Shown: positions 1 through 36,940 of the stretch, piece by piece
How the letters are laid out: the number at the start of each line of letters is the position of its first letter
How positions within the stretch are numbered: the first letter of the stretch is position 1
Assembly (NCBI GenBank): GCA_030613445.1
Contig: JAUWLY010000001.1
Coordinates: 1 to 36,940 of the forward strand
DNA: 36,940 nt
Reading direction: 5' to 3'
DNA from: Candidatus Stahliibacteriota bacterium
GTDB lineage: Bacteria; Hydrothermota; Tepidihabitantia; SM23-42
The notes under the pieces: generated by a model
The model's input: only the letters and a program-made list of their open reading frames with translations
Told to the model about the DNA's origin: nothing
Database searches by the model: none
Made by a program: the position numbers and the translations under genes

Positions 1-11
1 ATTCGCCCGGA

Positions 12-467
12 TTATTCTCCCACCCATAGCTGTGTACCATCCCATGCCATGCCGTTAGGTCTGCCTGCATAGAACGGCGGATAATATGTATTTATTACAG
101 AACAATTGGATGTGTCGAACTGGCTAACAGATGAGGTCTGCCAATCAGATGCCCACAAGTACTGACCATCGAATGTCATATCTCTATTACCGATAGTGGT
201 ATTGAATGAGTTTATAACAGAACCAGTCGCAGTATCCATGCGTGCAAACCAATGAAAGAATGTTTCATTGTTCCACAGATACTGACCGTCAAATGCAAGA
301 CCCATAGAATAACCAGTTGCGCCAGCTGGAAAAGAATCGACAACAAGAAACACCTGGGCAAATGACGGTGGATCGATCCCCGGACCCATTAGGACACCAT
401 CTTTATAAGCTGAGCCTGCGATGCAGATACCTATACAAAGATATAATACCAACAGATATCTAGTCAT
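12..467 (-). CDS. secreted repeat protein, function unknown (FDGQYLW-type repeats)
   Basis: ORF 12..557, start trimmed to ATG 465-467 (MTRYLLVLYLCIGICIAG..., hydrophobic signal peptide). AGGAGGAGG lies directly upstream, and the longer ORF start at 557 is upstream of the predicted promoter (490-517). Repeats FDGQYLW / FDGQYLW / WDGTQLW. No family recognised. Confidence 0.6.
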   Translation of the reverse strand: MTRYLLVLYLCIGICIAGSAYKDGVLMGPGIDPPSFAQVFLVVDSFPAGATGYSMGLAFDGQYLWNNETFFHWFARMDTATGSVINSFNTTIGNRDMTFDGQYLWASDWQTSSVSQFDTSNCSVINTYYPPFYAGRPNGMAWDGTQLWVGE

Positions 468-489
468 ACCTCCTCCTTTTTCTATTACT

Positions 490-517
490 ATTGTAACTAT
501 TACGTCACGTATGTCAA
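490..517 (-). promoter_or_regulatory. sigma70-like promoter for 12..467
   Basis: Minus strand reads TTGACA (517-512), 16 nt, TACAAT (495-490), about 22 nt upstream of the ATG. Has the extended GTCTTGACA context shared by other promoters in the window. Confidence 0.6.
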
Positions 518-627
518 GACAGGGAAAACAGTAGGCACCAGGAAGTATAAAGGACAAGTCATTAAGAAGAATAGTATCAGAGTAACGGAGTATCGGAGCA
601 TGGGAGAAATGGAGGATACATGTTGAC

Positions 628-710
628 GAGTGCGATAATTTATATCCATGTTTTTGTTATTTAACCGAGACCACCTGACTCTCCATTACTCAGAAAAGGT
701 CTGACCCCAC
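628..710 (+). repeat. intergenic repeat block, copy 1 (homologous to 3853..3979)
   Basis: GAGTGCGATAATTTATATCCATGTTTTTGTTATTTAACCGAGAC...CTGAC...CTCAGAAAAGGTCTGACCCCAC aligns by eye with AAGTGCGAAAATTTATATCTATATTTTTGTCATTTGATTAGGAC...CTGAC...CTCAAAAAAGGTTTGACCCCAT at 3853..3979. Confidence 0.7.
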
Positions 711-818
711 TTCACCCTCAATCCCCGGTGACCATTTGCATTCACTATTCGAGATTTGACCCCATATCACCCACAAAGGCACCGATCCCACATGCCTTTC
801 ATAAATAATAATATGCAA

Positions 819-2300
819 TTACCTTACTTTGATTATCTTTGTTGGCTTAGAATTTTTGGTTATTAGAAAATAAATGCCAGGTAACAAATTCTTTGCAATC
901 GTAGTTTTGTCCGTAGTCTCAACCAAACGACCCGCAACATCATAAATTTTAAATGTAATTTGATGATTATTATTAGATATTAAATACTGCACATTCGTAG
1001 AAGCAGTGAAGGGGTTAGGATAGACTTCTAAAAACTGAGTTTTCTTCGGACAACCTACCTCTTGAGGTACACAATGAGGAAACTTGCTGCTTGCATATTT
1101 GAGCTTTGCTCGATTACTGGACCAATATCCATCACAGTAACAAATATGTATAAAACCATCTCCGTCTATTATAATAGATGCATCGAAACCCATTAACCAA
1201 GGTGCAGAATCTACGGTTTCAACAAACCATTCATTCCCATAGCATGTTGCGTATTTGAGCTGGCGACCATCTTTATACGCCAGGTGCGGAGTGCCATTGC
1301 CATCGAGAGCAAGTGAAAGAGAGCGGGCTCCAGTTGAGACATCTTGGACAAATTCTGACTGCCAGATAGACCCAAGTTTTTCAGCATAATACACATCACT
1401 AGTATTTTTTTGATAAGCGGCATTTGGGTTATTATCAACATCTAGTTTAAGCGTAACACGGTAGCCTGTGGTCAGATACTTCGCAATAGTATCTTTCTGC
1501 CATGTGATGCCGTCCCAATATGCATACATAGCAACAAAGACAGCACCATTATATCTACTACTGTTATAGCTAATGTGAGGATATTGATTTTCATCTAGAC
1601 AAAGAAATTCATTGAAAACAGCGATTTGGTCAGCGTTCTCCACGAGCTCAGTCTGCCACTCAGTTCCATCCCATCTTGTGTAAAGCAAATTGTCATAAGA
1701 ACCGTCTCCATAGGCGATACAAGGGTAATCATTATTGTCAAGAGCAATAGAATTGCCACAAGAATGCCAAGGACCGTCGACACTATCTAAGCGAGTGATT
1801 TCCCATTCAAGGCCATTCCATCTTGCATACTTGAGTTGCCAATCACCACTATATGAGATATGAGGATAATCTCGTGAATCTATCGCAATTGAGGTATAAC
1901 CAACCCACGTGTTGAAACTATCGATCTTCTCTATCTCCCATGACCAACCACTGAATTTTGCATACTTCACTTTATTATCAGTAAAGTGTACATAGCTGAT
2001 ATGAAGCTTCTGATTATTATCAAGAGCCATTGAACTCTGATCGCCAACAGCGCCATCTTCATCATCCACTGTTTCAATGAACCATACATTTAACAGTTCA
2101 TTCTCAAGTCTAGATGTCACATCCATAGAAGTTATCGTGGTATCTATGGCATCACTCAGTGATTCCATGACATGTGTTTTCACCTGTCCATGGATTAATG
2201 CAGGTAATCCCAGTAATGTCATCCTCGCAACAATGAAAATGCCACTAGTCAATGAGGTAATACCCCCTAAGTACGATTTACACGTATGCAATTTCCACAC
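819..2300 (-). CDS. T9SS-sorted secreted protein with propeller-like repeats
   Basis: 493-aa ORF with roughly 8 degenerate ~45-aa repeats (D.N..PHISY / YPCIAY / TPHLAY, then LKYA.W.G..W). C-terminus YPNPF...FKIYDVAGRLV...PGIYFLI...KIIKVR fits the type-A T9SS sorting domain pattern. The GTG start at 2300 lies just after the predicted TSS, so the start is uncertain (alternative ATG at 2222). Confidence 0.75.
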   Translation of the reverse strand: MWKLHTCKSYLGGITSLTSGIFIVARMTLLGLPALIHGQVKTHVMESLSDAIDTTITSMDVTSRLENELLNVWFIETVDDEDGAVGDQSSMALDNNQKLHISYVHFTDNKVKYAKFSGWSWEIEKIDSFNTWVGYTSIAIDSRDYPHISYSGDWQLKYARWNGLEWEITRLDSVDGPWHSCGNSIALDNNDYPCIAYGDGSYDNLLYTRWDGTEWQTELVENADQIAVFNEFLCLDENQYPHISYNSSRYNGAVFVAMYAYWDGITWQKDTIAKYLTTGYRVTLKLDVDNNPNAAYQKNTSDVYYAEKLGSIWQSEFVQDVSTGARSLSLALDGNGTPHLAYKDGRQLKYATCYGNEWFVETVDSAPWLMGFDASIIIDGDGFIHICYCDGYWSSNRAKLKYASSKFPHCVPQEVGCPKKTQFLEVYPNPFTASTNVQYLISNNNHQITFKIYDVAGRLVETTDKTTIAKNLLPGIYFLITKNSKPTKIIKVR

Positions 2301-2312
2301 CTCTACTATATA

Positions 2313-2340
2313 ATTATAACACTTGTTCTGGTGATGTCAA
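2313..2340 (-). promoter_or_regulatory. sigma70-like promoter for 819..2300
   Basis: Minus strand: GTCTTGACA (-35 at 2340-2335), 16 nt, TATAAT (2318-2313). Confidence 0.7.
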
Positions 2341-2418
2341 GACATTACGACGAAGTCAATAGTTGTAGTACCTAGTTACTAGTTCATAGTGCACAAATGC
2401 ACCGACCCCATTCGTCAG

Positions 2419-2733
2419 TTATTCCAGTTCTCCAAGTAATTTCTTTGCCGCTTCAAATTGGTCCTCTCGGATCATTAATATCGCTGGGTCAACTAATGGT
2501 ATATGCATTGTTTGAAAACGCTCACCTCTAAAATAGTAATCAATCTTTGCATCATCAAGTAGTGATTTAATAACTGCAATTTCTACGGTATTAAAGAGTG
2601 CCTTAAGTTGTTTATATGGTGGTTTTGGCGGCAACTCTTTTTCCTCTGGTAGCTTATCGACTAGCGGTACATCACAATCAGCACATACCGTAAAACCAGA
2701 CCTGTATTCAGCTTTGCATTTAGGACAAAACAT
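2419..2733 (-). CDS. zinc-ribbon plus DUF2007-like small protein
   Basis: 104 aa. N-terminal CPKC...CADC zinc ribbon. The C-terminal half (VEIAVIKSLLDDAKIDYYF...AILMIREDQFEAAKKLL) resembles the DUF2007 putative signal-transducing fold. No own promoter motif, so probably co-transcribed with 2821..3726. Confidence 0.55.
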   Translation of the reverse strand: MFCPKCKAEYRSGFTVCADCDVPLVDKLPEEKELPPKPPYKQLKALFNTVEIAVIKSLLDDAKIDYYFRGERFQTMHIPLVDPAILMIREDQFEAAKKLLGELE

Positions 2734-2820
2734 TGTTCCTCATTCTTAGATTTCTCCCTTACTCCTATACTTTCATACTCCGTCACTCAAAAAAGGTTTG
2801 ACCCCATTTGTTCATTGATC

Positions 2821-3726
2821 CTAATGAACCAATATTATTTTCTCGATATATGAGTTTCCTGCAGTTTGGAGTTTCACGAAATATACGCCGGAAACCACTC
2901 TCTGTCCAGCTTGGTCTGTACCATCCCAGACAACCTGATCAAATGAATAATTGATTAAATCCTTAAATTGCCTTACTAACCTCCCGCTCGCATTGTAGAT
3001 CTTTAGCTCCATACCCTCTGCCCAACTTGTCCCGTAGGATAAGCATGTTATCCTATCGGGATGCCCTGTGCTAAATCTGATATTCGTACTCTTGCTGCAC
3101 GGATTCGGATATACGGACAGAAAAGGTGTACCTGTTGCTTTCTCTTCGTGCTCTTTTAAACCCACAATTACATAATCAATAATCAGCGCAGCGTCGAGCA
3201 TTTCATCAGCCCAAAAAGCATAAAAGAAATGCATACACGGTTCAGCAGTACCCCGTGAACCTTTGTACCCAAGTCCGAACCAGGAACTGCTTTGCCAGGC
3301 GTTGATAAAATCATCTCTTGCCTGGGTACCAGTCAAATCAAAATATGTATAGTCTTCTGCACTGGCATTTACTGCCTGGTTTGTCAAATATATAGGTTCT
3401 GTACCACCGCATTCATCCCAGCTTGGGGTATTCGAAACAACGCGATTTATGTCAATCTGAAGTCCAGCACCACCGGTATTGTTACGCAGCCTCAAAACCA
3501 GTGAACTTATTTCAGTCCCCGCACCTGGATAACCATTTATGGTAAATTGATTATAGCCACGATATTCCAAGGTACTGAACCCAGCCGCGGCCATGCCCTG
3601 CGAATGATTTGGACCAATCGGACCAAATAGCCAGTAATAATAACCCCAGTCCCAATCACTATAGAAAATCCGGGTCGGCGCATAGAGTAATAGCAAAGGT
3701 ATAAATATTACGATATATTTCTTCAT
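2821..3726 (-). CDS. T9SS-sorted secreted protein, function unknown
   Basis: 301 aa. N-terminal signal peptide MKKYIVIFIPLLLLYA. C-terminus YPNPCSKSTNIRF...LKIYNASGRLV...SGVYFVKL...KIILVH matches the T9SS type-A CTD pattern. Confidence 0.75.
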   Translation of the reverse strand: MKKYIVIFIPLLLLYAPTRIFYSDWDWGYYYWLFGPIGPNHSQGMAAAGFSTLEYRGYNQFTINGYPGAGTEISSLVLRLRNNTGGAGLQIDINRVVSNTPSWDECGGTEPIYLTNQAVNASAEDYTYFDLTGTQARDDFINAWQSSSWFGLGYKGSRGTAEPCMHFFYAFWADEMLDAALIIDYVIVGLKEHEEKATGTPFLSVYPNPCSKSTNIRFSTGHPDRITCLSYGTSWAEGMELKIYNASGRLVRQFKDLINYSFDQVVWDGTDQAGQRVVSGVYFVKLQTAGNSYIEKIILVH

Positions 3727-3745
3727 ATTACCCGCCTTTAATAAA

Positions 3746-3773
3746 ATTATAACGAAATCGTGCGAGCCGTCAA
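3746..3773 (-). promoter_or_regulatory. sigma70-like promoter for 2821..3726
   Basis: Minus strand: GTCTTGACG (-35 at 3773-3768), 16 nt, TATAAT (3751-3746), about 20 nt before ATG 3726. Confidence 0.65.
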
Positions 3774-3852
3774 GACTTAAGTGTAATTCTGTTCAGTGTT
3801 TCGATAATTCGGGAAGTGTTTTCTCACAACTGAATTCAATTATCTTTTGATA

Positions 3853-3979
3853 AGTGCGAAAATTTATATCTATATTTTTGTCATTTGATTAGGACTATCT
3901 GACACAATCTTAGTTGCTTCCCTTTCTCCGTGTCTCCGTTTCTCCAAGTCTGCGTTTCTCAAAAAAGGTTTGACCCCAT
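3853..3979 (+). repeat. intergenic repeat block, copy 2 (homologous to 628..710)
   Basis: Same module order as 628..710, with an extra internal TCTCCGT-rich insert (CCTTTCTCCGTGTCTCCGTTTCTCC). Ends in GGTTTGACCCCAT. Confidence 0.7.
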
Positions 3980-4003
3980 ATCTTCCGCTTCATAATCGCC
4001 AAC

Positions 4004-4192
4004 TCATTGCGCAACATAGTGTAAAGACCTTCCTTTCCCAGAACTTCTAAGAACCCCTAATTTTACAAGTTTCTTGATTTCTTTCAGAGCACCTTCATCC
4101 GAAAGTTTAAACAGCTTCCTGGTAGGTAGGTTTTTCATATACCACACTTCATCTTGTCTTTTATCGAACCACTTCGTAAACAATCCATGCAA
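4004..4192 (-). CDS. small winged-helix-like protein, possibly a gene remnant
   Basis: 62-aa ORF with TTG start and no clear RBS. The C-terminal LKEIKKLVKLGVLRSSGKGRSLHYV looks like a wHTH recognition region. Its first ~23 codons plus upstream DNA are duplicated at 5575..5711. Confidence 0.3.
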   Translation of the reverse strand: MHGLFTKWFDKRQDEVWYMKNLPTRKLFKLSDEGALKEIKKLVKLGVLRSSGKGRSLHYVAQ

Positions 4193-4260
4193 TTATTACA
4201 AAGATAATAATAATTATACCGTAGCTCATTATTTCTCTGCGCCTCATTTTCCTTTTCACT
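4124..4260 (+). repeat. 137-bp direct repeat, copy A (pairs with 5575..5711)
   Basis: Hand alignment gives about 8 mismatches over 137 bp with 5575..5711. Covers the 5' end and upstream region of ORF 4004..4192. Confidence 0.9.
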
Positions 4261-4352
4261 TGTACATTATCCAAAATTTTGTCATAAAATCAACCCCCGT
4301 CCCCTAGTTTCATTTCTGCGCCTCGTTCGTCAGTGCAAAACTTATCTTGTAG

Positions 4353-4374
4353 AATGTCAAGACCTGCCACCTTT
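4353..4374 (+). repeat. 22-bp perfect inverted repeat, left copy (pairs with 8279..8300)
   Basis: AATGTCAAGACCTGCCACCTTT on the plus strand equals the reverse complement of 8279..8300, which holds the ATG and first 7 codons of the HNH gene. Confidence 0.9.
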
Positions 4375-4389
4375 ATTCATGTACCATTT

Positions 4390-4923
4390 CTATAAATATG
4401 ATCGTGCGATAAATTTTGCCATATGTGAAAGTACACGACAGCAAAATGGTTTCCTCATGCATATTTGCATCTTTCTATTAATATGAATAGATGAGACATT
4501 TTGAAAATAATTGCGCAACATATTAGATATATTTAAATCTTTTAAGTTACCATTATTGTGAATAATAATATTTCTGATTTGAGCATAGATGCAGATCTCG
4601 TCCCACGATTGATGAGATCTGACTGGATTTAAATTAGCTACTAGAGCAATATATTTATTGAACCTATCAAGGAATGATTTTCCACGTATATCCTGCAATT
4701 TCAATTCTAAATTTTTTTCTTGCGCGATGCGTTCACAAATATATCTTAAATGAGATTCAAATAAAGCATAATATCGCAAGAAAAAGGAATAGCGAAACGT
4801 CCTAATAGCTTCATTAATCCAAAATTCTCGTCTATATAATTCCATTTTCTGCTTTTTGATAAGACGAAGATGATGCTCTATTGTCGTTTCAAAAAGGTCT
4901 ACGTATATTCGTGCATAATACAC
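4390..4923 (-). CDS. HEPN-domain protein (RiboL-PSP / MAE_28990-like type), putative RNase
   Basis: 177 aa, all-helical-looking. Contains the Rx4H HEPN motif in YAQIRNIIIHNNG and an upstream LFESHLRYI helix typical of these families. GTG start at 4923, start uncertain. Confidence 0.6.
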   Translation of the reverse strand: MYYARIYVDLFETTIEHHLRLIKKQKMELYRREFWINEAIRTFRYSFFLRYYALFESHLRYICERIAQEKNLELKLQDIRGKSFLDRFNKYIALVANLNPVRSHQSWDEICIYAQIRNIIIHNNGNLKDLNISNMLRNYFQNVSSIHINRKMQICMRKPFCCRVLSHMAKFIARSYL

Positions 4924-4971
4924 ACTGGCGGATAAAATTAAATCCTCTATCTTCGTTATTATTCATCCTCC

Positions 4972-5394
4972 TTACTCTTTCAACATTCTACTATACGGCT
5001 TTTCAATAACTTCACCGTTTTTCTTTACTAAAAATACTCTTAATTTCAATAGTCGCCAAGCGTATTTCATTTTTTTTACTTTATTCTTATAAACACGCAG
5101 CCATTCATGTGGAATGCCAATTGCATATATTCGTCCCTTCTTAGGATGATTACCCTGAATATCCATCCTTGATATTATCTGTCCTAAAACATTATAAAAA
5201 GCGCTGTGTAGTTCTTGATGCTTGTGTTTACCGCTACCGCCTTTCACTTCAATAAATAACAACCTTCGCCACTTTGGATGCCAGGCATGAATATCCACCC
5301 CGTGTTCGCCAATACGCTTTGGTGCTTTCTTGATTTTCCAGCCTTTATCAATAAGGTATTTTCGAATATGTCGTTCAACTATTTTTTCTTTCAT
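4972..5394 (-). CDS. PD-(D/E)xK (restriction-endonuclease-fold) small nuclease-like protein
   Basis: 140 aa. ERHIRKYLIDKGWKI...GVDIHAW...LLFIEVKGG matches the alpha-beta-beta-beta core with D...ExK (D in GVDI, E-V-K in IEVKG). RBS AAGGAGAAAG before the ATG. Confidence 0.6.
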   Translation of the reverse strand: MKEKIVERHIRKYLIDKGWKIKKAPKRIGEHGVDIHAWHPKWRRLLFIEVKGGSGKHKHQELHSAFYNVLGQIISRMDIQGNHPKKGRIYAIGIPHEWLRVYKNKVKKMKYAWRLLKLRVFLVKKNGEVIEKPYSRMLKE

Positions 5395-5537
5395 CTTTCT
5401 CCTTACTCCCTAGTGTCTAGTGCCTACTGTCCAGTATTCCTCCTCTTACTACCCAAACAGCCATTCCTCACCTCCCTTGAGATTTCTCTTCGAATAAATA
5501 CTGCAATCACTCACATAATCAAAATGTCCAATGTCCA

Positions 5538-5574
5538 GCTGAAAGTGCTGAAGAATTGAAGTGATCTAACCCCC
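5538..5574 (+). repeat. 37-bp direct repeat, copy 1 (pairs with 7621..7657)
   Basis: GCTGAAAGTGCTGAAGAATTGAAGTGATCTAACCCCC is identical at 7621..7657. Weaker similarity extends upstream (AATGTCCAATGTCCAGC vs AAAGTCCAAAGTCCAGC). Directly abuts repeat 5575..5711. Confidence 0.9.
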
Positions 5575-5711
5575 AGGTAGGTTTTTCATATATCACACTT
5601 CTTCTTGTCTTTTATCGAACCACTTCGTAAACAATCCATGCAATTATTACAAAGATAATAATAATTATACCCCAACTCATTATTTCTCTGCGCTTCATTT
5701 TTCTTCTCACT
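5575..5711 (+). repeat. 137-bp direct repeat, copy B, with truncated copy of the 4004..4192 gene start
   Basis: Near-identical to 4124..4260. In this copy the reading frame (TTG CAT GGA TTG TTT ACG AAG TGG TTC GAT AAA AGA CAA GAA GAA GTG TGA) stops after 16 codons. Confidence 0.9.
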
Positions 5712-5740
5712 ACGCATTACTCCTTACTCACTACTGTCCT

Positions 5741-6049
5741 TTAAGGTTTGACCCCACATCTTGTACCATCTTCAAGTCTTCTTAAATGTGAGAACTCAGT
5801 AATTTTAACTACTTCAGACATTATCTTCAATAAATCATTTTGGTGCGTTTCTTGATGTCTGGCGAGAAAATCGATTAGGGCTGAAACAATATTTCTCTTA
5901 TACTCATTCCAATTGAGTTTTGATAAGATACTCGGATCGCTAATTGTATGCATTATGAAACTGCGAAGTTCTGCTTTATACCAATAAATACTGGTTAACG
6001 CATTTTTTAAGGCATTAATAGCAGCTGATGATATAGCTTTCTTTCTCAT
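5741..6049 (-). CDS. hypothetical protein, operonic partner of the TIR protein (possibly truncated)
   Basis: 102 aa. RBS GAGGAAAAG, and the start is 9 nt after the TIR gene stop. The last codons and stop (TGT GGG GTC AAA CCT TAA) lie inside the recurrent GGGGTCAAACC motif. No family recognised. Confidence 0.5.
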   Translation of the reverse strand: MRKKAISSAAINALKNALTSIYWYKAELRSFIMHTISDPSILSKLNWNEYKRNIVSALIDFLARHQETHQNDLLKIMSEVVKITEFSHLRRLEDGTRCGVKP

Positions 6050-6058
6050 TCTTTTCCT

Positions 6059-6784
6059 CTAATAACTCTTTATAATCTCATTATGTAATATATCTGCAAT
6101 TTCTTTCAAAGATTTTTCATTAGTTATTAACGCAATTTTATCAGCTAATGGTGGACTATATCGGAGTACATCTTTCTTGTTTATACCATGCCAAATAGGT
6201 AAAATCACTTTCTGCCCTTCTATTTCTCGGGCAACCAAACCATTCAATTCATATTCTGGCCAATCTTTATCAAAAAAAGCCGTTGAGAGTACAACTATAC
6301 CGAATCTTGAATTTACTAATCCTTTATCTATTGATTGTCTTAAACTATCTCCAACTCTTAATTCAAATTCATCATACCATATTTTTAATCCCAGTTCGGT
6401 TAATTGTCTAGCCAATGGTCTCACAAATGAGTTCTTATCTTCACTAGCATGACTTATAAATGCATCATAGCCAATATTATTTGGTTCATTTTTCGTTTTA
6501 TTAAATTCACTATCGTACAAACGTAACATTAACCCAGAATGAAAACTAAATGCTTCATCAGCGGAATTGAATTTTGATTTTGTATATAGGTTCATCGGTG
6601 TGGTGCCTCCTATAACCCACCATTCCTTATCATTTTTGTCTGTTGTGACAACTGATAATACTATATCTTCTTTTCCAAACAGGTAAAAAGTTTCATAGTA
6701 CTTAATATCAATTACTTTCGTTTTGCCTTCCAACTCAACATATTCCTTTGCTCGTTTAATGATTTCCTTTACATCTAATCCCAT
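6059..6784 (-). CDS. TIR-domain protein with unrecognised ~105-aa N-terminal domain
   Basis: The C-terminal 135 aa (YDAFISHASEDKNSFVRPLARQL...IWYDEFELRVGDSL...IVVLSTAFFDKDWPEYELNGL...ILPIWHG) matches bacterial TIR_2 hallmarks, including the glutamate in W.EYEL. RBS AAGGAGGG. Confidence 0.85.
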   Translation of the reverse strand: MGLDVKEIIKRAKEYVELEGKTKVIDIKYYETFYLFGKEDIVLSVVTTDKNDKEWWVIGGTTPMNLYTKSKFNSADEAFSFHSGLMLRLYDSEFNKTKNEPNNIGYDAFISHASEDKNSFVRPLARQLTELGLKIWYDEFELRVGDSLRQSIDKGLVNSRFGIVVLSTAFFDKDWPEYELNGLVAREIEGQKVILPIWHGINKKDVLRYSPPLADKIALITNEKSLKEIADILHNEIIKSY

Positions 6785-6848
6785 TAATCCCTCCTTTGAT
6801 CACAGTCCATTGTCGAGATTTGACCCCACATCTCCTGCCTCATTTTTA

Positions 6849-7481
6849 TCAATAAGCCCATTGTACTGTCCATATCGTATTGCCGAGTGTATCTGGCCAG
6901 CATTCTACCAATACTACTCTTGGTACAGTAATTGATATACTACCAGAGTCAATGAAGATGTTTGTATCACGATAAACTTCCCAACAATAATCGTCAACCG
7001 TTACAGTATCGGATACGACAATAGTATGAAATTCATCTGGCGGAGCATCTACATGGAGAATATAATCTCCACTTGCGCCGGTCAAATGTAAATCAATTGG
7101 TGAGAGACAAGTACTATCATAACCACTGCTATGTAGACATATTTCACATTCTTCAAATGGTGGATAGTATAAATAAATCAGATCGGTGGTAATGGCAGAT
7201 TCGATGAGCTCATCTTCAACATAGAGATCGATAATTAATGTATCACCATAATACGAGGAAAAGATACCCTGAACGATCTCGTATTCATCCTCTAATTCAT
7301 GATTATGCGAAGCTGGTACGGTATCCATGCCTTCAATATAATTGTTACCAGGTATATCGCCAATATAGTAATAAAATTCAGCTCCATCAGTACCGCTAAC
7401 TCTAAACTCAACGCTTTGTGGGTAATTACCACAACCAGCGACAAACAGAATTGCGCAGCCCAACCAGATATAGCCTTTCAT
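6849..7481 (-). CDS. lipoprotein, function unknown
   Basis: 210 aa. The signal peptide with lipobox (MKGYIWLGCAILFVAG-C) predicts a lipoprotein. RBS GGGAGG 5 nt upstream. Confidence 0.7.
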   Translation of the reverse strand: MKGYIWLGCAILFVAGCGNYPQSVEFRVSGTDGAEFYYYIGDIPGNNYIEGMDTVPASHNHELEDEYEIVQGIFSSYYGDTLIIDLYVEDELIESAITTDLIYLYYPPFEECEICLHSSGYDSTCLSPIDLHLTGASGDYILHVDAPPDEFHTIVVSDTVTVDDYCWEVYRDTNIFIDSGSISITVPRVVLVECWPDTLGNTIWTVQWAY

Positions 7482-7518
7482 TCTTACCTCCCTTGTGTGA
7501 GTTCATTTAACTGCTATA

Positions 7519-7549
7519 GTATTATTAATAATCTCTTGACAGTCAAGAG
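7519..7549 (-). promoter_or_regulatory. promoter for 6849..7481 inside a 17-bp palindrome
   Basis: CTCTTGAC-A-GTCAAGAG (7533-7549) presents a -35-like hexamer on both strands. The minus-strand TTGACT (7546-7541), 16 nt, TAATAC (7524-7519) fits the lipoprotein gene. Confidence 0.5.
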
Positions 7550-7620
7550 CCGATGTATAGATTCATTTATCTCATCCGTAAAAGTCCAAAGTCCAGCGGA
7601 ACGTATCGAAGTATTGAGAT

Positions 7621-7657
7621 GCTGAAAGTGCTGAAGAATTGAAGTGATCTAACCCCC
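7621..7657 (+). repeat. 37-bp direct repeat, copy 2 (pairs with 5538..5574)
   Basis: Identical 37-mer located 38 nt downstream (gene sense) of the stop of 7696..7992. Confidence 0.9.
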
Positions 7658-7695
7658 TTTATCGCATAAATTCGTTTATGTATAGAGGAAAGCCT

Positions 7696-7992
7696 CTACC
7701 GCTTTTTCCTTTTAGTCTTTGATAAATTAGTCACGGTAACATGCATCCTCTTCTTACGCACCTGCTGCATTGCTTTATTCATATCCTTTTGCGGAACCCT
7801 TAGGATTTTATTTTTATTCCTTTGAGTTTTCAAACGAGACAACGCTTGATCTATCTTCTTCGGAGTACCGCCTCTTTCAACTTCGATTGCATGATGACCG
7901 CGAATTGCATCAAGACGACGACCACGTGAAATAGGAACTTCTTTTCGAGCGGCTTTCCCCTTGCCACGTTTGTGTGATCTACTTTCTGGCAT
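7696..7992 (-). CDS. hyper-basic small protein (nucleic-acid-binding?), partner of the HNH gene
   Basis: 98 aa, very rich in K/R at both ends (HKRGKGKAARK...; ...KTKRKKR). The central RLDAIRGHHAIEVERGG is faintly nuclease-core-like, but no family is recognised. Lies 46 nt downstream of the HNH gene. Confidence 0.5.
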   Translation of the reverse strand: MPESRSHKRGKGKAARKEVPISRGRRLDAIRGHHAIEVERGGTPKKIDQALSRLKTQRNKNKILRVPQKDMNKAMQQVRKKRMHVTVTNLSKTKRKKR

Positions 7993-8038
7993 GATTACCT
8001 CCGATTTTCTTATATACTATTTGTTATTATGCTTTAAG

Positions 8039-8299
8039 TCATAATGTTCTGCTATGACAATCCCAGCAAAGAATTTCACAATTTGAAAGACTATCGGAGC
8101 CTCCACTTTGAATACTCACCCGATGGTGAGCTTCCCATGAACCCCAACCGCTATCACGACCACGATTCCCCCACGATAGGGTTTTATTACACCGCCCTAC
8201 ATGACCATGGGTTGTTCGCGCGCACTCAGATTTGCCGCCTGATCTTTGCCATGCAGCCTTCACAGTTTCTTCAGGAGAAAAGGTGGCAGGTCTTGACAT
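8039..8299 (-). CDS. HNH endonuclease (small, stand-alone)
   Basis: 86 aa with C..(H)GH..C...WEAHH...(14)...NCEILCWDCH, the classic HNH beta-beta-alpha-metal motif with Cys pairs. Confidence 0.8.
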   Translation of the reverse strand: MSRPATFSPEETVKAAWQRSGGKSECARTTHGHVGRCNKTLSWGNRGRDSGWGSWEAHHRVSIQSGGSDSLSNCEILCWDCHSRTL

Positions 8300-8300
8300 T
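8279..8300 (-). repeat. 22-bp perfect inverted repeat, right copy (pairs with 4353..4374)
   Basis: Plus strand AAAGGTGGCAGGTCTTGACATT is the reverse complement of 4353..4374. Overlaps the HNH start codon. Confidence 0.9.
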
Positions 8301-8361
8301 AGACATTTTCCTCGCGGATTATTATATTGATACCAGTGATTCTTGTTCCCTCAATAGTGAA

Positions 8362-9420
8362 CTATCGTTCATTAGATATGACCAATGATAATCGTCTACC
8401 ATCTGCATCAAAGCCGTAGATTTTGTATTTTCCTGTTTTAGAATCGTAAATATAGCATACTTGTCCTGGTTTTCCTTCAGTGCCATCAACTGCTGGTAAT
8501 ATATCGGGATCAACTGGGTTAATGAATGAAGATGGTAGCAAGTGTAAAAAATTGGAGACTGCTTGAGGATATACACCTTCATTATCTGTAGAGTATAGTT
8601 CTACCGAGAGTTGCATAGTGTGCATGTTAATTCTAACCGCCTCTTCCAATTCTTCATTTGATGGTTTGTACTCATATTGGTCAATAACATAATAAACAAC
8701 CTTAGGTGTAATGACTGAATATGAATTATTAATAGTGAGTGTAACTTCTTCATCCGCCGGAGTGTAACCGCCACCAATAAAAGCAGTTGTTGGGTTAATT
8801 TTCTGACTAGCAACTAAGGAACCACCCTCATCACGTAATGAAATTATGACATCTTCTTCTTTAACGGTCGCGAAACACACAACAAGAGTTTTCCCTGAAA
8901 TTGTATAGGTTATATCTTTAGTCTTACCTGCATCAATGACTATTGTTTTTGCAATTTCTTTTTTTATAGGAAGTGCCTTAAGTACTTTTTTCTCTTCTAT
9001 GATCGGACATGGTACATACGCTTGACCACCTTCCCATAGATGTCTGCGGTAACCAATTAGGTTACCTTCTTCATCAAGAGTAACTATACCAGGTAACATT
9101 TCTGAAACTTTCTTAAACTGATTACTTTTAAAACCGTATATTTCCGTCCAGCAAGCAGCACCTGGACAGATTACTATTGCAATTTCCTTGCCTTGCATGC
9201 TAGAGCAGTAGTCATTTATCTGAACAGTATAAAGACCTTCCTCGCCAGAGACAACTATATGTCTTGTACCCGTAGCACCATTCACCACAACCACACTTTG
9301 TTCACCTATCTTAATCTCATCATCAACGCCATCACCCGTTACGTCAGCCATTTTAGTCTCGCCTTTTAAGAAAGAAAACATGAATATTAGCACAAAGATG
9401 AATATTACATATTTTTTCAT
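8362..9420 (-). CDS. secreted protein, function unknown (FG-GAP/VCBS-like DVTGDGVDD motif)
   Basis: 352 aa. Signal peptide MKKYVIFIFVLIFMFSFL. RBS AGGAGGAAAA. One DxDGDGxDD calcium-binding-like motif near the N-terminus. Confidence 0.65.
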   Translation of the reverse strand: MKKYVIFIFVLIFMFSFLKGETKMADVTGDGVDDEIKIGEQSVVVVNGATGTRHIVVSGEEGLYTVQINDYCSSMQGKEIAIVICPGAACWTEIYGFKSNQFKKVSEMLPGIVTLDEEGNLIGYRRHLWEGGQAYVPCPIIEEKKVLKALPIKKEIAKTIVIDAGKTKDITYTISGKTLVVCFATVKEEDVIISLRDEGGSLVASQKINPTTAFIGGGYTPADEEVTLTINNSYSVITPKVVYYVIDQYEYKPSNEELEEAVRINMHTMQLSVELYSTDNEGVYPQAVSNFLHLLPSSFINPVDPDILPAVDGTEGKPGQVCYIYDSKTGKYKIYGFDADGRRLSLVISNER

Positions 9421-9466
9421 TTTTCCTCCTCTTTTTACAAAATTTAGTAATTCAATCTAACAAACA

Positions 9467-9488
9467 TAAAAATCTTTGCTGCGCAAAG
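9467..9488 (-). terminator. intrinsic terminator after the hicA-hicB-secB-like operon
   Basis: Minus strand: CTTTGC-GCA-GCAAAG hairpin followed by ATTTTTAT, about 45 nt after the stop at 9533. Confidence 0.55.
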
Positions 9489-9532
9489 GAAGTTGATCAA
9501 TTTTTTGTCGTGCTTTTTCCTCTGGTTTCATG

Positions 9533-9955
9533 TTACGTCGGTATCTGTATTGTATCCAGCACGATCGGTGGTAAATTCATGTTTAGGGTCATCTGGTGTA
9601 CGCATTGCCGGAAATAGGGCCATGTTTGAAGGCGTAAGCTACTTTTGGCAAATATGTTAAAATATGCTTTATTAATCGGCATTTTTAACGTATATTTCAG
9701 TAAGTAATGTATCTCCATTGCAAATCCAGGCTTATCTGCATCTTTTTTCTTTCCTTTGAGTGTATAGATCTGCTTTACTTCGATTTTTTTCTCATCTATT
9801 GATTCATAACTTGCTTCATCCTTTATTAACAAACCAGCTGGAGGTTCGAAGTTCTTATCCACTGTTGCTTTTAGCGATGTCATTTTTATTTCATCGAGCG
9901 TTAAACCTTTGATGAATTTTCTATATTCGGATTTGGTGACCTTTATCTCCTTCAT
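9533..9955 (-). CDS. SecB-like chaperone (third gene of a TAC module)
   Basis: 140 aa. The C-terminal FAMEIHYLLKY...LRLQTWPYFRQCVHQMTLNMNLPPIVLDTIQI parallels E. coli SecB FLCEVQQGGIF...[41 protein letters not shown], and the start is 9 nt after the hicB stop. Confidence 0.65.
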   Translation of the reverse strand: MKEIKVTKSEYRKFIKGLTLDEIKMTSLKATVDKNFEPPAGLLIKDEASYESIDEKKIEVKQIYTLKGKKKDADKPGFAMEIHYLLKYTLKMPINKAYFNIFAKSSLRLQTWPYFRQCVHQMTLNMNLPPIVLDTIQIPT

Positions 9956-9964
9956 TATTACCTC

Positions 9965-10516
9965 TTAGGATCTTACAACTCCTGGTTTTTTCCATGTCAT
10001 TTTAGGTATTTTGCTTTTTTCTGACAAGGTTTCATATACCGTATCAGGTTGGGCTATTTTCATTGCTTCTTGTTTTAACTCGTATTCTCCTTTGGTTCTG
10101 CTTTCAATTTCCCATAAAGCAGTTTTAATTTCAATTTTAATTTCCTTAAAAGTCACCCGCTCGGACAAAAGTGTTAGTGCCATCTGATTAAGGCTGACGC
10201 CTTCTTTCTTAGCCAAGCGAGCAATGCGACGGTGCAGCGAAATTGGAATCCTCACAAGGAACTTGCCACTATATTCCTTGGTTGTCTCAGGTTCAGAAAC
10301 AACCTGATTTTTTTTCAGCATCGATTCAAACCACATTTTTTTTGCTTGTTCAAGATTTTTCAATGCTTCTTCTTGCGTCTCTCCTTGAGACATGCAGCCA
10401 GTCAATTCATCAATCTCAGCGAAGAATCCACCTGCTTCTTCTGGCATTAGTTTTATGGTGTATGGAAGACTCAAATAATATTCAAGATCGTGCTTTTTAT
10501 TCTTAATTTTGCTCAT
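9965..10516 (-). CDS. hicB: HicB-family antitoxin with RHH domain and a ~50-aa C-terminal extension
   Basis: 183 aa. HicB N-domain (YTIKLMPEEAGGFFAEIDELTGCMSQGETQEEALKNLEQA). RHH segment (GKFLVRIPISLHRRIARLAKKEGVSLNQMALTLL). Extra tail ...TALWEIESRTKGEYELKQ...KMTWKKPGVVRS. Overlaps hicA by 14 nt, and GGAGG precedes the ATG. Confidence 0.8.
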   Translation of the reverse strand: MSKIKNKKHDLEYYLSLPYTIKLMPEEAGGFFAEIDELTGCMSQGETQEEALKNLEQAKKMWFESMLKKNQVVSEPETTKEYSGKFLVRIPISLHRRIARLAKKEGVSLNQMALTLLSERVTFKEIKIEIKTALWEIESRTKGEYELKQEAMKIAQPDTVYETLSEKSKIPKMTWKKPGVVRS

Positions 10517-10754
10517 ACCATTCCTCCAGGTTTAATATTTCTATGATTTTCCTTATATAACCACGTTTTGCTTTTTTATGTTTTTTCGGTATCGTAATAG
10601 ACGGGAAACCGGTTTTCCCATATACGAAATGACTTCCAGACGTAGATCTATCCAACTGCCACCCAAACCATCTAAGCACCTTTGCAACCTCGTCGAACCG
10701 CATTTCTGGTGGTAAACGAAGCATCTTTTTGACTAGTTTCTTTACGTTTGCCAT
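10503..10754 (-). CDS. hicA: HicA-family mRNA interferase toxin
   Basis: 83 aa. FDEVAKVLRWFGWQLDRSTSGSHFVY...TIPKKHKKAKRGYIRKIIEIL matches the YcfA/HicA pattern (GSH...H.K.L..G). Confidence 0.85.
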   Translation of the reverse strand: MANVKKLVKKMLRLPPEMRFDEVAKVLRWFGWQLDRSTSGSHFVYGKTGFPSITIPKKHKKAKRGYIRKIIEILNLEEWYEQN

Positions 10755-10763
10755 TCACCACTC

Positions 10764-10792
10764 ATTATACTATATATAGTATCACCTGTCAA
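10764..10792 (-). promoter_or_regulatory. promoter of the hicAB-secB-like operon (near-leaderless)
   Basis: Minus strand: TCTTGACA (-35 at 10792-10787), 17 nt, TATAAT (10769-10764). Only 9 nt separate the -10 from ATG 10754. Confidence 0.7.
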
Positions 10793-11138
10793 GATATTTT
10801 ATATAAAATCCATGAAAAATAGAGCCTTTTTCTGGTGAGATCCGTTTTCTAATACACTCTTTTCGTGTTATTCTGCTCTCACTCCCATTCACCGTCATAT
10901 TACTCACTCCCCCTTCTTACTCGCGAATTTCCGCCTATGCTATTATCCACAAATTACCGCATTAGTCAATAATCCCCACTAACCAAAACAAAAAAGGCAT
11001 AGCCCCTTAACCACCAAACACACGTAGATACAGCTAAGGCAACTACACCTTTGTGGATTTTTCCAAACCTGCTACTTAGTTAAAAAATCCGTCATACCCG
11101 TTCTGTCTCCAGAACGGTTCTCATACCTTCTCAATCAA

Positions 11139-11166
11139 ATTATATGTATTATTTATTAGATGTCAA
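11139..11166 (-). promoter_or_regulatory. orphan promoter plus leader module (no downstream ORF)
   Basis: Minus strand: CTCTTGACA, 16 nt, TATAAT, then TTGATT-GAGAAGGTATGAG. The same GAGAAGGTATGA leader start follows the two ORF6N promoters. Followed by an 8-bp hairpin CCGTTCTG-GAGA-CAGAACGG (11117-11098) and T6 (11087-11082). Confidence 0.55.
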
Positions 11167-11345
11167 GAGACTTAAGAGTAAAAGCGTCCCGGTGAAACAT
11201 TTGACTCACGGGATAAATAAACCGTACACCACCCGCTTCGCGGAAATGTGGCATGCATTCTGTTGAAGATACGCCTTCGGCTGGAAGACATGCTTCGCTG
11301 AAGAAAAGAACTAAATAGACCAGGCAAACTAAAGAGTTAAACCTA

Positions 11346-11374
11346 TTGATATTGGATGGTGTCTAATGTATAAT
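11346..11374 (+). promoter_or_regulatory. promoter of the TonB-dependent-receptor-like gene
   Basis: TTGATA (11346-11351), 17 nt, TATAAT (11369-11374). The -10 overlaps the first ATG of the long ORF (11366), which argues for the ATG at 11390 as the start. Confidence 0.6.
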
Positions 11375-11389
11375 AAACAACAAAATCCA

Positions 11390-13843
11390 ATGATAAAAAG
11401 ACCGATAATTACGAGCTTTATATTAATGCTTGGTTTTGCAGGCATTGTATATGCCCAACATCCAGGTGGGCCACCAGGAACAGGCTTTGCGGATTTTAAT
11501 GGCAAACTGAGCGGCAATGTATATGACGCTGATTATCAAGAACCGATTGAATATGCGAATATCGTGCTTTTCAGGCAAAAAGATAGCGCGCAGGTTACAG
11601 GCACAATAACTAATCCGCAGGGTTATTTTCAATTGACTGATATTAAGCCTGGTATGTATTATATGGAGATATCATTTATGGGTTATAAAACTCATACAAT
11701 CAAAGGCATTAAGATAACTCCGGCTAATCCGGAAGTTCACGCGGGAAATATTTCTTTAAAATCAACAGTTTTACCAGTAGAAGGTACTGTTGTTGAGGCA
11801 GAACGTCCTGTGATGTCTTATGAGATAGATAAAAAAGTAATAAATGTGAGTAGACAGACAACGTCTGTTTCTGGTACTGCGGTCGATGTCCTGGAAAATG
11901 TACCATCAGTAAATGTGGATATCGAAGGCAATGTAAGTCTGCGCGGCAGCGAAAATTTCACTGTGCTCATAAATAGTAGACCGACAATCCTGGACCCGAG
12001 TGATGCCCTGCAACAGATCCCTGCCAGCATGATAGATAACATCGAGATCATTACAAATCCTTCAGCCAAGTATGATCCTGAGGGTGTTTCTGGTATTATC
12101 AACGTTATCATGAAGAAAAAGACTCTGCAAGGAATAAGTGGTATTGCAAATATGAATGTCGGGCTGGATGAAAAATACGGAGGAGATTTTCTTGTTAGTT
12201 ATCGCACAGGAATAGCTAATTTGTTTCTTAGTGCTAGCTACCGCAAATATAGTTTCCCTGGTACGAGCACGATTGAAAACAGGACTACTAATAATGATAC
12301 TACTTCCTATGTATTATCAAGTGGACAAACTTCGCGTTGGTGGAAACCGTACGGTCTGCGCATGGGAGTGGACCTGCAACTCGGTATCAGAGACAAACTG
12401 AGCCTTGGAGGGCAATATCGTGCATGGGAAATGGAGCACATTAATGAACTCAATTACGATGAATGGTCAGAACCCGGTGATACTACTCATAATCTGTATC
12501 TGAGTCAAGATAACGGCGAATTCTCACACCAATATTATTCATTAACACTTGATCACGTACATCGCTTTGGAGAAAAGAACCACAACATAGCCTTGCGTGG
12601 CGTGTACAGTCATATCAAGAGAACTCGTCTCTCTTTTGATGAACTTCTTGATACTACAGACGTAATCACGAGTGGCCGTAGAAACGAAGAGCAGGGTCCA
12701 ACAATGTTTGCACAAATAAAACTTGATTACACCCTGCCTGTGCGAGAAAAAAGCAAATTCGAAGCAGGCTTTCAGGCCAGACCGAACCGCTCTGAAGAGG
12801 ACGCAAAAACATATGAATACGATACTACTACTGGAAACTATGAGTACGCGGAGCAGTTCAGCCATTCAACTAAGTATACTCGGGATATATACGCATTATA
12901 TACAATGTATTCAGGTACATGGCATAGATTTGGGTATCAAGGAGGACTGCGTAGTGAAATTACTCACCGTCTCATTGAAATGATTGGCGAGGATGAACAA
13001 TTCACTTTAGACCGATGGGATTATTTCCCGAGCTGCCATGTCTCGTATAAATTCCCAAAGGGCCAACAGCTTATGGCAAGCTATACGCGCCGGATTAGCC
13101 GTCCCAGACCGTGGTGGTTCGAACCATTCATAACCTGGTCAGATGCATATAATGTACGCAAAGGAAATCCCGAGCTTAACCCAGAATACATTGATTCATA
13201 CGAACTTGGTTTTCAGACATTCCTCGGCAAGAGTCTGATCTCACTCGAAACTTTTTACCGTAAAACCCATAATAGTATTGAACGCGTCCAGTCTTTGTAC
13301 AGCGATAATGTAATTCTGCATACGATTGAAAATGTCGGAACTGATAGGGTACTTGGTGTCGAAGGAATGTTTGACGTCAAATTAGCAGCATGGTGGAACA
13401 TCAATTGTACAGGGAATCTGTTTCAGCAATGGATAAAAGGTGAACTTTACGGACAGAGCTTTTCTGAAGAGAATTTTAACTGGAGCACAAGATTCAGTAA
13501 TGAATTTAGAGTGTTGCCGACAACCAAGCTCCAATTCAATGGAAGATTCCACAGCCCACGACTGTCAGTTCAGGGACAACGTGAAGCATATTTCACTATT
13601 GACGGAGCAATAAAACAGGGATTTTTTAATAAGAAACTGAGCGCAACTCTGCAAATAAGGGATATTTTTAGTACGAGCAAACGCGAATATACATCTGAAG
13701 GCGAGGACTTTTATTATTACAGGTATTCTGACCGCAAGTCGCCTGTCGTGATGCTTAGTATTAATTACAACTTTAATAATTACAAACAAGAACGCCGACG
13801 CGACGACACTGAGCAAGATTTCGAAGGCATGGAGGAGATGTAG
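11390..13843 (+). CDS. TonB-dependent-receptor-like outer-membrane beta-barrel protein with CarboxypepD_reg-like N-domain
   Basis: ORF 11366..13843. Signal peptide MIKRPIITSFILMLGFAGIVYAQ. N-domain LSGNVYD...ANIVLF...GYFQLTDIKPGMYYMEISFMGY. Plug-like AVDVLENVPSVNVDIEGNVSLRGS, followed by a long beta-rich region. Start 11390 is preferred over 11366 on the promoter argument. Confidence 0.8.
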   Translation: MIKRPIITSFILMLGFAGIVYAQHPGGPPGTGFADFNGKLSGNVYDADYQEPIEYANIVLFRQKDSAQVTGTITNPQGYFQLTDIKPGMYYMEISFMGYKTHTIKGIKITPANPEVHAGNISLKSTVLPVEGTVVEAERPVMSYEIDKKVINVSRQTTSVSGTAVDVLENVPSVNVDIEGNVSLRGSENFTVLINSRPTILDPSDALQQIPASMIDNIEIITNPSAKYDPEGVSGIINVIMKKKTLQGISGIANMNVGLDEKYGGDFLVSYRTGIANLFLSASYRKYSFPGTSTIENRTTNNDTTSYVLSSGQTSRWWKPYGLRMGVDLQLGIRDKLSLGGQYRAWEMEHINELNYDEWSEPGDTTHNLYLSQDNGEFSHQYYSLTLDHVHRFGEKNHNIALRGVYSHIKRTRLSFDELLDTTDVITSGRRNEEQGPTMFAQIKLDYTLPVREKSKFEAGFQARPNRSEEDAKTYEYDTTTGNYEYAEQFSHSTKYTRDIYALYTMYSGTWHRFGYQGGLRSEITHRLIEMIGEDEQFTLDRWDYFPSCHVSYKFPKGQQLMASYTRRISRPRPWWFEPFITWSDAYNVRKGNPELNPEYIDSYELGFQTFLGKSLISLETFYRKTHNSIERVQSLYSDNVILHTIENVGTDRVLGVEGMFDVKLAAWWNINCTGNLFQQWIKGELYGQSFSEENFNWSTRFSNEFRVLPTTKLQFNGRFHSPRLSVQGQREAYFTIDGAIKQGFFNKKLSATLQIRDIFSTSKREYTSEGEDFYYYRYSDRKSPVVMLSINYNFNNYKQERRRDDTEQDFEGMEEM

Positions 13844-13965
13844 CGTCCCGGCAGAAAAAAGATTCCACCCCGAATGCTATTGCTACGGGGCAGACAGGAT
13901 AAATAGGGCGAGAAGCGAAAAGAAATGACCGTAGACAGAAAAACAAAGAATGAAGCGTAGGGCAT

Positions 13966-13988
13966 CCCGCTGCTCAAAGAGCAGCGGG
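13966..13988 (+). terminator. 10-bp hairpin (H1 repeat module), possible terminator of 11390..13843
   Basis: CCCGCTGCTC-AAA-GAGCAGCGGG followed by ATAAATCTTCTT, a weak U-tract. Part of the recurrent GCGTAGGGCRTCCCG...CGGGATAAAT module. Confidence 0.4.
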
Positions 13989-14072
13989 ATAAATCTTCTT
14001 ACTCTATCTCCGATACACCGGTACGCCGTTACTCCGATACTGCCCTTTCAAGGTGAACACCTGGTACCCGTG
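13986..14072 (+). repeat. R-C repeat, short copy (pairs with 27939..28078 and 35029..35168)
   Basis: GGGATAAATCTTCTTACTCTATCTCCGATACACCGGTACGCCGTTACTCCGATACTGCCCTTTCAAGGTGAACACCTGGTACCCGTG is near-identical to the 3' 86 bp of the other two copies. Confidence 0.9.
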
Positions 14073-14086
14073 TCGAAATTACAATC

Positions 14087-14115
14087 TTGACATTCTATCC
14101 ATTACAACAATAATA
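14087..14115 (+). promoter_or_regulatory. promoter for 14132..15226
   Basis: TCTTGACA (-35 at 14087-14092), 17 nt, ATAATA (14110-14115), 16 nt before the ATG. Confidence 0.65.
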
Positions 14116-14131
14116 CGGTAGGGGAATATGG

Positions 14132-15226
14132 ATGGCAATAGAATTTCATTGTAGAGAATGCGATCAAATCATTGTTATAAAATACTTAAAACCTGGTGAA
14201 CAGGCAAAGTGCCGGAATTGCGGTGCAGAAAATATTATACCCGCGGATGCCACTGAGACAGATAAAGATCCTGAATATTACAAAATACCTCCCAAATATC
14301 ACAAAACATATCCGATCGAAAAACAAAGCGATATCGTCGAAGTAGATGTGCCAAGTAAACCTCGCAAACCTTTCCCGGGTTTTTTGCAAACTTTATTGCT
14401 ATTTTTCTATTACTTTGCAGGATGTATTATTTTACTTGTCAGTATCATTATCATCGGTAAAATCATTGGTCAACCGATACATAAAGACCCCATTATTATA
14501 TTTTTTGTTGCATCTGCAGCATGGGTCCTAATCCTGTACGCTGGCTATACGAACGTGAAAGAGACTTTTAAAACAGTTTTTTCATTAAAAGCATTTAAGT
14601 GGCTGCCTTTAGTACTAATTTGCCTCATGATGCTGGGCTTACGAGGATGTGTTGTCGGAATTGGATCGATTGCCATTAAACTGAATCCCCAGATTGAAGA
14701 ATTGAGTAGAATATTGATGGAGGACCTTGTAAAAATATATGCCCAGGGATTCATATGGTCATTTTTACTCATAGTCATTATTGCTCCGATATCGGAAGAG
14801 TTGTTTTTTCGGGGTTTGCTCTTACGCGGGTATCTGAAAAGATACTCTACCCCAGCAGCGATCCTTGTCACAGCACTTTTATTTGGCCTTATGCACGTTC
14901 AATACATAACGATAATATCGGGTTTTATTTCGGGGTTATTATTAGCCTGGCTGTATCTATTAACCCGTTCCCTTTGGCCTTGCATAATAGCGCATAGTTT
15001 CACTAACCTAACTGCAATAATAGTTTTTTATGGACTGTACAACCCTGCAATATTAAATGGCGCATCAATGGATAAAAATATCCTTGCTGAACTTATACTC
15101 ATTGCAATCGGTGTCGTGATGTGCACGGTTGGTATCGGGATTTTAATCAAGACTCCCCTAAAAAAGGAATTGGATCCCCCGATCCCTTCGACATATAACT
15201 CAGGACTACAGCAAGTCGGGGGATGA
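14132..15226 (+). CDS. CPBP-family intramembrane glutamic endopeptidase (CAAX protease-like) with N-terminal zinc ribbon
   Basis: 364 aa. CRECDQ...CRNCG zinc ribbon, multiple TM helices, and CPBP motifs SEELFFRG, FGLMHV and IAHSFTN. The last ~20 codons are homologous to an intergenic repeat (see findings). Confidence 0.8.
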   Translation: MAIEFHCRECDQIIVIKYLKPGEQAKCRNCGAENIIPADATETDKDPEYYKIPPKYHKTYPIEKQSDIVEVDVPSKPRKPFPGFLQTLLLFFYYFAGCIILLVSIIIIGKIIGQPIHKDPIIIFFVASAAWVLILYAGYTNVKETFKTVFSLKAFKWLPLVLICLMMLGLRGCVVGIGSIAIKLNPQIEELSRILMEDLVKIYAQGFIWSFLLIVIIAPISEELFFRGLLLRGYLKRYSTPAAILVTALLFGLMHVQYITIISGFISGLLLAWLYLLTRSLWPCIIAHSFTNLTAIIVFYGLYNPAILNGASMDKNILAELILIAIGVVMCTVGIGILIKTPLKKELDPPIPSTYNSGLQQVGG

Positions 15227-15333
15227 CAGTACCTGCAAGTCCCCCTGATTGACTCCCGCTGCGCGGCGAGTGATTACGTAATTAGTAATTGAGTAACTGG
15301 GTAATTAAATAAACACCCTCACCCACTCACCGG

Positions 15334-15407
15334 CAGATGTTAGATACCAGACCAGAGAGATTCTAGATACTAGATGCTCGATGCTAGTAAAAGACCTGGC
15401 ACCCGTG
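15334..15407 (+). repeat. heptamer micro-array module (WGATRCT units)
   Basis: CAGATGTTAGATACCAGACCAGAGAGATTCTAGATACTAGATGCTCGATGCTAGTAAAAGACCTGGCACCCGTG. Related copies at 17878, 23602, 26401 and 34625/34731. Confidence 0.8.
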
Positions 15408-15435
15408 CAAAATGCGTCATTGGGGTTACCCACAA

Positions 15436-15542
15436 CAGCAGATGCTTGATACTAGAATGAGTTGTGAGGGTCAGGTCTTGACCCCGTACGATTAACATTC
15501 TACGGGGCAGGCTTAGAGACATAAGGATTGAAGCGTAGGGCG
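15436..15542 (+). repeat. 107-bp repeat, copy 1 (pairs with 24611..24717)
   Basis: CAGCAGATGCTTGATACTAGAATGAGTTGTGAGGGTCAGGTCTTGACCCCGTACGATTAACATTCTACGGGGCAGGCTTAGAGACATAAGGATTGAAGCGTAGGGCG differs from 24611..24717 at only a handful of positions. Confidence 0.9.
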
Positions 15543-15601
15543 AAGACGGTATTGCGTATAGCCTAAAATATCGGAAAATTTCGATTCCCCGATTTATCGT
15601 G

Positions 15602-15629
15602 TTGACTACGAATGAATTCTCACTATATT
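15602..15629 (+). promoter_or_regulatory. promoter for the LVIVD gene
   Basis: TTGACT (15602-15607), 16 nt, TATATT (15624-15629), then GGAGG (15639-15643) and ATG 15648. The ORF-track ATG at 15612 lies between -35 and -10 and is rejected. Confidence 0.65.
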
Positions 15630-15647
15630 AATAGTAGCGGAGGATAT

Positions 15648-17822
15648 ATGAAAATTATAAAATTTGTATCGTTTTTTATACTACTGGGTAGTATGCTGTA
15701 CTCAGAACAAGCGGTTCTGCCTTATGACTATGAAATAAACTCACCGTGGTTTGATTCGCTCAATATCACTTTTACTGGCAACTGGCCATTCGCAACTGCG
15801 AGCGCAGTTGCTTGTGATTCGGCCAGAAATCTGTCGTTTTGCGGCGCTGGTGGTGGTGTCTATATCCTTGATGTGACAAACCCTTCAAATCCATCAAAGC
15901 TCACTGAATCGCTCCACACCCGCGGGATCGCAGAAGACGTTTTCTACGATGTGAACACTCAAAGACTCTATGTCGCGGATAAACAGGTAGGCATTGAGAT
16001 TTGGGATCTTGCCAATCCTTCAAATCCTGTAATGCTCGGCGGCTATGATACACCTGGTAATGCATATGGTATTTTGGTCGTTGATACATTTGCCTATGTC
16101 TGTGATTATAACTTTGGTTTGCGAATCATCAGCGTTTCAGATCCAGCCAACATTTATGAAATTGGCTCTTATGATACTCCACATCTCGCACGTTGTGTTG
16201 TTGTTATCGACACGCTTGCCTATGTTGCCGATGAAAATGCGGGCTTGCGTGTCATTAATGTGTCTGACCCGTCCAACCCCTCTGAGATCGGTTCATACGA
16301 TACTCCGGGGCAATCCCGCGGTGTCGCGGTAATCGATACGCTTGCCTATATTGCAGATGGCTATGAAGGGTTATGCATTGTGAATGTCGCTGACCCAACA
16401 AATCCGACCCTGGTCGGTTCCAATAATACAGCGGGCTATTCGTACGGTATCTTTGTTGTCGACACACTTGCTTATGTAGCGGATTGGCAAGAGGTGCGCA
16501 TCTTCAATGTTGCTAATCCCGCAAATCCCGTTGAAATAGGTAATTATCTCACGCCCGGATATGCGCGTGATATCGTACTCGTTGGACAGATAGCTTATGT
16601 TGCCGATGATAGAGGCGGTGAGCGGATACTGAATGTCAGCGACCCAACCAATCCCACGGAGATCGGGTACTTTGAAACGCCCGGTTACGCGCTCGATGTG
16701 GTTCTCAATGATACGCTTGCTTATATTGGCGATGGAGGTGCAGGTTTACGCATACTCAATATATCGAACCTGACCAATGCGTACGAGGCCGGGTTTTATG
16801 ACACGCCGGGCAATGCATCTGCGCTCTTCTTTGCTGATCCGCTCATCTATGTTGCCGACGGTGATTCCCTGCTCATATTTGATGTTACTGACCCGACCAA
16901 TCCTGTTGAGATCGGTGCATATGGCACGCCTGGTCTAGCACAGGGCGTTGTCGTGATTGATACGTTATGCTTTGTCGTAGACTGGGGAGCATTGCGCATT
17001 TTCAGTATCTCAGACCCAAGCAATCCATTCCAGATCGGTTTTTGCAACACGATCGGTAATGCCGAAGATGTAGCGATCAAAGACACATTCGCCTATGTCG
17101 CAGACGGGCATGCCCACGGCACTGGCCTGCAAATAATCAATATCGTTGACCTGGCAAACCCCTTTGTTGTAGGTTCTTACGACTGCTGGCCTGGCTGGGC
17201 GCGCGACGTGGTGGTTATTGATTCAATTGTGTATCTTGCCAATGCCGGGGAATTGCTCGTATTCAATGTTATCGACCCGACAAACCCGCAATTGATCGGC
17301 ACCTACGCAGCGACCGGTGCGGTAAATGGTCTTGTGATAGTCGACACGCTTGCGTATGTTGCGGTTGGCACCTCGGTGCGTTTAGTTAATATTGCAAACC
17401 CCTCAAACCCATTTGAGGTGGGATTCTATGACACGCCGTCAAGCACCCATAATGTTGCAGTCGCTGGTGCTCATATTTTTCTTGCGGCGTATCATTCAGG
17501 AATGCAAATATATGAGAATTTACTGACAAGCGTGAGCGAAAAAAATGCGAATTCAGCGGACATTCATAGTATACAACTGATGCAAAACCCAATAGTGAAT
17601 GATAGAATTAACCTGAGACTACACATACCATATAAAACCTCACTCAGTTTTAGTTTATGTAATGTACTTGGTCAAGCAGTACAGAACCAAGCCAAGTCCT
17701 ATTATGATTCAGGCGTCTATGATATGGTTATCCCGGTGAATACCTTACCAGCGGGCGTCTATTTTCTTACTTTAAAAGGATTGCCTCAGTATCGTACGAT
17801 CAAGGTGATTATTGCAAGATAG
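15648..17822 (+). CDS. LVIVD-repeat beta-propeller protein with T9SS C-terminal sorting domain
   Basis: About 15 tandem ~43-aa units (DTLAYVAD...GLRIINVSDPSNP.EIGSYDTPG.A.GV.V). Signal peptide MKIIKFVSFFILLGSMLYS. CTD LMQNPIVNDRINLRL...AGVYFLTLKG...IKVIIAR. Confidence 0.85.
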   Translation: MKIIKFVSFFILLGSMLYSEQAVLPYDYEINSPWFDSLNITFTGNWPFATASAVACDSARNLSFCGAGGGVYILDVTNPSNPSKLTESLHTRGIAEDVFYDVNTQRLYVADKQVGIEIWDLANPSNPVMLGGYDTPGNAYGILVVDTFAYVCDYNFGLRIISVSDPANIYEIGSYDTPHLARCVVVIDTLAYVADENAGLRVINVSDPSNPSEIGSYDTPGQSRGVAVIDTLAYIADGYEGLCIVNVADPTNPTLVGSNNTAGYSYGIFVVDTLAYVADWQEVRIFNVANPANPVEIGNYLTPGYARDIVLVGQIAYVADDRGGERILNVSDPTNPTEIGYFETPGYALDVVLNDTLAYIGDGGAGLRILNISNLTNAYEAGFYDTPGNASALFFADPLIYVADGDSLLIFDVTDPTNPVEIGAYGTPGLAQGVVVIDTLCFVVDWGALRIFSISDPSNPFQIGFCNTIGNAEDVAIKDTFAYVADGHAHGTGLQIINIVDLANPFVVGSYDCWPGWARDVVVIDSIVYLANAGELLVFNVIDPTNPQLIGTYAATGAVNGLVIVDTLAYVAVGTSVRLVNIANPSNPFEVGFYDTPSSTHNVAVAGAHIFLAAYHSGMQIYENLLTSVSEKNANSADIHSIQLMQNPIVNDRINLRLHIPYKTSLSFSLCNVLGQAVQNQAKSYYDSGVYDMVIPVNTLPAGVYFLTLKGLPQYRTIKVIIAR

Positions 17823-17877
17823 TCCGGCGCCGCGACACAAGTGAACAGGTGAACACCTGGTACTCGTACCCATAACG

Positions 17878-17944
17878 ACAGATGATAGATACTAGATGCT
17901 TGATGCTAGTAAAAGAACTGGATTCCCGTTTTCACGGGAATGAC
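17878..17944 (+). repeat. heptamer array plus H2 hairpin module
   Basis: CAGATGATAGATACTAGATGCTTGATGCTAGTAAAAGAACTGGATTCCCG-TTTTCA-CGGGAATGAC. The 7-bp stem is at 17922-17941. Confidence 0.8.
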
Positions 17945-17975
17945 TGCATACTGAAACCGTGTTGCGTGGGACCTC

Positions 17976-18003
17976 TTGACTTTAATACACTGGTAGATAA
18001 TAA
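17976..18003 (+). promoter_or_regulatory. promoter for 18037..18765
   Basis: TCTTGACT (-35 at 17976-17981), 16 nt, TAATAA (17998-18003). Confidence 0.55.
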
Positions 18004-18036
18004 TAATAACAGTATTAAATGAATAGGAGGTTTTTT

Positions 18037-18765
18037 ATGTTAGCTAAGAAATATTTACTAATAATCATGTTGGCTTTAATAGGTATTGCTCTTGTTTTCA
18101 CCTCTCCTTTGTATGCGGAAGAAAATCAAGATAACTGGACCAAGATATTTAATGTAGAAAAGACGCGCTTTCATCACACAGGCAGTAATCCATATTTCAA
18201 GCTGGAACCAGGTTATTATCTCATTCTTAATGGACAAGATGGTGAACAAAGGATAAAACTCATTGTAGCTGTACTCTTTGAAACAAAAATGATTGATGGG
18301 GTTGAAACCAGAATGGTTGAGGAAAAAGAGTTTCACAATGGGATGCTGGCAGAAATATCAAGAAATTTCTTTGCGATAAATACCGTGACAAACAGTATCT
18401 ATTACTTTGGCGAAGAAGTTGACATATACAAAGACGGCAAAGTCGTAAATCATGAAGGTGCGTGGGAATCAGGTGTAGATGGAGCGCACTTTGGATTAAT
18501 GATGCCGGGCGTTGTATTACTGGGTGCTAAGTATTATCAGGAGACCGCTCCAGACATTGCCATGGATAGAGCTGAAATAATCAGTATGACAGAAACTGTC
18601 GAGACACCATTAGAAACATTCTCGAATTGTTTAAAAATTGAAGAAACTACTCCTCTGGAGCCAGGAGCAAAGGAGTATAAATATTTTCGTGCTGGAGTCG
18701 GACTTGTAAAAGACGGACCGCTTGATTTAACAGAAAAAGGAACGGTAAAAGACAGTCGACGGTAG
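18037..18765 (+). CDS. secreted protein, function unknown
   Basis: ORF 18019..18765. ATG 18037 is preferred: AGGAGG at 18025-18030 with a 6-nt spacer, and the product begins MLAKKYLLIIMLALIGIALVFTSPLYA (signal peptide). No family recognised. Confidence 0.65.
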   Translation: MLAKKYLLIIMLALIGIALVFTSPLYAEENQDNWTKIFNVEKTRFHHTGSNPYFKLEPGYYLILNGQDGEQRIKLIVAVLFETKMIDGVETRMVEEKEFHNGMLAEISRNFFAINTVTNSIYYFGEEVDIYKDGKVVNHEGAWESGVDGAHFGLMMPGVVLLGAKYYQETAPDIAMDRAEIISMTETVETPLETFSNCLKIEETTPLEPGAKEYKYFRAGVGLVKDGPLDLTEKGTVKDSRR

Positions 18766-18897
18766 ACCGTAAATAGAGAGAAGAGCGTTGAGCGTAGGGC
18801 GTCCCGCTTCGCGGGAAGAACCAAGATAAATGTCAAAAGGAAGAAGTTCAAAGATCAAGAGTGAAATAAACGAGAAAAATCAACACACTGAACCTTC

Positions 18898-18927
18898 TTG
18901 ACATAGATGGTTTTTATGTTGTATAAC
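18898..18927 (+). promoter_or_regulatory. promoter for 18944..19435
   Basis: TCTTGACA (-35 at 18898-18903), 18 nt, TATAAC (18922-18927), then AAGGAGGAAGA-ATG. Confidence 0.55.
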
Positions 18928-18943
18928 AAAAAAAGGAGGAAGA

Positions 18944-19435
18944 ATGAAGAAAGTCGTGACAATCCTTGTGATGTTGTTTATTATTTCACCTTTGTTTGCA
19001 AAAGCGGCAAAAAGGCCATTGATTGAACTCGGACCAAAAGGCACACTTTACATCAATGGTGGAGTTGATTTCGGTCTTGGTGTTGAAGTTGTGATTAATC
19101 CATTGGAAAATGTTGGTTTCAGGGTCAATCTAACTGAAATCATTTTTGATCCCACGACATTCTATTTTAATCGTGATGGTTCAATTGATGCGTTCATATA
19201 TATCCCATTACAGAACATGCAATTGTATGCACTTGTAGGTGTTGGCTTGAAAACTCACGATACAGGAACTGGTACACAAACACATTATTCAATTAGCGGC
19301 GGGTTAGGTTTGAATTATCCCTTAAATCCAAAAACAAGTCTTTTTGCCGAACCTGCAGTTATCATTTCAGGTAACGGCGACACTGATGTATCATTTCGTG
19401 TATCTGCAGGAGCAAGGTTCCGCATTATTAAGTAA
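18944..19435 (+). CDS. small outer-membrane beta-barrel-like protein
   Basis: 163 aa. Signal peptide MKKVVTILVMLFIISPLFAKA. Alternating hydrophobic beta-strand pattern with G-rich turns (GVGLKT, GGLGLNY, SAGARFRI). Family not verified. Confidence 0.5.
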   Translation: MKKVVTILVMLFIISPLFAKAAKRPLIELGPKGTLYINGGVDFGLGVEVVINPLENVGFRVNLTEIIFDPTTFYFNRDGSIDAFIYIPLQNMQLYALVGVGLKTHDTGTGTQTHYSISGGLGLNYPLNPKTSLFAEPAVIISGNGDTDVSFRVSAGARFRIIK

Positions 19436-19485
19436 GAGAAAAGACAGTAAGCAGTAGAGCGTAAACAGGACACGCGGCGAAGGGG

Positions 19486-21441
19486 TTAACGAATTTTGAT
19501 TATTTTCTTTGTTATTACGCCGTCAATTTCTATGAAGTAGACACCTGGTGCGGGGTTGGAGGTGTGCACCTGGCGTCCGGTGATATCGAAGATCTTGTAT
19601 GTTTTGTCTTCAGGCAGTTGCAGTGGTCCAACAACAATCGTGGCAGTAATCGGTTTTTCTTGCACTGGTTTTGCAATAACCTCTTTGACACCTGGTACAC
19701 CATCAAATAATTCATTCCATGAATACCACTGCTTTACCTGAGTGTGAGCTGCTCTATAACAGCGCGCATAGCTTACACCAACGCAGGGCCAATCAGGATT
19801 CTCAATGGCAACGTTCGGACGAATCACCATGGAGCGGTAGGTACAACCGCCGGATCCAAAATCATACGTGATTGCCACGGAATTTGCTATCCTCATGATG
19901 CGCTGGGTAGTCAAATGATAATCTGCATTGAGCGAATCAGCAATTCGTTGGTATCGCCAGCAGCTAATCGGTGGATAGAGCAGGCGGTGATGGTTGGTCA
20001 CGGCAAGATTCCAGGATGAGCTAATTGGTGGCGGAATATAGTTATGCGACACGAAACGCATAGTATCCGCAATATGATTGATCTCAAGAATTGCCGCTGG
20101 GACAGGATGTGCGGCATCATATGATGAGTAACAATGAATATCATTCGAACGCCCATGTTCGGAGTGGATTTTCATTGAATCTATATCATAAATATCATGC
20201 ACACCACTGGCATCCGGGTCTATCAACTCAATGGCAAAGCGGCTCGATAAATAATCACCGAGTAAGGAATTGGGAGGTATAGAGTTCGTGTCAGGATGAT
20301 TACCTGTATTCTGGCCCAACCCAACACCACTTTCATTAAGACATGAGGATGCGCCAAAAACACCTGCCATGGTCACATTAAAGAACCGTTGCTCATTAGG
20401 ATCGCTGGATGAATAGGCAATGATCAAAGAAACATTTGCTAGTGTCGTATATAAACCCATCCGGCCATCGACATTTCGGGCAATGATGAATCCACCCTGT
20501 AAGGTATCGTCATTAGCGGTTGATTGTCCCCAACCAGAAAGACTTGAACAACCAAAAGTGGTCGTATCACCGCCCCCAGTTATCGCAAGCAAATCCTCTG
20601 TTGTCAAATCTCTGGCCAGAGTAGGATGATAAAGGCTTACTCCTTTAGCAGGTATGCCATCTATTACACCCTGTGCTTCATCCTGAAATTTTTGTGGCAC
20701 ATAATACTTTTCGCGGAACCAGGGAAGGTAGTCATTCTCATAGGAAGTTGGTGTTATTGCATGGTAGCTGGTATTTCCAATCCACTTATGGATATACACT
20801 GCCATTATTTCTTCAGCAAGTAAATAGCCATGGGCAAAACCCATTTCATAATTAGAGCCCCAGACCTGCAAATATTTTTGCGACGGCGGTCCTTTGGTGC
20901 GGAGCCGACCATTGCATACAACTGGTTGTGATGTAATGTCAGGAAGCGTGATATCATCAAGCCCGATACCTGCCTGTAAAGGTATGCGGCGTATTCTGAA
21001 GGCGATATACACTGGAGTCCCGGAGTAGCTGGACAATGAAACGGTCCGCTCGGTCCACGTTGAATCAGTAAGCAAAAATGTCTGCACAACATTGAAAGTC
21101 GGCATTTGGGGTGTTGAAGCGGTCGATACCATGATATCAAGTGAGCATGGGGTCGTACTTGTTGCTACGTACCAGAACCGAACTAATGTATCACTGAACT
21201 GAGGCAGGACACGCGGTGTGATCAGATAATCCAGGTTGGTATGGGAAAGTCCAGTATATGTTGTGTCATAGTAGCACGTTGCGGCATATACACCAGAATG
21301 TCCCTGGCACAGAGTGCGATACCACACAGCATCCAGAGCATCCTCATTAACGATAATCCAATTATCCGGAGGGAAATAGTTCTGTGTTTCAAAGGTTTCG
21401 GTCCAGGTACTGCAAAGGATCAAGGTCAGTATTGTTATCAT
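19486..21441 (-). CDS. T9SS-sorted protein: choice-of-anchor-J-like N-domain plus C45-like Ntn-hydrolase domain (paralog 1)
   Basis: 651 aa. VWGSNYEMGFAHGYLLAEEI and FGCSSLSGWG...GGFIIARNVDG resemble peptidase C45 / isopenicillin-N acyltransferase-like motifs (G.xYE.G..HG; GC[ST][ST]...RN.D). CTD KIFDITGRQV...PGVYFIEIDG...KKIIKIR. Confidence 0.7.
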   Translation of the reverse strand: MITILTLILCSTWTETFETQNYFPPDNWIIVNEDALDAVWYRTLCQGHSGVYAATCYYDTTYTGLSHTNLDYLITPRVLPQFSDTLVRFWYVATSTTPCSLDIMVSTASTPQMPTFNVVQTFLLTDSTWTERTVSLSSYSGTPVYIAFRIRRIPLQAGIGLDDITLPDITSQPVVCNGRLRTKGPPSQKYLQVWGSNYEMGFAHGYLLAEEIMAVYIHKWIGNTSYHAITPTSYENDYLPWFREKYYVPQKFQDEAQGVIDGIPAKGVSLYHPTLARDLTTEDLLAITGGGDTTTFGCSSLSGWGQSTANDDTLQGGFIIARNVDGRMGLYTTLANVSLIIAYSSSDPNEQRFFNVTMAGVFGASSCLNESGVGLGQNTGNHPDTNSIPPNSLLGDYLSSRFAIELIDPDASGVHDIYDIDSMKIHSEHGRSNDIHCYSSYDAAHPVPAAILEINHIADTMRFVSHNYIPPPISSSWNLAVTNHHRLLYPPISCWRYQRIADSLNADYHLTTQRIMRIANSVAITYDFGSGGCTYRSMVIRPNVAIENPDWPCVGVSYARCYRAAHTQVKQWYSWNELFDGVPGVKEVIAKPVQEKPITATIVVGPLQLPEDKTYKIFDITGRQVHTSNPAPGVYFIEIDGVITKKIIKIR

Positions 21442-21457
21442 AGGATATCCAGTTTTT

Positions 21458-21486
21458 AATTATGTCTCTAGGGGAGGGGATGTCAA
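21458..21486 (-). promoter_or_regulatory. promoter for 19486..21441
   Basis: Minus strand: CCTTGACA (-35 at 21486-21481), 17 nt, ATAATT (21463-21458). Confidence 0.65.
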
Positions 21487-21584
21487 GGGACCGCTAAAGC
21501 TGGAGTATGGAAGTTACAGAGTATCGGAGATACGGAGAAACACAAAAAAGAATAGTCCTTGGTCATTTTTGAAATATTGAATAA

Positions 21585-23540
21585 TTATCTTATTTTAATA
21601 ACTTTTTGAATTATCTGCCCGTCGATCTCTATGAAATAGATCCCTGGTGCGGGGTTATGGGTGTGCACCTGGCGCCCGGTGATATCATAGATCTTGTAAA
21701 TACCATCTTTTGGCATTTGTAATGGTCCGGATACAATAGTCGCCATGGGCATAGTTTTCTTTATAGGTTTCTGAACCACTTCTGCGACGCCTGGCACCCC
21801 GTCAAATAATTCATTCCAGGAATACCATACTTTACCCTGGGTATGGGCGGCTCTATAGCAGCGTGCGTAACTAACGCCAACACATGGCCAGTCTGGATGC
21901 TCGATTGCTATATTCGGACGTATAACCACGGAATGATAGGTACCACCACTCGTGCCTGAATTGTAACCTCGTGCAACCGTGTTGGCGATTGTCATTGCCC
22001 GCTGTGTGCTCAAATGAAAATCTGCGTTGAGCGAATCAGCGAGACGCAGGTAACGCGAGCAAAAAACCGGCGCGTAAAGCAAGCGGTCATGATTTGTTAC
22101 TGCGAGGTTCCATGCTGAGTTTATGGGTGGTGGTATGTAATTATGCGAAGCAAATCGCAGCGTGTCAGCAATATTATTGATTTCAAGAACCGCGCCTGGG
22201 ATGGGATGGGGTGCATCATAAGAAGAATAACAATGAATATCATTTGAACGTATATGCTCGGAATGGATTTTCATCGAATCGATATCGTAAATATCATTCA
22301 CACCGCTGCCATCCGGGTCTATCGCTTCAATTGCCAGCCGGTTCGCTAAAAGAGCACCAAGCAGCGAGTTCGGTGGTATCGCATTTGTGTCCGGATGATT
22401 ACCAGAATTGCTGCATAATCCTACTCCGTGCTCATTAAGACACGAAAAGACACCGAATACTCCGGCAAAGCTTACATTAAAAAATCTCTGCTCATTGGGA
22501 TCACTCGGCGAATAAGCAATTATCAGCGAACCATTGGCAAGAGTCATGTAAAGGCCAACTGTTCCATCGACGTTTCTTGCAATTATATAACCGCCCTGCA
22601 GGGTATCGTCACTGCTCGTTGATTCGCCCCATCCGGATAGACTCGAGCATTCAAAATCCTCTTCGTCGCCGGCGCCAGTCAATACGAGTATATCCTCGGC
22701 GATCAAATCCCTGTCCAGAGCCGGGTGATAAAGACTCACACCTTTAGCCGCAATACCGTCAATTACACCCTGGCCTTCTTCCTGAAATTTTGCCGGGATA
22801 TAGTACTTTTCGCGATACATAGGAAGATAAGTATATTCATAATACTCTGGGGTTACCGAATGATAGCTGGTATATCCTATCCATTTGTTTAGGTATACAC
22901 TCATGACCTCTGAAGCATGCAAATAGCCATGAGCAAAACCCATTTCATAATTAGAACCCCAGACCTGCATGTATCTTTGCGATGGTGGTCCTTTGGTGCG
23001 GAGCCGACCATTGCATACAACAGGCTGTGATGTAATATCAGGAAGTGTGATATCATCAATCCCGATAGCTGCCTGCAAAGGTATGCGGCGTATTCTGAAG
23101 GCAATATAGATCGGCGTCCCGGTGTAGCTAGATAATGAAACGGTCAGCTCGGTCCATGCTGAATCAGCAAGCAAGAATGTCTGGACACTACTGAACGTCG
23201 TCATGTCGGGTATTGATGCGGTCGATACCATGATATCAAGCGAGCATGGAAAGGTACTTGTTGCCATGCACCAGAACTGAACTAATGTATCACTGGACTG
23301 AGGCAGGACACGCGGTGTGATCAGATAATCCAGGTTCGTATGGGAAAGTCCACTATATGTTGTATCATAGTAGCATGTTGCAGCATACACACCAGAATGT
23401 CCCTGGCACAGACTGCGATACCACACAGCGTCTAGTGCGTCCTCGTTGACTACAAGCCAGTTATCCGGCGGAAAATAATTTTGTGTTTCAAAGGTTTCGG
23501 TCCAGGCACTGCAAAGGATCAAGGTCAGTATTGTTATCAT
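21585..23540 (-). CDS. T9SS-sorted choice-of-anchor-J-like plus C45-like Ntn-hydrolase protein (paralog 2)
   Basis: ORF 21585..23594 trimmed to ATG 23540 (MITILTLILCSAW...), the same N-terminus as paralog 1. The extension would start inside the promoter (23559-23587). Collinear with 19486..21441 and clearly paralogous (high identity by eye). Confidence 0.7.
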   Translation of the reverse strand: MITILTLILCSAWTETFETQNYFPPDNWLVVNEDALDAVWYRSLCQGHSGVYAATCYYDTTYSGLSHTNLDYLITPRVLPQSSDTLVQFWCMATSTFPCSLDIMVSTASIPDMTTFSSVQTFLLADSAWTELTVSLSSYTGTPIYIAFRIRRIPLQAAIGIDDITLPDITSQPVVCNGRLRTKGPPSQRYMQVWGSNYEMGFAHGYLHASEVMSVYLNKWIGYTSYHSVTPEYYEYTYLPMYREKYYIPAKFQEEGQGVIDGIAAKGVSLYHPALDRDLIAEDILVLTGAGDEEDFECSSLSGWGESTSSDDTLQGGYIIARNVDGTVGLYMTLANGSLIIAYSPSDPNEQRFFNVSFAGVFGVFSCLNEHGVGLCSNSGNHPDTNAIPPNSLLGALLANRLAIEAIDPDGSGVNDIYDIDSMKIHSEHIRSNDIHCYSSYDAPHPIPGAVLEINNIADTLRFASHNYIPPPINSAWNLAVTNHDRLLYAPVFCSRYLRLADSLNADFHLSTQRAMTIANTVARGYNSGTSGGTYHSVVIRPNIAIEHPDWPCVGVSYARCYRAAHTQGKVWYSWNELFDGVPGVAEVVQKPIKKTMPMATIVSGPLQMPKDGIYKIYDITGRQVHTHNPAPGIYFIEIDGQIIQKVIKIR

Positions 23541-23558
23541 AGAAATCTCCAGTATGTA

Positions 23559-23587
23559 AATTATGGTCCTATTGGATGAAATGTCAA
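23559..23587 (-). promoter_or_regulatory. promoter for 21585..23540
   Basis: Minus strand: CCTTGACA (-35 at 23587-23582), 17 nt, ATAATT (23564-23559). Same layout as the paralog's promoter. Confidence 0.65.
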
Positions 23588-23601
23588 GGGACACAAAACG
23601 A

Positions 23602-23676
23602 CAGATATTAGATACGAGATGCTTGATGCTAGAGAAGAATAGTAATTAAGTAACTAAGTGATTATTTCACCCCTCA
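23602..23676 (+). repeat. heptamer array plus AGTAATTAAGTAACT...TTTCACCCCTCA module
   Basis: CAGATATTAGATACGAGATGCTTGATGCTAGAGAAGAATAGTAATTAAGTAACTAAGTGATTATTTCACCCCTCA. Close copy at 34654-34720 and a looser one at 15263-15331. Confidence 0.8.
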
Positions 23677-23777
23677 AATAACGTCTAGCACCCCATCTTG
23701 AAGTCGCAAAATGCGACTTCAAGTGTTTGCATTCACTCCTCGTAAGGGGGTATTTTTATATCTGACGCAGGTTTCAA

Positions 23778-23805
23778 TTGACATCCCATTACTGCTAGCT
23801 ATACT
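23778..23805 (+). promoter_or_regulatory. promoter for 23826..24470
   Basis: TTGACA (23778-23783), 16 nt, TATACT (23800-23805). AGGAGG then ATG 23826. The ORF-track ATG at 23808 is only 2 nt past the -10. Confidence 0.65.
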
Positions 23806-23825
23806 TTATGTCAAAAGGAGGTCTG

Positions 23826-24470
23826 ATGGTTGTCTATTTATGTCGCAAAGTGATGTTGGCCGCGCTGCTTATACTGGTTTTGATATGTTTCATTCAAGCA
23901 CAGACAGAAGAAGTAGAGGAAATCAAGTTCCATCCCACCGAGTATCAACAAATAAAGATTGATTCGATAAAAGCATGTGCAGTGGCAGATAAGTTTGAAG
24001 AAATTAAACCCACATTGGAGGAGTTATTTTCAAAAACACCTGGAGACATAGATGCATTAGTACAAATCATTTTTTTTGAGGTAATGAAGGATGAGCTTAA
24101 GAACTTAGAAGAAGCCATGCAAACGCTCCATGAAATGAATGAGATGAAAAAACGTCAGCGCGCTTATATAGAGGAATTAAAGAAAAAAAGGACTGCAGTG
24201 AGGGATTCTCTGCGCAAAGGATATGAAGAAATACATGCTTCACTGGATGAAGTAGAAACAATGCTGCGTGATTCGCCACAACTTCAAGAGATTCAAGGAC
24301 AAATACATCAGGTAGAGTTAGAATTGAATTCCACAGAAGAAGAATCTGAATCGATGAATTTACGTTTACAAATAATGATGGACGAACGCAACAAAACAAT
24401 ACAGAACCTGTCAAATATTCTTGAAATAGATGATGACATACGTGACAAGATAATAAAAAATCTTAAATAA
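23826..24470 (+). CDS. secreted coiled-coil protein, function unknown
   Basis: ORF 23808..24470 trimmed to ATG 23826 (MVVYLCRKVMLAALLILVLICFIQAQ signal peptide). The rest is E/K/L/Q-rich heptad-like sequence. Confidence 0.6.
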   Translation: MVVYLCRKVMLAALLILVLICFIQAQTEEVEEIKFHPTEYQQIKIDSIKACAVADKFEEIKPTLEELFSKTPGDIDALVQIIFFEVMKDELKNLEEAMQTLHEMNEMKKRQRAYIEELKKKRTAVRDSLRKGYEEIHASLDEVETMLRDSPQLQEIQGQIHQVELELNSTEEESESMNLRLQIMMDERNKTIQNLSNILEIDDDIRDKIIKNLK

Positions 24471-24610
24471 AACAATTTAGTGCATATGGGGGCCTCTCAT
24501 TTTATTCCCCGTAGCTACGCGACGGGGCCTCTCGCTATGCTCGAGATTTACAACAGGCGATATCTTCGACCTCTCACTACACTCGAGATCTTCGACAGGC
24601 AGCGATGCAA

Positions 24611-24717
24611 CAGCAGATCTTAGATACTAGAATGAGTTGTGAGGGTCAGGTCTTGACCCCGTACGATTAACATTCTACGGGGCAGGCTTAGAGACATAAG
24701 CAATGAAGCGTAGGGCG
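24611..24717 (+). repeat. 107-bp repeat, copy 2 (pairs with 15436..15542)
   Basis: Near-identical to 15436..15542. Contains the H3 hairpin CCCCGTA-12 nt-TACGGGG (24657-24682) and the GGGTCA-GGTCT-TGACCC inverted repeat. Confidence 0.9.
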
Positions 24718-24826
24718 TCCCGGAGGAATAGGATTCCACAAGACAGCGTAGGACGTTGAGCAAGAAGAAAATAGGTGTTAAAGCCTTTGTCCATTTATTA
24801 GCGTCTAATTAATGAGGAGGTAAAAA

Positions 24827-26308
24827 ATGTTTTCTAAATCACGGTATTTCACTTGTGTTTTAATGATATTGTTGCCATGGTTTTTAGTAGCTCAGTCTAA
24901 TTATCAAGTGATTGACACAGGTCAAGACCAATGCTTTAATGATAGCATTGAAATATCTCCACCAAATCCAGGTGAACCGTTTTTTGGTCAGGATGCACAA
25001 TACAATGGTACGCAATTCTCTTTTCAAGATAATGGTGATGGCACGGTGACTGACTTAAATACCGGCATGATGTGGCAACAAACACCAGACCTCGATAATA
25101 AGTCCACCTGGGCAGAGGCTGTGGCAGGTGCAGACACCTTTATTCTTGCGGGCTATGATGATTGGCGCTTACCTCATATCAAGGAGCTTTACTCACTCAT
25201 TGATTTCCGAGGTTCAAGCATGGACACGATACCTTATATAGACACAACCTTCTTTGATTTTGAGTGGGGCGATACAACCCAAGGTGAACGTCTAATCGAC
25301 GCCCAATACTGGTCCAGCACAGAGTACGTGGGACTGACCATGAATGGCGATGCCACGGCATTTGGAGTCAACTTTGCAGATGGTCGGATAAAAGGGTATC
25401 CAACAGAAACCGGACCAGGAGGTCAACCCTTTGAAGCCTTTGTCCGTTACGTACGGGCTGGCAACAATTACGGCGTGAATAACTATTTTGATAACGGAGA
25501 TGGCACGATCACTGATTCATCAACTGGATTAATGTGGAAGCAGATTGATGATGGTGTGACGCGTAACTGGGAAGAAACACTCGCTTATGCAGAGAATATG
25601 ACACTGGCAGGTTATGATAACTGGCGCTTGCCAAATGTAAAAGAACTCCAGAGCATTGTCGACTATACCCGCGCTCCTGATGCGCAAAATCCAGGACAGC
25701 AAGGTCCAGCAATTGATACAATTTTTGACGTTACTGAAGAAGAATCATTTTTCTGGACAAGTACAACCCTTTTGGAAGCGCCACCTGATGCAGGAACTGG
25801 AAGTGAGGGTGTATATATCGCTTTTGGTCAAGCCTGGGGCTATATGGGACCTCCAGGTAATGGCGAATGGCTCAATGTCCATGGTGCAGGAGCACAGCGA
25901 AGTGATCCAAAATCTGGTGATCCTGGCAACTATCCTTATGGCCGTGGTCCTCAAGGAGATGAAGTCCGTATCTTTAACTATGTACGCTGTGTTCGTAGAG
26001 GATTGACTAATATTAATGAAGGAAAATCTGAATCCTTGAGAAGCTCAATGATATGTCAGAATACTCCGAATCCCTTTCGCAGTGAAACAATTATTGGTTT
26101 TCAACTCTCAGAACCAGATCATGTACGGATTACTTTATACAACACTGTCGGTCAGAAAATCAAAACTATTTTGGATGACAATAAACCTGCTGGGTTTCAT
26201 ACTGTTATTTTCGAAGCCAATAATCTGGCAAATGGTGTGTATTATTATTGCCTGGAAACGAGCAAGGAGAAACAATTCAGGAAAACAGTACACTGCGAAG
26301 AATACTAA
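24827..26308 (+). CDS. DUF1566 (Lcl C-terminal-like) repeat protein with T9SS sorting domain
   Basis: 493 aa. Two DNGDGT(V/I)TD..TGLMW(Q/K)Q ... AGYD(D/N)WRLP..KEL units typical of DUF1566. CTD QNTPNPFRSETIIGFQL...ITLYNTVGQKI...NGVYYYCL. RBS GAGGAGG. Confidence 0.8.
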   Translation: MFSKSRYFTCVLMILLPWFLVAQSNYQVIDTGQDQCFNDSIEISPPNPGEPFFGQDAQYNGTQFSFQDNGDGTVTDLNTGMMWQQTPDLDNKSTWAEAVAGADTFILAGYDDWRLPHIKELYSLIDFRGSSMDTIPYIDTTFFDFEWGDTTQGERLIDAQYWSSTEYVGLTMNGDATAFGVNFADGRIKGYPTETGPGGQPFEAFVRYVRAGNNYGVNNYFDNGDGTITDSSTGLMWKQIDDGVTRNWEETLAYAENMTLAGYDNWRLPNVKELQSIVDYTRAPDAQNPGQQGPAIDTIFDVTEEESFFWTSTTLLEAPPDAGTGSEGVYIAFGQAWGYMGPPGNGEWLNVHGAGAQRSDPKSGDPGNYPYGRGPQGDEVRIFNYVRCVRRGLTNINEGKSESLRSSMICQNTPNPFRSETIIGFQLSEPDHVRITLYNTVGQKIKTILDDNKPAGFHTVIFEANNLANGVYYYCLETSKEKQFRKTVHCEEY

Positions 26309-26400
26309 AAACCAGGAACCAGGAAAAGCGAAGAGCGAAAAGGCACAGCAGGTGGGGTCAAATCCCCAGTATACACGATAACGAGGGCAGGCAATAACGG

Positions 26401-26469
26401 CAGATGTTAGATACTAGATACTTGATGCTAGTAAAAGAACTGGATTCCCCGATCGCGTCGGGGAATGAC
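26401..26469 (+). repeat. heptamer array plus H2 hairpin module
   Basis: CAGATGTTAGATACTAGATACTTGATGCTAGTAAAAGAACTGGATTCCCCGA-TCGCG-TCGGGGAATGAC. The 9-bp stem is at 26444-26466. Confidence 0.85.
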
Positions 26470-26552
26470 AAATCAAGGGATGGCGGTAAAAGGCCCTCGC
26501 TGTACTCGCGGGATAAATATGAGAAGTGAACAGGTGAACACCTGGTATACTC

Positions 26553-26966
26553 TTAAACTGTTTCTAACGCGGGTATTTTGATATTTTCGAAATTCTCCTC
26601 TGACCAAGCTCTGGGGAGAAGAATGGCATAAGGGATTAACTCTTTCATGTATGCAGCGCCATGAAGGTCGCTGCTGTGAATGATGATCATAGCTTTTTTG
26701 TTTTTATGCTTCGGATGTTTCTTTATCCACTCCGCAACCACTCCCCCGCTTATATCAGTATCCTTTGCCCAAACTGGAGGCTCGCCAAGATCATAGTCCA
26801 GGAAGATAATATCGTATTTCTTTTTGGAAAGGCATTCAATACATTCCCTGGCAGTCGTGACGTGGGTGATGTCAGTGATATCTATTGGTTTCAGCCGTTT
26901 TTCAAATTCTATTGCCCGGCTGTACATATCATCAAGGATAAGAACTCTGATGCTTTTCTCAAACAC
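26553..26966 (-). CDS. stand-alone non-canonical receiver (REC)-like domain protein
   Basis: 137 aa. RVLILDD...YDIIFLDYDLG...AMIIIHSSDLHG follows the REC beta-alpha pattern, but the conserved Lys region is missing. Resembles the LDhDLG / hHS.N..G type REC-like family. GTG start sits 6 nt after the -10. Confidence 0.55.
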   Translation of the reverse strand: MFEKSIRVLILDDMYSRAIEFEKRLKPIDITDITHVTTARECIECLSKKKYDIIFLDYDLGEPPVWAKDTDISGGVVAEWIKKHPKHKNKKAMIIIHSSDLHGAAYMKELIPYAILLPRAWSEENFENIKIPALETV

Positions 26967-26972
26967 TTGATC

Positions 26973-27019
26973 AGTATATCACAATTATTCTAAGAGTCAA
27001 GACGCAGCAAAGCTGCGTC
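26973..27019 (-). promoter_or_regulatory. hairpin-plus-promoter junction module for 26553..26966
   Basis: Minus strand: GACGCAGC-TTT-GCTGCGTC hairpin (27019-27001) abuts TTGACT (27000-26995), then 16 nt and TATACT (26978-26973). Confidence 0.6.
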
Positions 27020-27214
27020 GATGGTCCCGTACATTTAACAATTTACGGGACAGGCAGTGATAATAAAACAGATTTCAGTGATACAAAAAACAGCTCATTG
27101 TCATTTGGTAACTGAGTAATTGACAGCGTTTAGGACGTTTTGATCGTTGATATCGTCTGCCGCCACGACATTTCTTTGATATTCCAATTTGGAATCTCAA
27201 AGACTTGAATTCTG

Positions 27215-27721
27215 TTATTCTTTGCTAAAACCGATTTTGCGTTTCGCTTTCTCAGGTGGAATCATGAGCTGTCGGATAGCTTCGAATACCGCCTTAAACT
27301 GAACGTCATATTTTTTCTCAAGAGCATCAATTTTTCGCATAAGATCTTTATGCGTTGCTAATACTTCTCGTAGCCTAATAAATGTCCTTACAACCAGTAC
27401 GCTTGTTTGAACAGCTATTTGACTGTTCAATACCGAAGCAAGCATAACTGCACCGTGCTCAGTAAATGCATATGGTAGATATGGTGCATATTTGAGAGAA
27501 CTAAGGTGGTCGCAATTTGCGACCACTTCTTGTTTCTCTTCTTTGGTAAGTTGAAACATAAAATCAATGGGAAACCTTCGTTTATTCCGTCTGACTTGCT
27601 CATTTCACCTTTTTGTCGACACTCCATAGAGCTTTGCTAGATCTCTATCTATTATAACCTTGTGACTACGGATAATCAAAATCTTTTTTTCTATAATTTC
27701 TTGTGATATGGTTTTCTTCAT
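27215..27721 (-). pseudogene. ORF6N/KilA-N-like DNA-binding protein gene interrupted by one in-frame TGA
   Basis: ORFs 27605..27802 (from ATG 27721, MKKTISQEIIEKKILIIRSHKV...LYGVSTKR) and 27215..27559 are in the same frame. A single TGA (27605-27607) replaces the Leu of the paralog (ETRVLIQAVKRN vs STKR*NEQVRRN). Collinear with 28860..29378. Confidence 0.65.
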
Positions 27722-27817
27722 TTTACTACTTTCCTCCTTTTCTACAGAATTAAAATAATAAAGATATGAACCACTACAGCATGATGCTGCAAAGCGTTTC
27801 ATACCTTCTCGGTACTG

Positions 27818-27865
27818 ATTATATCCAGGGGTTTGATAAAGTCAAGACGCCGCTTGAGCGGCGTC
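27818..27865 (-). promoter_or_regulatory. hairpin-plus-promoter junction module for the interrupted ORF6N gene
   Basis: Minus strand: GACGCCGC-TCAA-GCGGCGTC hairpin (27865-27846) abuts TTGACT (27845-27840), then 16 nt and TATAAT (27823-27818), followed by a ~95-nt leader starting GAGAAGGTATGAA. Confidence 0.7.
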
Positions 27866-27938
27866 GATTGCGGTGATAAACAGAAAAATTACAGAGATTG
27901 CTTCGTCCTTCGATAAACTCAGGACTCGCAATGACCCC

Positions 27939-28078
27939 GATATCTTCGACGAGACTTACAGCCTTTCGCCCTGCTCAAGATTTACAGCAGACGGGATAGA
28001 TCTTCTTAGTCTATCTCCGATACACCGGTACGCCGTTACTCCGATACTGTCCTTTCAAGGTGAACACCTGGCACTCAC
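27939..28078 (+). repeat. R-C repeat, 140-bp copy (pairs with 35029..35168; 3' part with 13986..14072)
   Basis: GATATCTTCGACGAGACTTACAGCC...AGATTTACAGCAGACGGGATAGATCTTCTTAGTCTATCTCCGATACACCGGTACGCCGTTACTCCGATACTGTCCTTTCAAGGTGAACACCTGGCACTCAC. About 90 percent identical by eye to 35029..35168. Confidence 0.9.
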
Positions 28079-28125
28079 GCCCAACATTAGGATAAAAGCG
28101 TAGCACGAAGTACATAGGGTGATCA

Positions 28126-28863
28126 TTAGTAGGCATATTTTTTGATGATTGCGGAGGTTATGTAGTGGCTGACGATTGTGGTCTTTAAATTGCTGTATTC
28201 TAATTTTAATCTCTGTGCTTCGATAACATTTTTTCTGGTTAAATATAAACCGGTATACTGGTGATAATAACCATCAGTTTCGTGTTGGAACCAGTGGTGT
28301 GCTATGCTAAAACCGCCTTCACATGTAAGCCACAAAAGATTTGAATCAGGACGCTTAGAAAAATCACCACCATGATCGAAAGGACGTGCTCCTAAACGAG
28401 TTTTGGAGAAACCGACGTGCAGTGAATAGAGCCACATTCCTGCCTTTTTGTTCGGGCTGATGACTACATCTTTAATGTGCCATAATTTCTTTAATGCCTT
28501 ATTTATTGCAACTGAATCGGTCAGATTAATATATACTTTTTTGCCTTCGATAATAAAAGATCCATCGTCAACAGAGTAATTTTTCATATAATCGTCCATA
28601 AGTAACCATCTTTTAAAGTGTTCTAATTTTTCTTGTCGTCTTAGACTTTTTAAGATACTGTCAAGTCTTACTATTGTATTCACTCTTACTGCAACATCAT
28701 CTGCAAACCTTGCTTGTCGATTATCTCCACCATAATTGTTGACAAATATAGCATCAAAATATGCAGCATGCCATTTGCATTCCATTGTTGCAGTAGCATA
28801 AACAAGTGAGAGATTAAAAGGTAAAAGTAAAAGGTTAATACATATTTTTGCTAACTTGCTCAT
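28126..28863 (-). CDS. hypothetical exported/membrane-anchored protein, translationally coupled to ORF6N gene
   Basis: 245 aa. N-terminal hydrophobic segment KICINLLLLPFNLSLVYA. The start ATG overlaps the upstream TGA stop (ATGA, 28860-28863). No family recognised. Confidence 0.6.
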   Translation of the reverse strand: MSKLAKICINLLLLPFNLSLVYATATMECKWHAAYFDAIFVNNYGGDNRQARFADDVAVRVNTIVRLDSILKSLRRQEKLEHFKRWLLMDDYMKNYSVDDGSFIIEGKKVYINLTDSVAINKALKKLWHIKDVVISPNKKAGMWLYSLHVGFSKTRLGARPFDHGGDFSKRPDSNLLWLTCEGGFSIAHHWFQHETDGYYHQYTGLYLTRKNVIEAQRLKLEYSNLKTTIVSHYITSAIIKKYAY

Positions 28864-29378
28864 TTTTTTCTGTATTTATAAAATCCGATTCTTTTTTGCG
28901 GTTTTTTTGGTGGGGTCATAAGCTCGCGGATCGCATCGAATATCGCCTTGATTTCCACATCGTGCTTTTCTGTTTTTCGTTCGAGTTGGTCTAATTTGTG
29001 AACTAATTCTTTATGCGTAGATAGAATTTTGCGTAATTTTACAAAAGCACGCATTATGGCGATGTTAACTTGGATAGCCCTTCTACTTCGTAGAACACTG
29101 GAAAGCATCGCAACTCCCTGCTCTGTAAAGGCATAAACATTGGGCGCATGTTTGAGTTTTGAACTTATCACAAATTGTGATAAGTTTAATATCTCTGCTC
29201 GGGTTAATGAAAACATAAAATCATCGGGAAATCTCTCAATATTACGTTTTACAGCCTGAATTAACACTCTTGTTTCAACTTGATAAAGCTCAGCAAGGTG
29301 CGTACTGATCATTATCTTATGACCACGGATAACCAGTATATTTTCTTTGATTATTTCTTTTGGTACTATTTTTTTCAT
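28860..29378 (-). CDS. ORF6N/KilA-N-like DNA-binding protein (intact paralog)
   Basis: 172 aa. ILVIRGHKIMISTHLAELYQVETRVLIQAVKRNIERFPDDFMFSLTRAE...YAFTEQGVAMLSSVLRS..A..VNI.IMRAF fits the ORF6N domain pattern, followed by a coiled-coil tail. Confidence 0.75.
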   Translation of the reverse strand: MKKIVPKEIIKENILVIRGHKIMISTHLAELYQVETRVLIQAVKRNIERFPDDFMFSLTRAEILNLSQFVISSKLKHAPNVYAFTEQGVAMLSSVLRSRRAIQVNIAIMRAFVKLRKILSTHKELVHKLDQLERKTEKHDVEIKAIFDAIRELMTPPKKPQKRIGFYKYRKK

Positions 29379-29475
29379 TTTACTTCTTTCCTGCTTTTGT
29401 ACATTATGAAAATCATAAAGGTATGAACCACTTGCACCACCATGTTACAGAACCCTTCATACCTTCTCAGTGCTG

Positions 29476-29526
29476 ATTATATCTAAAGATTCAATAAAGT
29501 CAAGACGCCGCGGCGATTTCATCGCC
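29476..29526 (-). promoter_or_regulatory. hairpin-plus-promoter junction module for 28860..29378
   Basis: Minus strand: GGCGAT-GAA-ATCGCC hairpin (29526-29512) and the CGCCGCGGCG palindrome precede TTGACT (29503-29498), then 16 nt and TATAAT (29481-29476), then the leader GAGAAGGTATGAA. Confidence 0.7.
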
Positions 29527-29793
29527 TTCCACCACGCATAAAGGCGGACAGGCGCAATGACAAAACTAGATTCCCCGGTTAAACCGGAGAATGACAGAAG
29601 AGGATACGGGAAATGACCCCATTAGATGCTGCGTATCTAACGGGGTAAACGGGAGTCCCGCTGAAATAATATATTTCACCCCTCACCTTTTTCCTCTCCC
29701 CTCAAGGGGAGAGGAAATGTTCTGTAACAGATTCCAGAGGATGAATTTTTCTCTGAGAGTATTAGATATTCACCGAATTCTCCTTGCTGTTAA

Positions 29794-29822
29794 TTGACAA
29801 ACAAACATATATATAGATAATA
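29794..29822 (+). promoter_or_regulatory. promoter of the ABC exporter operon (apparently leaderless)
   Basis: TTGACA (29794-29799), 17 nt, ATAATA (29817-29822). ATG 29829 begins 7 nt after the -10 and no RBS is present. Confidence 0.65.
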
Positions 29823-29828
29823 AATCCT

Positions 29829-31616
29829 ATGCATTGGCATGATGATGAATTAATAAGCGAGGAAGAGACACAGCCATCCAAGAAGAATTGGCGTATTATT
29901 AGTAAACTATTGCCCTATTTCAAAAAATACAAAATAAAAATTATAATCGCATCTGTCCTGCTTCTTTTCTCGACATTATTGACCTTGCTTGGACCCATTT
30001 TAATAAAACGTGTTATTGATATAGAAATCCCTCAAAAAAACATGCAGGGGTTATTAATAATTGCATTCATATATTTAGTAGTTCAATTATTTATTATCCT
30101 GGTTAGATATTTTCAAGAAATTGAGATTCAGAAAGTTGGCGAAAGAGCAATCGCTGACCTCAAATCTGATCTTTTCGAGCAACTACTTCATATACCTGTA
30201 GCACACTTTGACAAGAACCCGGTCGGCAGGTTGATTTCCAGGGTAGACAGTGATACTGAAACGCTTAAATTCCTCTTCTCACAAACGGCCGTTGTATTGA
30301 TCCAGAACATAGCGCTCATAATAGGGATGTCAATCGTGATGATGGTTGTTAATCTGCGTCTCTACCTTTTGATACTTTTCATGCTCCCCATATTCTTACT
30401 AATATTCTGGTGGTTTGAACGAAGTGTCCGACCGGTTTATCTGGCAGTAAGGAAAAAAGTTGCGGAAATAAATAGCTATATCATTGAAACTTTGCACGGA
30501 TTACCGATTGTACAAATTTTTCAGCAAGAAACGAATTTTCTTAAAAAAATCAACACATTAGGTAAAGAAAAATGTACGGTAGAAATAAAAGCGTTGTCCT
30601 ATTGGTATCGTATCTGGTGCTTTGTTGATCTCGGTGAAGTCATCGGCATCATCCTCGTACTTGGCATCGGCGGTATGTGGGCTTTACATGGAGCAATTAC
30701 CATCGGCACAATATTTCTATTTATCAGTTATATCACACGTCTCTTTGGACCGCTCCGCAGGTTGTCTGACCAGGTTAATGTTATTGAACGAGCATTTGCA
30801 TCAGCAGAACGTGTATTCCAGGTACTGGCGACAAAGCGTGAGGGAAAAGAACAAGAAAAAGAACTGGTAAAAAGCCTTAGAACACATATTACGTTTAAAG
30901 ACCTTAGCTTCTATTATGAGAATGAAAATTGGGTGCTGGAAAATTTAAATTTCAAGATAAAAAAGGGAGAACGTATCGCCCTGGTCGGTGAAACCGGCGG
31001 TGGTAAGACCTCTATTATCGCCCTCTTGTTAAAATTCTATGAACCTCAGAAAGGCACGATTTTGATCGATGATACCTGCATTTCCAAGATCAACCGGAAC
31101 TCGCTGCGTGCAATGATCGGTTTCGTTCCACAGGATGTAATTCTTTTCCCAGGCTCAATAATGGAGAATCTGCGTCTCTTTGACGAACAAATTTCCCCTC
31201 GCAAGGTCATTGAAGCGGCAACTCGAGCCTGTATCCATGATCGGATATGCAAACTACCGAAAAGCTATGATACAAACATCATTGAGCAGGGCGTAAATTT
31301 ATCTTTTGGCGAAAGACAACTATTATCTTATGCACGCGCACTCGTATTTGATCCGGATATCCTTATCCTTGATGAAGCAACCTCGTCAGTCGATCCTGAA
31401 AGTGAACGTTTAATACAGGTCGGAATGAAAGAACTTCTTAAAGATCGGACTGCAATTATCATCGCACACCGGCTTACCACGACACGTCTGGCTGATCGGG
31501 TTCTGGTTATCCATAAAGGTCAATTAATTGAACAGGGAACTCATGCAGAACTACTAAGTGCAGAAGGTTATTACCATAAACTATATAAATTGCAGTATCT
31601 GAGCGTGGTACGATGA
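29829..31616 (+). CDS. ABC exporter, fused permease/ATPase subunit 1 (MsbA/MdlB-type)
   Basis: 595 aa. Six-TM N-domain, Walker A GETGGGKTS, signature LSFGERQ, Walker B ILILDEATS, H-loop IAHR. Confidence 0.9.
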   Translation: MHWHDDELISEEETQPSKKNWRIISKLLPYFKKYKIKIIIASVLLLFSTLLTLLGPILIKRVIDIEIPQKNMQGLLIIAFIYLVVQLFIILVRYFQEIEIQKVGERAIADLKSDLFEQLLHIPVAHFDKNPVGRLISRVDSDTETLKFLFSQTAVVLIQNIALIIGMSIVMMVVNLRLYLLILFMLPIFLLIFWWFERSVRPVYLAVRKKVAEINSYIIETLHGLPIVQIFQQETNFLKKINTLGKEKCTVEIKALSYWYRIWCFVDLGEVIGIILVLGIGGMWALHGAITIGTIFLFISYITRLFGPLRRLSDQVNVIERAFASAERVFQVLATKREGKEQEKELVKSLRTHITFKDLSFYYENENWVLENLNFKIKKGERIALVGETGGGKTSIIALLLKFYEPQKGTILIDDTCISKINRNSLRAMIGFVPQDVILFPGSIMENLRLFDEQISPRKVIEAATRACIHDRICKLPKSYDTNIIEQGVNLSFGERQLLSYARALVFDPDILILDEATSSVDPESERLIQVGMKELLKDRTAIIIAHRLTTTRLADRVLVIHKGQLIEQGTHAELLSAEGYYHKLYKLQYLSVVR

Positions 31617-33331
31617 AATCAATAAGCGCATTTTGGAAAAAGAAAAAGCTCTGGCTATTATTCCTGATTTCTTTTACCCTGGTAAAGACTATTATTGTCC
31701 TGCTGTTCCCATACATTCTAAAAGATATAATCGATGGAATAGAAAAGGGGTTTGCTGAACAAAAGCTTCTCCACTTTGTTCTGCTACTCGGTGTTCTCGG
31801 TGTATTCCGTGCTTTATTCAGTACCCTCCTCCCGTACTCGCGCGGCAGACTGAATGAAATATTCTTGGTCGAGGAAAGAACCAGTCTTTTCTCAAAAATC
31901 CTCAGCAAAGGGCATTCTTTTACCAACCGCTTTCCTGCCGGCGATGTGTTACAGCGACTTGATCATGATTTAAGTGAATTATCCTGGTTTGCCTGCTCCG
32001 GGATATTCCGTCCGGTCGTCGCAGTAATTACCGTGCTCGTCGCGCTTGTTTTTATGGTTGATATTAACCTCTGGCTTACTGTGCTTGCTGTATTGCCATC
32101 AACCCTGGCAATTTTTAGCTGGTTAAAGATAAGCCCGTATGAATATAGATACTATCATTCCTGGCGTGATAAAATGGCAAAAGTAAATAATTATCTCCAA
32201 TCCAGTTTTTCAGGAATTAAATTGGTAAAATCATATACAATGGAAAAGAAAAACCATAGGCAATTCAAGAACATCCTGGTAAACAGAATTGAGGCCGCTT
32301 TTAAAGTCATAAAAATCGAGACCCTGATTCACACACTCTTTACCGCAATTGAAGAAATTGGTATTGTCTTTATCTTGCTCTTTGGCGGTATTTTTATCAT
32401 GAGAGGTAATATTACGATCGGTGAATTTATTGCCTTCAATGCATACATAATTATTCTGCTCGACCCGATGATCACGATCGGTCACTTCTTCGTCTCGAAG
32501 AAACGAGCCGAAGTCCAGAACGAACGTCTTGAAGAAGTAAAAGACTATTCGGTTGATATCGAAGATAAGGGGAAAGTGAAAAATATAGTGGTCGAAGATA
32601 TCAGCATGAGCAATGTTTCATTCAAATACTCAAAGGACGTCCCGCTGATTCTAAAGGGAATTAATTTAAGAATTCCAATAACCAAAAAAATCGGTTTGGC
32701 CGGGACCGTTGGCTCAGGTAAGACCACGCTCATAAATATACTGATGAGAACAATCGATCCCACAGAAGGTGAAGTGAAAATAGGTACATTCAATATTAAA
32801 GAAATTTCACTTGAAAAGTTGCGGGCACTATATGGTTACGTTCCTCAGGAATCATCATTATTTTCTGACACAATCGGTAATAATATTCTTTTTGGCAGAA
32901 AATGCAGTGCAGCCGAGTTATCTCGCGTCATAAAACTTGCCCAGCTGGCAGATTTTATTAAAAGGCAACCCAAGGGATTGGATGAGTTGATTGGTGAAAA
33001 GGGATTGAAACTTTCTGGTGGTGAGAAACAAAGAATCGCGATTGCCCGGGCAATCCTAAAAAAACCAAAAATTCTTATCCTTGACGATGCAACATCCAAT
33101 CTCGATGCTGAGACTGAGAGAGAACTGGTCAATCAGTTGTCAGCAACGCCTGATACGACACTGATTATTATCTCACATCGGCTCTCTATTCTTTCGGTTT
33201 GTGATTATATTTATACAATAGATAATGGCGTGATCGTGGAACAAGGAACACATGACGCATTGCTCAAGAAAAAAGGTCTCTATTGTAGATTATATCAACA
33301 TCAACTCATAGAAGAAGAACTAAAAAAATAG
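31613..33331 (+). CDS. ABC exporter, fused permease/ATPase subunit 2
   Basis: 572 aa. ATGA start/stop overlap with subunit 1. Walker A GTVGSGKTT, signature LSGGEKQ, Walker B ILILDDATS, H-loop ISHR. Probable heterodimer partner. Confidence 0.9.
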   Translation: MKSISAFWKKKKLWLLFLISFTLVKTIIVLLFPYILKDIIDGIEKGFAEQKLLHFVLLLGVLGVFRALFSTLLPYSRGRLNEIFLVEERTSLFSKILSKGHSFTNRFPAGDVLQRLDHDLSELSWFACSGIFRPVVAVITVLVALVFMVDINLWLTVLAVLPSTLAIFSWLKISPYEYRYYHSWRDKMAKVNNYLQSSFSGIKLVKSYTMEKKNHRQFKNILVNRIEAAFKVIKIETLIHTLFTAIEEIGIVFILLFGGIFIMRGNITIGEFIAFNAYIIILLDPMITIGHFFVSKKRAEVQNERLEEVKDYSVDIEDKGKVKNIVVEDISMSNVSFKYSKDVPLILKGINLRIPITKKIGLAGTVGSGKTTLINILMRTIDPTEGEVKIGTFNIKEISLEKLRALYGYVPQESSLFSDTIGNNILFGRKCSAAELSRVIKLAQLADFIKRQPKGLDELIGEKGLKLSGGEKQRIAIARAILKKPKILILDDATSNLDAETERELVNQLSATPDTTLIIISHRLSILSVCDYIYTIDNGVIVEQGTHDALLKKKGLYCRLYQHQLIEEELKK

Positions 33332-33345
33332 ATTACACAGATTAC

Positions 33346-34509
33346 CTATTTGACTTTAATTACCTTCTTTGACAGTTTACCATCAATTTCAATGAAATAA
33401 ATTCCTGGAGAAAGACGTGCGGCATCGACTTCACGCCCGGTGATGTCGAAAATGCGGCAGGTTTTATCCTCTGACAGATGTAATGGACCAGTAAGAATCG
33501 TCGGGATGATGTATTTGCTCGACACAATGTCCTGTTTCTCCTGCTCAATTCCAGTTACCACCTGTCCTTCCTCGTTAATTGCACAAACGTTGGATGGCCA
33601 CCCACCGATCGCGTAGAGGTTGGTGCCCACGACACCAATATCAAGTTCCCGCCGCGCAAAAAGCATAGGATTTTCAGTAAACCAAGTATCCCCCACTGGA
33701 TCATAGACCTCCACAATATTTACTTCAGCCCTTATGGCGTTGCCCAGTTTCCCACATGCAAGGTCTGAGCCATTCAATCCACCACACACATACATCTGTC
33801 CATTAACGACACTCGCTTCTGGATGATAACGGGTTGTGGGGATATTTGCCTTCACCTGCCAGGGTGTACCTCCAACCGTATCGGCTGCTGGTTCATATTC
33901 CCATGTTTCTGTAAAATTACCACTGGACCCGCGCCCAGCTGCAACATAAATCTTACCACCTATTACCTCTGATGCGAAGAAAAAACGATTTGATTGCATA
34001 GGTGTTTTATATGACCATGTATTGGATGTAGTGTCATATTCCTCAACAATGGTACCATTGGCATGAAATCCACCGATCGCGTATATTTTTCCATCCACAA
34101 CCTCTGCACCGAGACCATCCCTACCAACTTGCAGGGGTGCCGCGGATGACCATGAGTCGCTCGCAGGATCATATATTTCAACTGTGTTATGTGTGGTGTT
34201 GGAGCTACTCCACCCACCAATTGCATATATTTTATTATCCAAAACACACACGGCGAGAAACCCACGCGGTGTTGGCATAGGAGATTTATTGATCCACGTA
34301 TTAGACACTGGATCGTATGCTTCTACCACACCGGTTGCAGTATTTGGCAGACCACCTGTCCAACCGCCTATGCAGTAAACAGTATCATTAACCACGCCAA
34401 TGCCCAGGCCATCCCGTCCAGTCGGCATATCTGTCTTTTGCGTCCATTGTATTGTTCCTGTCAATGAGACAACGAACAGAAACAACAATAACGTTATTCT
34501 AGTCTTCAT
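33346..34509 (-). CDS. Kelch-repeat protein with T9SS sorting domain
   Basis: ORF 33346..34530 trimmed to ATG 34509 (GGGGAGGA RBS; MKTRITLLLFLFVVSLTG signal peptide). Six Kelch-like blades (VYCIGGW, IYAIGGW, IYAIGGF, IYVAAGR, MYVCGGL, LYAIGGW). CTD RIFDITGREV...PGIYFIEIDG...KVIKVK. Confidence 0.85.
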   Translation of the reverse strand: MKTRITLLLFLFVVSLTGTIQWTQKTDMPTGRDGLGIGVVNDTVYCIGGWTGGLPNTATGVVEAYDPVSNTWINKSPMPTPRGFLAVCVLDNKIYAIGGWSSSNTTHNTVEIYDPASDSWSSAAPLQVGRDGLGAEVVDGKIYAIGGFHANGTIVEEYDTTSNTWSYKTPMQSNRFFFASEVIGGKIYVAAGRGSSGNFTETWEYEPAADTVGGTPWQVKANIPTTRYHPEASVVNGQMYVCGGLNGSDLACGKLGNAIRAEVNIVEVYDPVGDTWFTENPMLFARRELDIGVVGTNLYAIGGWPSNVCAINEEGQVVTGIEQEKQDIVSSKYIIPTILTGPLHLSEDKTCRIFDITGREVDAARLSPGIYFIEIDGKLSKKVIKVK

Positions 34510-34535
34510 AAATCCTCCCCTTCTTAACATAGAAT

Positions 34536-34563
34536 AGTTTAAAGAAAATGGTGATTAAGTCAA
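34536..34563 (-). promoter_or_regulatory. promoter for 33346..34509
   Basis: Minus strand: TCTTGACT (-35 at 34563-34558), 16 nt, TAAACT (34541-34536). Confidence 0.5.
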
Positions 34564-35187
34564 GATAATGGATACTAGACCAGAGAGATTCCAGTCCATT
34601 ACACATCGTGTAACGAGACCAGGGATGCTAGACAAGATAGATGCTTGATACTAGATACTTGATGCTAGAAAAGAATAGTAATTGAGTAATTAAGTAACTG
34701 AGTGATTATTTCACCCCTCACCCATAACAACAGATGTTAGATACGAGATTCTTGATACTAGTAAAAGAAGTGGATTCCCCAGCTTCTATGAAATGGAGAC
34801 TGGGAGAAACGGAGAAGTGGAGTCCTGCCCGGAATGACAGAGAAAAAGGAACTGGATCCCCCGATCAAGTCGGAGGATGACAACGATATTATAGATCCCC
34901 CTGATCCCTTCGACATTTAACTCAGGACTACAGCAAGCCGTGGGATGACCCCATACGATTAACATCCTACGGGTTTCTCGTTACACTCGAGATGTTCGAT
35001 CTCTCACTAGATTCATCTCGCTGCCCTCGATATCTTCGACGAGACTTACAGCCTCTCGCTACACTCGAGATTTACAACAGGCGGGATAAATCTTCTTAGT
35101 CTATCTCCGATACACCGGTACGCCGTTACTCCGATACTGCCCTTTCAAGGTGAACACCTGGCACTCACTGTTAATGACTGTTATATT
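34564..35187 (+). repeat. ~620-bp intergenic mosaic made only of repeat modules
   Basis: In order: GATACTAGACCAGAGAGATTCCAG; heptamer arrays (34625-34670, 34731-34760); AGTAATTGAGTAATTAAGTAACT...TTTCACCCCTCACCC; H2 hairpins (34856-34878 and a decayed one near 34771-34838); a block homologous to the CPBP gene tail (34891-34949); a decayed H3 hairpin (34949-34974); the 140-bp R-C copy (35029-35168). Confidence 0.85.
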
Positions 35188-36940
35188 CTATTTGGATTTT
35201 TTTTCGAGTGCTTTTGCTTTTTTATTGTACAAAGCGGCGAGTTTGGTTTCGCCGATGTCTTGGAGTATTTCTGAATACTCTTCATAATTTTTGTTCAATA
35301 ATATAACCCGATCAAGTTCAGTCATTAACTTAACTGCCTGTTCCATATATTCCTCAGCTTTTTGAAGATCTTGCATCATTGCATATATTTTTGCATACGC
35401 AAACGCGCAATCAGCCATGCCTGCTTTATTGCCGATCTCGTTTGCCAAGGACCAACCTTTATTTAGATAATCTAATGTTTTATCAAAAGACTCGCCTTTC
35501 AAACGCTTGACATTCGCAAGATGGTTGTAGGCAGTCGTTAGCAGTTGTTTATTGCCCAGTTCCTTGAAGATCTTCACTGCACGCAGCAGGTGTTCTTCGG
35601 CTTTATCGAGTTCTTTCGTATGAATGTACAAAACAGCCAGATTGCCAAGAGCAGTGCTGGTACCTGTTTTGTCACCAATGTTCTCACTGATCCTGAGGTA
35701 TTTGTGGAAATATTCATGTGCTTTATCGTTTTCATCTTTGCCCATGTAGAATTTAGCCAGGTTGCTATATGCCATACCTTCGCCGCGTTTATCTCCGATC
35801 TCCAGACTGATACGTAATGCTTTCAGATGAAAATCTAGTGCTTTTTGCGACTTATCTTGATATGAATACATGATACCAAGATTATTACAGGTGTGACCTA
35901 TATTTTTCTTGTCACCGATCTGTTCAAGGATAGCCAGGCTTTGCTCGTTCAGATCGATCGCTTTTTTGGAATCACCTTTCATGTGATATACAATGCCCAA
36001 AAGATAGGTAACATTACCGATAAACCGTTTGTCATTCAGCTCTTCAAGAAGAATTTTGCTTTGTTTGTACATCTCAATTGCTTTGTCATAATCGCCATGG
36101 TTGCGAAAGATCCCACCAAGGCTGATATTTGCAGTAGCCCTGATTTTCTTCACACGATCATTAATACCGACTTTTTCGGCTATGCCCAGAGCTTTTTCAA
36201 TTGCCTGCTGTGCATCAGCTATAGCACCCTGTACCTCATAGATTGCACCGCGCACTAAATATATCTCAGCCTGTTCAATAAGCATGTCATCTGAATCCCC
36301 AGATAATTTTATTAAAGCTTTATCAAGTATGTCAAGCGCATCAGTGAACTTGCTCTGGTGCCAGTAAACTCTCGCTGTTTTGCGCTGTGCCCGTACACGT
36401 ACGATCATATCCTTGCTCTGTTTAGTTACTGATGCATATGATTCGATCGCCCCATCATAGTCACCGCGTATTGCATGAATATCACCCAAAGCTTCATAGG
36501 CCTTCAGCTGAATCCATTTATGTTGATCAGTTGCTTCAGCAAAACCGTTGATAACAGAAACGACCTTTTCGAAATATTTGATCGCTTCTTCATTAGCATA
36601 CCGCTCTTTAGCATGGAAACCTGCTTTTTCCAGCCATTCGATAGCCTTATCCTGGTCATTACTATTTGTGTAATGGTGAGCAAGGAGTTCGGTGAATTCA
36701 TCTATCCGTTCTGATAATAATTCCTCAACGAGTTCTGCAACCTGACCGTGTAATTGTCGACGGTTTTTCTTGGGCAGACTATTATATGCAACCTCCTGGA
36801 CCATCGGGTGTTTAAAAATGTACTCCAGCTCCGGTTCTTTTGCTAATAAACGAATGTATTCCAGCTCTTCAAGGGTTGCTAGGTGAACACTCATCATTAA
36901 ACTCTCGACTTTGGTCAAGCGCTCGAGCAAAGGTGCAAGG
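35188..36940 (-). CDS. TPR-repeat C-terminal region of a large NTPase/TPR signalling protein (5'-truncated by window edge)
   Basis: Frame is open to position 36940. The N-terminal visible part (FKHPMVQEVAYNSLPKKNRRQLHGQVAELV) resembles the helical region after AAA/STAND NTPase domains. It is followed by more than 10 TPR units (A...Y..AL.I....GD..G). Stop at 35188. Confidence 0.8.
   Translation of the reverse strand, partial: LAPLLERLTKVESLMMSVHLATLEELEYIRLLAKEPELEYIFKHPMVQEVAYNSLPKKNRRQLHGQVAELVEELLSERIDEFTELLAHHYTNSNDQDKAIEWLEKAGFHAKERYANEEAIKYFEKVVSVINGFAEATDQHKWIQLKAYEALGDIHAIRGDYDGAIESYASVTKQSKDMIVRVRAQRKTARVYWHQSKFTDALDILDKALIKLSGDSDDMLIEQAEIYLVRGAIYEVQGAIADAQQAIEKALGIAEKVGINDRVKKIRATANISLGGIFRNHGDYDKAIEMYKQSKILLEELNDKRFIGNVTYLLGIVYHMKGDSKKAIDLNEQSLAILEQIGDKKNIGHTCNNLGIMYSYQDKSQKALDFHLKALRISLEIGDKRGEGMAYSNLAKFYMGKDENDKAHEYFHKYLRISENIGDKTGTSTALGNLAVLYIHTKELDKAEEHLLRAVKIFKELGNKQLLTTAYNHLANVKRLKGESFDKTLDYLNKGWSLANEIGNKAGMADCAFAYAKIYAMMQDLQKAEEYMEQAVKLMTELDRVILLNKNYEEYSEILQDIGETKLAALYNKKAKALEKKSK

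Follow-up and report, generated by a model that had tools for sequence, protein, structure and literature searches.

Direct repeats around a PD-(D/E)xK-fold gene and a HEPN-like gene in a Candidatus Stahlbacteria contig are copies of a dispersed small gene

RESULTS

Organization of the locus

The window analyzed here is a stretch of 36,940 nt from a Candidatus Stahlbacteria metagenome-assembled genome (MAG). Its segment from ~4.0 to 7.7 kb is low in GC, with 33–36% GC at 4–7 kb versus about 39–42% in the adjoining few kilobases. All features described below lie on the minus strand and are given in the direction of reading. The segment opens with the first copy of an exact 37-nt repeat (X1; 7621–7657), located 38 nt past the stop codon of a 98-aa gene. 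The first gene of what we call unit 1 is a 210-aa ORF without a family match (6849–7481), whose N-terminus, read by eye, resembles a putative lipoprotein signal. It is followed by a gene for a TIR-domain protein that is ThsB-like and PDC-S66-like (6059–6784) and by a 102-aa ORF (5741–6049). The latter matches a 314-aa gene with an Mrr_cat-like C-terminus over its first ~95 codons; that gene is intact at another locus (L013) and truncated near position 5764 in the window.

The second copy of a 137-nt repeat (R-B; 5575–5711) comes next and directly abuts the second copy of the 37-nt repeat (X2; 5538–5574). Beyond X2 lie a gene for a 140-aa protein with a XisH-like PD-(D/E)xK fold (4972–5394), a HEPN-like gene (4390–4959), the first copy of the 137-nt repeat (R-A; 4124–4260), and the 3' remnant of a fic/DOC gene (4004–4120). 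Among the window ORFs run against Pfam, which comprised most ORFs of at least 90 aa, none matched an integrase or transposase. No tRNA was found in the window, and Rfam gave 0 matches anywhere within it.

The original prediction for this locus described a restriction-endonuclease-fold ORF and a 177-aa HEPN ORF (4390–4923) separated by 48 nt and bracketed by direct repeats, and this layout was confirmed. The two repeats differ at 8 of 137 positions (94% identity), and exactly two copies are present in the window. Much of what had been built on that layout did not hold up, as set out below.

The 137-nt repeat is a dispersed small gene

We searched for further copies of R with a degenerate pattern for the C-terminus of a short peptide encoded within it, and recovered seven metagenome contigs and four genomes, of which three are Ca. 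Stahlbacteria MAGs. The collection came to 12 distinct copies in Ca. Stahlbacteria MAGs and metagenomes; an nhmmer profile run over the fetched loci gave no diverged copies beyond the pattern matches. The flanking genes are different at every R locus, and R also occurs singly beside housekeeping genes. A 28-aa frame is open in all 12 copies, including both copies in the window (copy A, 4161–4247, MRRREIMSYGIIIIIFVIIAWIVYEVVR; copy B, 5612–5698, MKRREIMSWGIIIIIFVIIAWIVYEVVR; stop codons included). A promoter consensus, TTGACA-N17/18-TAATGT, is conserved in every copy except R-B; in copy A, a σ70-like promoter (TTGATT-16-GATAAT) lies at 4266–4293. R-A and R-B are paralogous copies of a lineage-specific, scattered small gene in which a promoter and a short leader precede a 28-aa ORF.

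The peptide has a charged N-terminus and one hydrophobic helix, is predicted to be single-pass, and reaches a mean Kyte-Doolittle value of 3.4. The ORF may plausibly be coding, although its pN/pS is 0.66 and its variation is not biased to the third codon position. A protein-database search returned only two called proteins matching the peptide, since ORFs so short are rarely called. The peptide had no match in Rfam or among protein families. RNAalifold and minimum-free-energy folding of the 12 copies gave a z-score of -0.2, which is not significant, and we rejected a structured sRNA. We also considered an attC-like or hairpin nature for the repeat and rejected it: single-stranded DNA folds of both R copies and of X were no better than those of shuffled sequences (z-scores of -0.7 to -1.4).

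These results change how the repeats are read. They had been taken to duplicate the upstream region and 5' end of a small winged-helix gene, the distal copy being a dead remnant with a premature TGA. The 62-aa ORF behind that reading is an upstream extension to a TTG codon in a frame overlapping that of the peptide, and this frame is interrupted by stop codons in other R copies (L019, L021, and L022). The TGA is indeed present in that frame of copy B, but the 28-aa ORF is intact there, and the description of this copy as a dead remnant is not supported.

The makeup of R raises the possibility that it is a type I toxin–antitoxin-like or otherwise selfish small-peptide module whose copies stabilize nearby DNA and supply homology for rearrangements. 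Like the type I toxins Hok, TisB, Fst, and Ibs, the peptide combines a single hydrophobic helix with charged ends, and its gene is a multicopy intergenic unit that brings its own promoter and a short leader. In addition, genomes that share 68–80% identity in the neighboring genes are 93.5% identical in the unit. Against this, a simple consensus scan gave no antisense promoter overlapping the peptide ORF, the transcript fold was not significant, neither Rfam nor protein families offered a match, and the pN/pS is just 0.66. We put this forward as a tentative suggestion, more probably wrong than right. As a reading of what R does, it can stand alongside the account of the locus that we prefer.

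Copy A is the resident copy, and copy B resembles a local duplicate

Homology of the copy A locus to other genomes runs from ~4376 to 4124. Positions 4136–4365 are 93.5% identical to locus L023 and positions 4161–4373 are 88.8% identical to locus L026, so that in both cases the match continues ~115 nt upstream of the repeat. In L026, which belongs to a related MAG, a single R copy is followed by an intact gene for a 345-aa Fic protein (Pfam Fic, 4.6e-22); in L023, R is followed by a homolog of the window's DUF2007 gene. Over 44 aa, the segment at 4004–4120 and the C-terminal end of the L026 Fic protein share 84% identity (E = 3e-22). What had been taken for a winged-helix gene is therefore what remains of the 3' end of a decayed fic gene, namely the last ~38 codons, which encode the C-terminal winged helix. 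The Fic homology starts outside the repeat. Copy A, judged from these alignments, is the resident copy of the small gene, with its own promoter and upstream region and the fic remnant adjoining it. An empty-site check of the relatives showed that ones with a single R do exist (L023 and L026), with upstream sides that differ from the window or end at a contig end.

R-A and R-B share derived characters that are specific to this locus. A Tyr24 codon is common to both and was seen only in this window, and their shared 3' end, GAAAAACCTACCT, follows the fic deletion. Each copy also has four private changes. The shared characters favor local duplication, and they point to R-B, a partial copy without the promoter, having been derived from R-A rather than captured with a foreign circular cassette.

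The original prediction overlooked the second direct repeat, X, whose copies at 5538–5574 and 7621–7657 are 100% identical over 37 nt. Not a single base separates X2 from the 3' end of R-B. The end of one unit (R-B) is thus joined to the start of the next (X2), while X1 lies at the far start (7621–7657) and R-A at the far end (4124–4260). The locus reads as two head-to-tail units, [X-cargo1-R][X-cargo2-R], an arrangement that is the signature of local tandem duplication. As at tandem duplication junctions in bacterial chromosomes, the unit end R is joined directly to the start X, and the ends of the units are identical or near-identical. The locus differs from such junctions in that the unit interiors are now wholly different, and a second step of replacement or decay must be assumed.

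The R copies are 6% apart and the X copies identical. At equal age, ~2 mismatches should have built up in the 37 nt of X, so the fit is marginal. Searches of the genome and viral contig collections and of all fetched loci gave no further copy of X, and R copies elsewhere have no X nearby; on these grounds, a mobile family of X...R cassettes was rejected as the leading model.

The 140-aa protein is XisH-like

The proposed PD-(D/E)xK fold of the 140-aa protein was borne out. The AlphaFold2 model had a pLDDT of 90.1 and a pTM of 0.85, and its best Foldseek matches in the PDB were to the XisH family, followed by YaeQ, NucS/EndoMS, Hjc, and tRNA-splicing endonucleases; most of the top matches have the PD-(D/E)xK fold. 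The GVDI...IEVKG motif lies in conserved columns of the family alignment, where D34, E49, K51, and Q72 are invariant across 31 homologs.

XisH (PF08814; PDB 2okf and 2inb), the "fdxN element excision controlling factor" of Anabaena/Nostoc, was matched with Foldseek E values of 9e-6 and 2e-5 and TM-scores of ~0.53–0.56 over the full ~130–140 residues. Both proteins have a small single-domain PD-(D/E)xK architecture, and the consensus of the 140-aa family aligns to positions 7–128 of the 134 in the XisH profile. The protein itself nevertheless scored 13.7 bits (E = 0.073) and the family consensus 18.4 bits, both under the Pfam cut-off of 25. Further differences are the phylum, the defense-island context, and the lack of a serine recombinase near the 140-aa gene. 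No Pfam match to the partner protein XisI was found in the neighbors scanned, a subset of those from six contexts. We take the 140-aa protein to be a stand-alone XisH-like PD-(D/E)xK enzyme and a predicted Mg-dependent DNase.

About 58 homologs make up this family, and none was found in viral contigs or plasmids. A 5' untranslated region of ~80 nt (up to 5473) travels along with the gene in other genomes.

The HEPN-like protein

Assignment of the 177-aa protein to HEPN stands at the level of its motifs, with profile support that is weak or transitive. We took the motif criteria (Rx4-6H, a polar residue after the R, and an upstream conserved acidic residue) from published work (PMC3710099). In an alignment of 60 homologs, the IRNIIIH (Rx4H) motif falls in conserved columns: within R117-N-I-I-I-H122, the R and H are invariant, and the N and an upstream E56 are nearly so. 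Weak PADLOC matches pointed to Csx1/Csm6 HEPN (E = 0.0024) and RTasHEPN (E = 0.0026). Six of the 60 homologs matched Pfam HEPN_RiboL-PSP, Cthe2314, or MAE_28990, while Pfam gave no match for the window protein itself or for the family consensus. The predicted structure is all-alpha (pLDDT 96). Foldseek searches with this model returned no PDB match at E < 2 and one uncharacterized phage protein in BFVD (E = 8e-4), and the family profile found nothing among PDB sequences. The family is large, with 1157 homologs.

The protein resembles stand-alone HEPN RNases of the abortive-infection type (RiboL-PSP, MAE_28990, and Cthe_2314; PMC3710099) in its Rx4H motif, the N after the R, the upstream Glu (here ExxxR), its predicted all-alpha fold, its defense-island setting, and the fact that some of its homologs reach those Pfam models. 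It differs from them in having no Pfam HEPN match or PDB structural match, in a long N-terminal coiled helix, and in a noncanonical start. We infer that it is a stand-alone, predicted metal-independent RNase of this type. In the window, the 177-aa reading begins at a GTG codon at 4923, and the frame of native length (189 aa) begins at 4959–4957, 7 nt after a GGAGG sequence, with ATA where homologs carry ATG. Because ATA replaces ATG at the start, this copy is probably expressed weakly or no longer at all.

The two genes do not co-occur in the other contexts read

In the window, the neighbors of the HEPN-like gene are the PD-(D/E)xK-fold gene and the small peptide gene. The original prediction treated the two genes as a two-gene cassette of a kind not known as a named defense or toxin–antitoxin system. 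For the 140-aa family, five independent contexts could be read, and for HEPN homologs six (three close and three remote); the other gene was present in none of the five and none of the six. Nor is the combination as such new: fusions and operons of restriction-endonuclease-fold and HEPN domains have been documented since 2013 (PMC3710099). Our search of the literature on XisH/XisI and HEPN RiboL-PSP proteins found nothing on a 140-aa/HEPN pair beyond that paper. The arrangement recalls HEPN–MNT toxin–antitoxin modules, in which a small HEPN protein is likewise encoded in a compact same-strand gene pair; here the partner has a PD-(D/E)xK fold, no minimal nucleotidyltransferase is adjacent, and the pairing is not conserved. 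It is likely that the DNase-fold and HEPN genes are unrelated stand-alone genes that arrived and act independently and were brought together by chance.

It could be argued that the 140-aa nuclease is the constant part of a two-gene module with a swappable downstream effector, which would be HEPN in the window and a small membrane protein or another nuclease in other genomes. In six of six contexts, a different gene follows closely on the same strand: genes for a 67-aa membrane protein, a 145-aa multi-pass membrane protein, and 409-aa, 75-aa HTH, and 230-aa proteins, and the HEPN-like gene in the window. The upstream genes, however, are just as close and just as variable (all-against-all BLASTP of the neighbors revealed no shared upstream partner), same-strand packing is typical of defense islands, and one of the downstream genes encodes an HTH regulator and not an effector. 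As the pattern comes from six contexts only, we think this reading improbable.

Even less convincing is the proposal that the PD-(D/E)xK and HEPN genes constitute a new two-gene defense or toxin–antitoxin system carried on a circular or linear cassette that integrated at the 137-bp site. Beyond the same-strand placement of the genes 48 nt apart between repeats and the low GC of the island, it can point to one contig of a k=31 assembly that holds exactly the two genes, though repeat-induced graph breaks would give the same result. Apart from the lack of co-occurrence in the 5 and 6 contexts, the two families are far apart in size (58 versus 1157 homologs), the stretch that the 140-aa gene unit shares with L006 and L007 reaches no further than the gene's own stop codon, and the HEPN gene has a damaged start codon. 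R is a dispersed gene, and its two copies here have the same locus-specific, probably fic-derived, 3' end, so an incoming R would have to originate at this very locus. No recombinase was found among the ORFs scanned and no tRNA in the window. Integron gene cassettes with their attC sites (e.g., the ~120-bp repeats of Vibrio cholerae) come to mind, as here too similar repeats of ~130 bp lie between same-strand toxin and nuclease genes, but R has no imperfect-palindrome fold, no integrase was found among the ORFs scanned, and R holds a promoter and an ORF. We consider cassette integration of a two-gene system very unlikely.

DISCUSSION

The account that we regard as likely for the locus as a whole combines scattered-gene repeats, a local tandem duplication, and independent genes in a mosaic defense island. 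The stretch at ~4.0–7.7 kb would then be a patchwork of the ordinary kind in a Candidatus Stahlbacteria chromosome. Under this account, the segment from X to R would have been duplicated in tandem, and the interior of one unit would later have been replaced or have decayed, possibly by recombination at short shared intergenic modules. The truncated 314-aa gene, the truncated fic gene, and the damaged HEPN start are three scars that fit such a replacement or decay step. No relative with a single X–...–R unit was found, and the order of events is not uniquely reconstructable.

A more ambitious combination would make the 140-aa nuclease the constant half of an exchangeable-effector defense module, the 28-aa gene a selfish unit resembling a type I toxin, and R the portable homology by which Stahlbacteria shuffle defense genes in units of the X-cargo-R type. 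We give this combination very little credence.

A chimera of strain variants, put together when the metagenome was assembled across the repeats, is a highly improbable explanation of the head-to-tail order. In its favor, the window is a MAG contig, and branch points of the assembly graph fall at the 37-nt X and at the 69-nt core over which the R copies are identical; an independent assembly of the same run at k=31 is interrupted in both, each time after exactly 30 nt. Against it, the junction between R-B and X2 has no shared sequence, and a de Bruijn assembler needs spanning reads to make it. A joint between R and X must therefore be present in the sample, however the copies are phased. In addition, 8 positions distinguish the R copies, and k141 contig names in related MAGs (not the window's own) suggest k-mers longer than the identical core.

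With the duplication account preferred, a false lead is removed: what looked like a neat cassette between long direct repeats is a scattered small gene present twice, together with a probable local duplication, and the seeming DNase–RNase pair is likely a chance neighborhood in a defense island undergoing decay. The trap is a general one, in that unannotated mini-genes too short for gene callers can mimic attachment sites. Three modest leads in a poorly known candidate phylum come out of the locus. The first is an unannotated, highly conserved gene family for a 28-aa membrane peptide. The second is a family of ~140-aa XisH-like nucleases that ride in defense islands and are not covered by Pfam, and the third is a large HEPN-like family, with more than 1000 representatives, that no Pfam model covers.

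Repeat R carries a small, dispersed open reading frame

Two copies of the direct repeat R occur in the window, copy A at 4124-4260 and copy B at 5575-5711, both on the minus strand, as are all genes across the region; they are 137 nt long and differ at eight positions (94% identity). Between them lie a 140-aa open reading frame (ORF; 4972-5394, minus strand) and a 177-aa, HEPN-like ORF (4390-4923, minus strand, GTG start), 48 nt apart. The physical description in the original prediction was therefore correct. Its reading of R as a duplication of the first 23 codons of a winged-helix (wHTH) ORF was not: that frame is an overlapping one extended upstream to a TTG, and it is interrupted by a stop in other copies of R. 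On the minus strand, both window copies contain an intact 28-aa ORF, MRRREIMSYGIIIIIFVIIAWIVYEVVR in copy A and MKRREIMSWGIIIIIFVIIAWIVYEVVR in copy B, which differ by R2K, Y9W and one synonymous change.

We searched for further copies using a wobble-degenerate pattern built on the C-terminus of the peptide, which matched seven JGI metagenome contigs and four GTDB genomes, three of the latter being Candidatus Stahlbacteria MAGs by taxonomy. Counted together with the window copies, these matches gave 12 distinct R copies. The 28-aa ORF (consensus MKRREIMSWGIIIIILVIIAWIVCEVVR) was open in all 12, starting with ATG in 11 and TTG in one, and in every copy but window copy B it was preceded by a promoter, TTGACA-N17/18-(GA)TAATGT, and a short leader containing the Shine-Dalgarno motif AAGGA. 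The ORF may plausibly be coding; its pN/pS is 0.66, and the variable columns at the three codon positions number 8/5/7. We found no significant RNA structure in the R-unit transcript and no Rfam match to the unit. The genes flanking the unit differ at each locus and include DUF3800, methyltransferase, nitroreductase, T9SS and Fic genes. Between the window and L023, a contig fetched for comparison, the unit is 93.5% identical over 230 nt vs. 68-80% for the neighbouring protein genes, and its conservation is far above that of its surroundings. We conclude from sequence comparison that R is a predicted small gene, dispersed among loci.

Copy A lies in its ancestral place and the locus was probably rearranged locally

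In the MAG CSMAG_2249 (L026), a single R unit is followed, 200 nt on, by an intact 345-aa Fic/DOC gene whose product matches Pfam Fic (4.6e-22) and has a winged helix at its C-terminus. The window wHTH ORF is 84% identical to the last 44 residues of this protein (E 3e-22), window 3934-4120 matches L026 1458-1667 at the DNA level, and about 1.1 kb of fic is absent from the window relative to L026. The wHTH ORF is a fic remnant. L023 and L026 also match copy A beyond the 137-bp repeat, for a further ~115 nt upstream; this match ends at ~4376, 14 nt away from the HEPN stop codon, and in L023 the R unit is followed by a homologue of the window's DUF2007 gene; copy A therefore lies in its ancestral place. 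The empty site that the original prediction implied, with one repeat running into an intact downstream gene, is most nearly approached by L026, where a single R is indeed joined to such a gene but does not overlap it. At window 3919-3960, a GGAG-rich sequence is repeated in tandem with a 16-nt period (2.6 copies), adjoining a TGGGGTCAAACC motif; L023 may have a longer repeat array at ~5186-5576, where artefactual ORFs encode repetitive peptides of the GER/GKG type.

Copy B has no promoter, and the sequence upstream of it is a different intergenic module common to the fetched contigs L007 and L013. Two characters are common to copies A and B and absent from every other R copy, the Tyr24 codon and the 3' end GAAAAACCTACCT; the latter falls at the joint of the fic deletion and probably originates from fic. 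These shared characters imply that B was copied locally from A, or A from B, after the fic deletion. Each copy also has four private changes.

A second, 37-nt repeat on the minus strand abuts copy B with zero bases between (X2, 5538-5574), and its 100% identical partner (X1, 7621-7657) lies just after a 98-aa gene. The minus-strand order is 98-aa gene, X1, 210-aa gene, TIR gene, 102-aa ORF, copy B, X2, 140-aa gene, HEPN-like gene, copy A and fic remnant, forming two head-to-tail units of 2083 bp and 1451 bp. The junction of a unit end with a unit start is the signature that a tandem duplication would leave, and since the interiors of the two units are now wholly different, one of them would later have been replaced. 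The same run was also assembled independently at k=31 (L001), and that assembly stops at exactly 30 nt inside X and 30 nt inside the 69-nt identical core of R; these break points fit the assembly graph without phasing it. Because there is no overlap at the joint between copy B and X2, that joint must exist in the reads. X was absent from genome_contigs, viral_contigs and all fetched loci (metagenome_contigs lay outside this search), and none was found beside the R copies of other loci, so we do not regard the segment from X to R as a mobile cassette family.

The two nuclease-like genes are not a pair

The 140-aa protein has 58 homologues, nearly all of 139-143 aa and without a precomputed Pfam domain; D34, E49, K51 and Q72 are invariant in 31 homologues. 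Against the PDB, its AF2 model (pLDDT 90) matched best to two XisH-family structures, 2okf and 2inb (E ~1e-5, TM ~0.53), and then to YaeQ, NucS/EndoMS, tRNA-splicing endonucleases and Hjc. The invariant residues and XisH-family matches uphold the PD-(D/E)xK fold originally proposed, and the modelled structure resembles XisH; by profile it is nevertheless not a member of the XisH family. The consensus of the 140-aa family scores 18.4 bits against XisH (cut-off 25) and 20.9 bits against Mrr_cat (cut-off 21). No member was found in IMG/VR or plasmids.

For the HEPN-like protein (177/189 aa), we found only three close homologues and 1157 remote representatives. Across 60 sequences, R117 and H122 of the RNxxxH motif are invariant and E56 is nearly so, a pattern that agrees with published HEPN criteria (PMC3710099). 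The AF2 model is all-alpha (pLDDT 96). PADLOC HEPN matches were weak (E about 2e-3), six of the 60 homologues matched HEPN Pfam families, neither Foldseek nor profile search returned a solved HEPN relative, and a BFVD search gave one uncharacterised phage protein. We consider it likely that the protein belongs to HEPN. Homologue N-termini align with in-frame codons upstream of the GTG at 4923, and the native start site, 7 nt after GGAGG, is ATA (4959-4957) in the window vs. ATG in the homologues; an ATG at position 4966 misses this frame by one base. Lacking a canonical start at the native position, HEPN expression is probably weak or lost.

Solitary HEPN and PD-(D/E)xK genes are common in defence islands. 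The 140-aa gene was absent near the close HEPN homologues (L002/3, L004 and L005), and the neighbours of remote plasmid homologues were a restriction endonuclease with an HNH gene, an Abi-family gene and an IS3 element. The 140-aa family was read in five independent contexts (L006, L007, L009, L027 and L029), whose upstream and downstream genes all differ, with no HEPN-profile match or shared neighbour. L006 and L007 match the 140-aa unit in DNA sequence from its ~80-nt leader to its stop codon and no further, placing the joint exactly between the two genes. Fusions and operons of restriction endonuclease-fold and HEPN domains are documented (PMC3710099); at this locus, the lack of co-occurrence in all these contexts overturns the proposed pairing, and we conclude that the two genes are not a pair. 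A modular arrangement, in which the 140-aa gene takes a variable downstream gene, would fit the observation that some variable gene closely trails it on the same strand in every context; we assign it low probability. A HEPN-MNT pair was rejected for this locus.

The surrounding island is a mosaic

In L013, which is 96% identical to window 5764-6795, an intact 314-aa gene whose C-terminus is Mrr_cat-like lies beside the counterpart of the window TIR gene; the 102-aa ORF (5741-6049) retains just the first ~95 of its codons. The TIR protein (6059-6784, minus strand) matches PADLOC PDC-S66 (2e-69) and ThsB (3.5e-44); at L013 240-1919 it is paired with the intact 314-aa protein, whose Mrr_cat match is weak. 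With this partner cut to ~95 codons, the window TIR module is probably defective. Past the intact gene, at L013 1940-2020, the same intergenic module precedes AGTGAGAAAAAGAAC-TGGGATCACCTATGAAAAAA, a sequence like the peptide unit's 5' and 3' edges with no ORF between them. It may represent a unit that is empty or has undergone deletion, or the likeness may be due to chance.

The 98-aa basic protein (7696-7992) has 94% protein identity in several Stahlbacteria contigs (L012, L014 and L015). Its DNA homology ends no more than ~16 nt from the stop codon and the downstream genes differ per genome, so the gene marks one edge of a hypervariable island. GC content is 33-36% across 4-7 kb vs. about 39-42% in the adjacent few kb.

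Short intergenic modules recur in this lineage and could serve as recombination points. One is a ~37-nt leader, GGAATGGCTGTTTGGGTAGTAAGAGGAGGAATACTGG, found at 92-97% identity upstream of unrelated genes on different contigs (window 5439-5475, L007 3252-3288, L006 4922-4957 and L020 5317-5333). Seven copies of the motif TGGGGTCAAACCT, in many cases with TTTTTTGAG after it, are present in the window vs. 0.7 expected, at 697-709, 752-764, 2794-2806, 3966-3978, 5744-5756 and 6816-6828 (minus) and 26353-26365 (plus), about 15-110 nt past the stop codon of the upstream gene; at 5744 the site and the end of the truncated 102-aa ORF overlap. L007, L013, L014, L017, L019, L020, L023 and L026 also contain the motif, which lies ~100 nt upstream of several peptide-gene copies in other loci. 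No obvious hairpin was seen at the motif, which may be a 3'-end or intergenic signal peculiar to this lineage.

Elsewhere in the window, adjoining minus-strand genes for a HicB-family antitoxin (9533-9955; Pfam HicB 2e-13) and a SecB-like protein (9965-10516; Pfam SecB 2e-4, PADLOC PD-T4-9_C 2.5e-5) resemble a toxin-antitoxin-chaperone arrangement, and L007 has a Gp49/HTH/SecB trio near its 140-aa gene. A cREC_REC (cyclic-phosphate processing receiver) domain protein (26553-26966) and two ORF6N (KilA-N-like) domain proteins (27215-27559 and 28860-29378) may be part of another conflict-system or mobile-element patch.

An integron cassette was ruled out, as R does not fold like attC and the locus has no integrase. 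More broadly, the integrated cassette of the original prediction gives way, in that a Pfam scan covering most ORFs of at least 90 aa showed no integrase or transposase and the window has no tRNA; the locus is not an integrative element. It is best classed as an ordinary mosaic defence island undergoing decay, and its direct repeats as paralogues of an unannotated small gene. The modestly novel by-products are the peptide gene family, the XisH-like 140-aa family and a HEPN-like family without Pfam coverage.

Follow-up and report, generated by a model that had tools for sequence, protein, structure and literature searches.

The stretch at positions 4004–10754 of the window, as the whole 36,940-nt piece of DNA analysed is called here, is a small, partly decayed islet of defence and toxin–antitoxin (TA) genes, a type of variable region that is ordinary in bacteria. 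It most probably belongs to a 14-kb strain-specific plasticity zone (~654–15065) in which independently acquired conflict modules have gathered and are in part decaying. Two of the modules seem intact, a single-gene AbTir-type TIR module and a hicA-hicB-secB operon with its own promoter and terminator-like hairpin; the small nucleases around them (PD-(D/E)xK, HNH and HEPN-like) are of uncertain status. In the proposed scenario, small conflict modules would have been acquired separately and piled up in the zone, with unrelated exported proteins mixed among them and dispersed genome-wide repeats located at the breakpoints. Some would be decaying, leaving at least two dead genes, a fic gene with an internal deletion and a Mrr-type nuclease gene cut to its first 97 codons.

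Table 1. Features of the islet, in window coordinates.
Feature	Position	Strand	Description
fic locus, internally deleted	3967–4310	−	fic upstream region and last ~43 codons (wHTH tail)
fic tail ORF (wHTH)	4004–4192	−	weak Pfam match to SoFic-like_C
137-nt direct repeat	4124–4260 (copy 1), 5575–5711 (copy 2)		94% identity
RAYT-flank repeat copy, 22 nt	4353–4374	+	inverted relative to 8278–8300
HEPN-like all-alpha protein	4390–4923	−	177 aa from GTG start; weak matches (0.002–0.003)
PD-(D/E)xK-type nuclease	4972–5394	−	stand-alone, 140 aa; weak matches and motif
37-nt perfect direct repeat	5538–5574, 7621–7657		first copy abuts copy 2 of the 137-nt repeat
Mrr-type remnant (102-aa ORF)	5741–6049	−	3'-truncated; first ~97 codons of a ~305-aa gene
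TIR protein	6059–6784	−	AbTir-type TIR NADase-like; ~100-aa N-domain and TIR domain with WPEYE
Orphan lipoprotein	6849–7481	−	lipobox VAGC
Conserved 98-aa basic protein	7696–7992	−	193 homologues, 70–90% identical
HNH nuclease	8039–8299	−	small, stand-alone, 86 aa; PF01844 1.7e-8
Secreted 352-aa protein	8362–9420	−	signal peptide read from sequence
SecB-like chaperone	9533–9955	−	PF02556 2.4e-4, below the Pfam gathering score; PADLOC PD-T4-9_C 2.5e-5; NCBIfam SecB 0.0012
HicB antitoxin	9965–10516	−	PF05534 2.2e-13; PF15919 3.6e-8; ~64-aa C-terminal extension
HicA toxin	10503–10754	−	PF07927 2.1e-9

In the congener G003, positions 654–15065 are swapped, between the same flanks, for 2.2 kb with a different HEPN-MNT pair (PADLOC PDC-M05; A 3.8e-50, B 8.6e-17), and in the congener G006 the LVIVD gene is joined to other genes instead. 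The islet genes were not found at the corresponding locus in either congener; they are single-copy in the window's own genome (G000) and, across 272 genomes of the phylum, either patchy or unique. The sequence-only reading had proposed a defence island or variable region at 4004–10754, and its accessory status and conflict-gene content are upheld. Its boundaries, its unity and most of its guilt by association do not stand. The difference from G003 extends over 654–15065, a segment that additionally holds T9SS-sorted surface proteins, a TonB-type barrel and a CAAX protease. Since 163 nt that match the CAAX gene at its 3' end survive in G003, the difference may in part reflect a deletion there. 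Searches of the window found neither an integrase nor a tRNA nor the ends of an element.

All retained ORFs between 12 and 10754 lie on the minus strand, so that the co-orientation noticed for ~4.0–10.8 kb is real and begins 4 kb to the left of the proposed edge. The stretch had also been judged more AT-rich than the genes further on, and a windowed GC profile agrees: GC is 36.6% at 4004–10754 (2.5th percentile of 446 genome windows of equal length) versus 42.1% at 10755–36940 and 41.3% genome-wide, and falls to 34.5% at 4004–7003 (0.5th percentile of 1890 3-kb genome windows). Low GC is also found in window patches at 23.5–24.5 and 28.5–29.5 kb. GC3 percentiles are low for the TIR (0.003), HEPN-like (0.019), 352-aa (0.021), 102-aa (0.026) and lipoprotein (0.048) genes, and ordinary for HicA (0.41), HicB (0.20), the SecB-like gene (0.45) and the 98-aa gene (0.20). 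Extreme GC3 is confined to 4390–7481 and 8362–9420; the frame antisense to HNH has 45.5% GC. This spread indicates that the AT shift is a property of some genes, not of the whole block. GC3, taxonomic affinities and homologue locations all differ from gene to gene, contrary to one coherent island.

Of the claimed conflict-system genes, TIR, HNH, HicA and HicB are borne out by profile matches, and conflict-type domains occur in only ~7 of the 12 ORFs. Among the predicted domains, these four calls are strong, the SecB-like call is moderate, and those of PD-(D/E)xK and HEPN are motif-based. The lipoprotein and the 352-aa secreted protein are interleaved among them, as had been described.

The TIR protein matches PF13676 (2.9e-19), PADLOC PDC-S66 (2e-69) and ThsB1 (3.5e-44), PDC-S66 being a candidate system whose profile covers the TIR half only. 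A search of the PDB returned the TIR domain of AbTir (3.5e-53 over 133 residues) as well as TcpB and PdTIR, and the WxxxE glutamate of AbTir is retained. The N-terminal ~100 residues had no match to Pfam families or to the profiles of PDC-S66, ThsB1 and PHROG. Homologues number more than 7000, with identities of 63–70% over the full length; the gene stands alone in unrelated contexts and has ~33% GC although the hosts range from 33 to 52%. Among the 272 phylum genomes, the full-length form was found in G000 only. Relatives of AbTir sit in defence-associated loci, and for AbTir itself no anti-phage phenotype was observed in E. coli (2026 preprint 10.64898/2026.10.06.757174). The N-terminal domain is predicted to keep the enzyme off until a trigger permits self-association of the TIR domains; the enzyme would then cleave NAD+, possibly to a cyclic ADPR isomer, and NAD+ depletion or signalling would abort the infection.

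The 102-aa ORF that follows the TIR gene had been listed as a defence candidate. It is conflict-related, but as a truncated Mrr-type remnant whose nuclease domain is gone. Full-length members of the family have an N-domain (weakly EAD8-like) that a linker connects to an Mrr_cat restriction-endonuclease domain, with PF04471 placed in their C-terminal part. A phmmer search gave 325 matches, in which the full-length proteins are mostly 299–312 aa and the query covers only their residues ~3–97; at 80 Mrr-type loci, ORF lengths cluster at 303–320 aa. Identity to the family N-domain is 65% over aligned columns (69% by phmmer). On the sibling contig L139 (96% nucleotide identity), an intact 314-aa Mrr-type gene begins 9 nt after the TIR gene; 679 nt are absent from the window, and the break adjoins a GGGGTCAAACC repeat. 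The 9-nt spacing of two intact partners in L139, together with a TIR-domain gene directly upstream of an Mrr-type gene in a KSB1 genome (L069), would fit a former two-gene Thoeris-like system in which a TIR signal activates the nuclease via its N-domain, now inactivated here. Such a system is highly improbable: a TIR neighbour occurs at only 1 of the 80 Mrr-type loci, which have no recurrent neighbour of any kind, three long-contig TIR homologues are without an Mrr-type gene, and no similarity between the N-domains of the two proteins was found.

In the second module, hicA and hicB overlap by 14 nt and hicB is separated from the SecB-like gene by 9 nt. A consensus promoter precedes hicA at 10792–10764 (TTGACA-17-TATAAT, 12/12 matches), and a terminator-like hairpin lies past the SecB-like gene at 9488–9474. 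The best PDB match of the SecB-like protein is the SecB-like chaperone Rv1957 of Mycobacterium tuberculosis (Mtb; E=0.16). The C-terminal extension of HicB carries F123, W135, Y145, Y161 and W175, its aromatic positions are conserved in a homologue from G008, and it is a candidate chaperone-addiction segment. Toxin–antitoxin–chaperone (TAC) systems of the HicAB type have been described and are functional (PMC5105189), and TACs are able to protect against phage (PMC9519451; bioRxiv 2024.02.24.581848). As in the described systems, the chaperone would stabilise HicB via the aromatic-rich extension; its diversion, for example by a phage protein, would lead to loss of HicB, and the HicA RNase would arrest the cell.

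The small nucleases are less clear-cut. The HEPN call for 4390–4923 rests on an invariant motif (R117-N-x3-H122, with R117, N118 and H122 invariant) and weak profile matches, but the fold was not confirmed: Foldseek searches of the PDB with the AF2 model (pLDDT 88.9) gave no significant match, the best HEPN entry being 7ae6 (E=5.7). A search of 5.8 billion clusters brought up just 3 homologues. In-frame residues IITKIEDLILSAS upstream of the GTG match their N-termini; because this homologous N-terminus runs upstream to ~4959 without ATG, GTG or TTG, the original start codon may have been lost. The PD-(D/E)xK call is likewise supported by its motif (GVDI...FIEVKG, D33...E49-V-K51), while its profile matches are weak only (UPF0102 0.002, Hjc 0.09, and also NOV_C, XisH and the TmtA C-terminus). 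Copies with 78–85% identity occupy restriction or defence neighbourhoods; read by eye, two lie near HsdM-like and DUF262-like genes (G004:C105) and one near Dcm-like, Vsr-like and ATPase genes (G006:C66).

Guilt by association with these systems had been extended to four uncharacterised genes and, on per-gene evidence, mostly fails. Beyond the Mrr-type remnant, the lipoprotein 6849–7481 has no family match in Pfam, PADLOC and other profile searches, weak partial matches in just 2 other genomes of the 272, a weak promoter-like site upstream (9/12, 7546–7518), and no defence linkage was found. Nor was one found for the secreted protein 8362–9420, which matched nothing in Pfam, PADLOC or NCBIfam: residues 1–255 constitute a family-level N-terminal part, and the C-terminal ~95-aa domain matches many 140–160-aa proteins of the phylum. 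Its homologues occur in other genera of the family and in none of 7 congeners. The 98-aa gene (7696–7992) is a conserved small gene, present in 5 of the 272 phylum genomes and in records labelled Planctomycetes, Proteobacteria and KSB1. Residues D28, E37 and E39 are invariant, and the AF2 core has a pLDDT of ~90, yet gave no significant fold match. At three loci (L135–L137) prophage-like elements have the gene behind their serine recombinase, XRE and ImmA/M78 genes; it is probably cargo of mobile elements.

The gene remnants and long repeats reported for the stretch are real, comprising fic and Mrr-type debris, 137-nt and 37-nt direct repeats and one inverted pair. An intact ~350-aa Fic protein (HPFVDGNGRTAR motif) that ends in this wHTH is encoded on contig C156 of the same genome. 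Window positions 4161–4310 match C156:1913–2062 at 95% and 3967–4120 match C156:3161–3325 at 86%, which implies that ~1.1 kb of fic is missing from the window. The 137-nt repeat belongs to the fic-upstream sequence and is spread over the genus (copies in G001, G002, G004, G005, G006 and G007). The inverted pair has 34-nt arms at 85% identity with a perfect core of ~22 nt, and its copy at 8278–8300 coincides with the first 7 HNH codons. Elsewhere in this genome are RAYT (IS200-like Y1 transposase) genes; on contigs C345 and C109, a ~315-aa Y1_Tnp gene (PF01797 7.9e-10) is bracketed by inverted copies of the repeat 1009 bp apart.

Other origins of the block can be weighed against this background. 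It is unlikely that the islet is an array of short cassettes bounded by dispersed repeats (a ~65-nt unit that opens with GGGGTCAAAYC, and the 23-nt RAYT-flank repeat), exchanged between variable loci of the genus by repeat-mediated recombination, possibly with help from the Y1 transposases. L139 becomes homologous to the window 11 nt upstream of the TIR start, and does so again within the repeat unit that lies past the Mrr gene. The ~65-nt unit follows two different genes in L139, an L139 gene of 247 aa recurs in the G004 island, and the genome has RAYT genes flanked by the 23-mer. The GGGGTCAAAYC word occurs 62 times versus 1.6 expected, with five on the minus strand at 0.7–6.8 kb of the window. 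This word, however, is a general gene-end motif: in a looser scan, only 26 of 70 words had a co-oriented stop in the 100 nt before them, and the preceding genes showed no significant excess of AT (p=0.13). The TAC operon with its consensus promoter and the lipoprotein gene with its weaker site are unlike integron cassettes, a hairpin or recombination site was not demonstrated, and no Rfam family reached the gathering score anywhere in the window.

That all genes arrived together, as the decayed cargo end of one integrated prophage or integrative element, is quite unlikely. The co-orientation of the genes, the prophage-like settings of the 98-aa gene and the adjoining small HNH gene would suit such an origin. 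Against it, no recombinase, tRNA or flanking att-like repeat surrounds the block, gene GC spans 31–45% and GC3 percentiles 0.003–0.45, congeners carry the homologues of individual genes at different loci, and the TIR-Mrr pair has another context on L139. It is very unlikely that assembly or binning produced the contig artificially, by joining unrelated fragments at dispersed repeats. The MAG is fragmented (371 contigs, 76% completeness, 4% contamination) and the islet abounds in repeats with copies on other contigs, but the contig is the longest of the assembly, its flanks (1–654 and 15587–17827) match congeners at 86–97% in the order and orientation of G003, and the TIR-Mrr junction is found independently in a JGI contig (L139) at 96% identity.

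The region resembles defence islands and variable hotspots in its clustered conflict genes (TIR, TA, nucleases), lower GC, gene debris, absence from close relatives and a different system at the same flanks (the PDC-M05-like HEPN-MNT of G003). It differs in being small and partly dead, with only two modules matching defence-system models, in having no internal integrase or transposase, and in being interleaved with exported proteins inside a larger zone with surface and outer-membrane genes. The N-domain of ORF 5741–6049 is that of stand-alone Mrr-type (type IV-like) restriction endonucleases with an N-terminal adaptor-like domain, whose coiled linker and Mrr_cat domain are deleted in the window. 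The repeats recall REP/RAYT elements and BIME-like intergenic mosaics, in that a 23-nt sequence brackets IS200-like Y1 transposase genes in inverted orientation and also occurs at scattered sites across the genome, two of them in the islet; the 23-mer itself showed no palindromic REP hairpin, and mobilisation here is putative.

The TIR protein resembles the AbTir/TcpB/PdTIR NADases, PDC-S66 and ThsB of Thoeris, with a TIR domain very close to that of AbTir, including the WxxxE glutamate, and shares with the AbTir/PDC-S66 family a single-gene organization in defence-type neighbourhoods. Unlike Thoeris, it has no ThsA-type effector, and its N-terminal region sets it apart from the PDC-S66 and ThsB1 profiles. 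The operon differs from E. coli CmdTAC, whose toxin is an ADP-ribosyltransferase instead of HicA, and from TAC systems in general in its weak SecB similarity; chaperone addiction and a phage trigger are putative here by analogy. With Mtb HigBA1-SecB(TA), Methylomonas HicAB-SecB(TA), CmdTAC/PD-T4-9 and MqsRAC it shares the order of toxin, antitoxin and SecB-like chaperone, a long antitoxin C-terminal extension with spaced aromatic residues and, for PD-T4-9, a chaperone profile that matches the SecB-like protein of the window.

The conflict-gene stretch (Table) is a small, partly decayed defence/toxin-antitoxin (TA) islet of an ordinary kind within a larger plasticity zone, and an example of such an islet from an uncultured lineage that has received little study. 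It clusters a TIR gene and a HicAB-SecB operon inside 4.7 kb, together with an HNH gene, a putative PD-(D/E)xK gene and the remnants of fic and Mrr-type nuclease genes; only the TIR and HicAB-SecB modules are both intact and matched by a model. The window is an entire contig (C262), the longest of 371 in a MAG (G000) of 2.8 Mb with a completeness of 76% and a contamination of 4%. Every retained ORF from 12 to 10754 lies on the minus strand. The co-orientation described in the sequence-only reading is thus real, but it sets in 4 kb before the start that had been assigned to it. No recombinase or transposase domain was found in the scanned ORFs of the window, and a tRNA scan of the window detected none; the mobile-element links of the islet are limited to copies of a transposase-flanking repeat and to a 98-aa gene that is prophage-linked elsewhere.

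Positions of islet features and reference genes in the window, with matches or motifs
Feature	Position (nt)	Match or motif
Islet	4004–10754	
fic gene tail	4004–4192	
Inverted repeat pair, 22–23 nt	4353–4374 / 8278–8300	
HEPN-like ORF	4390–4923	R117-N-I-I-I-H122 (Rx4-6H)
PD-(D/E)xK ORF	4972–5394	GVD33I...FIE49VK51G
102-aa ORF	5741–6049	
TIR gene	6059–6784	PF13676, 2.9e-19; PADLOC PDC-S66, 2e-69
Lipoprotein gene	6849–7481	
98-aa gene	7696–7992	
HNH gene	8039–8299	HNH profile, 1.7e-8
352-aa secreted-protein gene	8362–9420	
Terminator-like hairpin	9488–9474	
SecB-like gene	9533–9955	All weak: PF02556, 21.5 bits (2.4e-4; cut-off 26 bits); PD-T4-9_C, 2.5e-5; NCBIfam SecB, 0.0012
hicB	9965–10516	PF05534, 2.2e-13 (exceeds gathering)
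hicA	10503–10754	PF07927, 2.1e-9 (exceeds gathering)
Promoter of the hicA operon, sigma-70-type	10792–10764	12/12 consensus
Promoter without an ORF behind it, sigma-70-type	11166–11139 (minus)	12/12 consensus
LVIVD gene	15612–17822	

The AT-richness of the islet, which had been judged by eye, is real: its GC content is 36.6%, against 41.3% for the genome, which places it at the 2.5th percentile among genome windows of equal length, and the segment 4004–7003 falls to 34.5% (0.5th percentile). Codon-usage log-likelihood was uninformative as a gauge of foreignness because AT-rich codons are those that the genome prefers, and GC3 was taken in its place. The GC3 values of the TIR gene (0.3rd percentile), the HEPN-like ORF (1.9), the 352-aa gene (2.1), the 102-aa ORF (2.6) and the lipoprotein gene (4.8) are extreme, whereas those of hicA, hicB, the SecB-like gene and the 98-aa gene are ordinary; a frame antisense to the HNH gene has a GC content of 45.5%. 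The AT shift therefore belongs to certain genes and not to the whole block. Much of it is due to the TIR gene, with a few adjacent low-GC genes. This gene has more than 7000 homologues, the best of which are 63–70% identical over their full length and include Bacteroidales and Asgard-labelled records; on three long contigs the homologues are solitary and stand in unrelated surroundings. Its GC content is 32–34% even where that of the host is 52%, which accounts for the deepest GC trough. Between distant phyla the gene is thus 63–70% identical, and its base composition stays the same from host to host.

Comparison with relatives bears out the view that the region is variable. In one of the seven congeners (G003), 2.2 kb stand at the DNA level for window positions 654–15065, with the homologue of the ORF at 12–557 located ~2.5 kb from the LVIVD gene, and in another (G006) different genes adjoin the LVIVD gene. 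The 2.2-kb segment holds a gene for an outer-membrane-like protein and, at L011 (G003:C2, 10756–11758), a HEPN-MNT pair of HEPN and wHTH-nucleotidyltransferase that matches the candidate system PDC-M05 of PADLOC (A, 3.8e-50; B, 8.6e-17). A 163-nt match to the 3′ end of the CAAX-protease gene is still present in G003, and part of the difference may therefore be a deletion in that genome. The mosaic comprises the whole contig, beyond the part at 4–11 kb. All islet genes are single-copy in their MAG, and in a comparison with 272 genomes from the phylum they are patchy or unique: the 102-aa ORF and the full-length TIR form occur in this MAG alone, the lipoprotein gene in three genomes and the 98-aa gene in five. 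The 352-aa secreted protein is represented in other genera of the family and in none of the seven congeners. The PD-(D/E)xK gene, the 98-aa gene and the toxin-antitoxin-chaperone (TAC) operon have homologues at other loci, low in GC, with genes that by eye are of the restriction-modification type.

Segments 19486–26553 and 27001–29777 of the window, which code for adhesin-like proteins, an Lcl_C/T9SS protein and ORF6N-domain proteins, are likewise missing from G003 and G006, where the conserved genes on either side are present. In a further congener (G004:C105, locus L016), the low-GC stretch 2100–15500 carries HsdM-like, DUF262-like, DUF4238-like and pentapeptide/ion-channel-like genes, and in G006 (C66, locus L022) the low-GC stretch 1–4600 carries Dcm-like, Vsr-like and ATPase genes, as read by eye from translations. 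The 139-aa PD-(D/E)xK gene occurs in L016 (two copies) and L022, and is twice followed by a gene for a 69-aa membrane protein.

Four uncharacterised ORFs had been put forward as defence candidates through guilt by association, a principle that is unreliable in such islets: two of them encode exported proteins, one is probably mobile-element cargo, and the fourth is a dead fragment of an Mrr-type nuclease gene. This 102-aa ORF aligns just to residues ~1–97 of a widespread family of 303–320 aa with a C-terminal Mrr_cat nuclease domain, and stops at residue 102 without that domain. In a sibling contig from JGI (L139, 4358 nt, 96% nucleotide identity), the TIR gene recurs and an intact Mrr-type gene of 314 aa begins 9 nt behind it. 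Relative to this contig, 679 nt are missing from the window, and the broken Mrr-type frame runs into a repeat headed by GGGGTCAAACC. The idea that the ORF encodes a small protein working with TIR is rejected, since it is a truncation of a ~305-aa Mrr-type gene. The Mrr-type family has no recurrent neighbour, with TIR adjoining in 1 of 80 loci. The fic gene is a second remnant, with its upstream region and last ~43 codons kept and the ~1.1 kb between them gone; an intact paralogue is located on C156, another contig of the MAG. On the sibling contig, the stretch 3′ of the TIR-Mrr pair (1986–4209) includes a gene for a 247-aa membrane protein with a homologue in the low-GC island of G004:C105.

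The lipoprotein is an orphan with a weak promoter-like site (9/12) upstream of its gene. The 98-aa family is 70–90% identical across phyla. In three loci its gene lies 3′ of a block of serine recombinase, XRE and ImmA/M78 genes in prophage-like elements, and elsewhere it lies 5′ of variable genes, one of them PIN-like. The AF2 model of the protein has a confident small α/β core, and D28, E37 and E39 are invariant; a fold search with this model gave no significant match.

The putative HEPN assignment of the ORF at the left of the islet rests on the R-N-x3-H motif, which is invariant in all four members of its family. The AF2 model, although confident (pLDDT 88.9), had no significant Foldseek match, the best HEPN entry reaching E=5.7 with a TM of 0.33–0.38, and a profile search of the PDB returned nothing. 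The frame 5′ of its GTG start still matches the N-termini of the homologues and contains no ATG, GTG or TTG, and the original start codon may have been lost. The adjacent ORF is a putative PD-(D/E)xK nuclease gene: it has the D...ExK motif and five weak matches to PD-(D/E)xK families, with no sequence match in the PDB.

A conserved two-gene cassette of the HEPN-like and PD-(D/E)xK ORFs, which are neighbours here, is rejected: the HEPN-like family has just three homologues, the only one located on a long contig is solitary amid housekeeping genes, and the PD-(D/E)xK copies in G004 and G006 are partnered otherwise. The word GGGGTCAAAYC, present at 62 sites in the genome where 1.6 would be expected, is a general gene-end motif that is not tied to AT-rich genes; its use as a marker of accessory genes is not supported (p=0.13). 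The 22–23-nt inverted pair is a copy of a sequence that brackets Y1 transposase genes on the contigs C345 and C109, and the breakpoints of the remnants coincide with GGGGTCAAAYC and with these RAYT-flank repeats. It is unlikely, in our estimate, that the small conflict genes of the genus move among variable loci as cassettes bounded by ~65-nt GGGGTCAAAYC units and RAYT-flank 23-mers, with the window as one decaying array; if true, this would represent cassette exchange without an integron integrase, possibly by repeat recombination or through Y1 transposases. An integron-like array (CALIN) was discarded: the window yielded no integron integrase, the TAC operon carries a consensus promoter of its own and other genes are preceded by weaker promoter-like sites, the repeat units have no obvious hairpin by eye, and no Rfam family reaches the gathering score in the window.

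The Y1 transposase units (C345:9254–10262 and C109:1530–2538) are ~1 kb long and code for an IS200-like protein of ~315 aa (PF01797, 7.9e-10), with the 23-nt bracket in inverted orientation, as in RAYT genes. Some 15 more copies of the 23-mer are dispersed across the MAG, one of which provides the first seven codons of the islet HNH gene. On the sibling contig, the ~65-nt GGGGTCAAAYC-headed repeat is present twice, 3′ of the Mrr gene and 3′ of the last gene.

In the HicAB-SecB operon, hicA and hicB share 14 nt, and a gap of 9 nt separates hicB from the SecB-like gene. The third gene product is a candidate SecB-like chaperone, its matches being consistent with one another but all weak; the best in the PDB is the Mycobacterium tuberculosis TAC chaperone Rv1957 (E=0.16). 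HicB continues for ~64 residues past the RHH domain, and the positions of the aromatic residues of this extension (F123, W135, Y145, Y161 and W175) are kept in the homologue from another genus (G008); judged by its sequence, the extension fits described chaperone-addiction (ChAD) segments. Behind the homologous HicA-HicB-SecB operon of G008 (L017, G008:C18, 8568–10742) come a RadC-like fragment and another SecB-like copy that is truncated at its N-terminus, and by eye LexA-like and DinB-like genes adjoin. The promoter without an ORF behind it lies within the 611 nt that separate hicA from a divergent TonB-type barrel gene.

The TIR protein resembles Thoeris in being of the ThsB type (PADLOC ThsB1, 3.5e-44), over the TIR half only; all profile matches are confined to residues ~95–235, and profile searches with the N-terminal domain (residues 1–100) gave no family match. 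The locus differs from Thoeris in that no ThsA effector (SIR2/SLOG or Macro/TM) adjoins among the ORFs of 1–15 kb and that the ORF downstream of TIR is the Mrr-type remnant. The TIR domain aligns to AbTir (7uwg/8g83) with E=3.5e-53, its WPEYE segment falling on the WxxxE motif with the catalytic glutamate. Relatives of AbTir are placed in defence-associated loci by a 2026 preprint (10.64898/2026.10.06.757174), in which AbTir itself gave no anti-phage phenotype in Escherichia coli. Functional TACs of the HicAB type have been described (PMC5105189), and phage protection by TACs is possible (PMC9519451). As candidates for defence by abortive infection, the intact HicAB-SecB operon and the TIR gene are ordinary but open to testing.

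Follow-up and report, generated by a model that had tools for sequence, protein, structure and literature searches.

Solo transposon ends and a multi-copy peptide gene as putative boundaries of gene blocks in a Candidatus Stahliibacteriota bacterium

Genes and repeats of the locus

The window, by which we mean the whole stretch of 36,940 nucleotides analyzed here (contig JAUWLY010000001.1 of assembly GCA_030613445.1, forward strand), contains a series of small genes on the minus strand. Their order, as given in a first-pass annotation made from the sequence alone, was borne out by the gene calls. They are listed here in gene sense, with Pfam searches at a maximal E value of 0.01:

8039..8299, minus strand: gene for an 86-aa HNH nuclease (Pfam HNH, 1.7e-8)
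7696..7992, minus strand: gene for a 98-aa basic protein, no family match
6849..7481, minus strand: 210-aa ORF, putative lipoprotein (label of the first-pass annotation), no family match
6059..6784, minus strand: 241-aa TIR-domain protein of the ThsB / PDC-S66 type (Pfam TIR_2, 2.9e-19)
5741..6049, minus strand: 102-aa ORF, no family match
4972..5394, minus strand: 140-aa protein, putative nuclease (label of the same annotation), weak sub-threshold similarity to UPF0102 (YraN-like)
4390..4923, minus strand: 177-aa putative HEPN protein with an Rx4H motif (IRNIIIH), weak PADLOC HEPN matches only (about 0.0025)
3993..4123, minus strand: 3' remnant (about 128 nt) of a Fic/DOC gene, C-terminal winged helix

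The TIR-domain protein was recognized by PADLOC as PDC-S66 (2e-69) and ThsB (3.5e-44), and the 140-aa protein scored 18.8 bits with Pfam UPF0102 (E = 0.0021), the cut-off being 23.6 bits. The proteins of 98, 102, and 210 aa found nothing in Pfam (at the E value given above), PADLOC, or NCBIfam. The 98-aa basic protein is 94% identical to a protein of a relative (G001:C46) that has different neighbor genes, and homologues of the 140-aa gene in two others (G004 and G006; 75–86% nucleotide identity) have different partner genes. For both genes the homology to the relatives ends at the borders of the ORF, not at the repeats described below. The last gene of the series, previously listed as a winged-helix (wHTH) gene, did not hold up: the ORF 4004-4192 is a fusion of the Fic remnant with peptide-module sequence. 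The remnant itself matches, at 90% identity, the 3' end of an intact 347-aa Fic gene elsewhere in the genome (C156:2231-3274; Pfam Fic, 2.4e-22). Several genes of the window are preceded by sigma-70 consensus matches; a consensus scan for promoters and terminators yielded 26 promoter-like sites versus 19 expected and is non-informative. An Rfam scan of the whole window revealed no family.

Two repeats recur between these genes. One is a 37-mer found on the plus strand at 5538-5574 and 7621-7657 without a mismatch, whereas 0 of 100 shuffled sequences gave a match. The other, of 137 nt, is present at 4124-4260 and 5575-5711 with 94% identity, the two copies differing at 8 positions. At 5574/5575 the 37-mer directly adjoins the second of these copies.

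The 137-nt repeat and its peptide gene

The 137-nt repeat consists of a 28-codon gene, predicted to encode a hydrophobic peptide, and a tail of 37 nt:

5575..5711, minus strand: copy B; ribosome binding site, 28-codon ORF 5612-5698 (MKRREIMSWGIIIIIFVIIAWIVYEVVR), 37-nt tail 5575-5611
4124..4260, minus strand: copy A; ribosome binding site, 28-codon ORF 4161-4247 (MRRREIMSYGIIIIIFVIIAWIVYEVVR), 37-nt tail 4124-4160

Full-length copies of the gene were found ten times in six congeneric genomes, and in all ten the 87-nt frame and the Shine-Dalgarno sequence are intact. It is this conservation of the frame, together with conservative replacements, that points to coding; the substitutions are spread evenly over the three codon positions (6, 5, 7). 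All copies are preceded by a sigma-70-like promoter, TTGAC(T)-N16/17-GATAAT (in copy A a promoter-like site at 4266-4293), with the exception of copy B of the window, which lacks it. The two 137-mers have in common a private 13-nt extension past the usual end of the peptide module. What had been proposed as a boundary site is thus a gene for a 28-aa peptide that is present in multiple copies across the genus.

The peptide has a basic N-terminus followed by one hydrophobic stretch of the length of a membrane span, and found no match in PADLOC or NCBIfam. Small hydrophobic peptides, among them type I toxins such as Hok, Ldr, Ibs, and TisB, are known to be encoded by multi-copy genes. Like these, the peptide gene has its own promoter and Shine-Dalgarno sequence, encodes a basic N-terminus and a single hydrophobic span, recurs several times within a genome, and shows conservation of its nucleotide sequence. 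It differs from them in being without a family match, and the likeness is one of sequence.

Two other loci bear on the neighborhood of the gene. On C156 it adjoins the intact Fic gene, and the sequence downstream of the peptide gene on G002:C167 is near-identical to that on C156, which indicates that the linkage of peptide gene A with the Fic gene is old. On G004:C139 the peptide gene is followed by an element of the 37-mer family and then by the 301-aa gene also found in the window (97% nucleotide identity), with a different filler.

The 37-mer and the transposon ends

The assembly of the organism (2.8 Mb, 371 contigs) contains no further copy of the 37-mer when up to 3 mismatches are allowed. 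Both copies carry a private variant of the head, GGGGGTTAGATC, found nowhere else. This does not mean that the 37-mer is without relatives. Rather, it is the first part (H-a-c) of a modular repeat of the form H-a-[b]-c-[d]-e, two copies of which lie in the window:

7578..7657, minus strand: solo TIRYT-type repeat copy 2 with modules H (GGGGGTTAGATCAC), a (TTCAATTCTTC), c (AGCACTTTCAGC), d (ATCTCAATACTTCGATACGTTCCGC), and e (TGGACTTTGGACT); 37-mer at 7621-7657
5521..5574, minus strand: solo TIRYT-type repeat copy 1 with modules H-a-c-e, without d; 37-mer at 5538-5574

Copy 2 begins 38 nt past the stop codon of the gene for the 98-aa basic protein and copy 1 begins 37 nt past that of peptide gene B. 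In both, the head H is set apart from the tandem hexamer e by short pyrimidine-rich modules, which are a and c and, in copy 2, also d. The weaker similarity that was reported beside the 37-mer was confirmed: TGGAC(A/T)TTGGAC(A/T)TTT follows both copies in gene sense, its lower plus-strand coordinates being downstream, and in copy 2 an additional 25 nt, absent in copy 1, precede it.

Relatives of the 37-mer were found at unrelated loci in the same genome, in three congeners, and on one metagenome contig, with the module sets H-a-b-c-d-e, H-a-b-c-e, H-a-c-d-e, H-a-c-e, and H-e (G000, which is the genome of the window, G003, G004, G006, and SDBS01021108). For example, copy 2 has a match of 86 nt with 90% identity at an unrelated locus (G003:C53), and copy 1 is 96% identical over 53 nt to a sequence on SDBS01021108 (L048), where it lies 3' of a TonB-receptor-like gene. 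This contig, the sole one from one metagenome scan, belongs to another organism. The elements of G004 and G006 are nearly alike across the species border (98% identity). The clearest copies of the family lie directly 3' of a co-oriented gene, and four of the five e-type hexamer pairs of the genome have an H head 36–87 nt upstream. The 37-mer belongs to a dispersed family that probably derives from transposon ends. The first-pass annotation had named an ordinary dispersed repeat at many unrelated positions as the finding that would speak against its reading, and this is largely the case. Neither as RNA nor as DNA did the family fold better than shuffled sequences, and a structured RNA, a terminator, and a REP palindrome were rejected.

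Judged by its sequence, the 37-mer is probably the outer portion of a TIRYT/TIRtron transposon end that stands without its gene (a "solo" copy). The TIRtrons, with their TIRYT repeat families of terminal inverted repeats (TIRs), are elements of Y1/HUH transposases (Di Nocera, De Gregorio & Rocco, 2013, PMC3733652). In the classification of Quentin et al. (2018, PMC6006769) they correspond to TnpA-REP subclass 2.1, whose enzymes end in a DnaA_C-like or HTH domain. H and e together form the 24–26-bp TIR of such elements: in relatives (G015, G004, and G022) the Y1-HUH transposase genes of TIRYT/TIRtron elements have the TIR TGGGGTCA(A/G)(A/G)TCT-(C/T)GACATTGGACA on their flanks. The published TIR consensus is GGGGWSAS (PMC3733652; PMC6006769), to which the GGGGTCAG variants fit exactly and the commoner GGGGTCAA and the window's GGGGTTAG at 7 of 8 positions each.

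The genome of the window contains 61 TGGGGTCARAYC heads, against 0 for the reversed control, and the congeners contain 18 to 116, the sister family f2 being mostly at background. The slightly looser pattern TGGGGTCARAY finds 66 copies, of which 55 lie between genes. The same motif forms the perfect inverted ends (17–26 bp) of four 1.06-kb elements (C4, C88, C106, and C37), each of which encodes a protein of 329–333 aa with HUH (NHFHL) and YxxxNP motifs, so that transposase genes with matching ends are directly observed. One of the proteins was scanned and matched Pfam Y1_Tnp with 9.8e-15. Pfam gave Y1_Tnp alone; for the C-terminal part there is a weak DnaA match (TIGR00362, E 0.022, residues 235–324), and with the NCBIfam equivalog REP_Tyr_transpos the enzyme scored 66 bits, below the cut-off of 80. 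Gene-less doublets of the motif are 92–376 bp long, and on G006:C66 the heads are piled up in tandem. Two elements, at C345 and C109, have TIRs of a second class around a Y1 transposase gene for 308 aa. Besides the two modular repeats the window contains the following solo ends:

8272..8305, plus strand: solo class-2 TIR, pointing outward and opposite in orientation to that at 4348-4381
6803..6828, minus strand: solo TIR TGGGGTCAAATCTCGACAATGGACTG, 2 positions off the TIR flanking TIRYT genes in relatives, between the lipoprotein and TIR-domain genes
5743..5762, minus strand: solo head TGGGGTCAAACC, overlapping the last codons of the 102-aa ORF, then the shared "AAAGGACAGTAGTGAG" leader (family D14)
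4348..4381, minus strand: solo copy of the class-2 TIR, AAAGGTGGCAGGTCTTGACAT, of the class flanking the 308-aa Y1 genes
3965..3984, minus strand: solo head TGGGGTCAAACC with TTTTTTGAG leader, after the Fic remnant (families D14 and D18)
2793..2812, minus strand: solo head TGGGGTCAAACC with TTTTTTGAG leader, after the gene for a 301-aa T9SS-tail protein
697..770, minus strand: two solo heads, TGGGGTCAGACC and TGGGGTCAAATCTCGAATAGTGAAT (the latter of the GAATAG subfamily)

The head at 2793..2812 lies within the block shared with G004:C139 at 97% identity, and the class-2 TIR at 8272..8305 provides the start codon and the first 9 codons of the HNH ORF. Within 8.3 kb, nine of ten solo ends are oriented as the genes are, and with 6 heads in 7 kb this stretch is the densest cluster of repeat heads in the assembly.

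The elements with a transposase gene agree with TIRtrons in several respects. They are about 1 kb long, their sole gene encodes a RAYT-like Y1/HUH protein (of the C-terminal HTH tail only the weak DnaA match is seen), and they are bounded by non-palindromic inverted repeats that begin with GGGG(T)(C)A. The repeat is also scattered between genes without a transposase gene, as singles, pairs, and groups, and several lineages of the enzyme coexist in one genome, each paired with a repeat of its own. They differ in that the two window elements carry extra modules of 23 or 48 nt between head and tandem hexamer, that the head GGGGTTAG deviates from the consensus at one position, that most solo copies lie directly 3' of a gene in the same orientation, and that the host is an uncultured lineage. 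A likeness to REP, BIME, and REPIN sequences with their RAYT enzymes (Bertels & Rainey, 2011, PMC3116915) is also evident: these, too, are short extragenic repeats that stand inverted around a Y1 transposase gene, the inverted doublets resemble a mobile unit, and BIMEs are mosaics of optional modules. However, the repeats described here are non-palindromic, have a GGGG head, and are without a GTAG or CGTC tag, and the enzyme is under the NCBIfam cut-off for RAYT. Nunvar in 2010 and Ton-Hoang in 2012 are said to have dealt further with REP sequences and RAYT. The family of the 37-mer probably belongs to a known kind of repeat, TIRYT/TIRtron ends, rather than being a new cassette site.

Origin of the layout and its meaning

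In the first-pass annotation the locus had been read as unrelated gene blocks with shared boundary sequences, as if inserted serially at a common site, in a window without a recombinase. Part of this stands. The separating sequences are indeed shared, and not by chance; their order, 37-cargo1-137/37-cargo2-137, is the one that serial insertion at a single junction would give; the stretch is the densest cluster of heads in the assembly; and a scan for Y1 transposases and tyrosine recombinases found none in the window. The boundaries, however, are not a dedicated common site but a multi-copy gene and dispersed transposon ends, two kinds of multi-copy DNA that fill intergenic gaps in this lineage, and elsewhere in the genome there are 13 Y1_Tnp loci. 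Comparison with five congeners, upstream of the TonB-receptor orthologue, revealed no synteny, the species being too distant for empty sites to be compared. An apparent 3.5-kb indel between heads (G004:C105 versus G006:C66) was considered as a cassette gained or lost and rejected: we interpret it as one repeat, probably a multi-copy one, that is found at both contig ends with 98% identity, which argues for independent insertions rather than for clean gain or loss.

The layout [37-cargo-137][37-cargo-137] is equally compatible with serial insertion at one junction and with two homologous crossovers, of which we favor the crossovers. On balance it is probable that recombination among dispersed repeats, namely multi-copy transposon ends and peptide genes, made the layout, and that no dedicated cassette site or integrase was involved. 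The solo ends would have been spread by TIRYT enzymes, and recombination between dispersed copies, one crossover falling in the 137-nt homology of the peptide genes and one in the 37 identical nt of H-a-c, either of the Campbell type or unequal, would have generated direct repeats while small defense and toxin-type genes built up at the locus. Several points count against this. The 37-mers and the 137-mers each share private sequence, so that each pair consists of local sister copies. A length of 37 nt is close to the lower limit of homologous recombination. The arrangement X/M3'-cargo1-M5'/M3'-cargo2-M5'/X is also exactly what serial site-specific insertion between tail and H would predict. 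And a TIRYT gene with a TIR of the 37-mer type was not found in the 76%-complete assembly.

The private variants common to each pair would follow readily from a local tandem duplication of the unit from 37-mer to 137-mer, with later replacement of the cargo in one copy and without any role of a mobile element, as would the alternation of the two repeats (37, 137, 37, 137) and their immediate contact. The 137-mer borders, 13 nt past the usual end of the peptide module, are also not those of the module. But the two cargos show no trace of similarity, the copies differ by the whole module d, and the borders of the 37-mer element are those of the family in other genomes, which makes a duplication unlikely. 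Hardly less doubtful is that the blocks are cassettes of a HUH transposase, in which a unit running from H-a-c-e through the cargo to the peptide gene and its tail would be excised as a single-stranded circle and inserted between tail and H by TIRYT in trans, the co-oriented solo ends being working recombination sites that collect defense genes much as an integron does, by means of another enzyme. Such a system would account for units that abut head to tail without a spacer (5575/5574), that both start with H and end with ...CCTACCT, and for the common orientation of nine of the ten solo ends; the peptide gene followed by a 37-mer-family element in G004:C139, the identical elements across species, and the Y1 transposase loci of the genome are also in its favor. 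Against it speak the two more internal heads in unit 1, which make its ends non-unique, the lack of a conserved target sequence ahead of the heads, the homology of the 140-aa ORF and the basic protein, which stops at the ORF borders and not at the heads, and the linkage of peptide gene A with Fic, which recurs independently and would not be expected for a gene that arrived on a circle.

That the contig was mis-joined through the 37-nt and 137-nt repeats, so that the order of the blocks is unreal, we regard as very improbable, in spite of the fact that the genome is a fragmented MAG and that the two short, independent Logan contigs of SRR12623517 to which exact-protein look-ups led break at the repeats (L033 = 7620-5670; L034 = 5567-4191) and do not span the junction of 137-mer B with the 37-mer. 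Within the blocks these contigs match the window to 100%, the 137-mers can be told apart at their differing positions, and a read of the typical length that we assume would exceed the repeats or roughly equal them in length. A classical integron or attC cassette array (CALIN) is scarcely credible and was rejected on folding and on the enzyme, although co-oriented small genes with a shared sequence after each and with accessory, defense, or toxin-antitoxin content are typical of it. Neither strand of either junction folds beyond shuffled sequence (z −0.47 to +0.92; 137-mers −0.74 and −0.81; overall −0.8 to +0.9), so that the 37-mer element is not attC-like. There are no inverted core sites, several genes have their own promoter-like sites, and of the two shared sequences one is a gene and the other a transposon end. 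An IntI was not found among the PF00589 matches of the 76%-complete genome, which are two ORFs of about 295 aa, by their size presumably XerC/D, and two fragments, none on the contig of the window.

The ordered "cassette" look of the locus is explained by known parts, which should guard against claiming an integron-like system from the geometry of repeats alone. If the HUH-cassette explanation were nevertheless true, it would mean an integron-like collection of defense genes built on a single-strand tyrosine transposase. The analysis adds an uncultured lineage to those in which TIRYT/TIRtron ends have multiplied, with 18–116 heads per genome in the genus. The ends there have a modular form with inserts, which is not mentioned in the two publications cited (PMC3733652; PMC6006769), and they are concentrated in a stretch rich in defense and toxin-type genes. 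Both publications state that there is no biochemistry for any TIRYT enzyme. The first bench work on TIRYT could start from the pairs of enzyme and end variants found here, which each have a tandem hexamer of their own.

The 37-nt repeat as a modular element

The source bin comprises 371 contigs (2.8 Mb, 76% complete), of which C262, the window, is the longest; since every gene from position 1 to about 11,000 is on the minus strand, the region is described in gene sense, with descending coordinates. The first-pass annotation had named an exact 37-mer at 5538–5574 and 7621–7657, the first copy abutting a second repeat, the 137-mer, at 5575–5711, with weaker similarity alongside. All of this was found: both 37-mers are exact and were reproduced by no shuffle, copy B of the 137-mer (5575–5711; copy A, 4124–4260) adjoins the first of them, and beyond the 37-mer both run into TGGAC(A/T)TTGGAC(A/T)TTT, the second after 25 additional nt. 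When the repeats were searched for elsewhere, the assembly yielded no further 37-mer with up to three mismatches allowed, but family members occur at other loci and in other genomes (C86, C89, C327, and C369 of this genome, G000; the congeners G003, G004, and G006; one metagenome contig). In gene sense the 37-mer reads GGGGGTTAGATCAC-TTCAATTCTTC-AGCACTTTCAGC and is part of a modular element that appears, by its sequence, to belong to a dispersed family of transposon ends.

Modules of the dispersed repeat and the two window copies
H: head, usually GGGGTCAGGTCAC
a: TTCAATTCTTC
b (optional): CCCTCAGTACTTCGGGATCTCCGAC
c: AGCACTTTCAGC
d (optional): ATCTCGGTAAACTCGATATCTTCGAC
e: tandem hexamer, TGGACATTGGACA
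Window copy 1, 5574–5521, minus strand: H-a-c-e; matches the metagenome copy at 96% identity over 53 nt
Window copy 2, 7657–7578, minus strand: H-a-c-d-e; matches a copy on C53 of G003, whose flanks are unrelated, at 90% identity over 86 nt

All six members in G000 lie 5–70 nt past the end of a co-oriented gene, as do the clear cases on G003:C53, G004:C139, and the metagenome contig; three other copies sit within repeat pile-ups with no assignable neighbour gene. One intergenic pile-up, between two large secreted-protein genes of G006 (C66, stretch L025, 9780–10310), alternates three elements of this type (GGGTCACTTCAATTCTTCAGCACTTACAGC) with TGGGGTCAGGTCTTGAAATAT heads at spacings of 141–177 nt. 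On C327 (4897–5112, minus strand) a 71-codon ORF with a strong Shine-Dalgarno sequence (SD) spans an entire H-a-b-c-d-e element and is probably spurious. Neither strand of the 37-mer element folds better than shuffled sequence, so the element is no attC site, REP palindrome, or terminator.

Heads as transposon ends

This genome has 61 copies of the head pattern TGGGGTCA(A/G)A(C/T)C and none of the reversed control; seven congeners have 18 to 116 copies, and in sister family f2 counts are mostly at background (0–6), one genome having 24. Relaxing the pattern slightly gives 66 copies, 55 of them intergenic; the gene nearest upstream is co-oriented in 35 cases and opposite in 16. In four elements of 1.06 kb the head is the outer end of perfect 17–26-bp terminal inverted repeats (TIRs).

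TIR-bracketed 1.06-kb elements of G000
C4:4851–5912
C88:519–1581
C106:19367–20428
C37:5497–6564

Each carries a single gene of 329–333 aa with HUH (NHFHL) and YxxxNP motifs; the one protein scanned matches Pfam Y1_Tnp (9.8e-15) and scores 66 bits with the NCBIfam RAYT model, under its 80-bit cut-off. The same ends border gene-less inverted doublets of 92–376 bp, and a second TIR class, AAGGTGGCAGGTCTTGACAT, flanks two 308-aa Y1 genes; the genome has 13 Y1_Tnp loci in total. In G015, G004, and G022, H fused directly to e, TGGGGTCAAATCT(C/G)GACATTGGACA, flanks transposase genes whose products are 54–62% identical to that of C88; H+e doublets recur in many relatives (57–112 nt start to start, mostly 74–86), and four of five e-type hexamer pairs in G000 have an H head 36–87 nt upstream. 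H joined to e is, judged by its placement, a genuine TIR, and heads plus Y1 elements represent, in their organisation, the TIRtron/TIRYT type, whose TIRs (consensus GGGGWSAS) likewise occur as gene-less single, dimeric, or grouped copies (Di Nocera et al., 2013, PMC3733652), like the solo heads and inverted doublets here. Most TIRYT enzymes belong to TnpA-REP subclass 2.1 and have a DnaA_C-like tail (Quentin et al., 2018, PMC6006769).

Each TIRYT lineage (C4, C88, C106, and C37; L049–L051) has its own short tandem directly after the shared head, for example TGACTA-T-TGACAA, CAACA-T-TCAACA, TCACA-A-TTCACA, CTACA-T-TCTACA, (C/T)GACA-T-TGGACA, or GAATAG-T-GAATAG. The two halves vary in concert between lineages; window copy 2 has TGGACT-T-TGGACT, relatives TGGACA-T-TGGACA. 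Such tandems resemble addresses specific to one lineage and may be recognised by the transposase's C-terminal HTH domain. A TGGGGTCAAATCTTTGCATTTTGCAT-form head plus 100 nt is 98% identical between G004:C105 (L022, 13903–14025) and G006:C66 (L025, 1–123), where it directly adjoins another head; both contigs terminate at the same point shortly beyond it, and we interpret it as the terminus of a multi-copy element with separate insertion sites.

A likely small peptide gene in an accessory stretch

The two 137-mers are 94% identical, and each contains on the minus strand an SD, an 87-nt ORF, and a 37-nt tail. The predicted product is MKRREIMSWGIIIIIFVIIAWIVYEVVR in copy B, copy A differing at two residues; a third copy lies at C156:1975–2061. 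A DNA search found the module in six congeners (G001 to G007 except G003), with 1–4 copies each at 76–96% nucleotide identity; for comparison, the TonB-receptor orthologue has 51–73% protein identity across congeners. The frame is intact in all 10 full-length copies (six genomes of the genus, this one included), replacements are conservative (I/V/M/L/F, K/R, W/Y), and a promoter-like TTGA(C/T)T-N16/17-GATAAT precedes eight; window copy B lacks it, and one G001 copy has too little upstream sequence to judge. Since variable sites are spread evenly over the codon positions (6, 5, 7), coding is likely, short of proof. The peptide matched no family in PADLOC or NCBIfam. A 244-nt stretch (4136–4379) running from a class-2 TIR through a spacer, the promoter, and the peptide gene to its tail is 92% identical in another species, G007 (C56, L027, 6165–6405); the gene therefore travels, or is conserved, with its upstream solo TIR.

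The supposed wHTH gene does not stand: the ORF is, by sequence comparison, a junction artefact whose final ~40 codons derive from the 3′ terminus of a Fic gene. On C156 the full gene (347 aa, HPFVDGNGR, Pfam Fic 2.4e-22) comes after the peptide gene, and what follows the peptide gene on G002:C167 is almost identical to the C156 sequence.

Between 697 and 8305 the window has ten solo ends (gene-less TIR copies), namely six TGGGGTCA heads, two 37-mer elements, and two class-2 ends, nine of them oriented like the genes; six heads in 7 kb form the densest cluster of the assembly (runner-up, four).

Genes between the repeats
HicAB
SecB-like ORF (weak match)
HNH nuclease, 8039–8299, minus strand
98-aa basic protein
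ThsB/PDC-S66-type TIR protein (2e-69)
140-aa ORF (sub-threshold match to UPF0102, YraN-like)
Putative HEPN protein
Fic stump

In five congeners the genes upstream of the TonB-receptor orthologue are wholly different. For the 140-aa ORF (75–86% identity) and the basic-protein gene (90%), homology to relatives ends at the ORF borders, and partner genes differ. Positions 2773–3858 (promoter, gene for a 301-aa protein with a T9SS tail, trailing head) are 97% identical in nucleotides to G004:C139 (L037, 484–1569), where the same peptide gene lies upstream with a 37-mer-family element as filler; the filler here is tail, Fic stump, and head. The TonB receptors of the two genomes share 73% protein identity, against 97% nucleotide identity in this block, which suggests recent interspecies exchange or contamination of G004 (listed as 9%) by a strain near G000.

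The HNH ORF takes its ATG and opening nine codons (MSRPATFSP) from the class-2 TIR at 8272–8305 (plus strand); a copy of this repeat on C156 yields MSRPATF within a spurious ORF. The 102-aa ORF terminates within a repeat head (CGVKP*). The 170 nt preceding the TonB-receptor gene (10987–11156), with a strong TTGACA-N17-TATAAT on the minus strand, recur at 87–91% identity at C109:4585–4754 and in G001 (L023, 10804–10983) and may be a shared promoter/leader.

Origin of the layout

If the composite [peptide gene-tail | H-a-c-e] is abbreviated M, the layout is X|M3′-cargo1-M5′|M3′-cargo2-M5′|X. The geometric point behind the proposed serial insertion is fair, since insertion at the tail|H junction predicts exactly this layout; two single crossovers between dispersed repeat copies would yield the same, one within the 137-nt peptide-gene homology and the other within 37 nt that two otherwise different family members share without a mismatch, although just one of the two has module d. 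We consider such homologous crossovers the probable route, because the link of peptide copy A to Fic recurs independently on C156 and, through near-identical downstream DNA, on G002:C167, because the borders of the 37-mer element match those of a family present elsewhere, and because unit 1 holds further internal heads and the DNA before the heads shows no conserved target sequence. The last two points speak against TIRYT-mediated insertion of units, which, in spite of predicting the layout, is unlikely. Tandem duplication followed by cargo replacement seems equally improbable. A contig mis-join is more improbable still: independent Logan contigs terminate at the repeats, yet within the blocks they are 100% identical to the window.

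The repeats are thus real and explained. From their sequence they appear to be solo ends of an already described transposon type together with a multi-copy small peptide gene, lying in an accessory stretch that holds many genes of defence and toxin type.

Follow-up and report, generated by a model that had tools for sequence, protein, structure and literature searches.

How do near-identical repeats come to share one orientation when the genes on either side of them do not? This question is raised by the window, the whole 36,940-nucleotide stretch of DNA from a Candidatus Stahliibacteriota (WOR-3) bacterium that was analysed here, in which a repeat designated R-C occupies three intergenic regions. 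The original prediction held that the orientation of the copies follows the contig and not the flanking genes, and took this to argue against a simple UTR or terminator role and for a directional insertion or replication-linked element. Our analysis gives roughly an even chance to another reading, in which R-C is a low-copy, lineage-restricted mosaic repeat that is copied by short-homology exchange and serves as portable homology for the gain and loss of gene cassettes. R-C is most likely selfish or neutral DNA, and any effect that it may have on expression, for instance by terminating or insulating transcription where genes end, would be secondary. Mosaic repeats between genes are a familiar feature of Proteobacteria, Firmicutes and cyanobacteria. 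Among nine papers that mention Stahlbacteria, no title or abstract was on intergenic repeats.

R-C copies and their gene context

The window holds three plus-strand copies of R-C that are 91-98% identical and lie within a few bases of where they had first been placed. Copy 1 (13984-14071) consists of GGGATAAAT, core and tail, and copies 2 (27925-28078, with an alternative start at 27938) and 3 (35017-35168, alternative start 35028) carry an upstream extension ahead of core units at 27991-28078 and 35081-35168, respectively. BLAST against the window gave 97.6% identity over 84 nt for copies 1 and 3 and 96% over 80 nt for copies 1 and 2, and copies 2 and 3 were 90.9% identical over 154 nt including ~60 nt upstream, or 92.9% over 141 nt, with self-BLAST E values of 4e-29 to 6e-48. 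The additional upstream sequence said to be common to copies 2 and 3 is indeed shared, over ~55-65 nt. The three copies do not differ in the 35-nt array CTCCGATACACCGGTACGCCGTTACTCCGATACTG, and 100 shuffles gave 0 matches to it with 3 mismatches tolerated.

Gene calls agree with the earlier description that copy 1 lies between plus-strand genes and copies 2 and 3 between minus-strand genes. Copy 1, whose neighbours encode a TonB-type outer-membrane protein and a CAAX protease, is found 141 nt past the stop of the former gene and ends 15 nt short of the -35 box (14087) of the latter. Copy 2 lies between an ORF6N fragment and the gene for a 245-aa protein, its left neighbour being the promoter of the frameshifted ORF6N copy and its right end 47 nt from the stop (28126) of the 245-aa gene. 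Copy 3, between genes for a Kelch protein and a TPR protein, is the final module of a 657-nt mosaic intergenic region (34531-35187), and its right end is 19 nt from the stop (35188) of the TPR gene.

Distribution among related genomes

R-C is conserved beyond the contig, with copies in separate assemblies from NCBI (L001, a MAG), ENA (L006/L007; source samples ERZ25749332 and ERZ25073603) and JGI (L005); because copies recur in independent assemblies, R-C is not an assembly artefact. The invariant 20-mer of the repeat occurred once in 185,579 species-representative genomes (596 Gb), in L001, a Candidatus Stahlbacteria (WOR-3) MAG. Across 241 M metagenome records this 20-mer turned up one true copy (L005) and three matches (L002-L004) that were rejected as chance occurrences of the 20-mer in unrelated coding DNA. 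Viral contigs in IMG/VR held no match for R-C or for a second module, and a phage or viral origin was dismissed on that ground.

Contigs of relatives were reached via CAAX protease homologues, of which those in L006/L007 had 93% amino-acid identity (89-95% nucleotide identity in shared genes), followed by L022 at 80%, L010-L019 at 65% and L023-L026 at 60%. Among other queries, a short C-terminal-domain query had 2 matches and a concatenated multi-protein query matched only giant Kelch proteins.

A census by nhmmer profile over ~215 kb of related DNA, comprising the window and the relatives' contigs, counted full copies in the window (three), L001 (one), L005 (one) and L006/L007 (one, plus one shortened); tail-only copies were present in the window (two) and also in L001, L006 and L022. 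On this census of MAGs and short contigs, R-C is therefore a young, very narrow, low-copy family that is clustered in one gene neighbourhood and not genome-wide. Non-orthologous R-C copies from different genomes are 96-98% identical, in comparison to 89-95% for orthologous coding DNA, and the octamer array described below is invariant while eight flanking positions vary across copies. Such high cross-genome identity together with an invariant array could instead reflect selection on function or recent mobility, a pattern that, with 86 nt and seven copies, is suggestive at most.

Structure of the R-C unit

The boundaries of R-C were set by alignment of nine copies and two tail-only sites, together with the nhmmer census. 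Aligned with their flanks, the copies define a unit of ~86 nt that reads GGGATAAAT CTTCTTAGTCTAT CTCCGATA CACCGGTA CGCCGTTA CTCCGATA CTGYCCTYTCA AGGTRAAYACCTGGYACYC and is a three-part composite of a hairpin 3' arm with its tail, a C-rich core and a right-hand segment referred to as the tail. On the left, GGGATAAAT represents the 3' arm plus U-rich tail (…CGGGATAAAT) of a terminator-like hairpin, which recurs in the window as the S module, GCGTAGGGCGTCCCG-loop-CGGGATAAAT. At copy 1 the S hairpin (13964-13990, plus strand) is a perfect inverted repeat, with a 12-bp stem ATCCCGCTGCTC/GAGCAGCGGGAT followed by AAATCTTCTT, and its 3' arm and tail make up the first ~9 nt of R-C. This hairpin, which follows the TonB-type gene, was called terminator-like by a scan, and a fold that includes it has z = -3.9.

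The middle part is a C-rich, unstructured core of ~56 nt (58 nt as measured) with four imperfect 8-nt units, which form the plus-strand tandem array CTCCGATA CACCGGTA CGCCGTTA CTCCGATA CTG at 35102-35141 and likewise at 14005-14044 and 28012-28051. Autocorrelation of the core reached 0.66 at lag 8 and 0.58 at lag 16, against 0.29 or less at other lags. The 58 nt comprise 20 C and 8 G (34% C, 14% G). Across six full copies the array does not vary, and the L006 orthologue of copy 1 has one octamer, ATACACCG, fewer. The right part is a tail of ~27 nt (GTGAACAG GTGAACAC CTGG…) that usually adjoins the next gene boundary and, where it stands alone, reads AAGTGAACAGGTGAACACCTGGTA, two more octamers overlapping a short palindrome. 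This 12-bp palindrome, AGGTGAACACCT, is conserved in five window copies and preserved in L005 by a double change from GGTGAACACC to GGTAAATACC; a single change breaks it in the L006 orthologue of copy 1, and it is degenerate in L006 at 18978.

Several roles for the unit itself were examined and set aside. One frame, a 76-aa open reading frame (27873-28103), runs through R-C, but all differences between copies are non-synonymous and no start is common to them; the GG-to-GC spacing is wrong in all copies for a sigma-54 promoter at TGGCAC, and no sigma-70 promoter within R-C is consistent across copies. A strong terminator role for the tail was likewise rejected, as its hairpins are weak and inconsistent (-5 to -11 kcal/mol; z = +0.8 to -2.5) and L006 has a broken palindrome.

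That R-C might be a small RNA gene or a structured cis-regulatory RNA is extremely improbable. The strong conservation of the sequence across genomes and the palindrome-preserving double change in L005 speak for such an RNA, but neither strand of the core gives a better fold than shuffled sequence (z = +0.69 and +0.38), the hairpin of the tail is weak and inconsistent, and the palindrome-breaking change in the L006 orthologue is a single one. Rfam returned 0 matches for the whole window at the gathering threshold and 0 at E<=1. Nor do the copies have a conserved promoter or terminator around them, and their contexts include a non-transcribed spacer between divergent promoters as well as antisense 3' regions.

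The composition of the core brings in a polar cis-element, in which the C-rich, unstructured segment would work as an insulator or as a site akin to those for Rho utilisation, halting read-through on the plus strand just ahead of the next gene boundary, be it a promoter or the 3' end of a gene that converges on it. The core is G-poor and less structured than shuffles, with C minus G over 78 nt at the 89th-95th percentile of the window, its array is invariant, and three copies follow co-oriented genes. The repeat is also right-justified against the next gene boundary: in copy 1, its L006 orthologue and L001 the tail lies 3-15 nt from a -35 box, and in copies 2 and 3 and the second L006 copy it lies 17-47 nt from the stop of a convergent gene, in comparison to 0 to ~650 nt between R-C and the left-hand gene. 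However, copies 2 and 3 and the copy in L001 have no plus-strand promoter or gene upstream, a co-oriented transcription unit precedes only about half of the R-C copies, and the core is missing from close relatives at each of the three orthologous sites compared below. The 8-nt periodicity, moreover, is not known as a spacing of Rho primary sites. A function of this kind is decidedly unlikely, and the earlier argument against a simple UTR or terminator role stands, given that contexts vary, the core is unfolded and the L001 copy lies between divergent promoters.

Tail-only copies and the intergenic mosaic

Parts of R-C also occur apart from the full unit. A tail-only copy, AAGTGAACAGGTGAACACCTGGTACTCGT, lies on the plus strand at 17839-17867, 17 nt past the stop of an LVIVD gene, and an 'empty' R-C composed of CGGGATAAAT, ATGAGAAGTGAAC and AGGTGAACACCTGGTATACTC lies on the same strand at 26509-26552, adjoining the stop codon of the minus-strand cREC gene; positions 17839-17862 and 26524-26547 are 100% identical. 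The sub-word that had been noticed at 17841 and 26526, AGGTGAACACCTGG, occurs five times in the window, always on the plus strand, against 0.01 expected. The degenerate inverted fragments that had also been reported do exist but are weak. One is an octamer-array relative on the minus strand at 565-617, with 83% identity to R-C over 35 nt (573-607) and E = 6e-6 against intergenic DNA alone; the other, a weakly similar GGAG/CTCC octamer array on the minus strand at 21502-21548, is 74% identical over 31 nt (21502-21532) and borderline at E ~0.02-0.04.

Every sizeable intergenic region of the window is made up of short recurring modules whose order differs from one region to another. These include 7-8-nt arrays (TAGATAC…, AGTAATTA…, GTGAACAG…, CTCCGATA… and CTCC/GGAG arrays) and hairpins such as TGACCCCGTACGATTAACATTCTACGGGG and GGATTCCC…GGGAATGAC, and the loops of S modules contain nested inserts. 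Two hairpins of the GGATTCCC…GGGAATGAC type fit the dRS3 pattern (17922-17941 and 26444; 0.12 expected), and neither flanks an R-C copy. Related sequences are built in a similar way: L001 has a module nested within the loop of another hairpin, related modules form the C-termini of CAAX genes, and L020, a more distant WOR-3 contig, shows the same mosaic style with an older S composite and with R-C absent. R-C is one tile of the short-repeat mosaic that fills intergenic DNA in this WOR-3 genome.

Filled and empty alleles among relatives

Comparison with relatives revealed filled and empty R-C alleles at three orthologous sites, at each of which the gene on the tail side is conserved. Downstream of cREC, L006 has a full core and tail where the window has the tail only. 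Upstream of the CAAX promoter, R-C is full in the window and in L006 (minus one octamer), reduced to the tail in L022 and absent from the relatives with 60-65% identity. Downstream of TPR, core and tail are full in the window and L001 has the tail only. The cREC site has CGGGATAAAT on the left and AGGTGAACACCTGG on the right in both alleles, with a middle of 13 nt in the window and 56 nt in L006, and the difference between the two alleles is a replacement between shared flanks, not a simple insertion.

Differences in gene content were found at the same kind of position. A six-gene block of 8.7 kb (17868-26523) is present in the window, where it is bracketed by 24-nt identical direct copies of the tail, the left one being the tail-only copy at 17839-17867 and the right one part of the empty R-C at 26509-26552; the block is absent from L006, which has one tail. 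Other indels between the window and L006 are of different types, one being a module indel bounded by the 9-nt direct repeat GATACTAGA and another a 30-nt hairpin unit that is precisely present or absent. From these sequence comparisons, R-C sits where related genomes gained, lost or swapped genes. Not every rearrangement junction has a tail: the Kelch gene has moved relative to the modules with no tail on the ABC side.

Placement of this kind could be expected of a protein-binding array, in which a regulator, a nucleoid protein or, at att-like sites, a site-specific recombinase would bind the octamers or the AGGTGAACACCT palindrome. The 8-nt units are regular, the palindrome is kept in five window copies and through the L005 double change, and the tail lies exactly at cassette junctions, with direct tails that bracket the 8.7-kb block in the manner of attL and attR. 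This interpretation is very unlikely even so, since sites spaced 8 nt apart do not face the same side of the helix, the -35 box lies at a variable distance of 3 to 15 nt, and the palindrome is degenerate in L006 at 18978. The 2-bp spacer between the palindrome arms is also not known from tyrosine-recombinase core sites, and there is no linked recombinase or regulator gene.

A related proposal, which we consider quite improbable, is that tail and R-C are the recombination sites of an unrecognised WOR-3 cassette system with a polar site of ~27-86 nt. Multi-gene blocks for secreted and surface proteins would loop out and re-integrate at this polar site in an integron-like manner without the features of attC or IntI, the driving force being either a recombinase encoded elsewhere or single-strand exchange coupled to replication. 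If true, such a system would account for the uniform orientation as well as for the location of the sites at synteny breakpoints.

Orientation and replication signals

The claim that orientation follows the contig was confirmed and extends to all strong intergenic repeat families. In a self-comparison of intergenic DNA with genes masked (E<1e-3), 26 pairs were direct and 0 inverted. The direct pairs join eight intergenic regions, all in the right part of the window, whose flanking genes have the strands ++, ++, ++, -+, ++, +-, -- and --, and the chance that all eight regions would agree if orientation were random is ~2^-7. Tails and R-C in L001, L006 and L022 are likewise on the plus strand once shared genes are used to orient the loci.

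A change of sign in GC skew at ~11 kb coincides with a switch in gene strand, and all R-C copies lie on one side of it. A possible replication origin at this position was considered but not adopted, as the neighbours are toxin-antitoxin (TA) and defence genes and matches to the DnaA box are at chance level, with one perfect box (10943) and 13 unclustered near-matches against 12.3 expected. A flip of modules between the left (1-10.7 kb) and the right of the window was also discarded, since TGGGGTCAAA, the module that flips most clearly, follows the strand of the gene that it trails, and CTCC/GGAG arrays are found in either orientation in each part.

Uniform orientation is central to the reading of R-C as a miniature element mobilised in trans, which would insert strand-specifically into single-stranded DNA at the replication fork in IS200/IS605 or RAYT style or, as a variant, through another site-specific system that targets GGGATAAAT^…^AGGTGAACACC. 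Taken together, the two variants are unlikely. They predict, as the original prediction did, an orientation that tracks replication direction, and the uniform orientation regardless of gene strand, the skew and strand switch at ~11 kb with all copies on one side, and the high identity of copies across genomes agree with them. The core always occupies one niche between two modules, insertions are found within hairpin loops elsewhere in the mosaic, and R-C has neither target duplication nor inverted ends, like elements of the IS200/IS605 type (PMC6006769). With regard to IS200/IS605-derived PATEs, a uniform strand and no target duplication were observed, the left hairpin is unconserved and the right palindrome is weak.

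Several observations speak against a mobilised element. No terminal inverted repeats of >=8 nt were found at the ends of copies 2 and 3 and only the S hairpin near copy 1, no target duplication is common to the flanks of seven copies, and the left hairpin varies or is missing between copies, which leaves R-C with no subterminal structure that is conserved. A replacement, and not a clean insertion, separates filled from empty alleles, and the sole representative genome carrying R-C has a single copy. The switch in skew goes with that in gene strand, and DnaA boxes do not cluster. The search for a RAYT, IS200-type or other transposase that had been suggested detected none: neither a RAYT (TnpA-REP) gene, a TnpA, a Y1/HUH enzyme or another transposase nor an integrase or reverse transcriptase was present in the window or the related loci (~215 kb). 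The proposal of a directional insertion element is not borne out, as R-C has no ends of its own and its modules also occur separately.

A short-homology model for R-C

The end states described above fit short-homology recombination or template switching combined with slippage, judging from the sequences at hand, and cut-and-paste transposition fits them less well. Under our preferred reading of R-C as a mosaic repeat, the repeat would not move as a transposon. Its core would be copied into, or lost from, sites where the flanking modules are already present, probably by gene conversion or by template switching during replication, for which ~10-25 nt of common sequence would serve, and slippage would alter the number of octamer units. 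We infer this recombination or template-switch mechanism from its end states, no intermediate having been observed. For an exchange that depends on RecA, homology arms of ~12 and 14-17 nt are on the short side. Gene conversion by itself leaves the co-orientation of all repeat families unexplained; looping out and in at polar repeats or replication-coupled template switching would either of them yield it. Nothing so far demands a new mechanism.

Co-oriented copies would then constitute portable direct-repeat homology, and recombination between them could delete, insert or swap the genes in between, mostly those for secreted or surface proteins. Such changes to the intervening genes would be why the copies mark synteny breakpoints between close relatives. 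If the repeats do drive cassette gain and loss, they would give an uncultured lineage a mechanism for quickly exchanging its T9SS-secreted and outer-membrane proteins, and R-C would be a practical marker of plasticity zones in MAGs. If turnover is neutral only, R-C would represent an ordinary, if tidy, case of repeat-mediated rearrangement.

Relation to known repeat systems

The nearest kin of R-C are BIME/REP sequences, NIMEs with dRS3 and BOX elements, with STRR repeats nearest for the short-period units. We class R-C with the intergenic mosaic repeats as a new variant because membership of the REP/BIME, MITE, NIME and integron groups fails on the differences given here. The combination that sets it apart is one of non-palindromic octamer arrays, nested hairpin modules, strand-independent co-orientation and placement at gene-content junctions.

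BIME/REP sequences of enterobacteria and pseudomonads, including REPINs and mobilised by RAYT/TnpA-REP, resemble R-C in being extragenic mosaics of short motifs that cluster at gene ends and are associated with genome plasticity, and hairpin modules occur in the intergenic regions of R-C as well. A REP unit is a 20-40-nt palindromic hairpin with a 5' guide tetranucleotide, and a basic BIME consists of two inverted REPs (PMC6006769). R-C, in contrast, is not palindromic, and its copies are all direct and very few in number.

BOX elements of Streptococcus pneumoniae (boxA-boxB(n)-boxC) are, like R-C, modular, variable in the number of internal units and devoid of a transposase of their own, but they have a stable fold and a high copy number, whereas R-C has a variable unit of 8 nt, an unstructured core and few copies. 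The STRR of heterocystous cyanobacteria are near-perfect heptamer arrays amplified in place. They share with R-C the intergenic arrays of 7-8-nt units, several of which occur in the window; the units of R-C are imperfect, however, and they are dispersed together, the entire array forming a single conserved block.

MITEs such as Correia elements are also short, non-coding and dispersed, and sometimes fused to gene ends, but R-C has no terminal inverted repeats and no target-site duplication. The attC sites of integrons are comparable as co-oriented sites of ~60-140 nt, whatever the strand of the genes, at the boundaries of cassettes whose content varies between relatives. R-C lacks the RYYYAAC/GTTRRRY core sites and the imperfect-palindrome fold of attC, no integrase domain (IntI) was found in the window, and the 'cassettes' here, unlike those of integrons, are 1.5-8.7 kb long and contain several genes with their own promoters.

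The NIMEs of Neisseria are mosaic units of 50-150 nt between genes, enriched near surface-protein genes and thought to supply homology for gene replacement, and the dRS3 consensus is ATTCCC-N8-GGGAAT, forming 20-nt inverted repeats. NIMEs with dRS3 repeats and 'minimal mobile elements' were reportedly described by Parkhill and colleagues in 2000 and by Saunders and Snyder in 2002. R-C differs from a NIME in having no flanking dRS3-like inverted repeats, in its octamer array and uniform orientation and in belonging to another phylum. The likeness lies in the surrounding intergenic regions, where the hairpin at 17922-17941 fits the dRS3 consensus exactly.

Intergenic modules at gene ends and promoters

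In the window, the final ~14 codons of the CAAX protease gene at 14132-15226 (3' end, 15173-15227) derive from an intergenic module with 93% identity to window 34894-34949, and these module-derived C-terminal codons are missing from the 350-aa CAAX orthologue on L006, the contig of a close relative. The 3' end of a CAAX-like gene in L005 (995-1016), a metagenome record with one copy of the ~86-nt intergenic repeat R-C, falls within a different module, and the gene's stop codon, TAG, forms the opening bases of the L005 R-C copy.

Another module, TGGGGTCAAA(C/T)C, often has a T-run after it and was found in the window on the plus strand at 756, 2798, 3970, 5748 and 6820 and on the minus strand at 26361, as well as at 3554 and 5301 in L001, a Candidatus Stahlbacteria MAG. 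At every site it has the same sense as the adjacent gene and either covers that gene's final codons or begins no more than ~55 nt past its stop codon, and it looks like a gene-linked 3'-end signal.

Hairpins of the form ATTCCC-N8/11-GGGAAT were observed twice in the window (17922-17941 and 26444-26466) against an expectation of 0.12, and match the dRS3 pattern of Neisseria. Related hairpins, GGATYCCCC…GGRGRATGAC, occur at 29570, 34817 and 34852.

Promoters throughout the window (e.g. 14087, 27845 and 34563) carry an unusually uniform -35 box, TCTTGACA. At two places, one of them at 27846-27865, this box is immediately adjoined by a GC-rich hairpin, GACGCCGC-N4-GCGGCGTC, an arrangement in which a terminator-like site and the following promoter overlap. 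Tandem units of ~40 nt (TCTCGCTACACTCGAGATNTTCGAC…), each with a 5-bp TCTCG/CGAGA stem, are located at 34976-35083 and 24527-24601, and such units constitute the upstream extension common to R-C copies 2 and 3 (27925-28078 and 35017-35168).

Gene content and rearrangement relative to L006

An 8.7-kb block of six genes (17868-26523) that is missing in L006 has identical 24-nt direct repeats on both sides, and encodes a 248-aa protein, an OMP beta-barrel, two tandem 650-aa paralogues, a 220-aa protein and an Lcl_C/T9SS protein.

The ORF6N gene is present twice in the window (27215-27802 and 28860-29378) and is single in L006. Its promoter region is likewise duplicated (27777-27853 vs 29435-29511, 78%), the two ORF6N copies are separated by R-C copy 2 and a 245-aa gene, and the left ORF6N copy is broken into two ORFs, probably by a frameshift. 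At the Kelch locus (window 33346-34881 vs L006 18703-20227), a 167-nt module block with 89% identity and the same orientation lies on the upstream side of the Kelch gene in the window and on its downstream side in L006. Nucleotide matches between the window and L006 were absent from the middle of the Kelch gene, which suggests allele replacement.

Other features of the window

The GC skew and the gene strand both change sign in a 611-nt divergent intergenic region at 10755-11365, which contains one perfect DnaA box (10943), a promoter-like site on the minus strand and a strong hairpin at about 11085-11110. In L006 and in L010-L012, contigs of relatives with 65% amino-acid identity, the same divergent switch sits a short way upstream of the CAAX gene, and the region may represent an origin or an island boundary.

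A 137-nt repeat with 94% identity occurs at 4124-4260 and 5575-5711, surrounded by TIR, HNH and HicAB genes in one block. Each copy contains a 28-codon hydrophobic ORF on the minus strand (4247->4161 and 5698->5612), whose product, M(R/K)RREIMS(Y/W)GIIIIIFVIIAWIVYEVVR*, has the look of a small, type-I-toxin-like membrane peptide.

Follow-up and report, generated by a model that had tools for sequence, protein, structure and literature searches.

A repeat mosaic with predicted CGTC-tagged REP hairpins and clade-specific modules in an intergenic spacer of a candidate-phylum bacterium

The window, meaning the whole stretch of 36,940 nucleotides analysed here (contig JAUWLY010000001.1 of assembly GCA_030613445.1, Candidatus Stahliibacteriota), carries near its right end two genes on the minus strand, a Kelch beta-propeller gene (33346-34509; Kelch_1, E 4e-53) and a TPR gene (35188-36930; TPR_12, E 2e-50). 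The spacer under study is the 678 bp that lie between the start of the former and the stop of the latter (34510-35187). Its two extremities, taken on the minus strand like the genes, are without match elsewhere: 34510-34562 is the RBS, 5'UTR and promoter side of the Kelch gene, with GGAGGA 5' of the ATG at 34509 and a promoter-like TTGACT-16-TAAACT at 34563-34536 in a promoter scan, and the 19 nt of 35169-35187 lie directly 3' of the TPR stop codon. A scan of 34510-35187 revealed no terminator-like site, and an exact look-up of the Kelch protein with two choices of start gave no record. Many neighbouring genes are predicted to encode T9SS-sorted or outer-membrane products, and the mosaics of the window adjoin predicted secreted or surface genes (T9SS-sorted proteins, a TonB-dependent receptor, LVIVD and Kelch propellers and choice-of-anchor-J paralogues). 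For the TonB-dependent receptor (11366-13843), the nearest homologues carry the label candidate division WOR-3.

An earlier note on this DNA had described the spacer as devoid of ORFs, which is borne out by a longest open frame of at most 59 aa, and as composed entirely of repeats, which is true of most of it: according to repeat finders and blastn, 34563-35168 is a tiling of segments recurring in other intergenic regions, and the unique remainder consists of 34510-34562, 35169-35187 and a few linkers. When the spacers of the window were compared with one another (blastn, E<1e-3), 486 of the 678 nt (72%) were covered by repeats, the top value among large spacers, and adding relatives (blastn against the window and contigs L001-L003, E<=0.05) brought the matched part to 563 nt (83%). 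The same within-window comparison covered 35% of all 7.5 kb of intergenic DNA and 0% in 20 shuffles, so the dense repeat load that had been reported is real. At least ten modules are present where at least eight had been claimed, and each of the eight further mosaics then named carries shared modules, with a coverage of 26-56%. The idea of a shuffled vocabulary holds too, since module order differs between spacers: a long-loop hairpin stands before the octamer and heptamer arrays at 15161-15400 and after both at 34624-34950, and TCTCG hairpins precede a CCCGTAC hairpin at 24527-24681 and follow it at 34946-35083.

The modules form four groups, namely 7- and 8-nt periodic arrays, small hairpins, an 84-nt core and a hairpin with conserved feet. 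The arrays are built from 8-nt units (AGTAATTG; GGAGnnnn/TCTCCGnn) or 7-nt units (TAGATAC/TTGATGC), and the small hairpins are CCCGTAC..GTACGGG and TCTCG..CGAGA, the latter in three copies. By TRF, the 7.5 kb of intergenic DNA contain 16 period-7 or period-8 arrays, compared with about one for coding DNA; copies of a module agree in length and in number of units. Read on the plus strand from the Kelch side, the tiling opens with module 'A' (GATACTAGACCAGAGAGATTC..., 34563-34594), 84% identical to 15335-15366 and 91% identical to positions 66-97 of contig L008. A first heptamer-periodic array follows (TAGATAC/TTGATGC, 34624-34672, plus strand, TRF period 7/14), with matches at 15343-15391, 17877-17913, 23600-23632 and 26402-26435, and then an octamer-periodic array of AGTAATTG units together with TTTCACCCCTCA (34677-34720, plus strand, TRF period 8/16), 97% identical to 23641-23676 (family D19). 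From 34720 to 34780, again on the plus strand, a second heptamer module runs into an A-rich REP left flank (TAGTAAAAGAAGTGGATTCCCC) and is 90% identical to 17868-17927 and 89% to 26394-26450.

Three REP units on the plus strand come next. The first (34770-34842) is an interrupted CGTC-type REP, with a left arm GGATTCCCC and a right arm CCGGAATGAC separated by a GGAG octamer array at 34790-34822 (alignment A6); it scores only 7.4 bits with the covariance model R1 described below, and the family hairpin does not fold. The second (34848-34886) is a full-length predicted CGTC-tagged REP, CTGGAT-CCCCCGA-TCAAG-TCGGAGG-ATGACA, with one C.A stem mismatch; it reaches 42.1 bits (E 2e-10) with R1, is 100% identical to contig L051 across 30 nt and forms the family hairpin at -5.1 kcal/mol, with a z-score of only -0.66. 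The third (34888-34952) is a decayed long-loop REP whose arms, GATCCCCC and GGGATGAC, enclose a 32-nt filler, CCCTTCGACATTTAACTCAGGACTACAGCAAG, and whose stem pairing is lost; it is 92% identical to 15176-15227, 90% to L001 339-389 and 85% to L002 3455-3509. Thus, two of the three REPs of the spacer no longer fold.

Beyond the REPs, still on the plus strand, lies the hairpin TGACCCC(A/G)TACGATTAACATyCTACGGG (34946-34973), 93% identical to 15479-15506 and 24654-24681 (family D14), the stem of which is broken here, and then a TCTCGyTrCaCTCGAGAT hairpin repeated three times about 40 nt apart with TTCGAC spacers (34976-35083; families D12 and D13; 94% identical to 24527-24559). The tiling closes on a 147-nt block on the plus strand (35022-35168), 92% identical to 27932-28078, which runs from CGGGATAAAT through an octamer array (TCTCCGAT ACACCGGT ACGCCGTT ACTCCGAT) to AGGTGAACACCTGG. 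This block includes the 84-nt core (35081-35164), of which four copies are known, three in the window and one in L001, and which folds in no unusual way (z -0.49). The core shares 97.6% identity with 13984-14067 and with L001 428-511, the latter across two species whose orthologous genes share 78-91% identity; among GTDB species representatives, a 26-mer of it occurs in one contig only, that of a 'Candidatus Stahlbacteria' MAG (L001). Such conservation could reflect purifying selection, hence a function, rather than recent spread. The folding of the spacer as a whole does not exceed that of shuffled sequence (z -1.2 and -1.4); because most of its REP copies are decayed and it shows no excess folding, it looks like a repeat graveyard and not like a structured functional unit.

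The earlier note could match these modules to no described repeat family, which stands for all of them except the hairpin with conserved feet. CGTC-tagged REPs, as defined by Di Nocera, De Gregorio and Rocco (2013, BMC Genomics 14:522, PMC3733652), are palindromes with an unpaired CGTC/TGTC (or CCTC) tag, a stem of 8-9 bp that begins with AT, a loop of 4-5 nt and a CCA tail; the superfamily includes Neisseria dRS3 (CGTC-1) and Rickettsia RPE-4/-6, and it has been described in Proteobacteria, Chlorobi, Bacteroidetes, Spirochaetes and Thermotogae with tens to thousands of copies per genome, clusters being rare outside Neisseria and Wolbachia, and without a dedicated transposase having been found. 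On the plus strand the hairpin of the window reads GAACTGGAT-stem-loop-stem-ATGACA, and in reverse complement TGTC-ATTCCCCGA-CGCGA-TCGGGGAAT-CCAG, which fits the TGTC-stem-loop-stem-CCA scheme. In reverse complement the tag is TGTC-AT... at 34848-34886, 26436-26474, 29562-29600 and 15167-15231, with AGTC in copy 17914-17949 and GGTC in copy 34888-34952. Stems of 8-9 bp whose first pairs are A-T/T-A are found (ATTCCCCGA, ATCCCCCGA, ATTCCCCGG and ATTCCCGT), as are loops of 4-5 nt in four window copies (TCGCG, TCAAG, TTAAA, TTTC), while two of the spacer copies and copy 15167-15231 have fillers of 32-45 nt in the loop. The CCA tail is present, CTGGAT on the plus strand being ATCCAG on the tagged strand (CTAGAT in one copy).

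The pairing itself is supported by covariation. Ten hairpin copies were aligned, five with loops of 4-6 nt, four with the shared 32-nt filler and one with the GGAG octamer array; 86% of cells are paired, compensatory changes occur at 4 of the 9 stem pairs, and the covariation score was reached by none of 500 shuffles, the pairing collapsing when partner columns were slid. The covariance model R1 rests on 26 hairpins, all from metagenomes and comprising 16 different stems, and on no window copies. It recovered four full-length copies, all on the plus strand, with E-values from 4e-6 to 4e-11 (26436-26474, 44.3 bits; 34848-34886, 42.1; 29562-29600, 38.9; 17914-17949, 27.7) and a weak match to the long-loop copy 15174-15224 on the same strand (E 0.26), so that the 37-kb window holds five R1-scored REP copies plus two decayed ones. 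The hairpin is intact in copies 26443 and 17921 (z -3.7 and -3.5). As the hairpins agree with the published definition and are found by an independent model, we place them, on sequence grounds, in the CGTC-tagged REP superfamily; in the literature searched, such REPs have no report for this phylum.

Other known classes do not account for the spacer. It has no Rfam match at gathering threshold or at E<=1 and no blastn match in plasmid and phage sequences, and two module patterns gave no match in IMG/VR viral contigs. An integron attC/cassette reading was rejected on account of the many different modules per spacer and the absence of the R''(RYYYAAC) and R'(GTTRRRY) core sites from the conserved hairpin. 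A MITE reading fails because neither the spacer nor its modules are bounded by inverted repeats, and a single indel with a 7-nt direct repeat was seen; CRISPR array and tRNA-derived readings were ruled out on anatomy.

The hairpin extends well beyond this genome. With a gapped pattern, the exact hairpin was found in at least 120 metagenome contigs of 37-57% GC, from sediment and groundwater, and the retrieved metagenome loci contain 234 perfect GAT-stem-loop-stem-ATGAC hairpins with about 40 different covarying stems. Among the matches listed, the metagenome copies mostly pair in inverted orientation with sister hairpins, for example GTCATTGTCCGGCTTGACCGGACAATCCAG or GTCATTCCCGCGAAGGCGGGAATCCAG, pairs being tail-to-tail (TT) in 102 cases, head-to-head (HH) in 23 and head-to-tail (HT) in 7, that is, 125 inverted versus 7 direct, and no neighbouring protein family recurs, the best reaching at most 5 of 120 loci. 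An exact hairpin across this GC range, with many stems and no recurrent neighbour, is in keeping with an element that is dispersed and non-autonomous. In N. gonorrhoeae chromosomes the Neisseria form, GTCATTCCCGCGCAGGCGGGAATCCAGACC, occurs at 100% identity, and its first 27 nt are exact in Photobacterium, Aeromonas, Cupriavidus, Azospirillum and others. Only the hairpin modules match metagenome loci, the remaining modules being clade-specific: a pattern joining the heptamer module to a hairpin arm is absent from JGI metagenome data, from which the clade-specific modules thus appear to be absent. Since a distant metagenome contig (L067) contains the 32-nt loop filler as well, the filler may belong to an old long-loop variant rather than to a recent insertion.

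Close relatives show turnover and recombination of the mosaics. The spacer modules recur in three independent assemblies, L001 (an NCBI MAG), L002 (NCBI) and L008 (ENA), and are therefore not the artefact of one assembly; the copies of the window, L001 and L008 adjoin non-orthologous genes. L002, a 98% identical strain, is without window 13964-15587, including a CAAX-protease gene; the breakpoint falls inside a mosaic, where divergence begins at the GCGTAGGGC motif. A 57-nt indel 5' of the receptor gene has GCTTCGC direct repeats on its flanks. In L001 both the neighbour downstream of the TPR gene and the mosaic differ from those of the window, with only the AGGTGAACACCTGG end in common, which adjoins the TPR stop in both window and L001, and the TGGGGTCAAATC module, four other copies of which are uninterrupted, is split by a 25-nt unit akin to the hairpin filler. 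More distant relatives (L003, L006 and L007, about 80% identity) are without the clade-specific modules; L003 and L007 have 7-8-nt arrays of their own, and L007 a CGTC-like hairpin of its own. Neither clean target-site duplications nor empty and filled orthologous sites with exact element boundaries were found in these comparisons.

The modules of the spacer had also been said to lie all in the plus orientation, and this is so for every one of them except two octamer arrays, 34790-34822 and 35102-35138, which match their relatives (3926-3958, 573-607 and 21502-21532) only as reverse complements, the GGAG array 34790-34822 pairing in this way with 3926-3958. To the right of 10.6 kb, 34 spacer-to-spacer matches are co-oriented and none is inverted, though flanking genes point both ways; RATGAC junctions or feet are on the plus strand 13 times and on the minus strand 3 times. 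The three REP units of 34770-34952 lie head to tail and the window holds no inverted REP pair. The CGTC REPs of the literature are for the most part arranged as head-to-head dimers, those lying head to tail being negligible, an organisational tendency and not a definition of the family (PMC3733652), and the metagenome copies form inverted doublets, so that the head-to-tail layout is unusual for CGTC REPs. A strand switch at 10.5-11.4 kb coincides with the minimum of cumulative GC skew. A replication origin at this place was considered and rejected: one perfect DnaA box and 13 one-mismatch boxes, versus 12.3 expected in the window, form no cluster. Moreover, the orientation flip of the left arm is due to another module, TGGGGTCAAAyC, which is found in the sense direction 8-50 nt after stop codons (172 nt in L002) in about 10 of 10 cases; because this module follows gene orientation, the flip is not independent evidence for replication polarity. 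From the polarity of the right arm itself we infer strand-specific insertion; local duplication or selection against inverted repeats would give it too.

A dedicated enzyme was sought nearby. Neither a Y1/RAYT gene nor any other transposase gene is present in the 37-kb window, and tblastn with E. coli RayT retrieved only two Y1-type genes in 690 kb, none in the clade of the window. RAYT-type genes do occur in two hairpin-bearing contigs, L118 (NF047646, 87 bits versus a cut-off of 80) and L071 (Y1_Tnp domain). The L118 gene is flanked by a different hairpin and its family is found at 55-77% identity in Nitrospirota, Brocadiales, Thermodesulfobacteriota and Patescibacteria, with no WOR-3-labelled protein among the best 120 matches. 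The dRS3-type 21-mer of Neisseria has itself been linked to a Group 2 RAYT (Bertels and Rainey, bioRxiv 10.1101/2021.07.10.451892).

On balance we favour, with somewhat better than even confidence, the reading of the spacer as an accumulation and recombination zone of the NIME/BIME type, made of small non-coding, non-autonomous repeats copied in trans. Two layers are superimposed: an old and widespread one, the hairpins that we assign to the CGTC-tagged REPs (one full and two interrupted or decayed copies in the spacer), and a young, clade-specific one, the 7-/8-nt arrays, the other small hairpins and the 84-nt core. We propose that units would be copied in trans in a strand-specific manner and that, for the REPs, a single-stranded DNA HUH/Y1 enzyme (RAYT/IS200-like) encoded elsewhere in the genome could act on single-stranded hairpins. 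New units would land beside or inside earlier ones, in hairpin loops or after the ATGAC foot, which would keep a single orientation and let arrays expand at sites that tolerate insertion. Recombination between arrays, both homologous and illegitimate, might then reshuffle the modules and produce differences in gene content between strains. The repeats, their family membership, the covariation of the stem, the polarity, the nesting and the indels between strains are the observed parts of this scheme; the enzyme, the single-strand insertion and the lack of function are its conjectural parts, and the array itself is probably without sequence-specific cellular function. A stronger form, in which a strand-polar and possibly replication-coupled system independently mobilises units of 25-150 nt that land at CGTC-REP loops and at the ATGAC foot, seems doubtful to us; were it true, it would offer a natural route to the enzyme that moves CGTC REPs and, in an uncultured phylum, a NIME-like engine for the exchange of surface genes.

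Several other explanations have to be weighed. The array could be kept because it promotes recombination and thereby speeds up the exchange of surface-protein genes, as was published for Neisseria dRS3 arrays (PMC1797815): the mosaics stand beside genes for predicted secreted or surface proteins, and gene-content differences between strains break inside them. However, the window has no recombinase gene, most modules are not REPs and the spacer has one intact REP, and passive homologous recombination between any dispersed repeats also predicts the association with variable genes; we regard this as possible but rather unlikely. Transposition could also be dispensed with altogether, 7-8-nt arrays arising by slippage, copies being shared by gene conversion or unequal recombination between neighbouring spacers, and orientation reflecting selection against inverted repeats. 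The concentration of period-7/8 arrays in intergenic DNA (16 versus about one in coding DNA), the different array sequences of relatives, the direct orientation of all copies within 26 kb and the failure to find a transposase would all be expected, but module lengths and unit numbers are fixed between copies, the copies of the window, L001 and L008 are beside non-orthologous genes, and local conversion cannot explain an identical hairpin on contigs of 37-57% GC with unrelated flanks, which makes this account unlikely.

A role of the modules as functional RNA or regulatory sites, be it stabilisers or terminators in the TPR 3'-UTR, upstream sites of the Kelch gene or small RNAs, appears improbable to us. 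REPs are often transcribed 3' of genes (PMC3733652), the 84-nt core has diverged less between species than the genes have, and TGGGGTCAAAyC follows stop codons in the sense direction in about 10 of 10 cases; against this, module orientation is independent of that of the flanking genes, module positions vary relative to promoters and stop codons, and the spacer has neither a terminator-like site nor an Rfam match nor excess folding energy. Least credible of all, and in our view very improbable, is an assembly artefact, in which short metagenome reads would have been joined chimerically or a repeat resolved wrongly. The close relatives assemble only as 4-9-kb contigs, therefore repeats do break assemblies, and the TPR gene has another downstream neighbour in L001; yet the modules are short (<150 nt) and diverged (80-97%), they and several of their junctions recur in the three independent assemblies, from other samples, and the AGGTGAACACCTGG end lies beside the TPR stop in window and L001 alike.

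CGTC-tagged REPs, including Neisseria dRS3, are a widespread class of repeats for which no mobilising enzyme has been described. The hairpin family and the concept of the array are already known. What is new is the phylum, the environmental abundance of the exact hairpin, the one-way head-to-tail layout and the long-loop or interrupted copies, together with a fast-evolving, clade-specific vocabulary with 7-8-nt periodicity. The hairpins of the window and of the metagenomes widen the known range of the CGTC family, and the strict, one-way head-to-tail layout could help to work out how units are copied. The mosaics mark sites of strain-level change in gene content and probably explain why close relatives are found in contigs of a few kb.

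Among known systems, the CGTC REPs share with the hairpins of the window the (C/T)GTC tag, an AT stem of 8-9 bp, the CCA tail, the intergenic location and the absence of an adjacent transposase, and differ in that units here are single or head to tail, several with long loop fillers. The BIMEs of E. coli are likewise intergenic mosaics of REP palindromes and short linker motifs, but their REPs are GTAG-tagged and alternating with a small fixed set of linkers, whereas here the tag is (C/T)GTC and all REPs are co-oriented. In cyanobacteria, Elhai and colleagues reportedly described in 2008 intergenic tandem heptamers (STRR), with units of about 21-27 nt nested in other repeats and hairpins. Heptamers and nested short units are alike in these small dispersed repeats and in our mosaics; sequences and lineage are unrelated, and octamers are also present here. 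With the REPIN-RAYT systems of Bertels and Rainey the spacer shares the hairpin type, that of the Neisseria master 21-mer ATTCCCGCGCAGGCGGGAATC, but inverted REP pairs less than 130 bp apart are found neither in the window nor in the clade, and the window has no RAYT gene.

The earlier comparison to BIMEs thus captured the architecture, but the nearest described one is the NIME array of Neisseria (PMC1797815) and not the BIME of E. coli. NIME arrays (Parkhill 2000, Bentley 2007) and the mosaics of the window are both long intergenic mixtures of dRS3-type palindromes and many families of short repeats, and the window data agree with arrays that are strain-variable, located beside surface-protein genes and at recombination breakpoints. 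The 20-bp dRS3 sequence ATTCCC-N8-GGGAAT is exact at 17921-17940 (ATTCCCGTTTTCACGGGAAT), the spacer copies being variants of the ATCCCC-N11-GGAGGAT type. In Neisseria, dRS3 units bracket RS elements of 50-150 bp, unlike here, where about 450 nt of spacer modules are unbracketed and the REPs cluster at 34770-34952. Also unlike NIMEs, REPs are a minority here and have one orientation, 7-8-nt arrays are prominent and the non-REP vocabulary is unrelated in sequence. NIME arrays had been described as specific to Neisseria; what appears to be the same hairpin class is now found in the NIME-like mosaics of a candidate phylum.

The 84-nt core of the Kelch-TPR spacer occurs in the window at 35081-35164, 13984-14067 and 27992-28074, and at 428-511 of L001, a 'Candidatus Stahlbacteria' MAG contig, with an internal octamer array. 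All four copies, from two species, share 97.6% identity, while the genes of those species are only 78-91% identical. Neither a fold signal nor an ORF was found in the core, and its identity could be explained by recent spread or by strong constraint alike.

The Rce1-like CAAX-protease gene (14132-15226) has its final ~20 codons and stop codon (3' end, 15161-15226) within a long-loop REP module, a hairpin copy carrying filler in its loop. Similarity to the homologue in L006, a relative at ~80% identity, stops at ~15169, and the gene is absent from L002, a 98%-identical strain. A 57-nt indel also separates these near-identical strains (window 11246-11302 vs L002 595-605), with GCTTCGC as a 7-nt direct repeat on either side.

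The 849-bp non-coding stretch at 10517-11365 marks the transition from all-minus to mostly-plus genes and coincides with the cumulative GC-skew minimum. An origin at this position is not supported, because the stretch holds one perfect DnaA box (10943-10951) and no DnaA-box cluster was found in it. Elsewhere in the window, two minus-strand copies of a 137-nt repeat (4124-4260 and 5575-5711, 94% identical) include a small ORF whose product would be a hydrophobic ~22-aa peptide (MSYGIIIIIFVIIAWIVYEVVR). Duplications at 19486-21441 vs 21585-23594 and at 27215-27853 vs 28860-29511 comprise tandem paralogues of a choice-of-anchor-J/Cleaved_Adhesin-like secreted protein, with 71-74% nucleotide identity, and a partial copy of the ORF6N gene together with its upstream region.

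RAYT-type genes were found on two metagenome contigs bearing the CGTC-tagged REP hairpin. On L118, a minus-strand RAYT gene (1469-1972) matches NF047646 at 87 bits and lies between inverted GGTTCAAGTTnnnAACTTGAACC-CGCAG hairpins; this hairpin occurs a third time, as a doublet with a CGTC REP (flanks of the locus: 1428-1455, 2000-2030 and 3270-3313). This RAYT family spans Nitrospirota, Brocadiales, Thermodesulfobacteriota and Patescibacteria at 55-77% identity, many members lying on contigs shorter than 2 kb. On L071, a 324-aa protein (5269-6243, minus strand) that has both a DnaA C-terminal helix-turn-helix and an IS200-like Y1_Tnp domain is encoded 3 kb from a CGTC REP. Among database records, the Neisseria dRS3-type 27-mer occurs at 16 places in the 274-kb genome of the cyanophage MaAM05 of Microcystis (MW495066.1); PLSDB lists two N. 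gonorrhoeae chromosomes as plasmids (NZ_CP119140.1, NZ_CP119142.1).

The TGGGGTCAAAyC module is set apart from the remaining modules by its gene-following orientation. Copies lie on the minus strand at 746-770, 700-720, 2793-2812, 3965-3984, 5743-5762 and 6815-6834, on the plus strand at 26350-26365, and in relatives at L001 5293-5305, L002 3316-3330 and L007 2305-2320. In ~10/10 cases across these four sequences the module is sense to the upstream gene, 8-50 nt after its stop codon (172 nt in L002), and TTTTTTGAG and a GGAG octamer array often come after it. The module may be a gene-3'-end element. In L007, a relative at ~80% identity, two inverted copies (GGGGTCAGCCCTCGAAA) bracket ~130 nt, a layout resembling that of a MITE.
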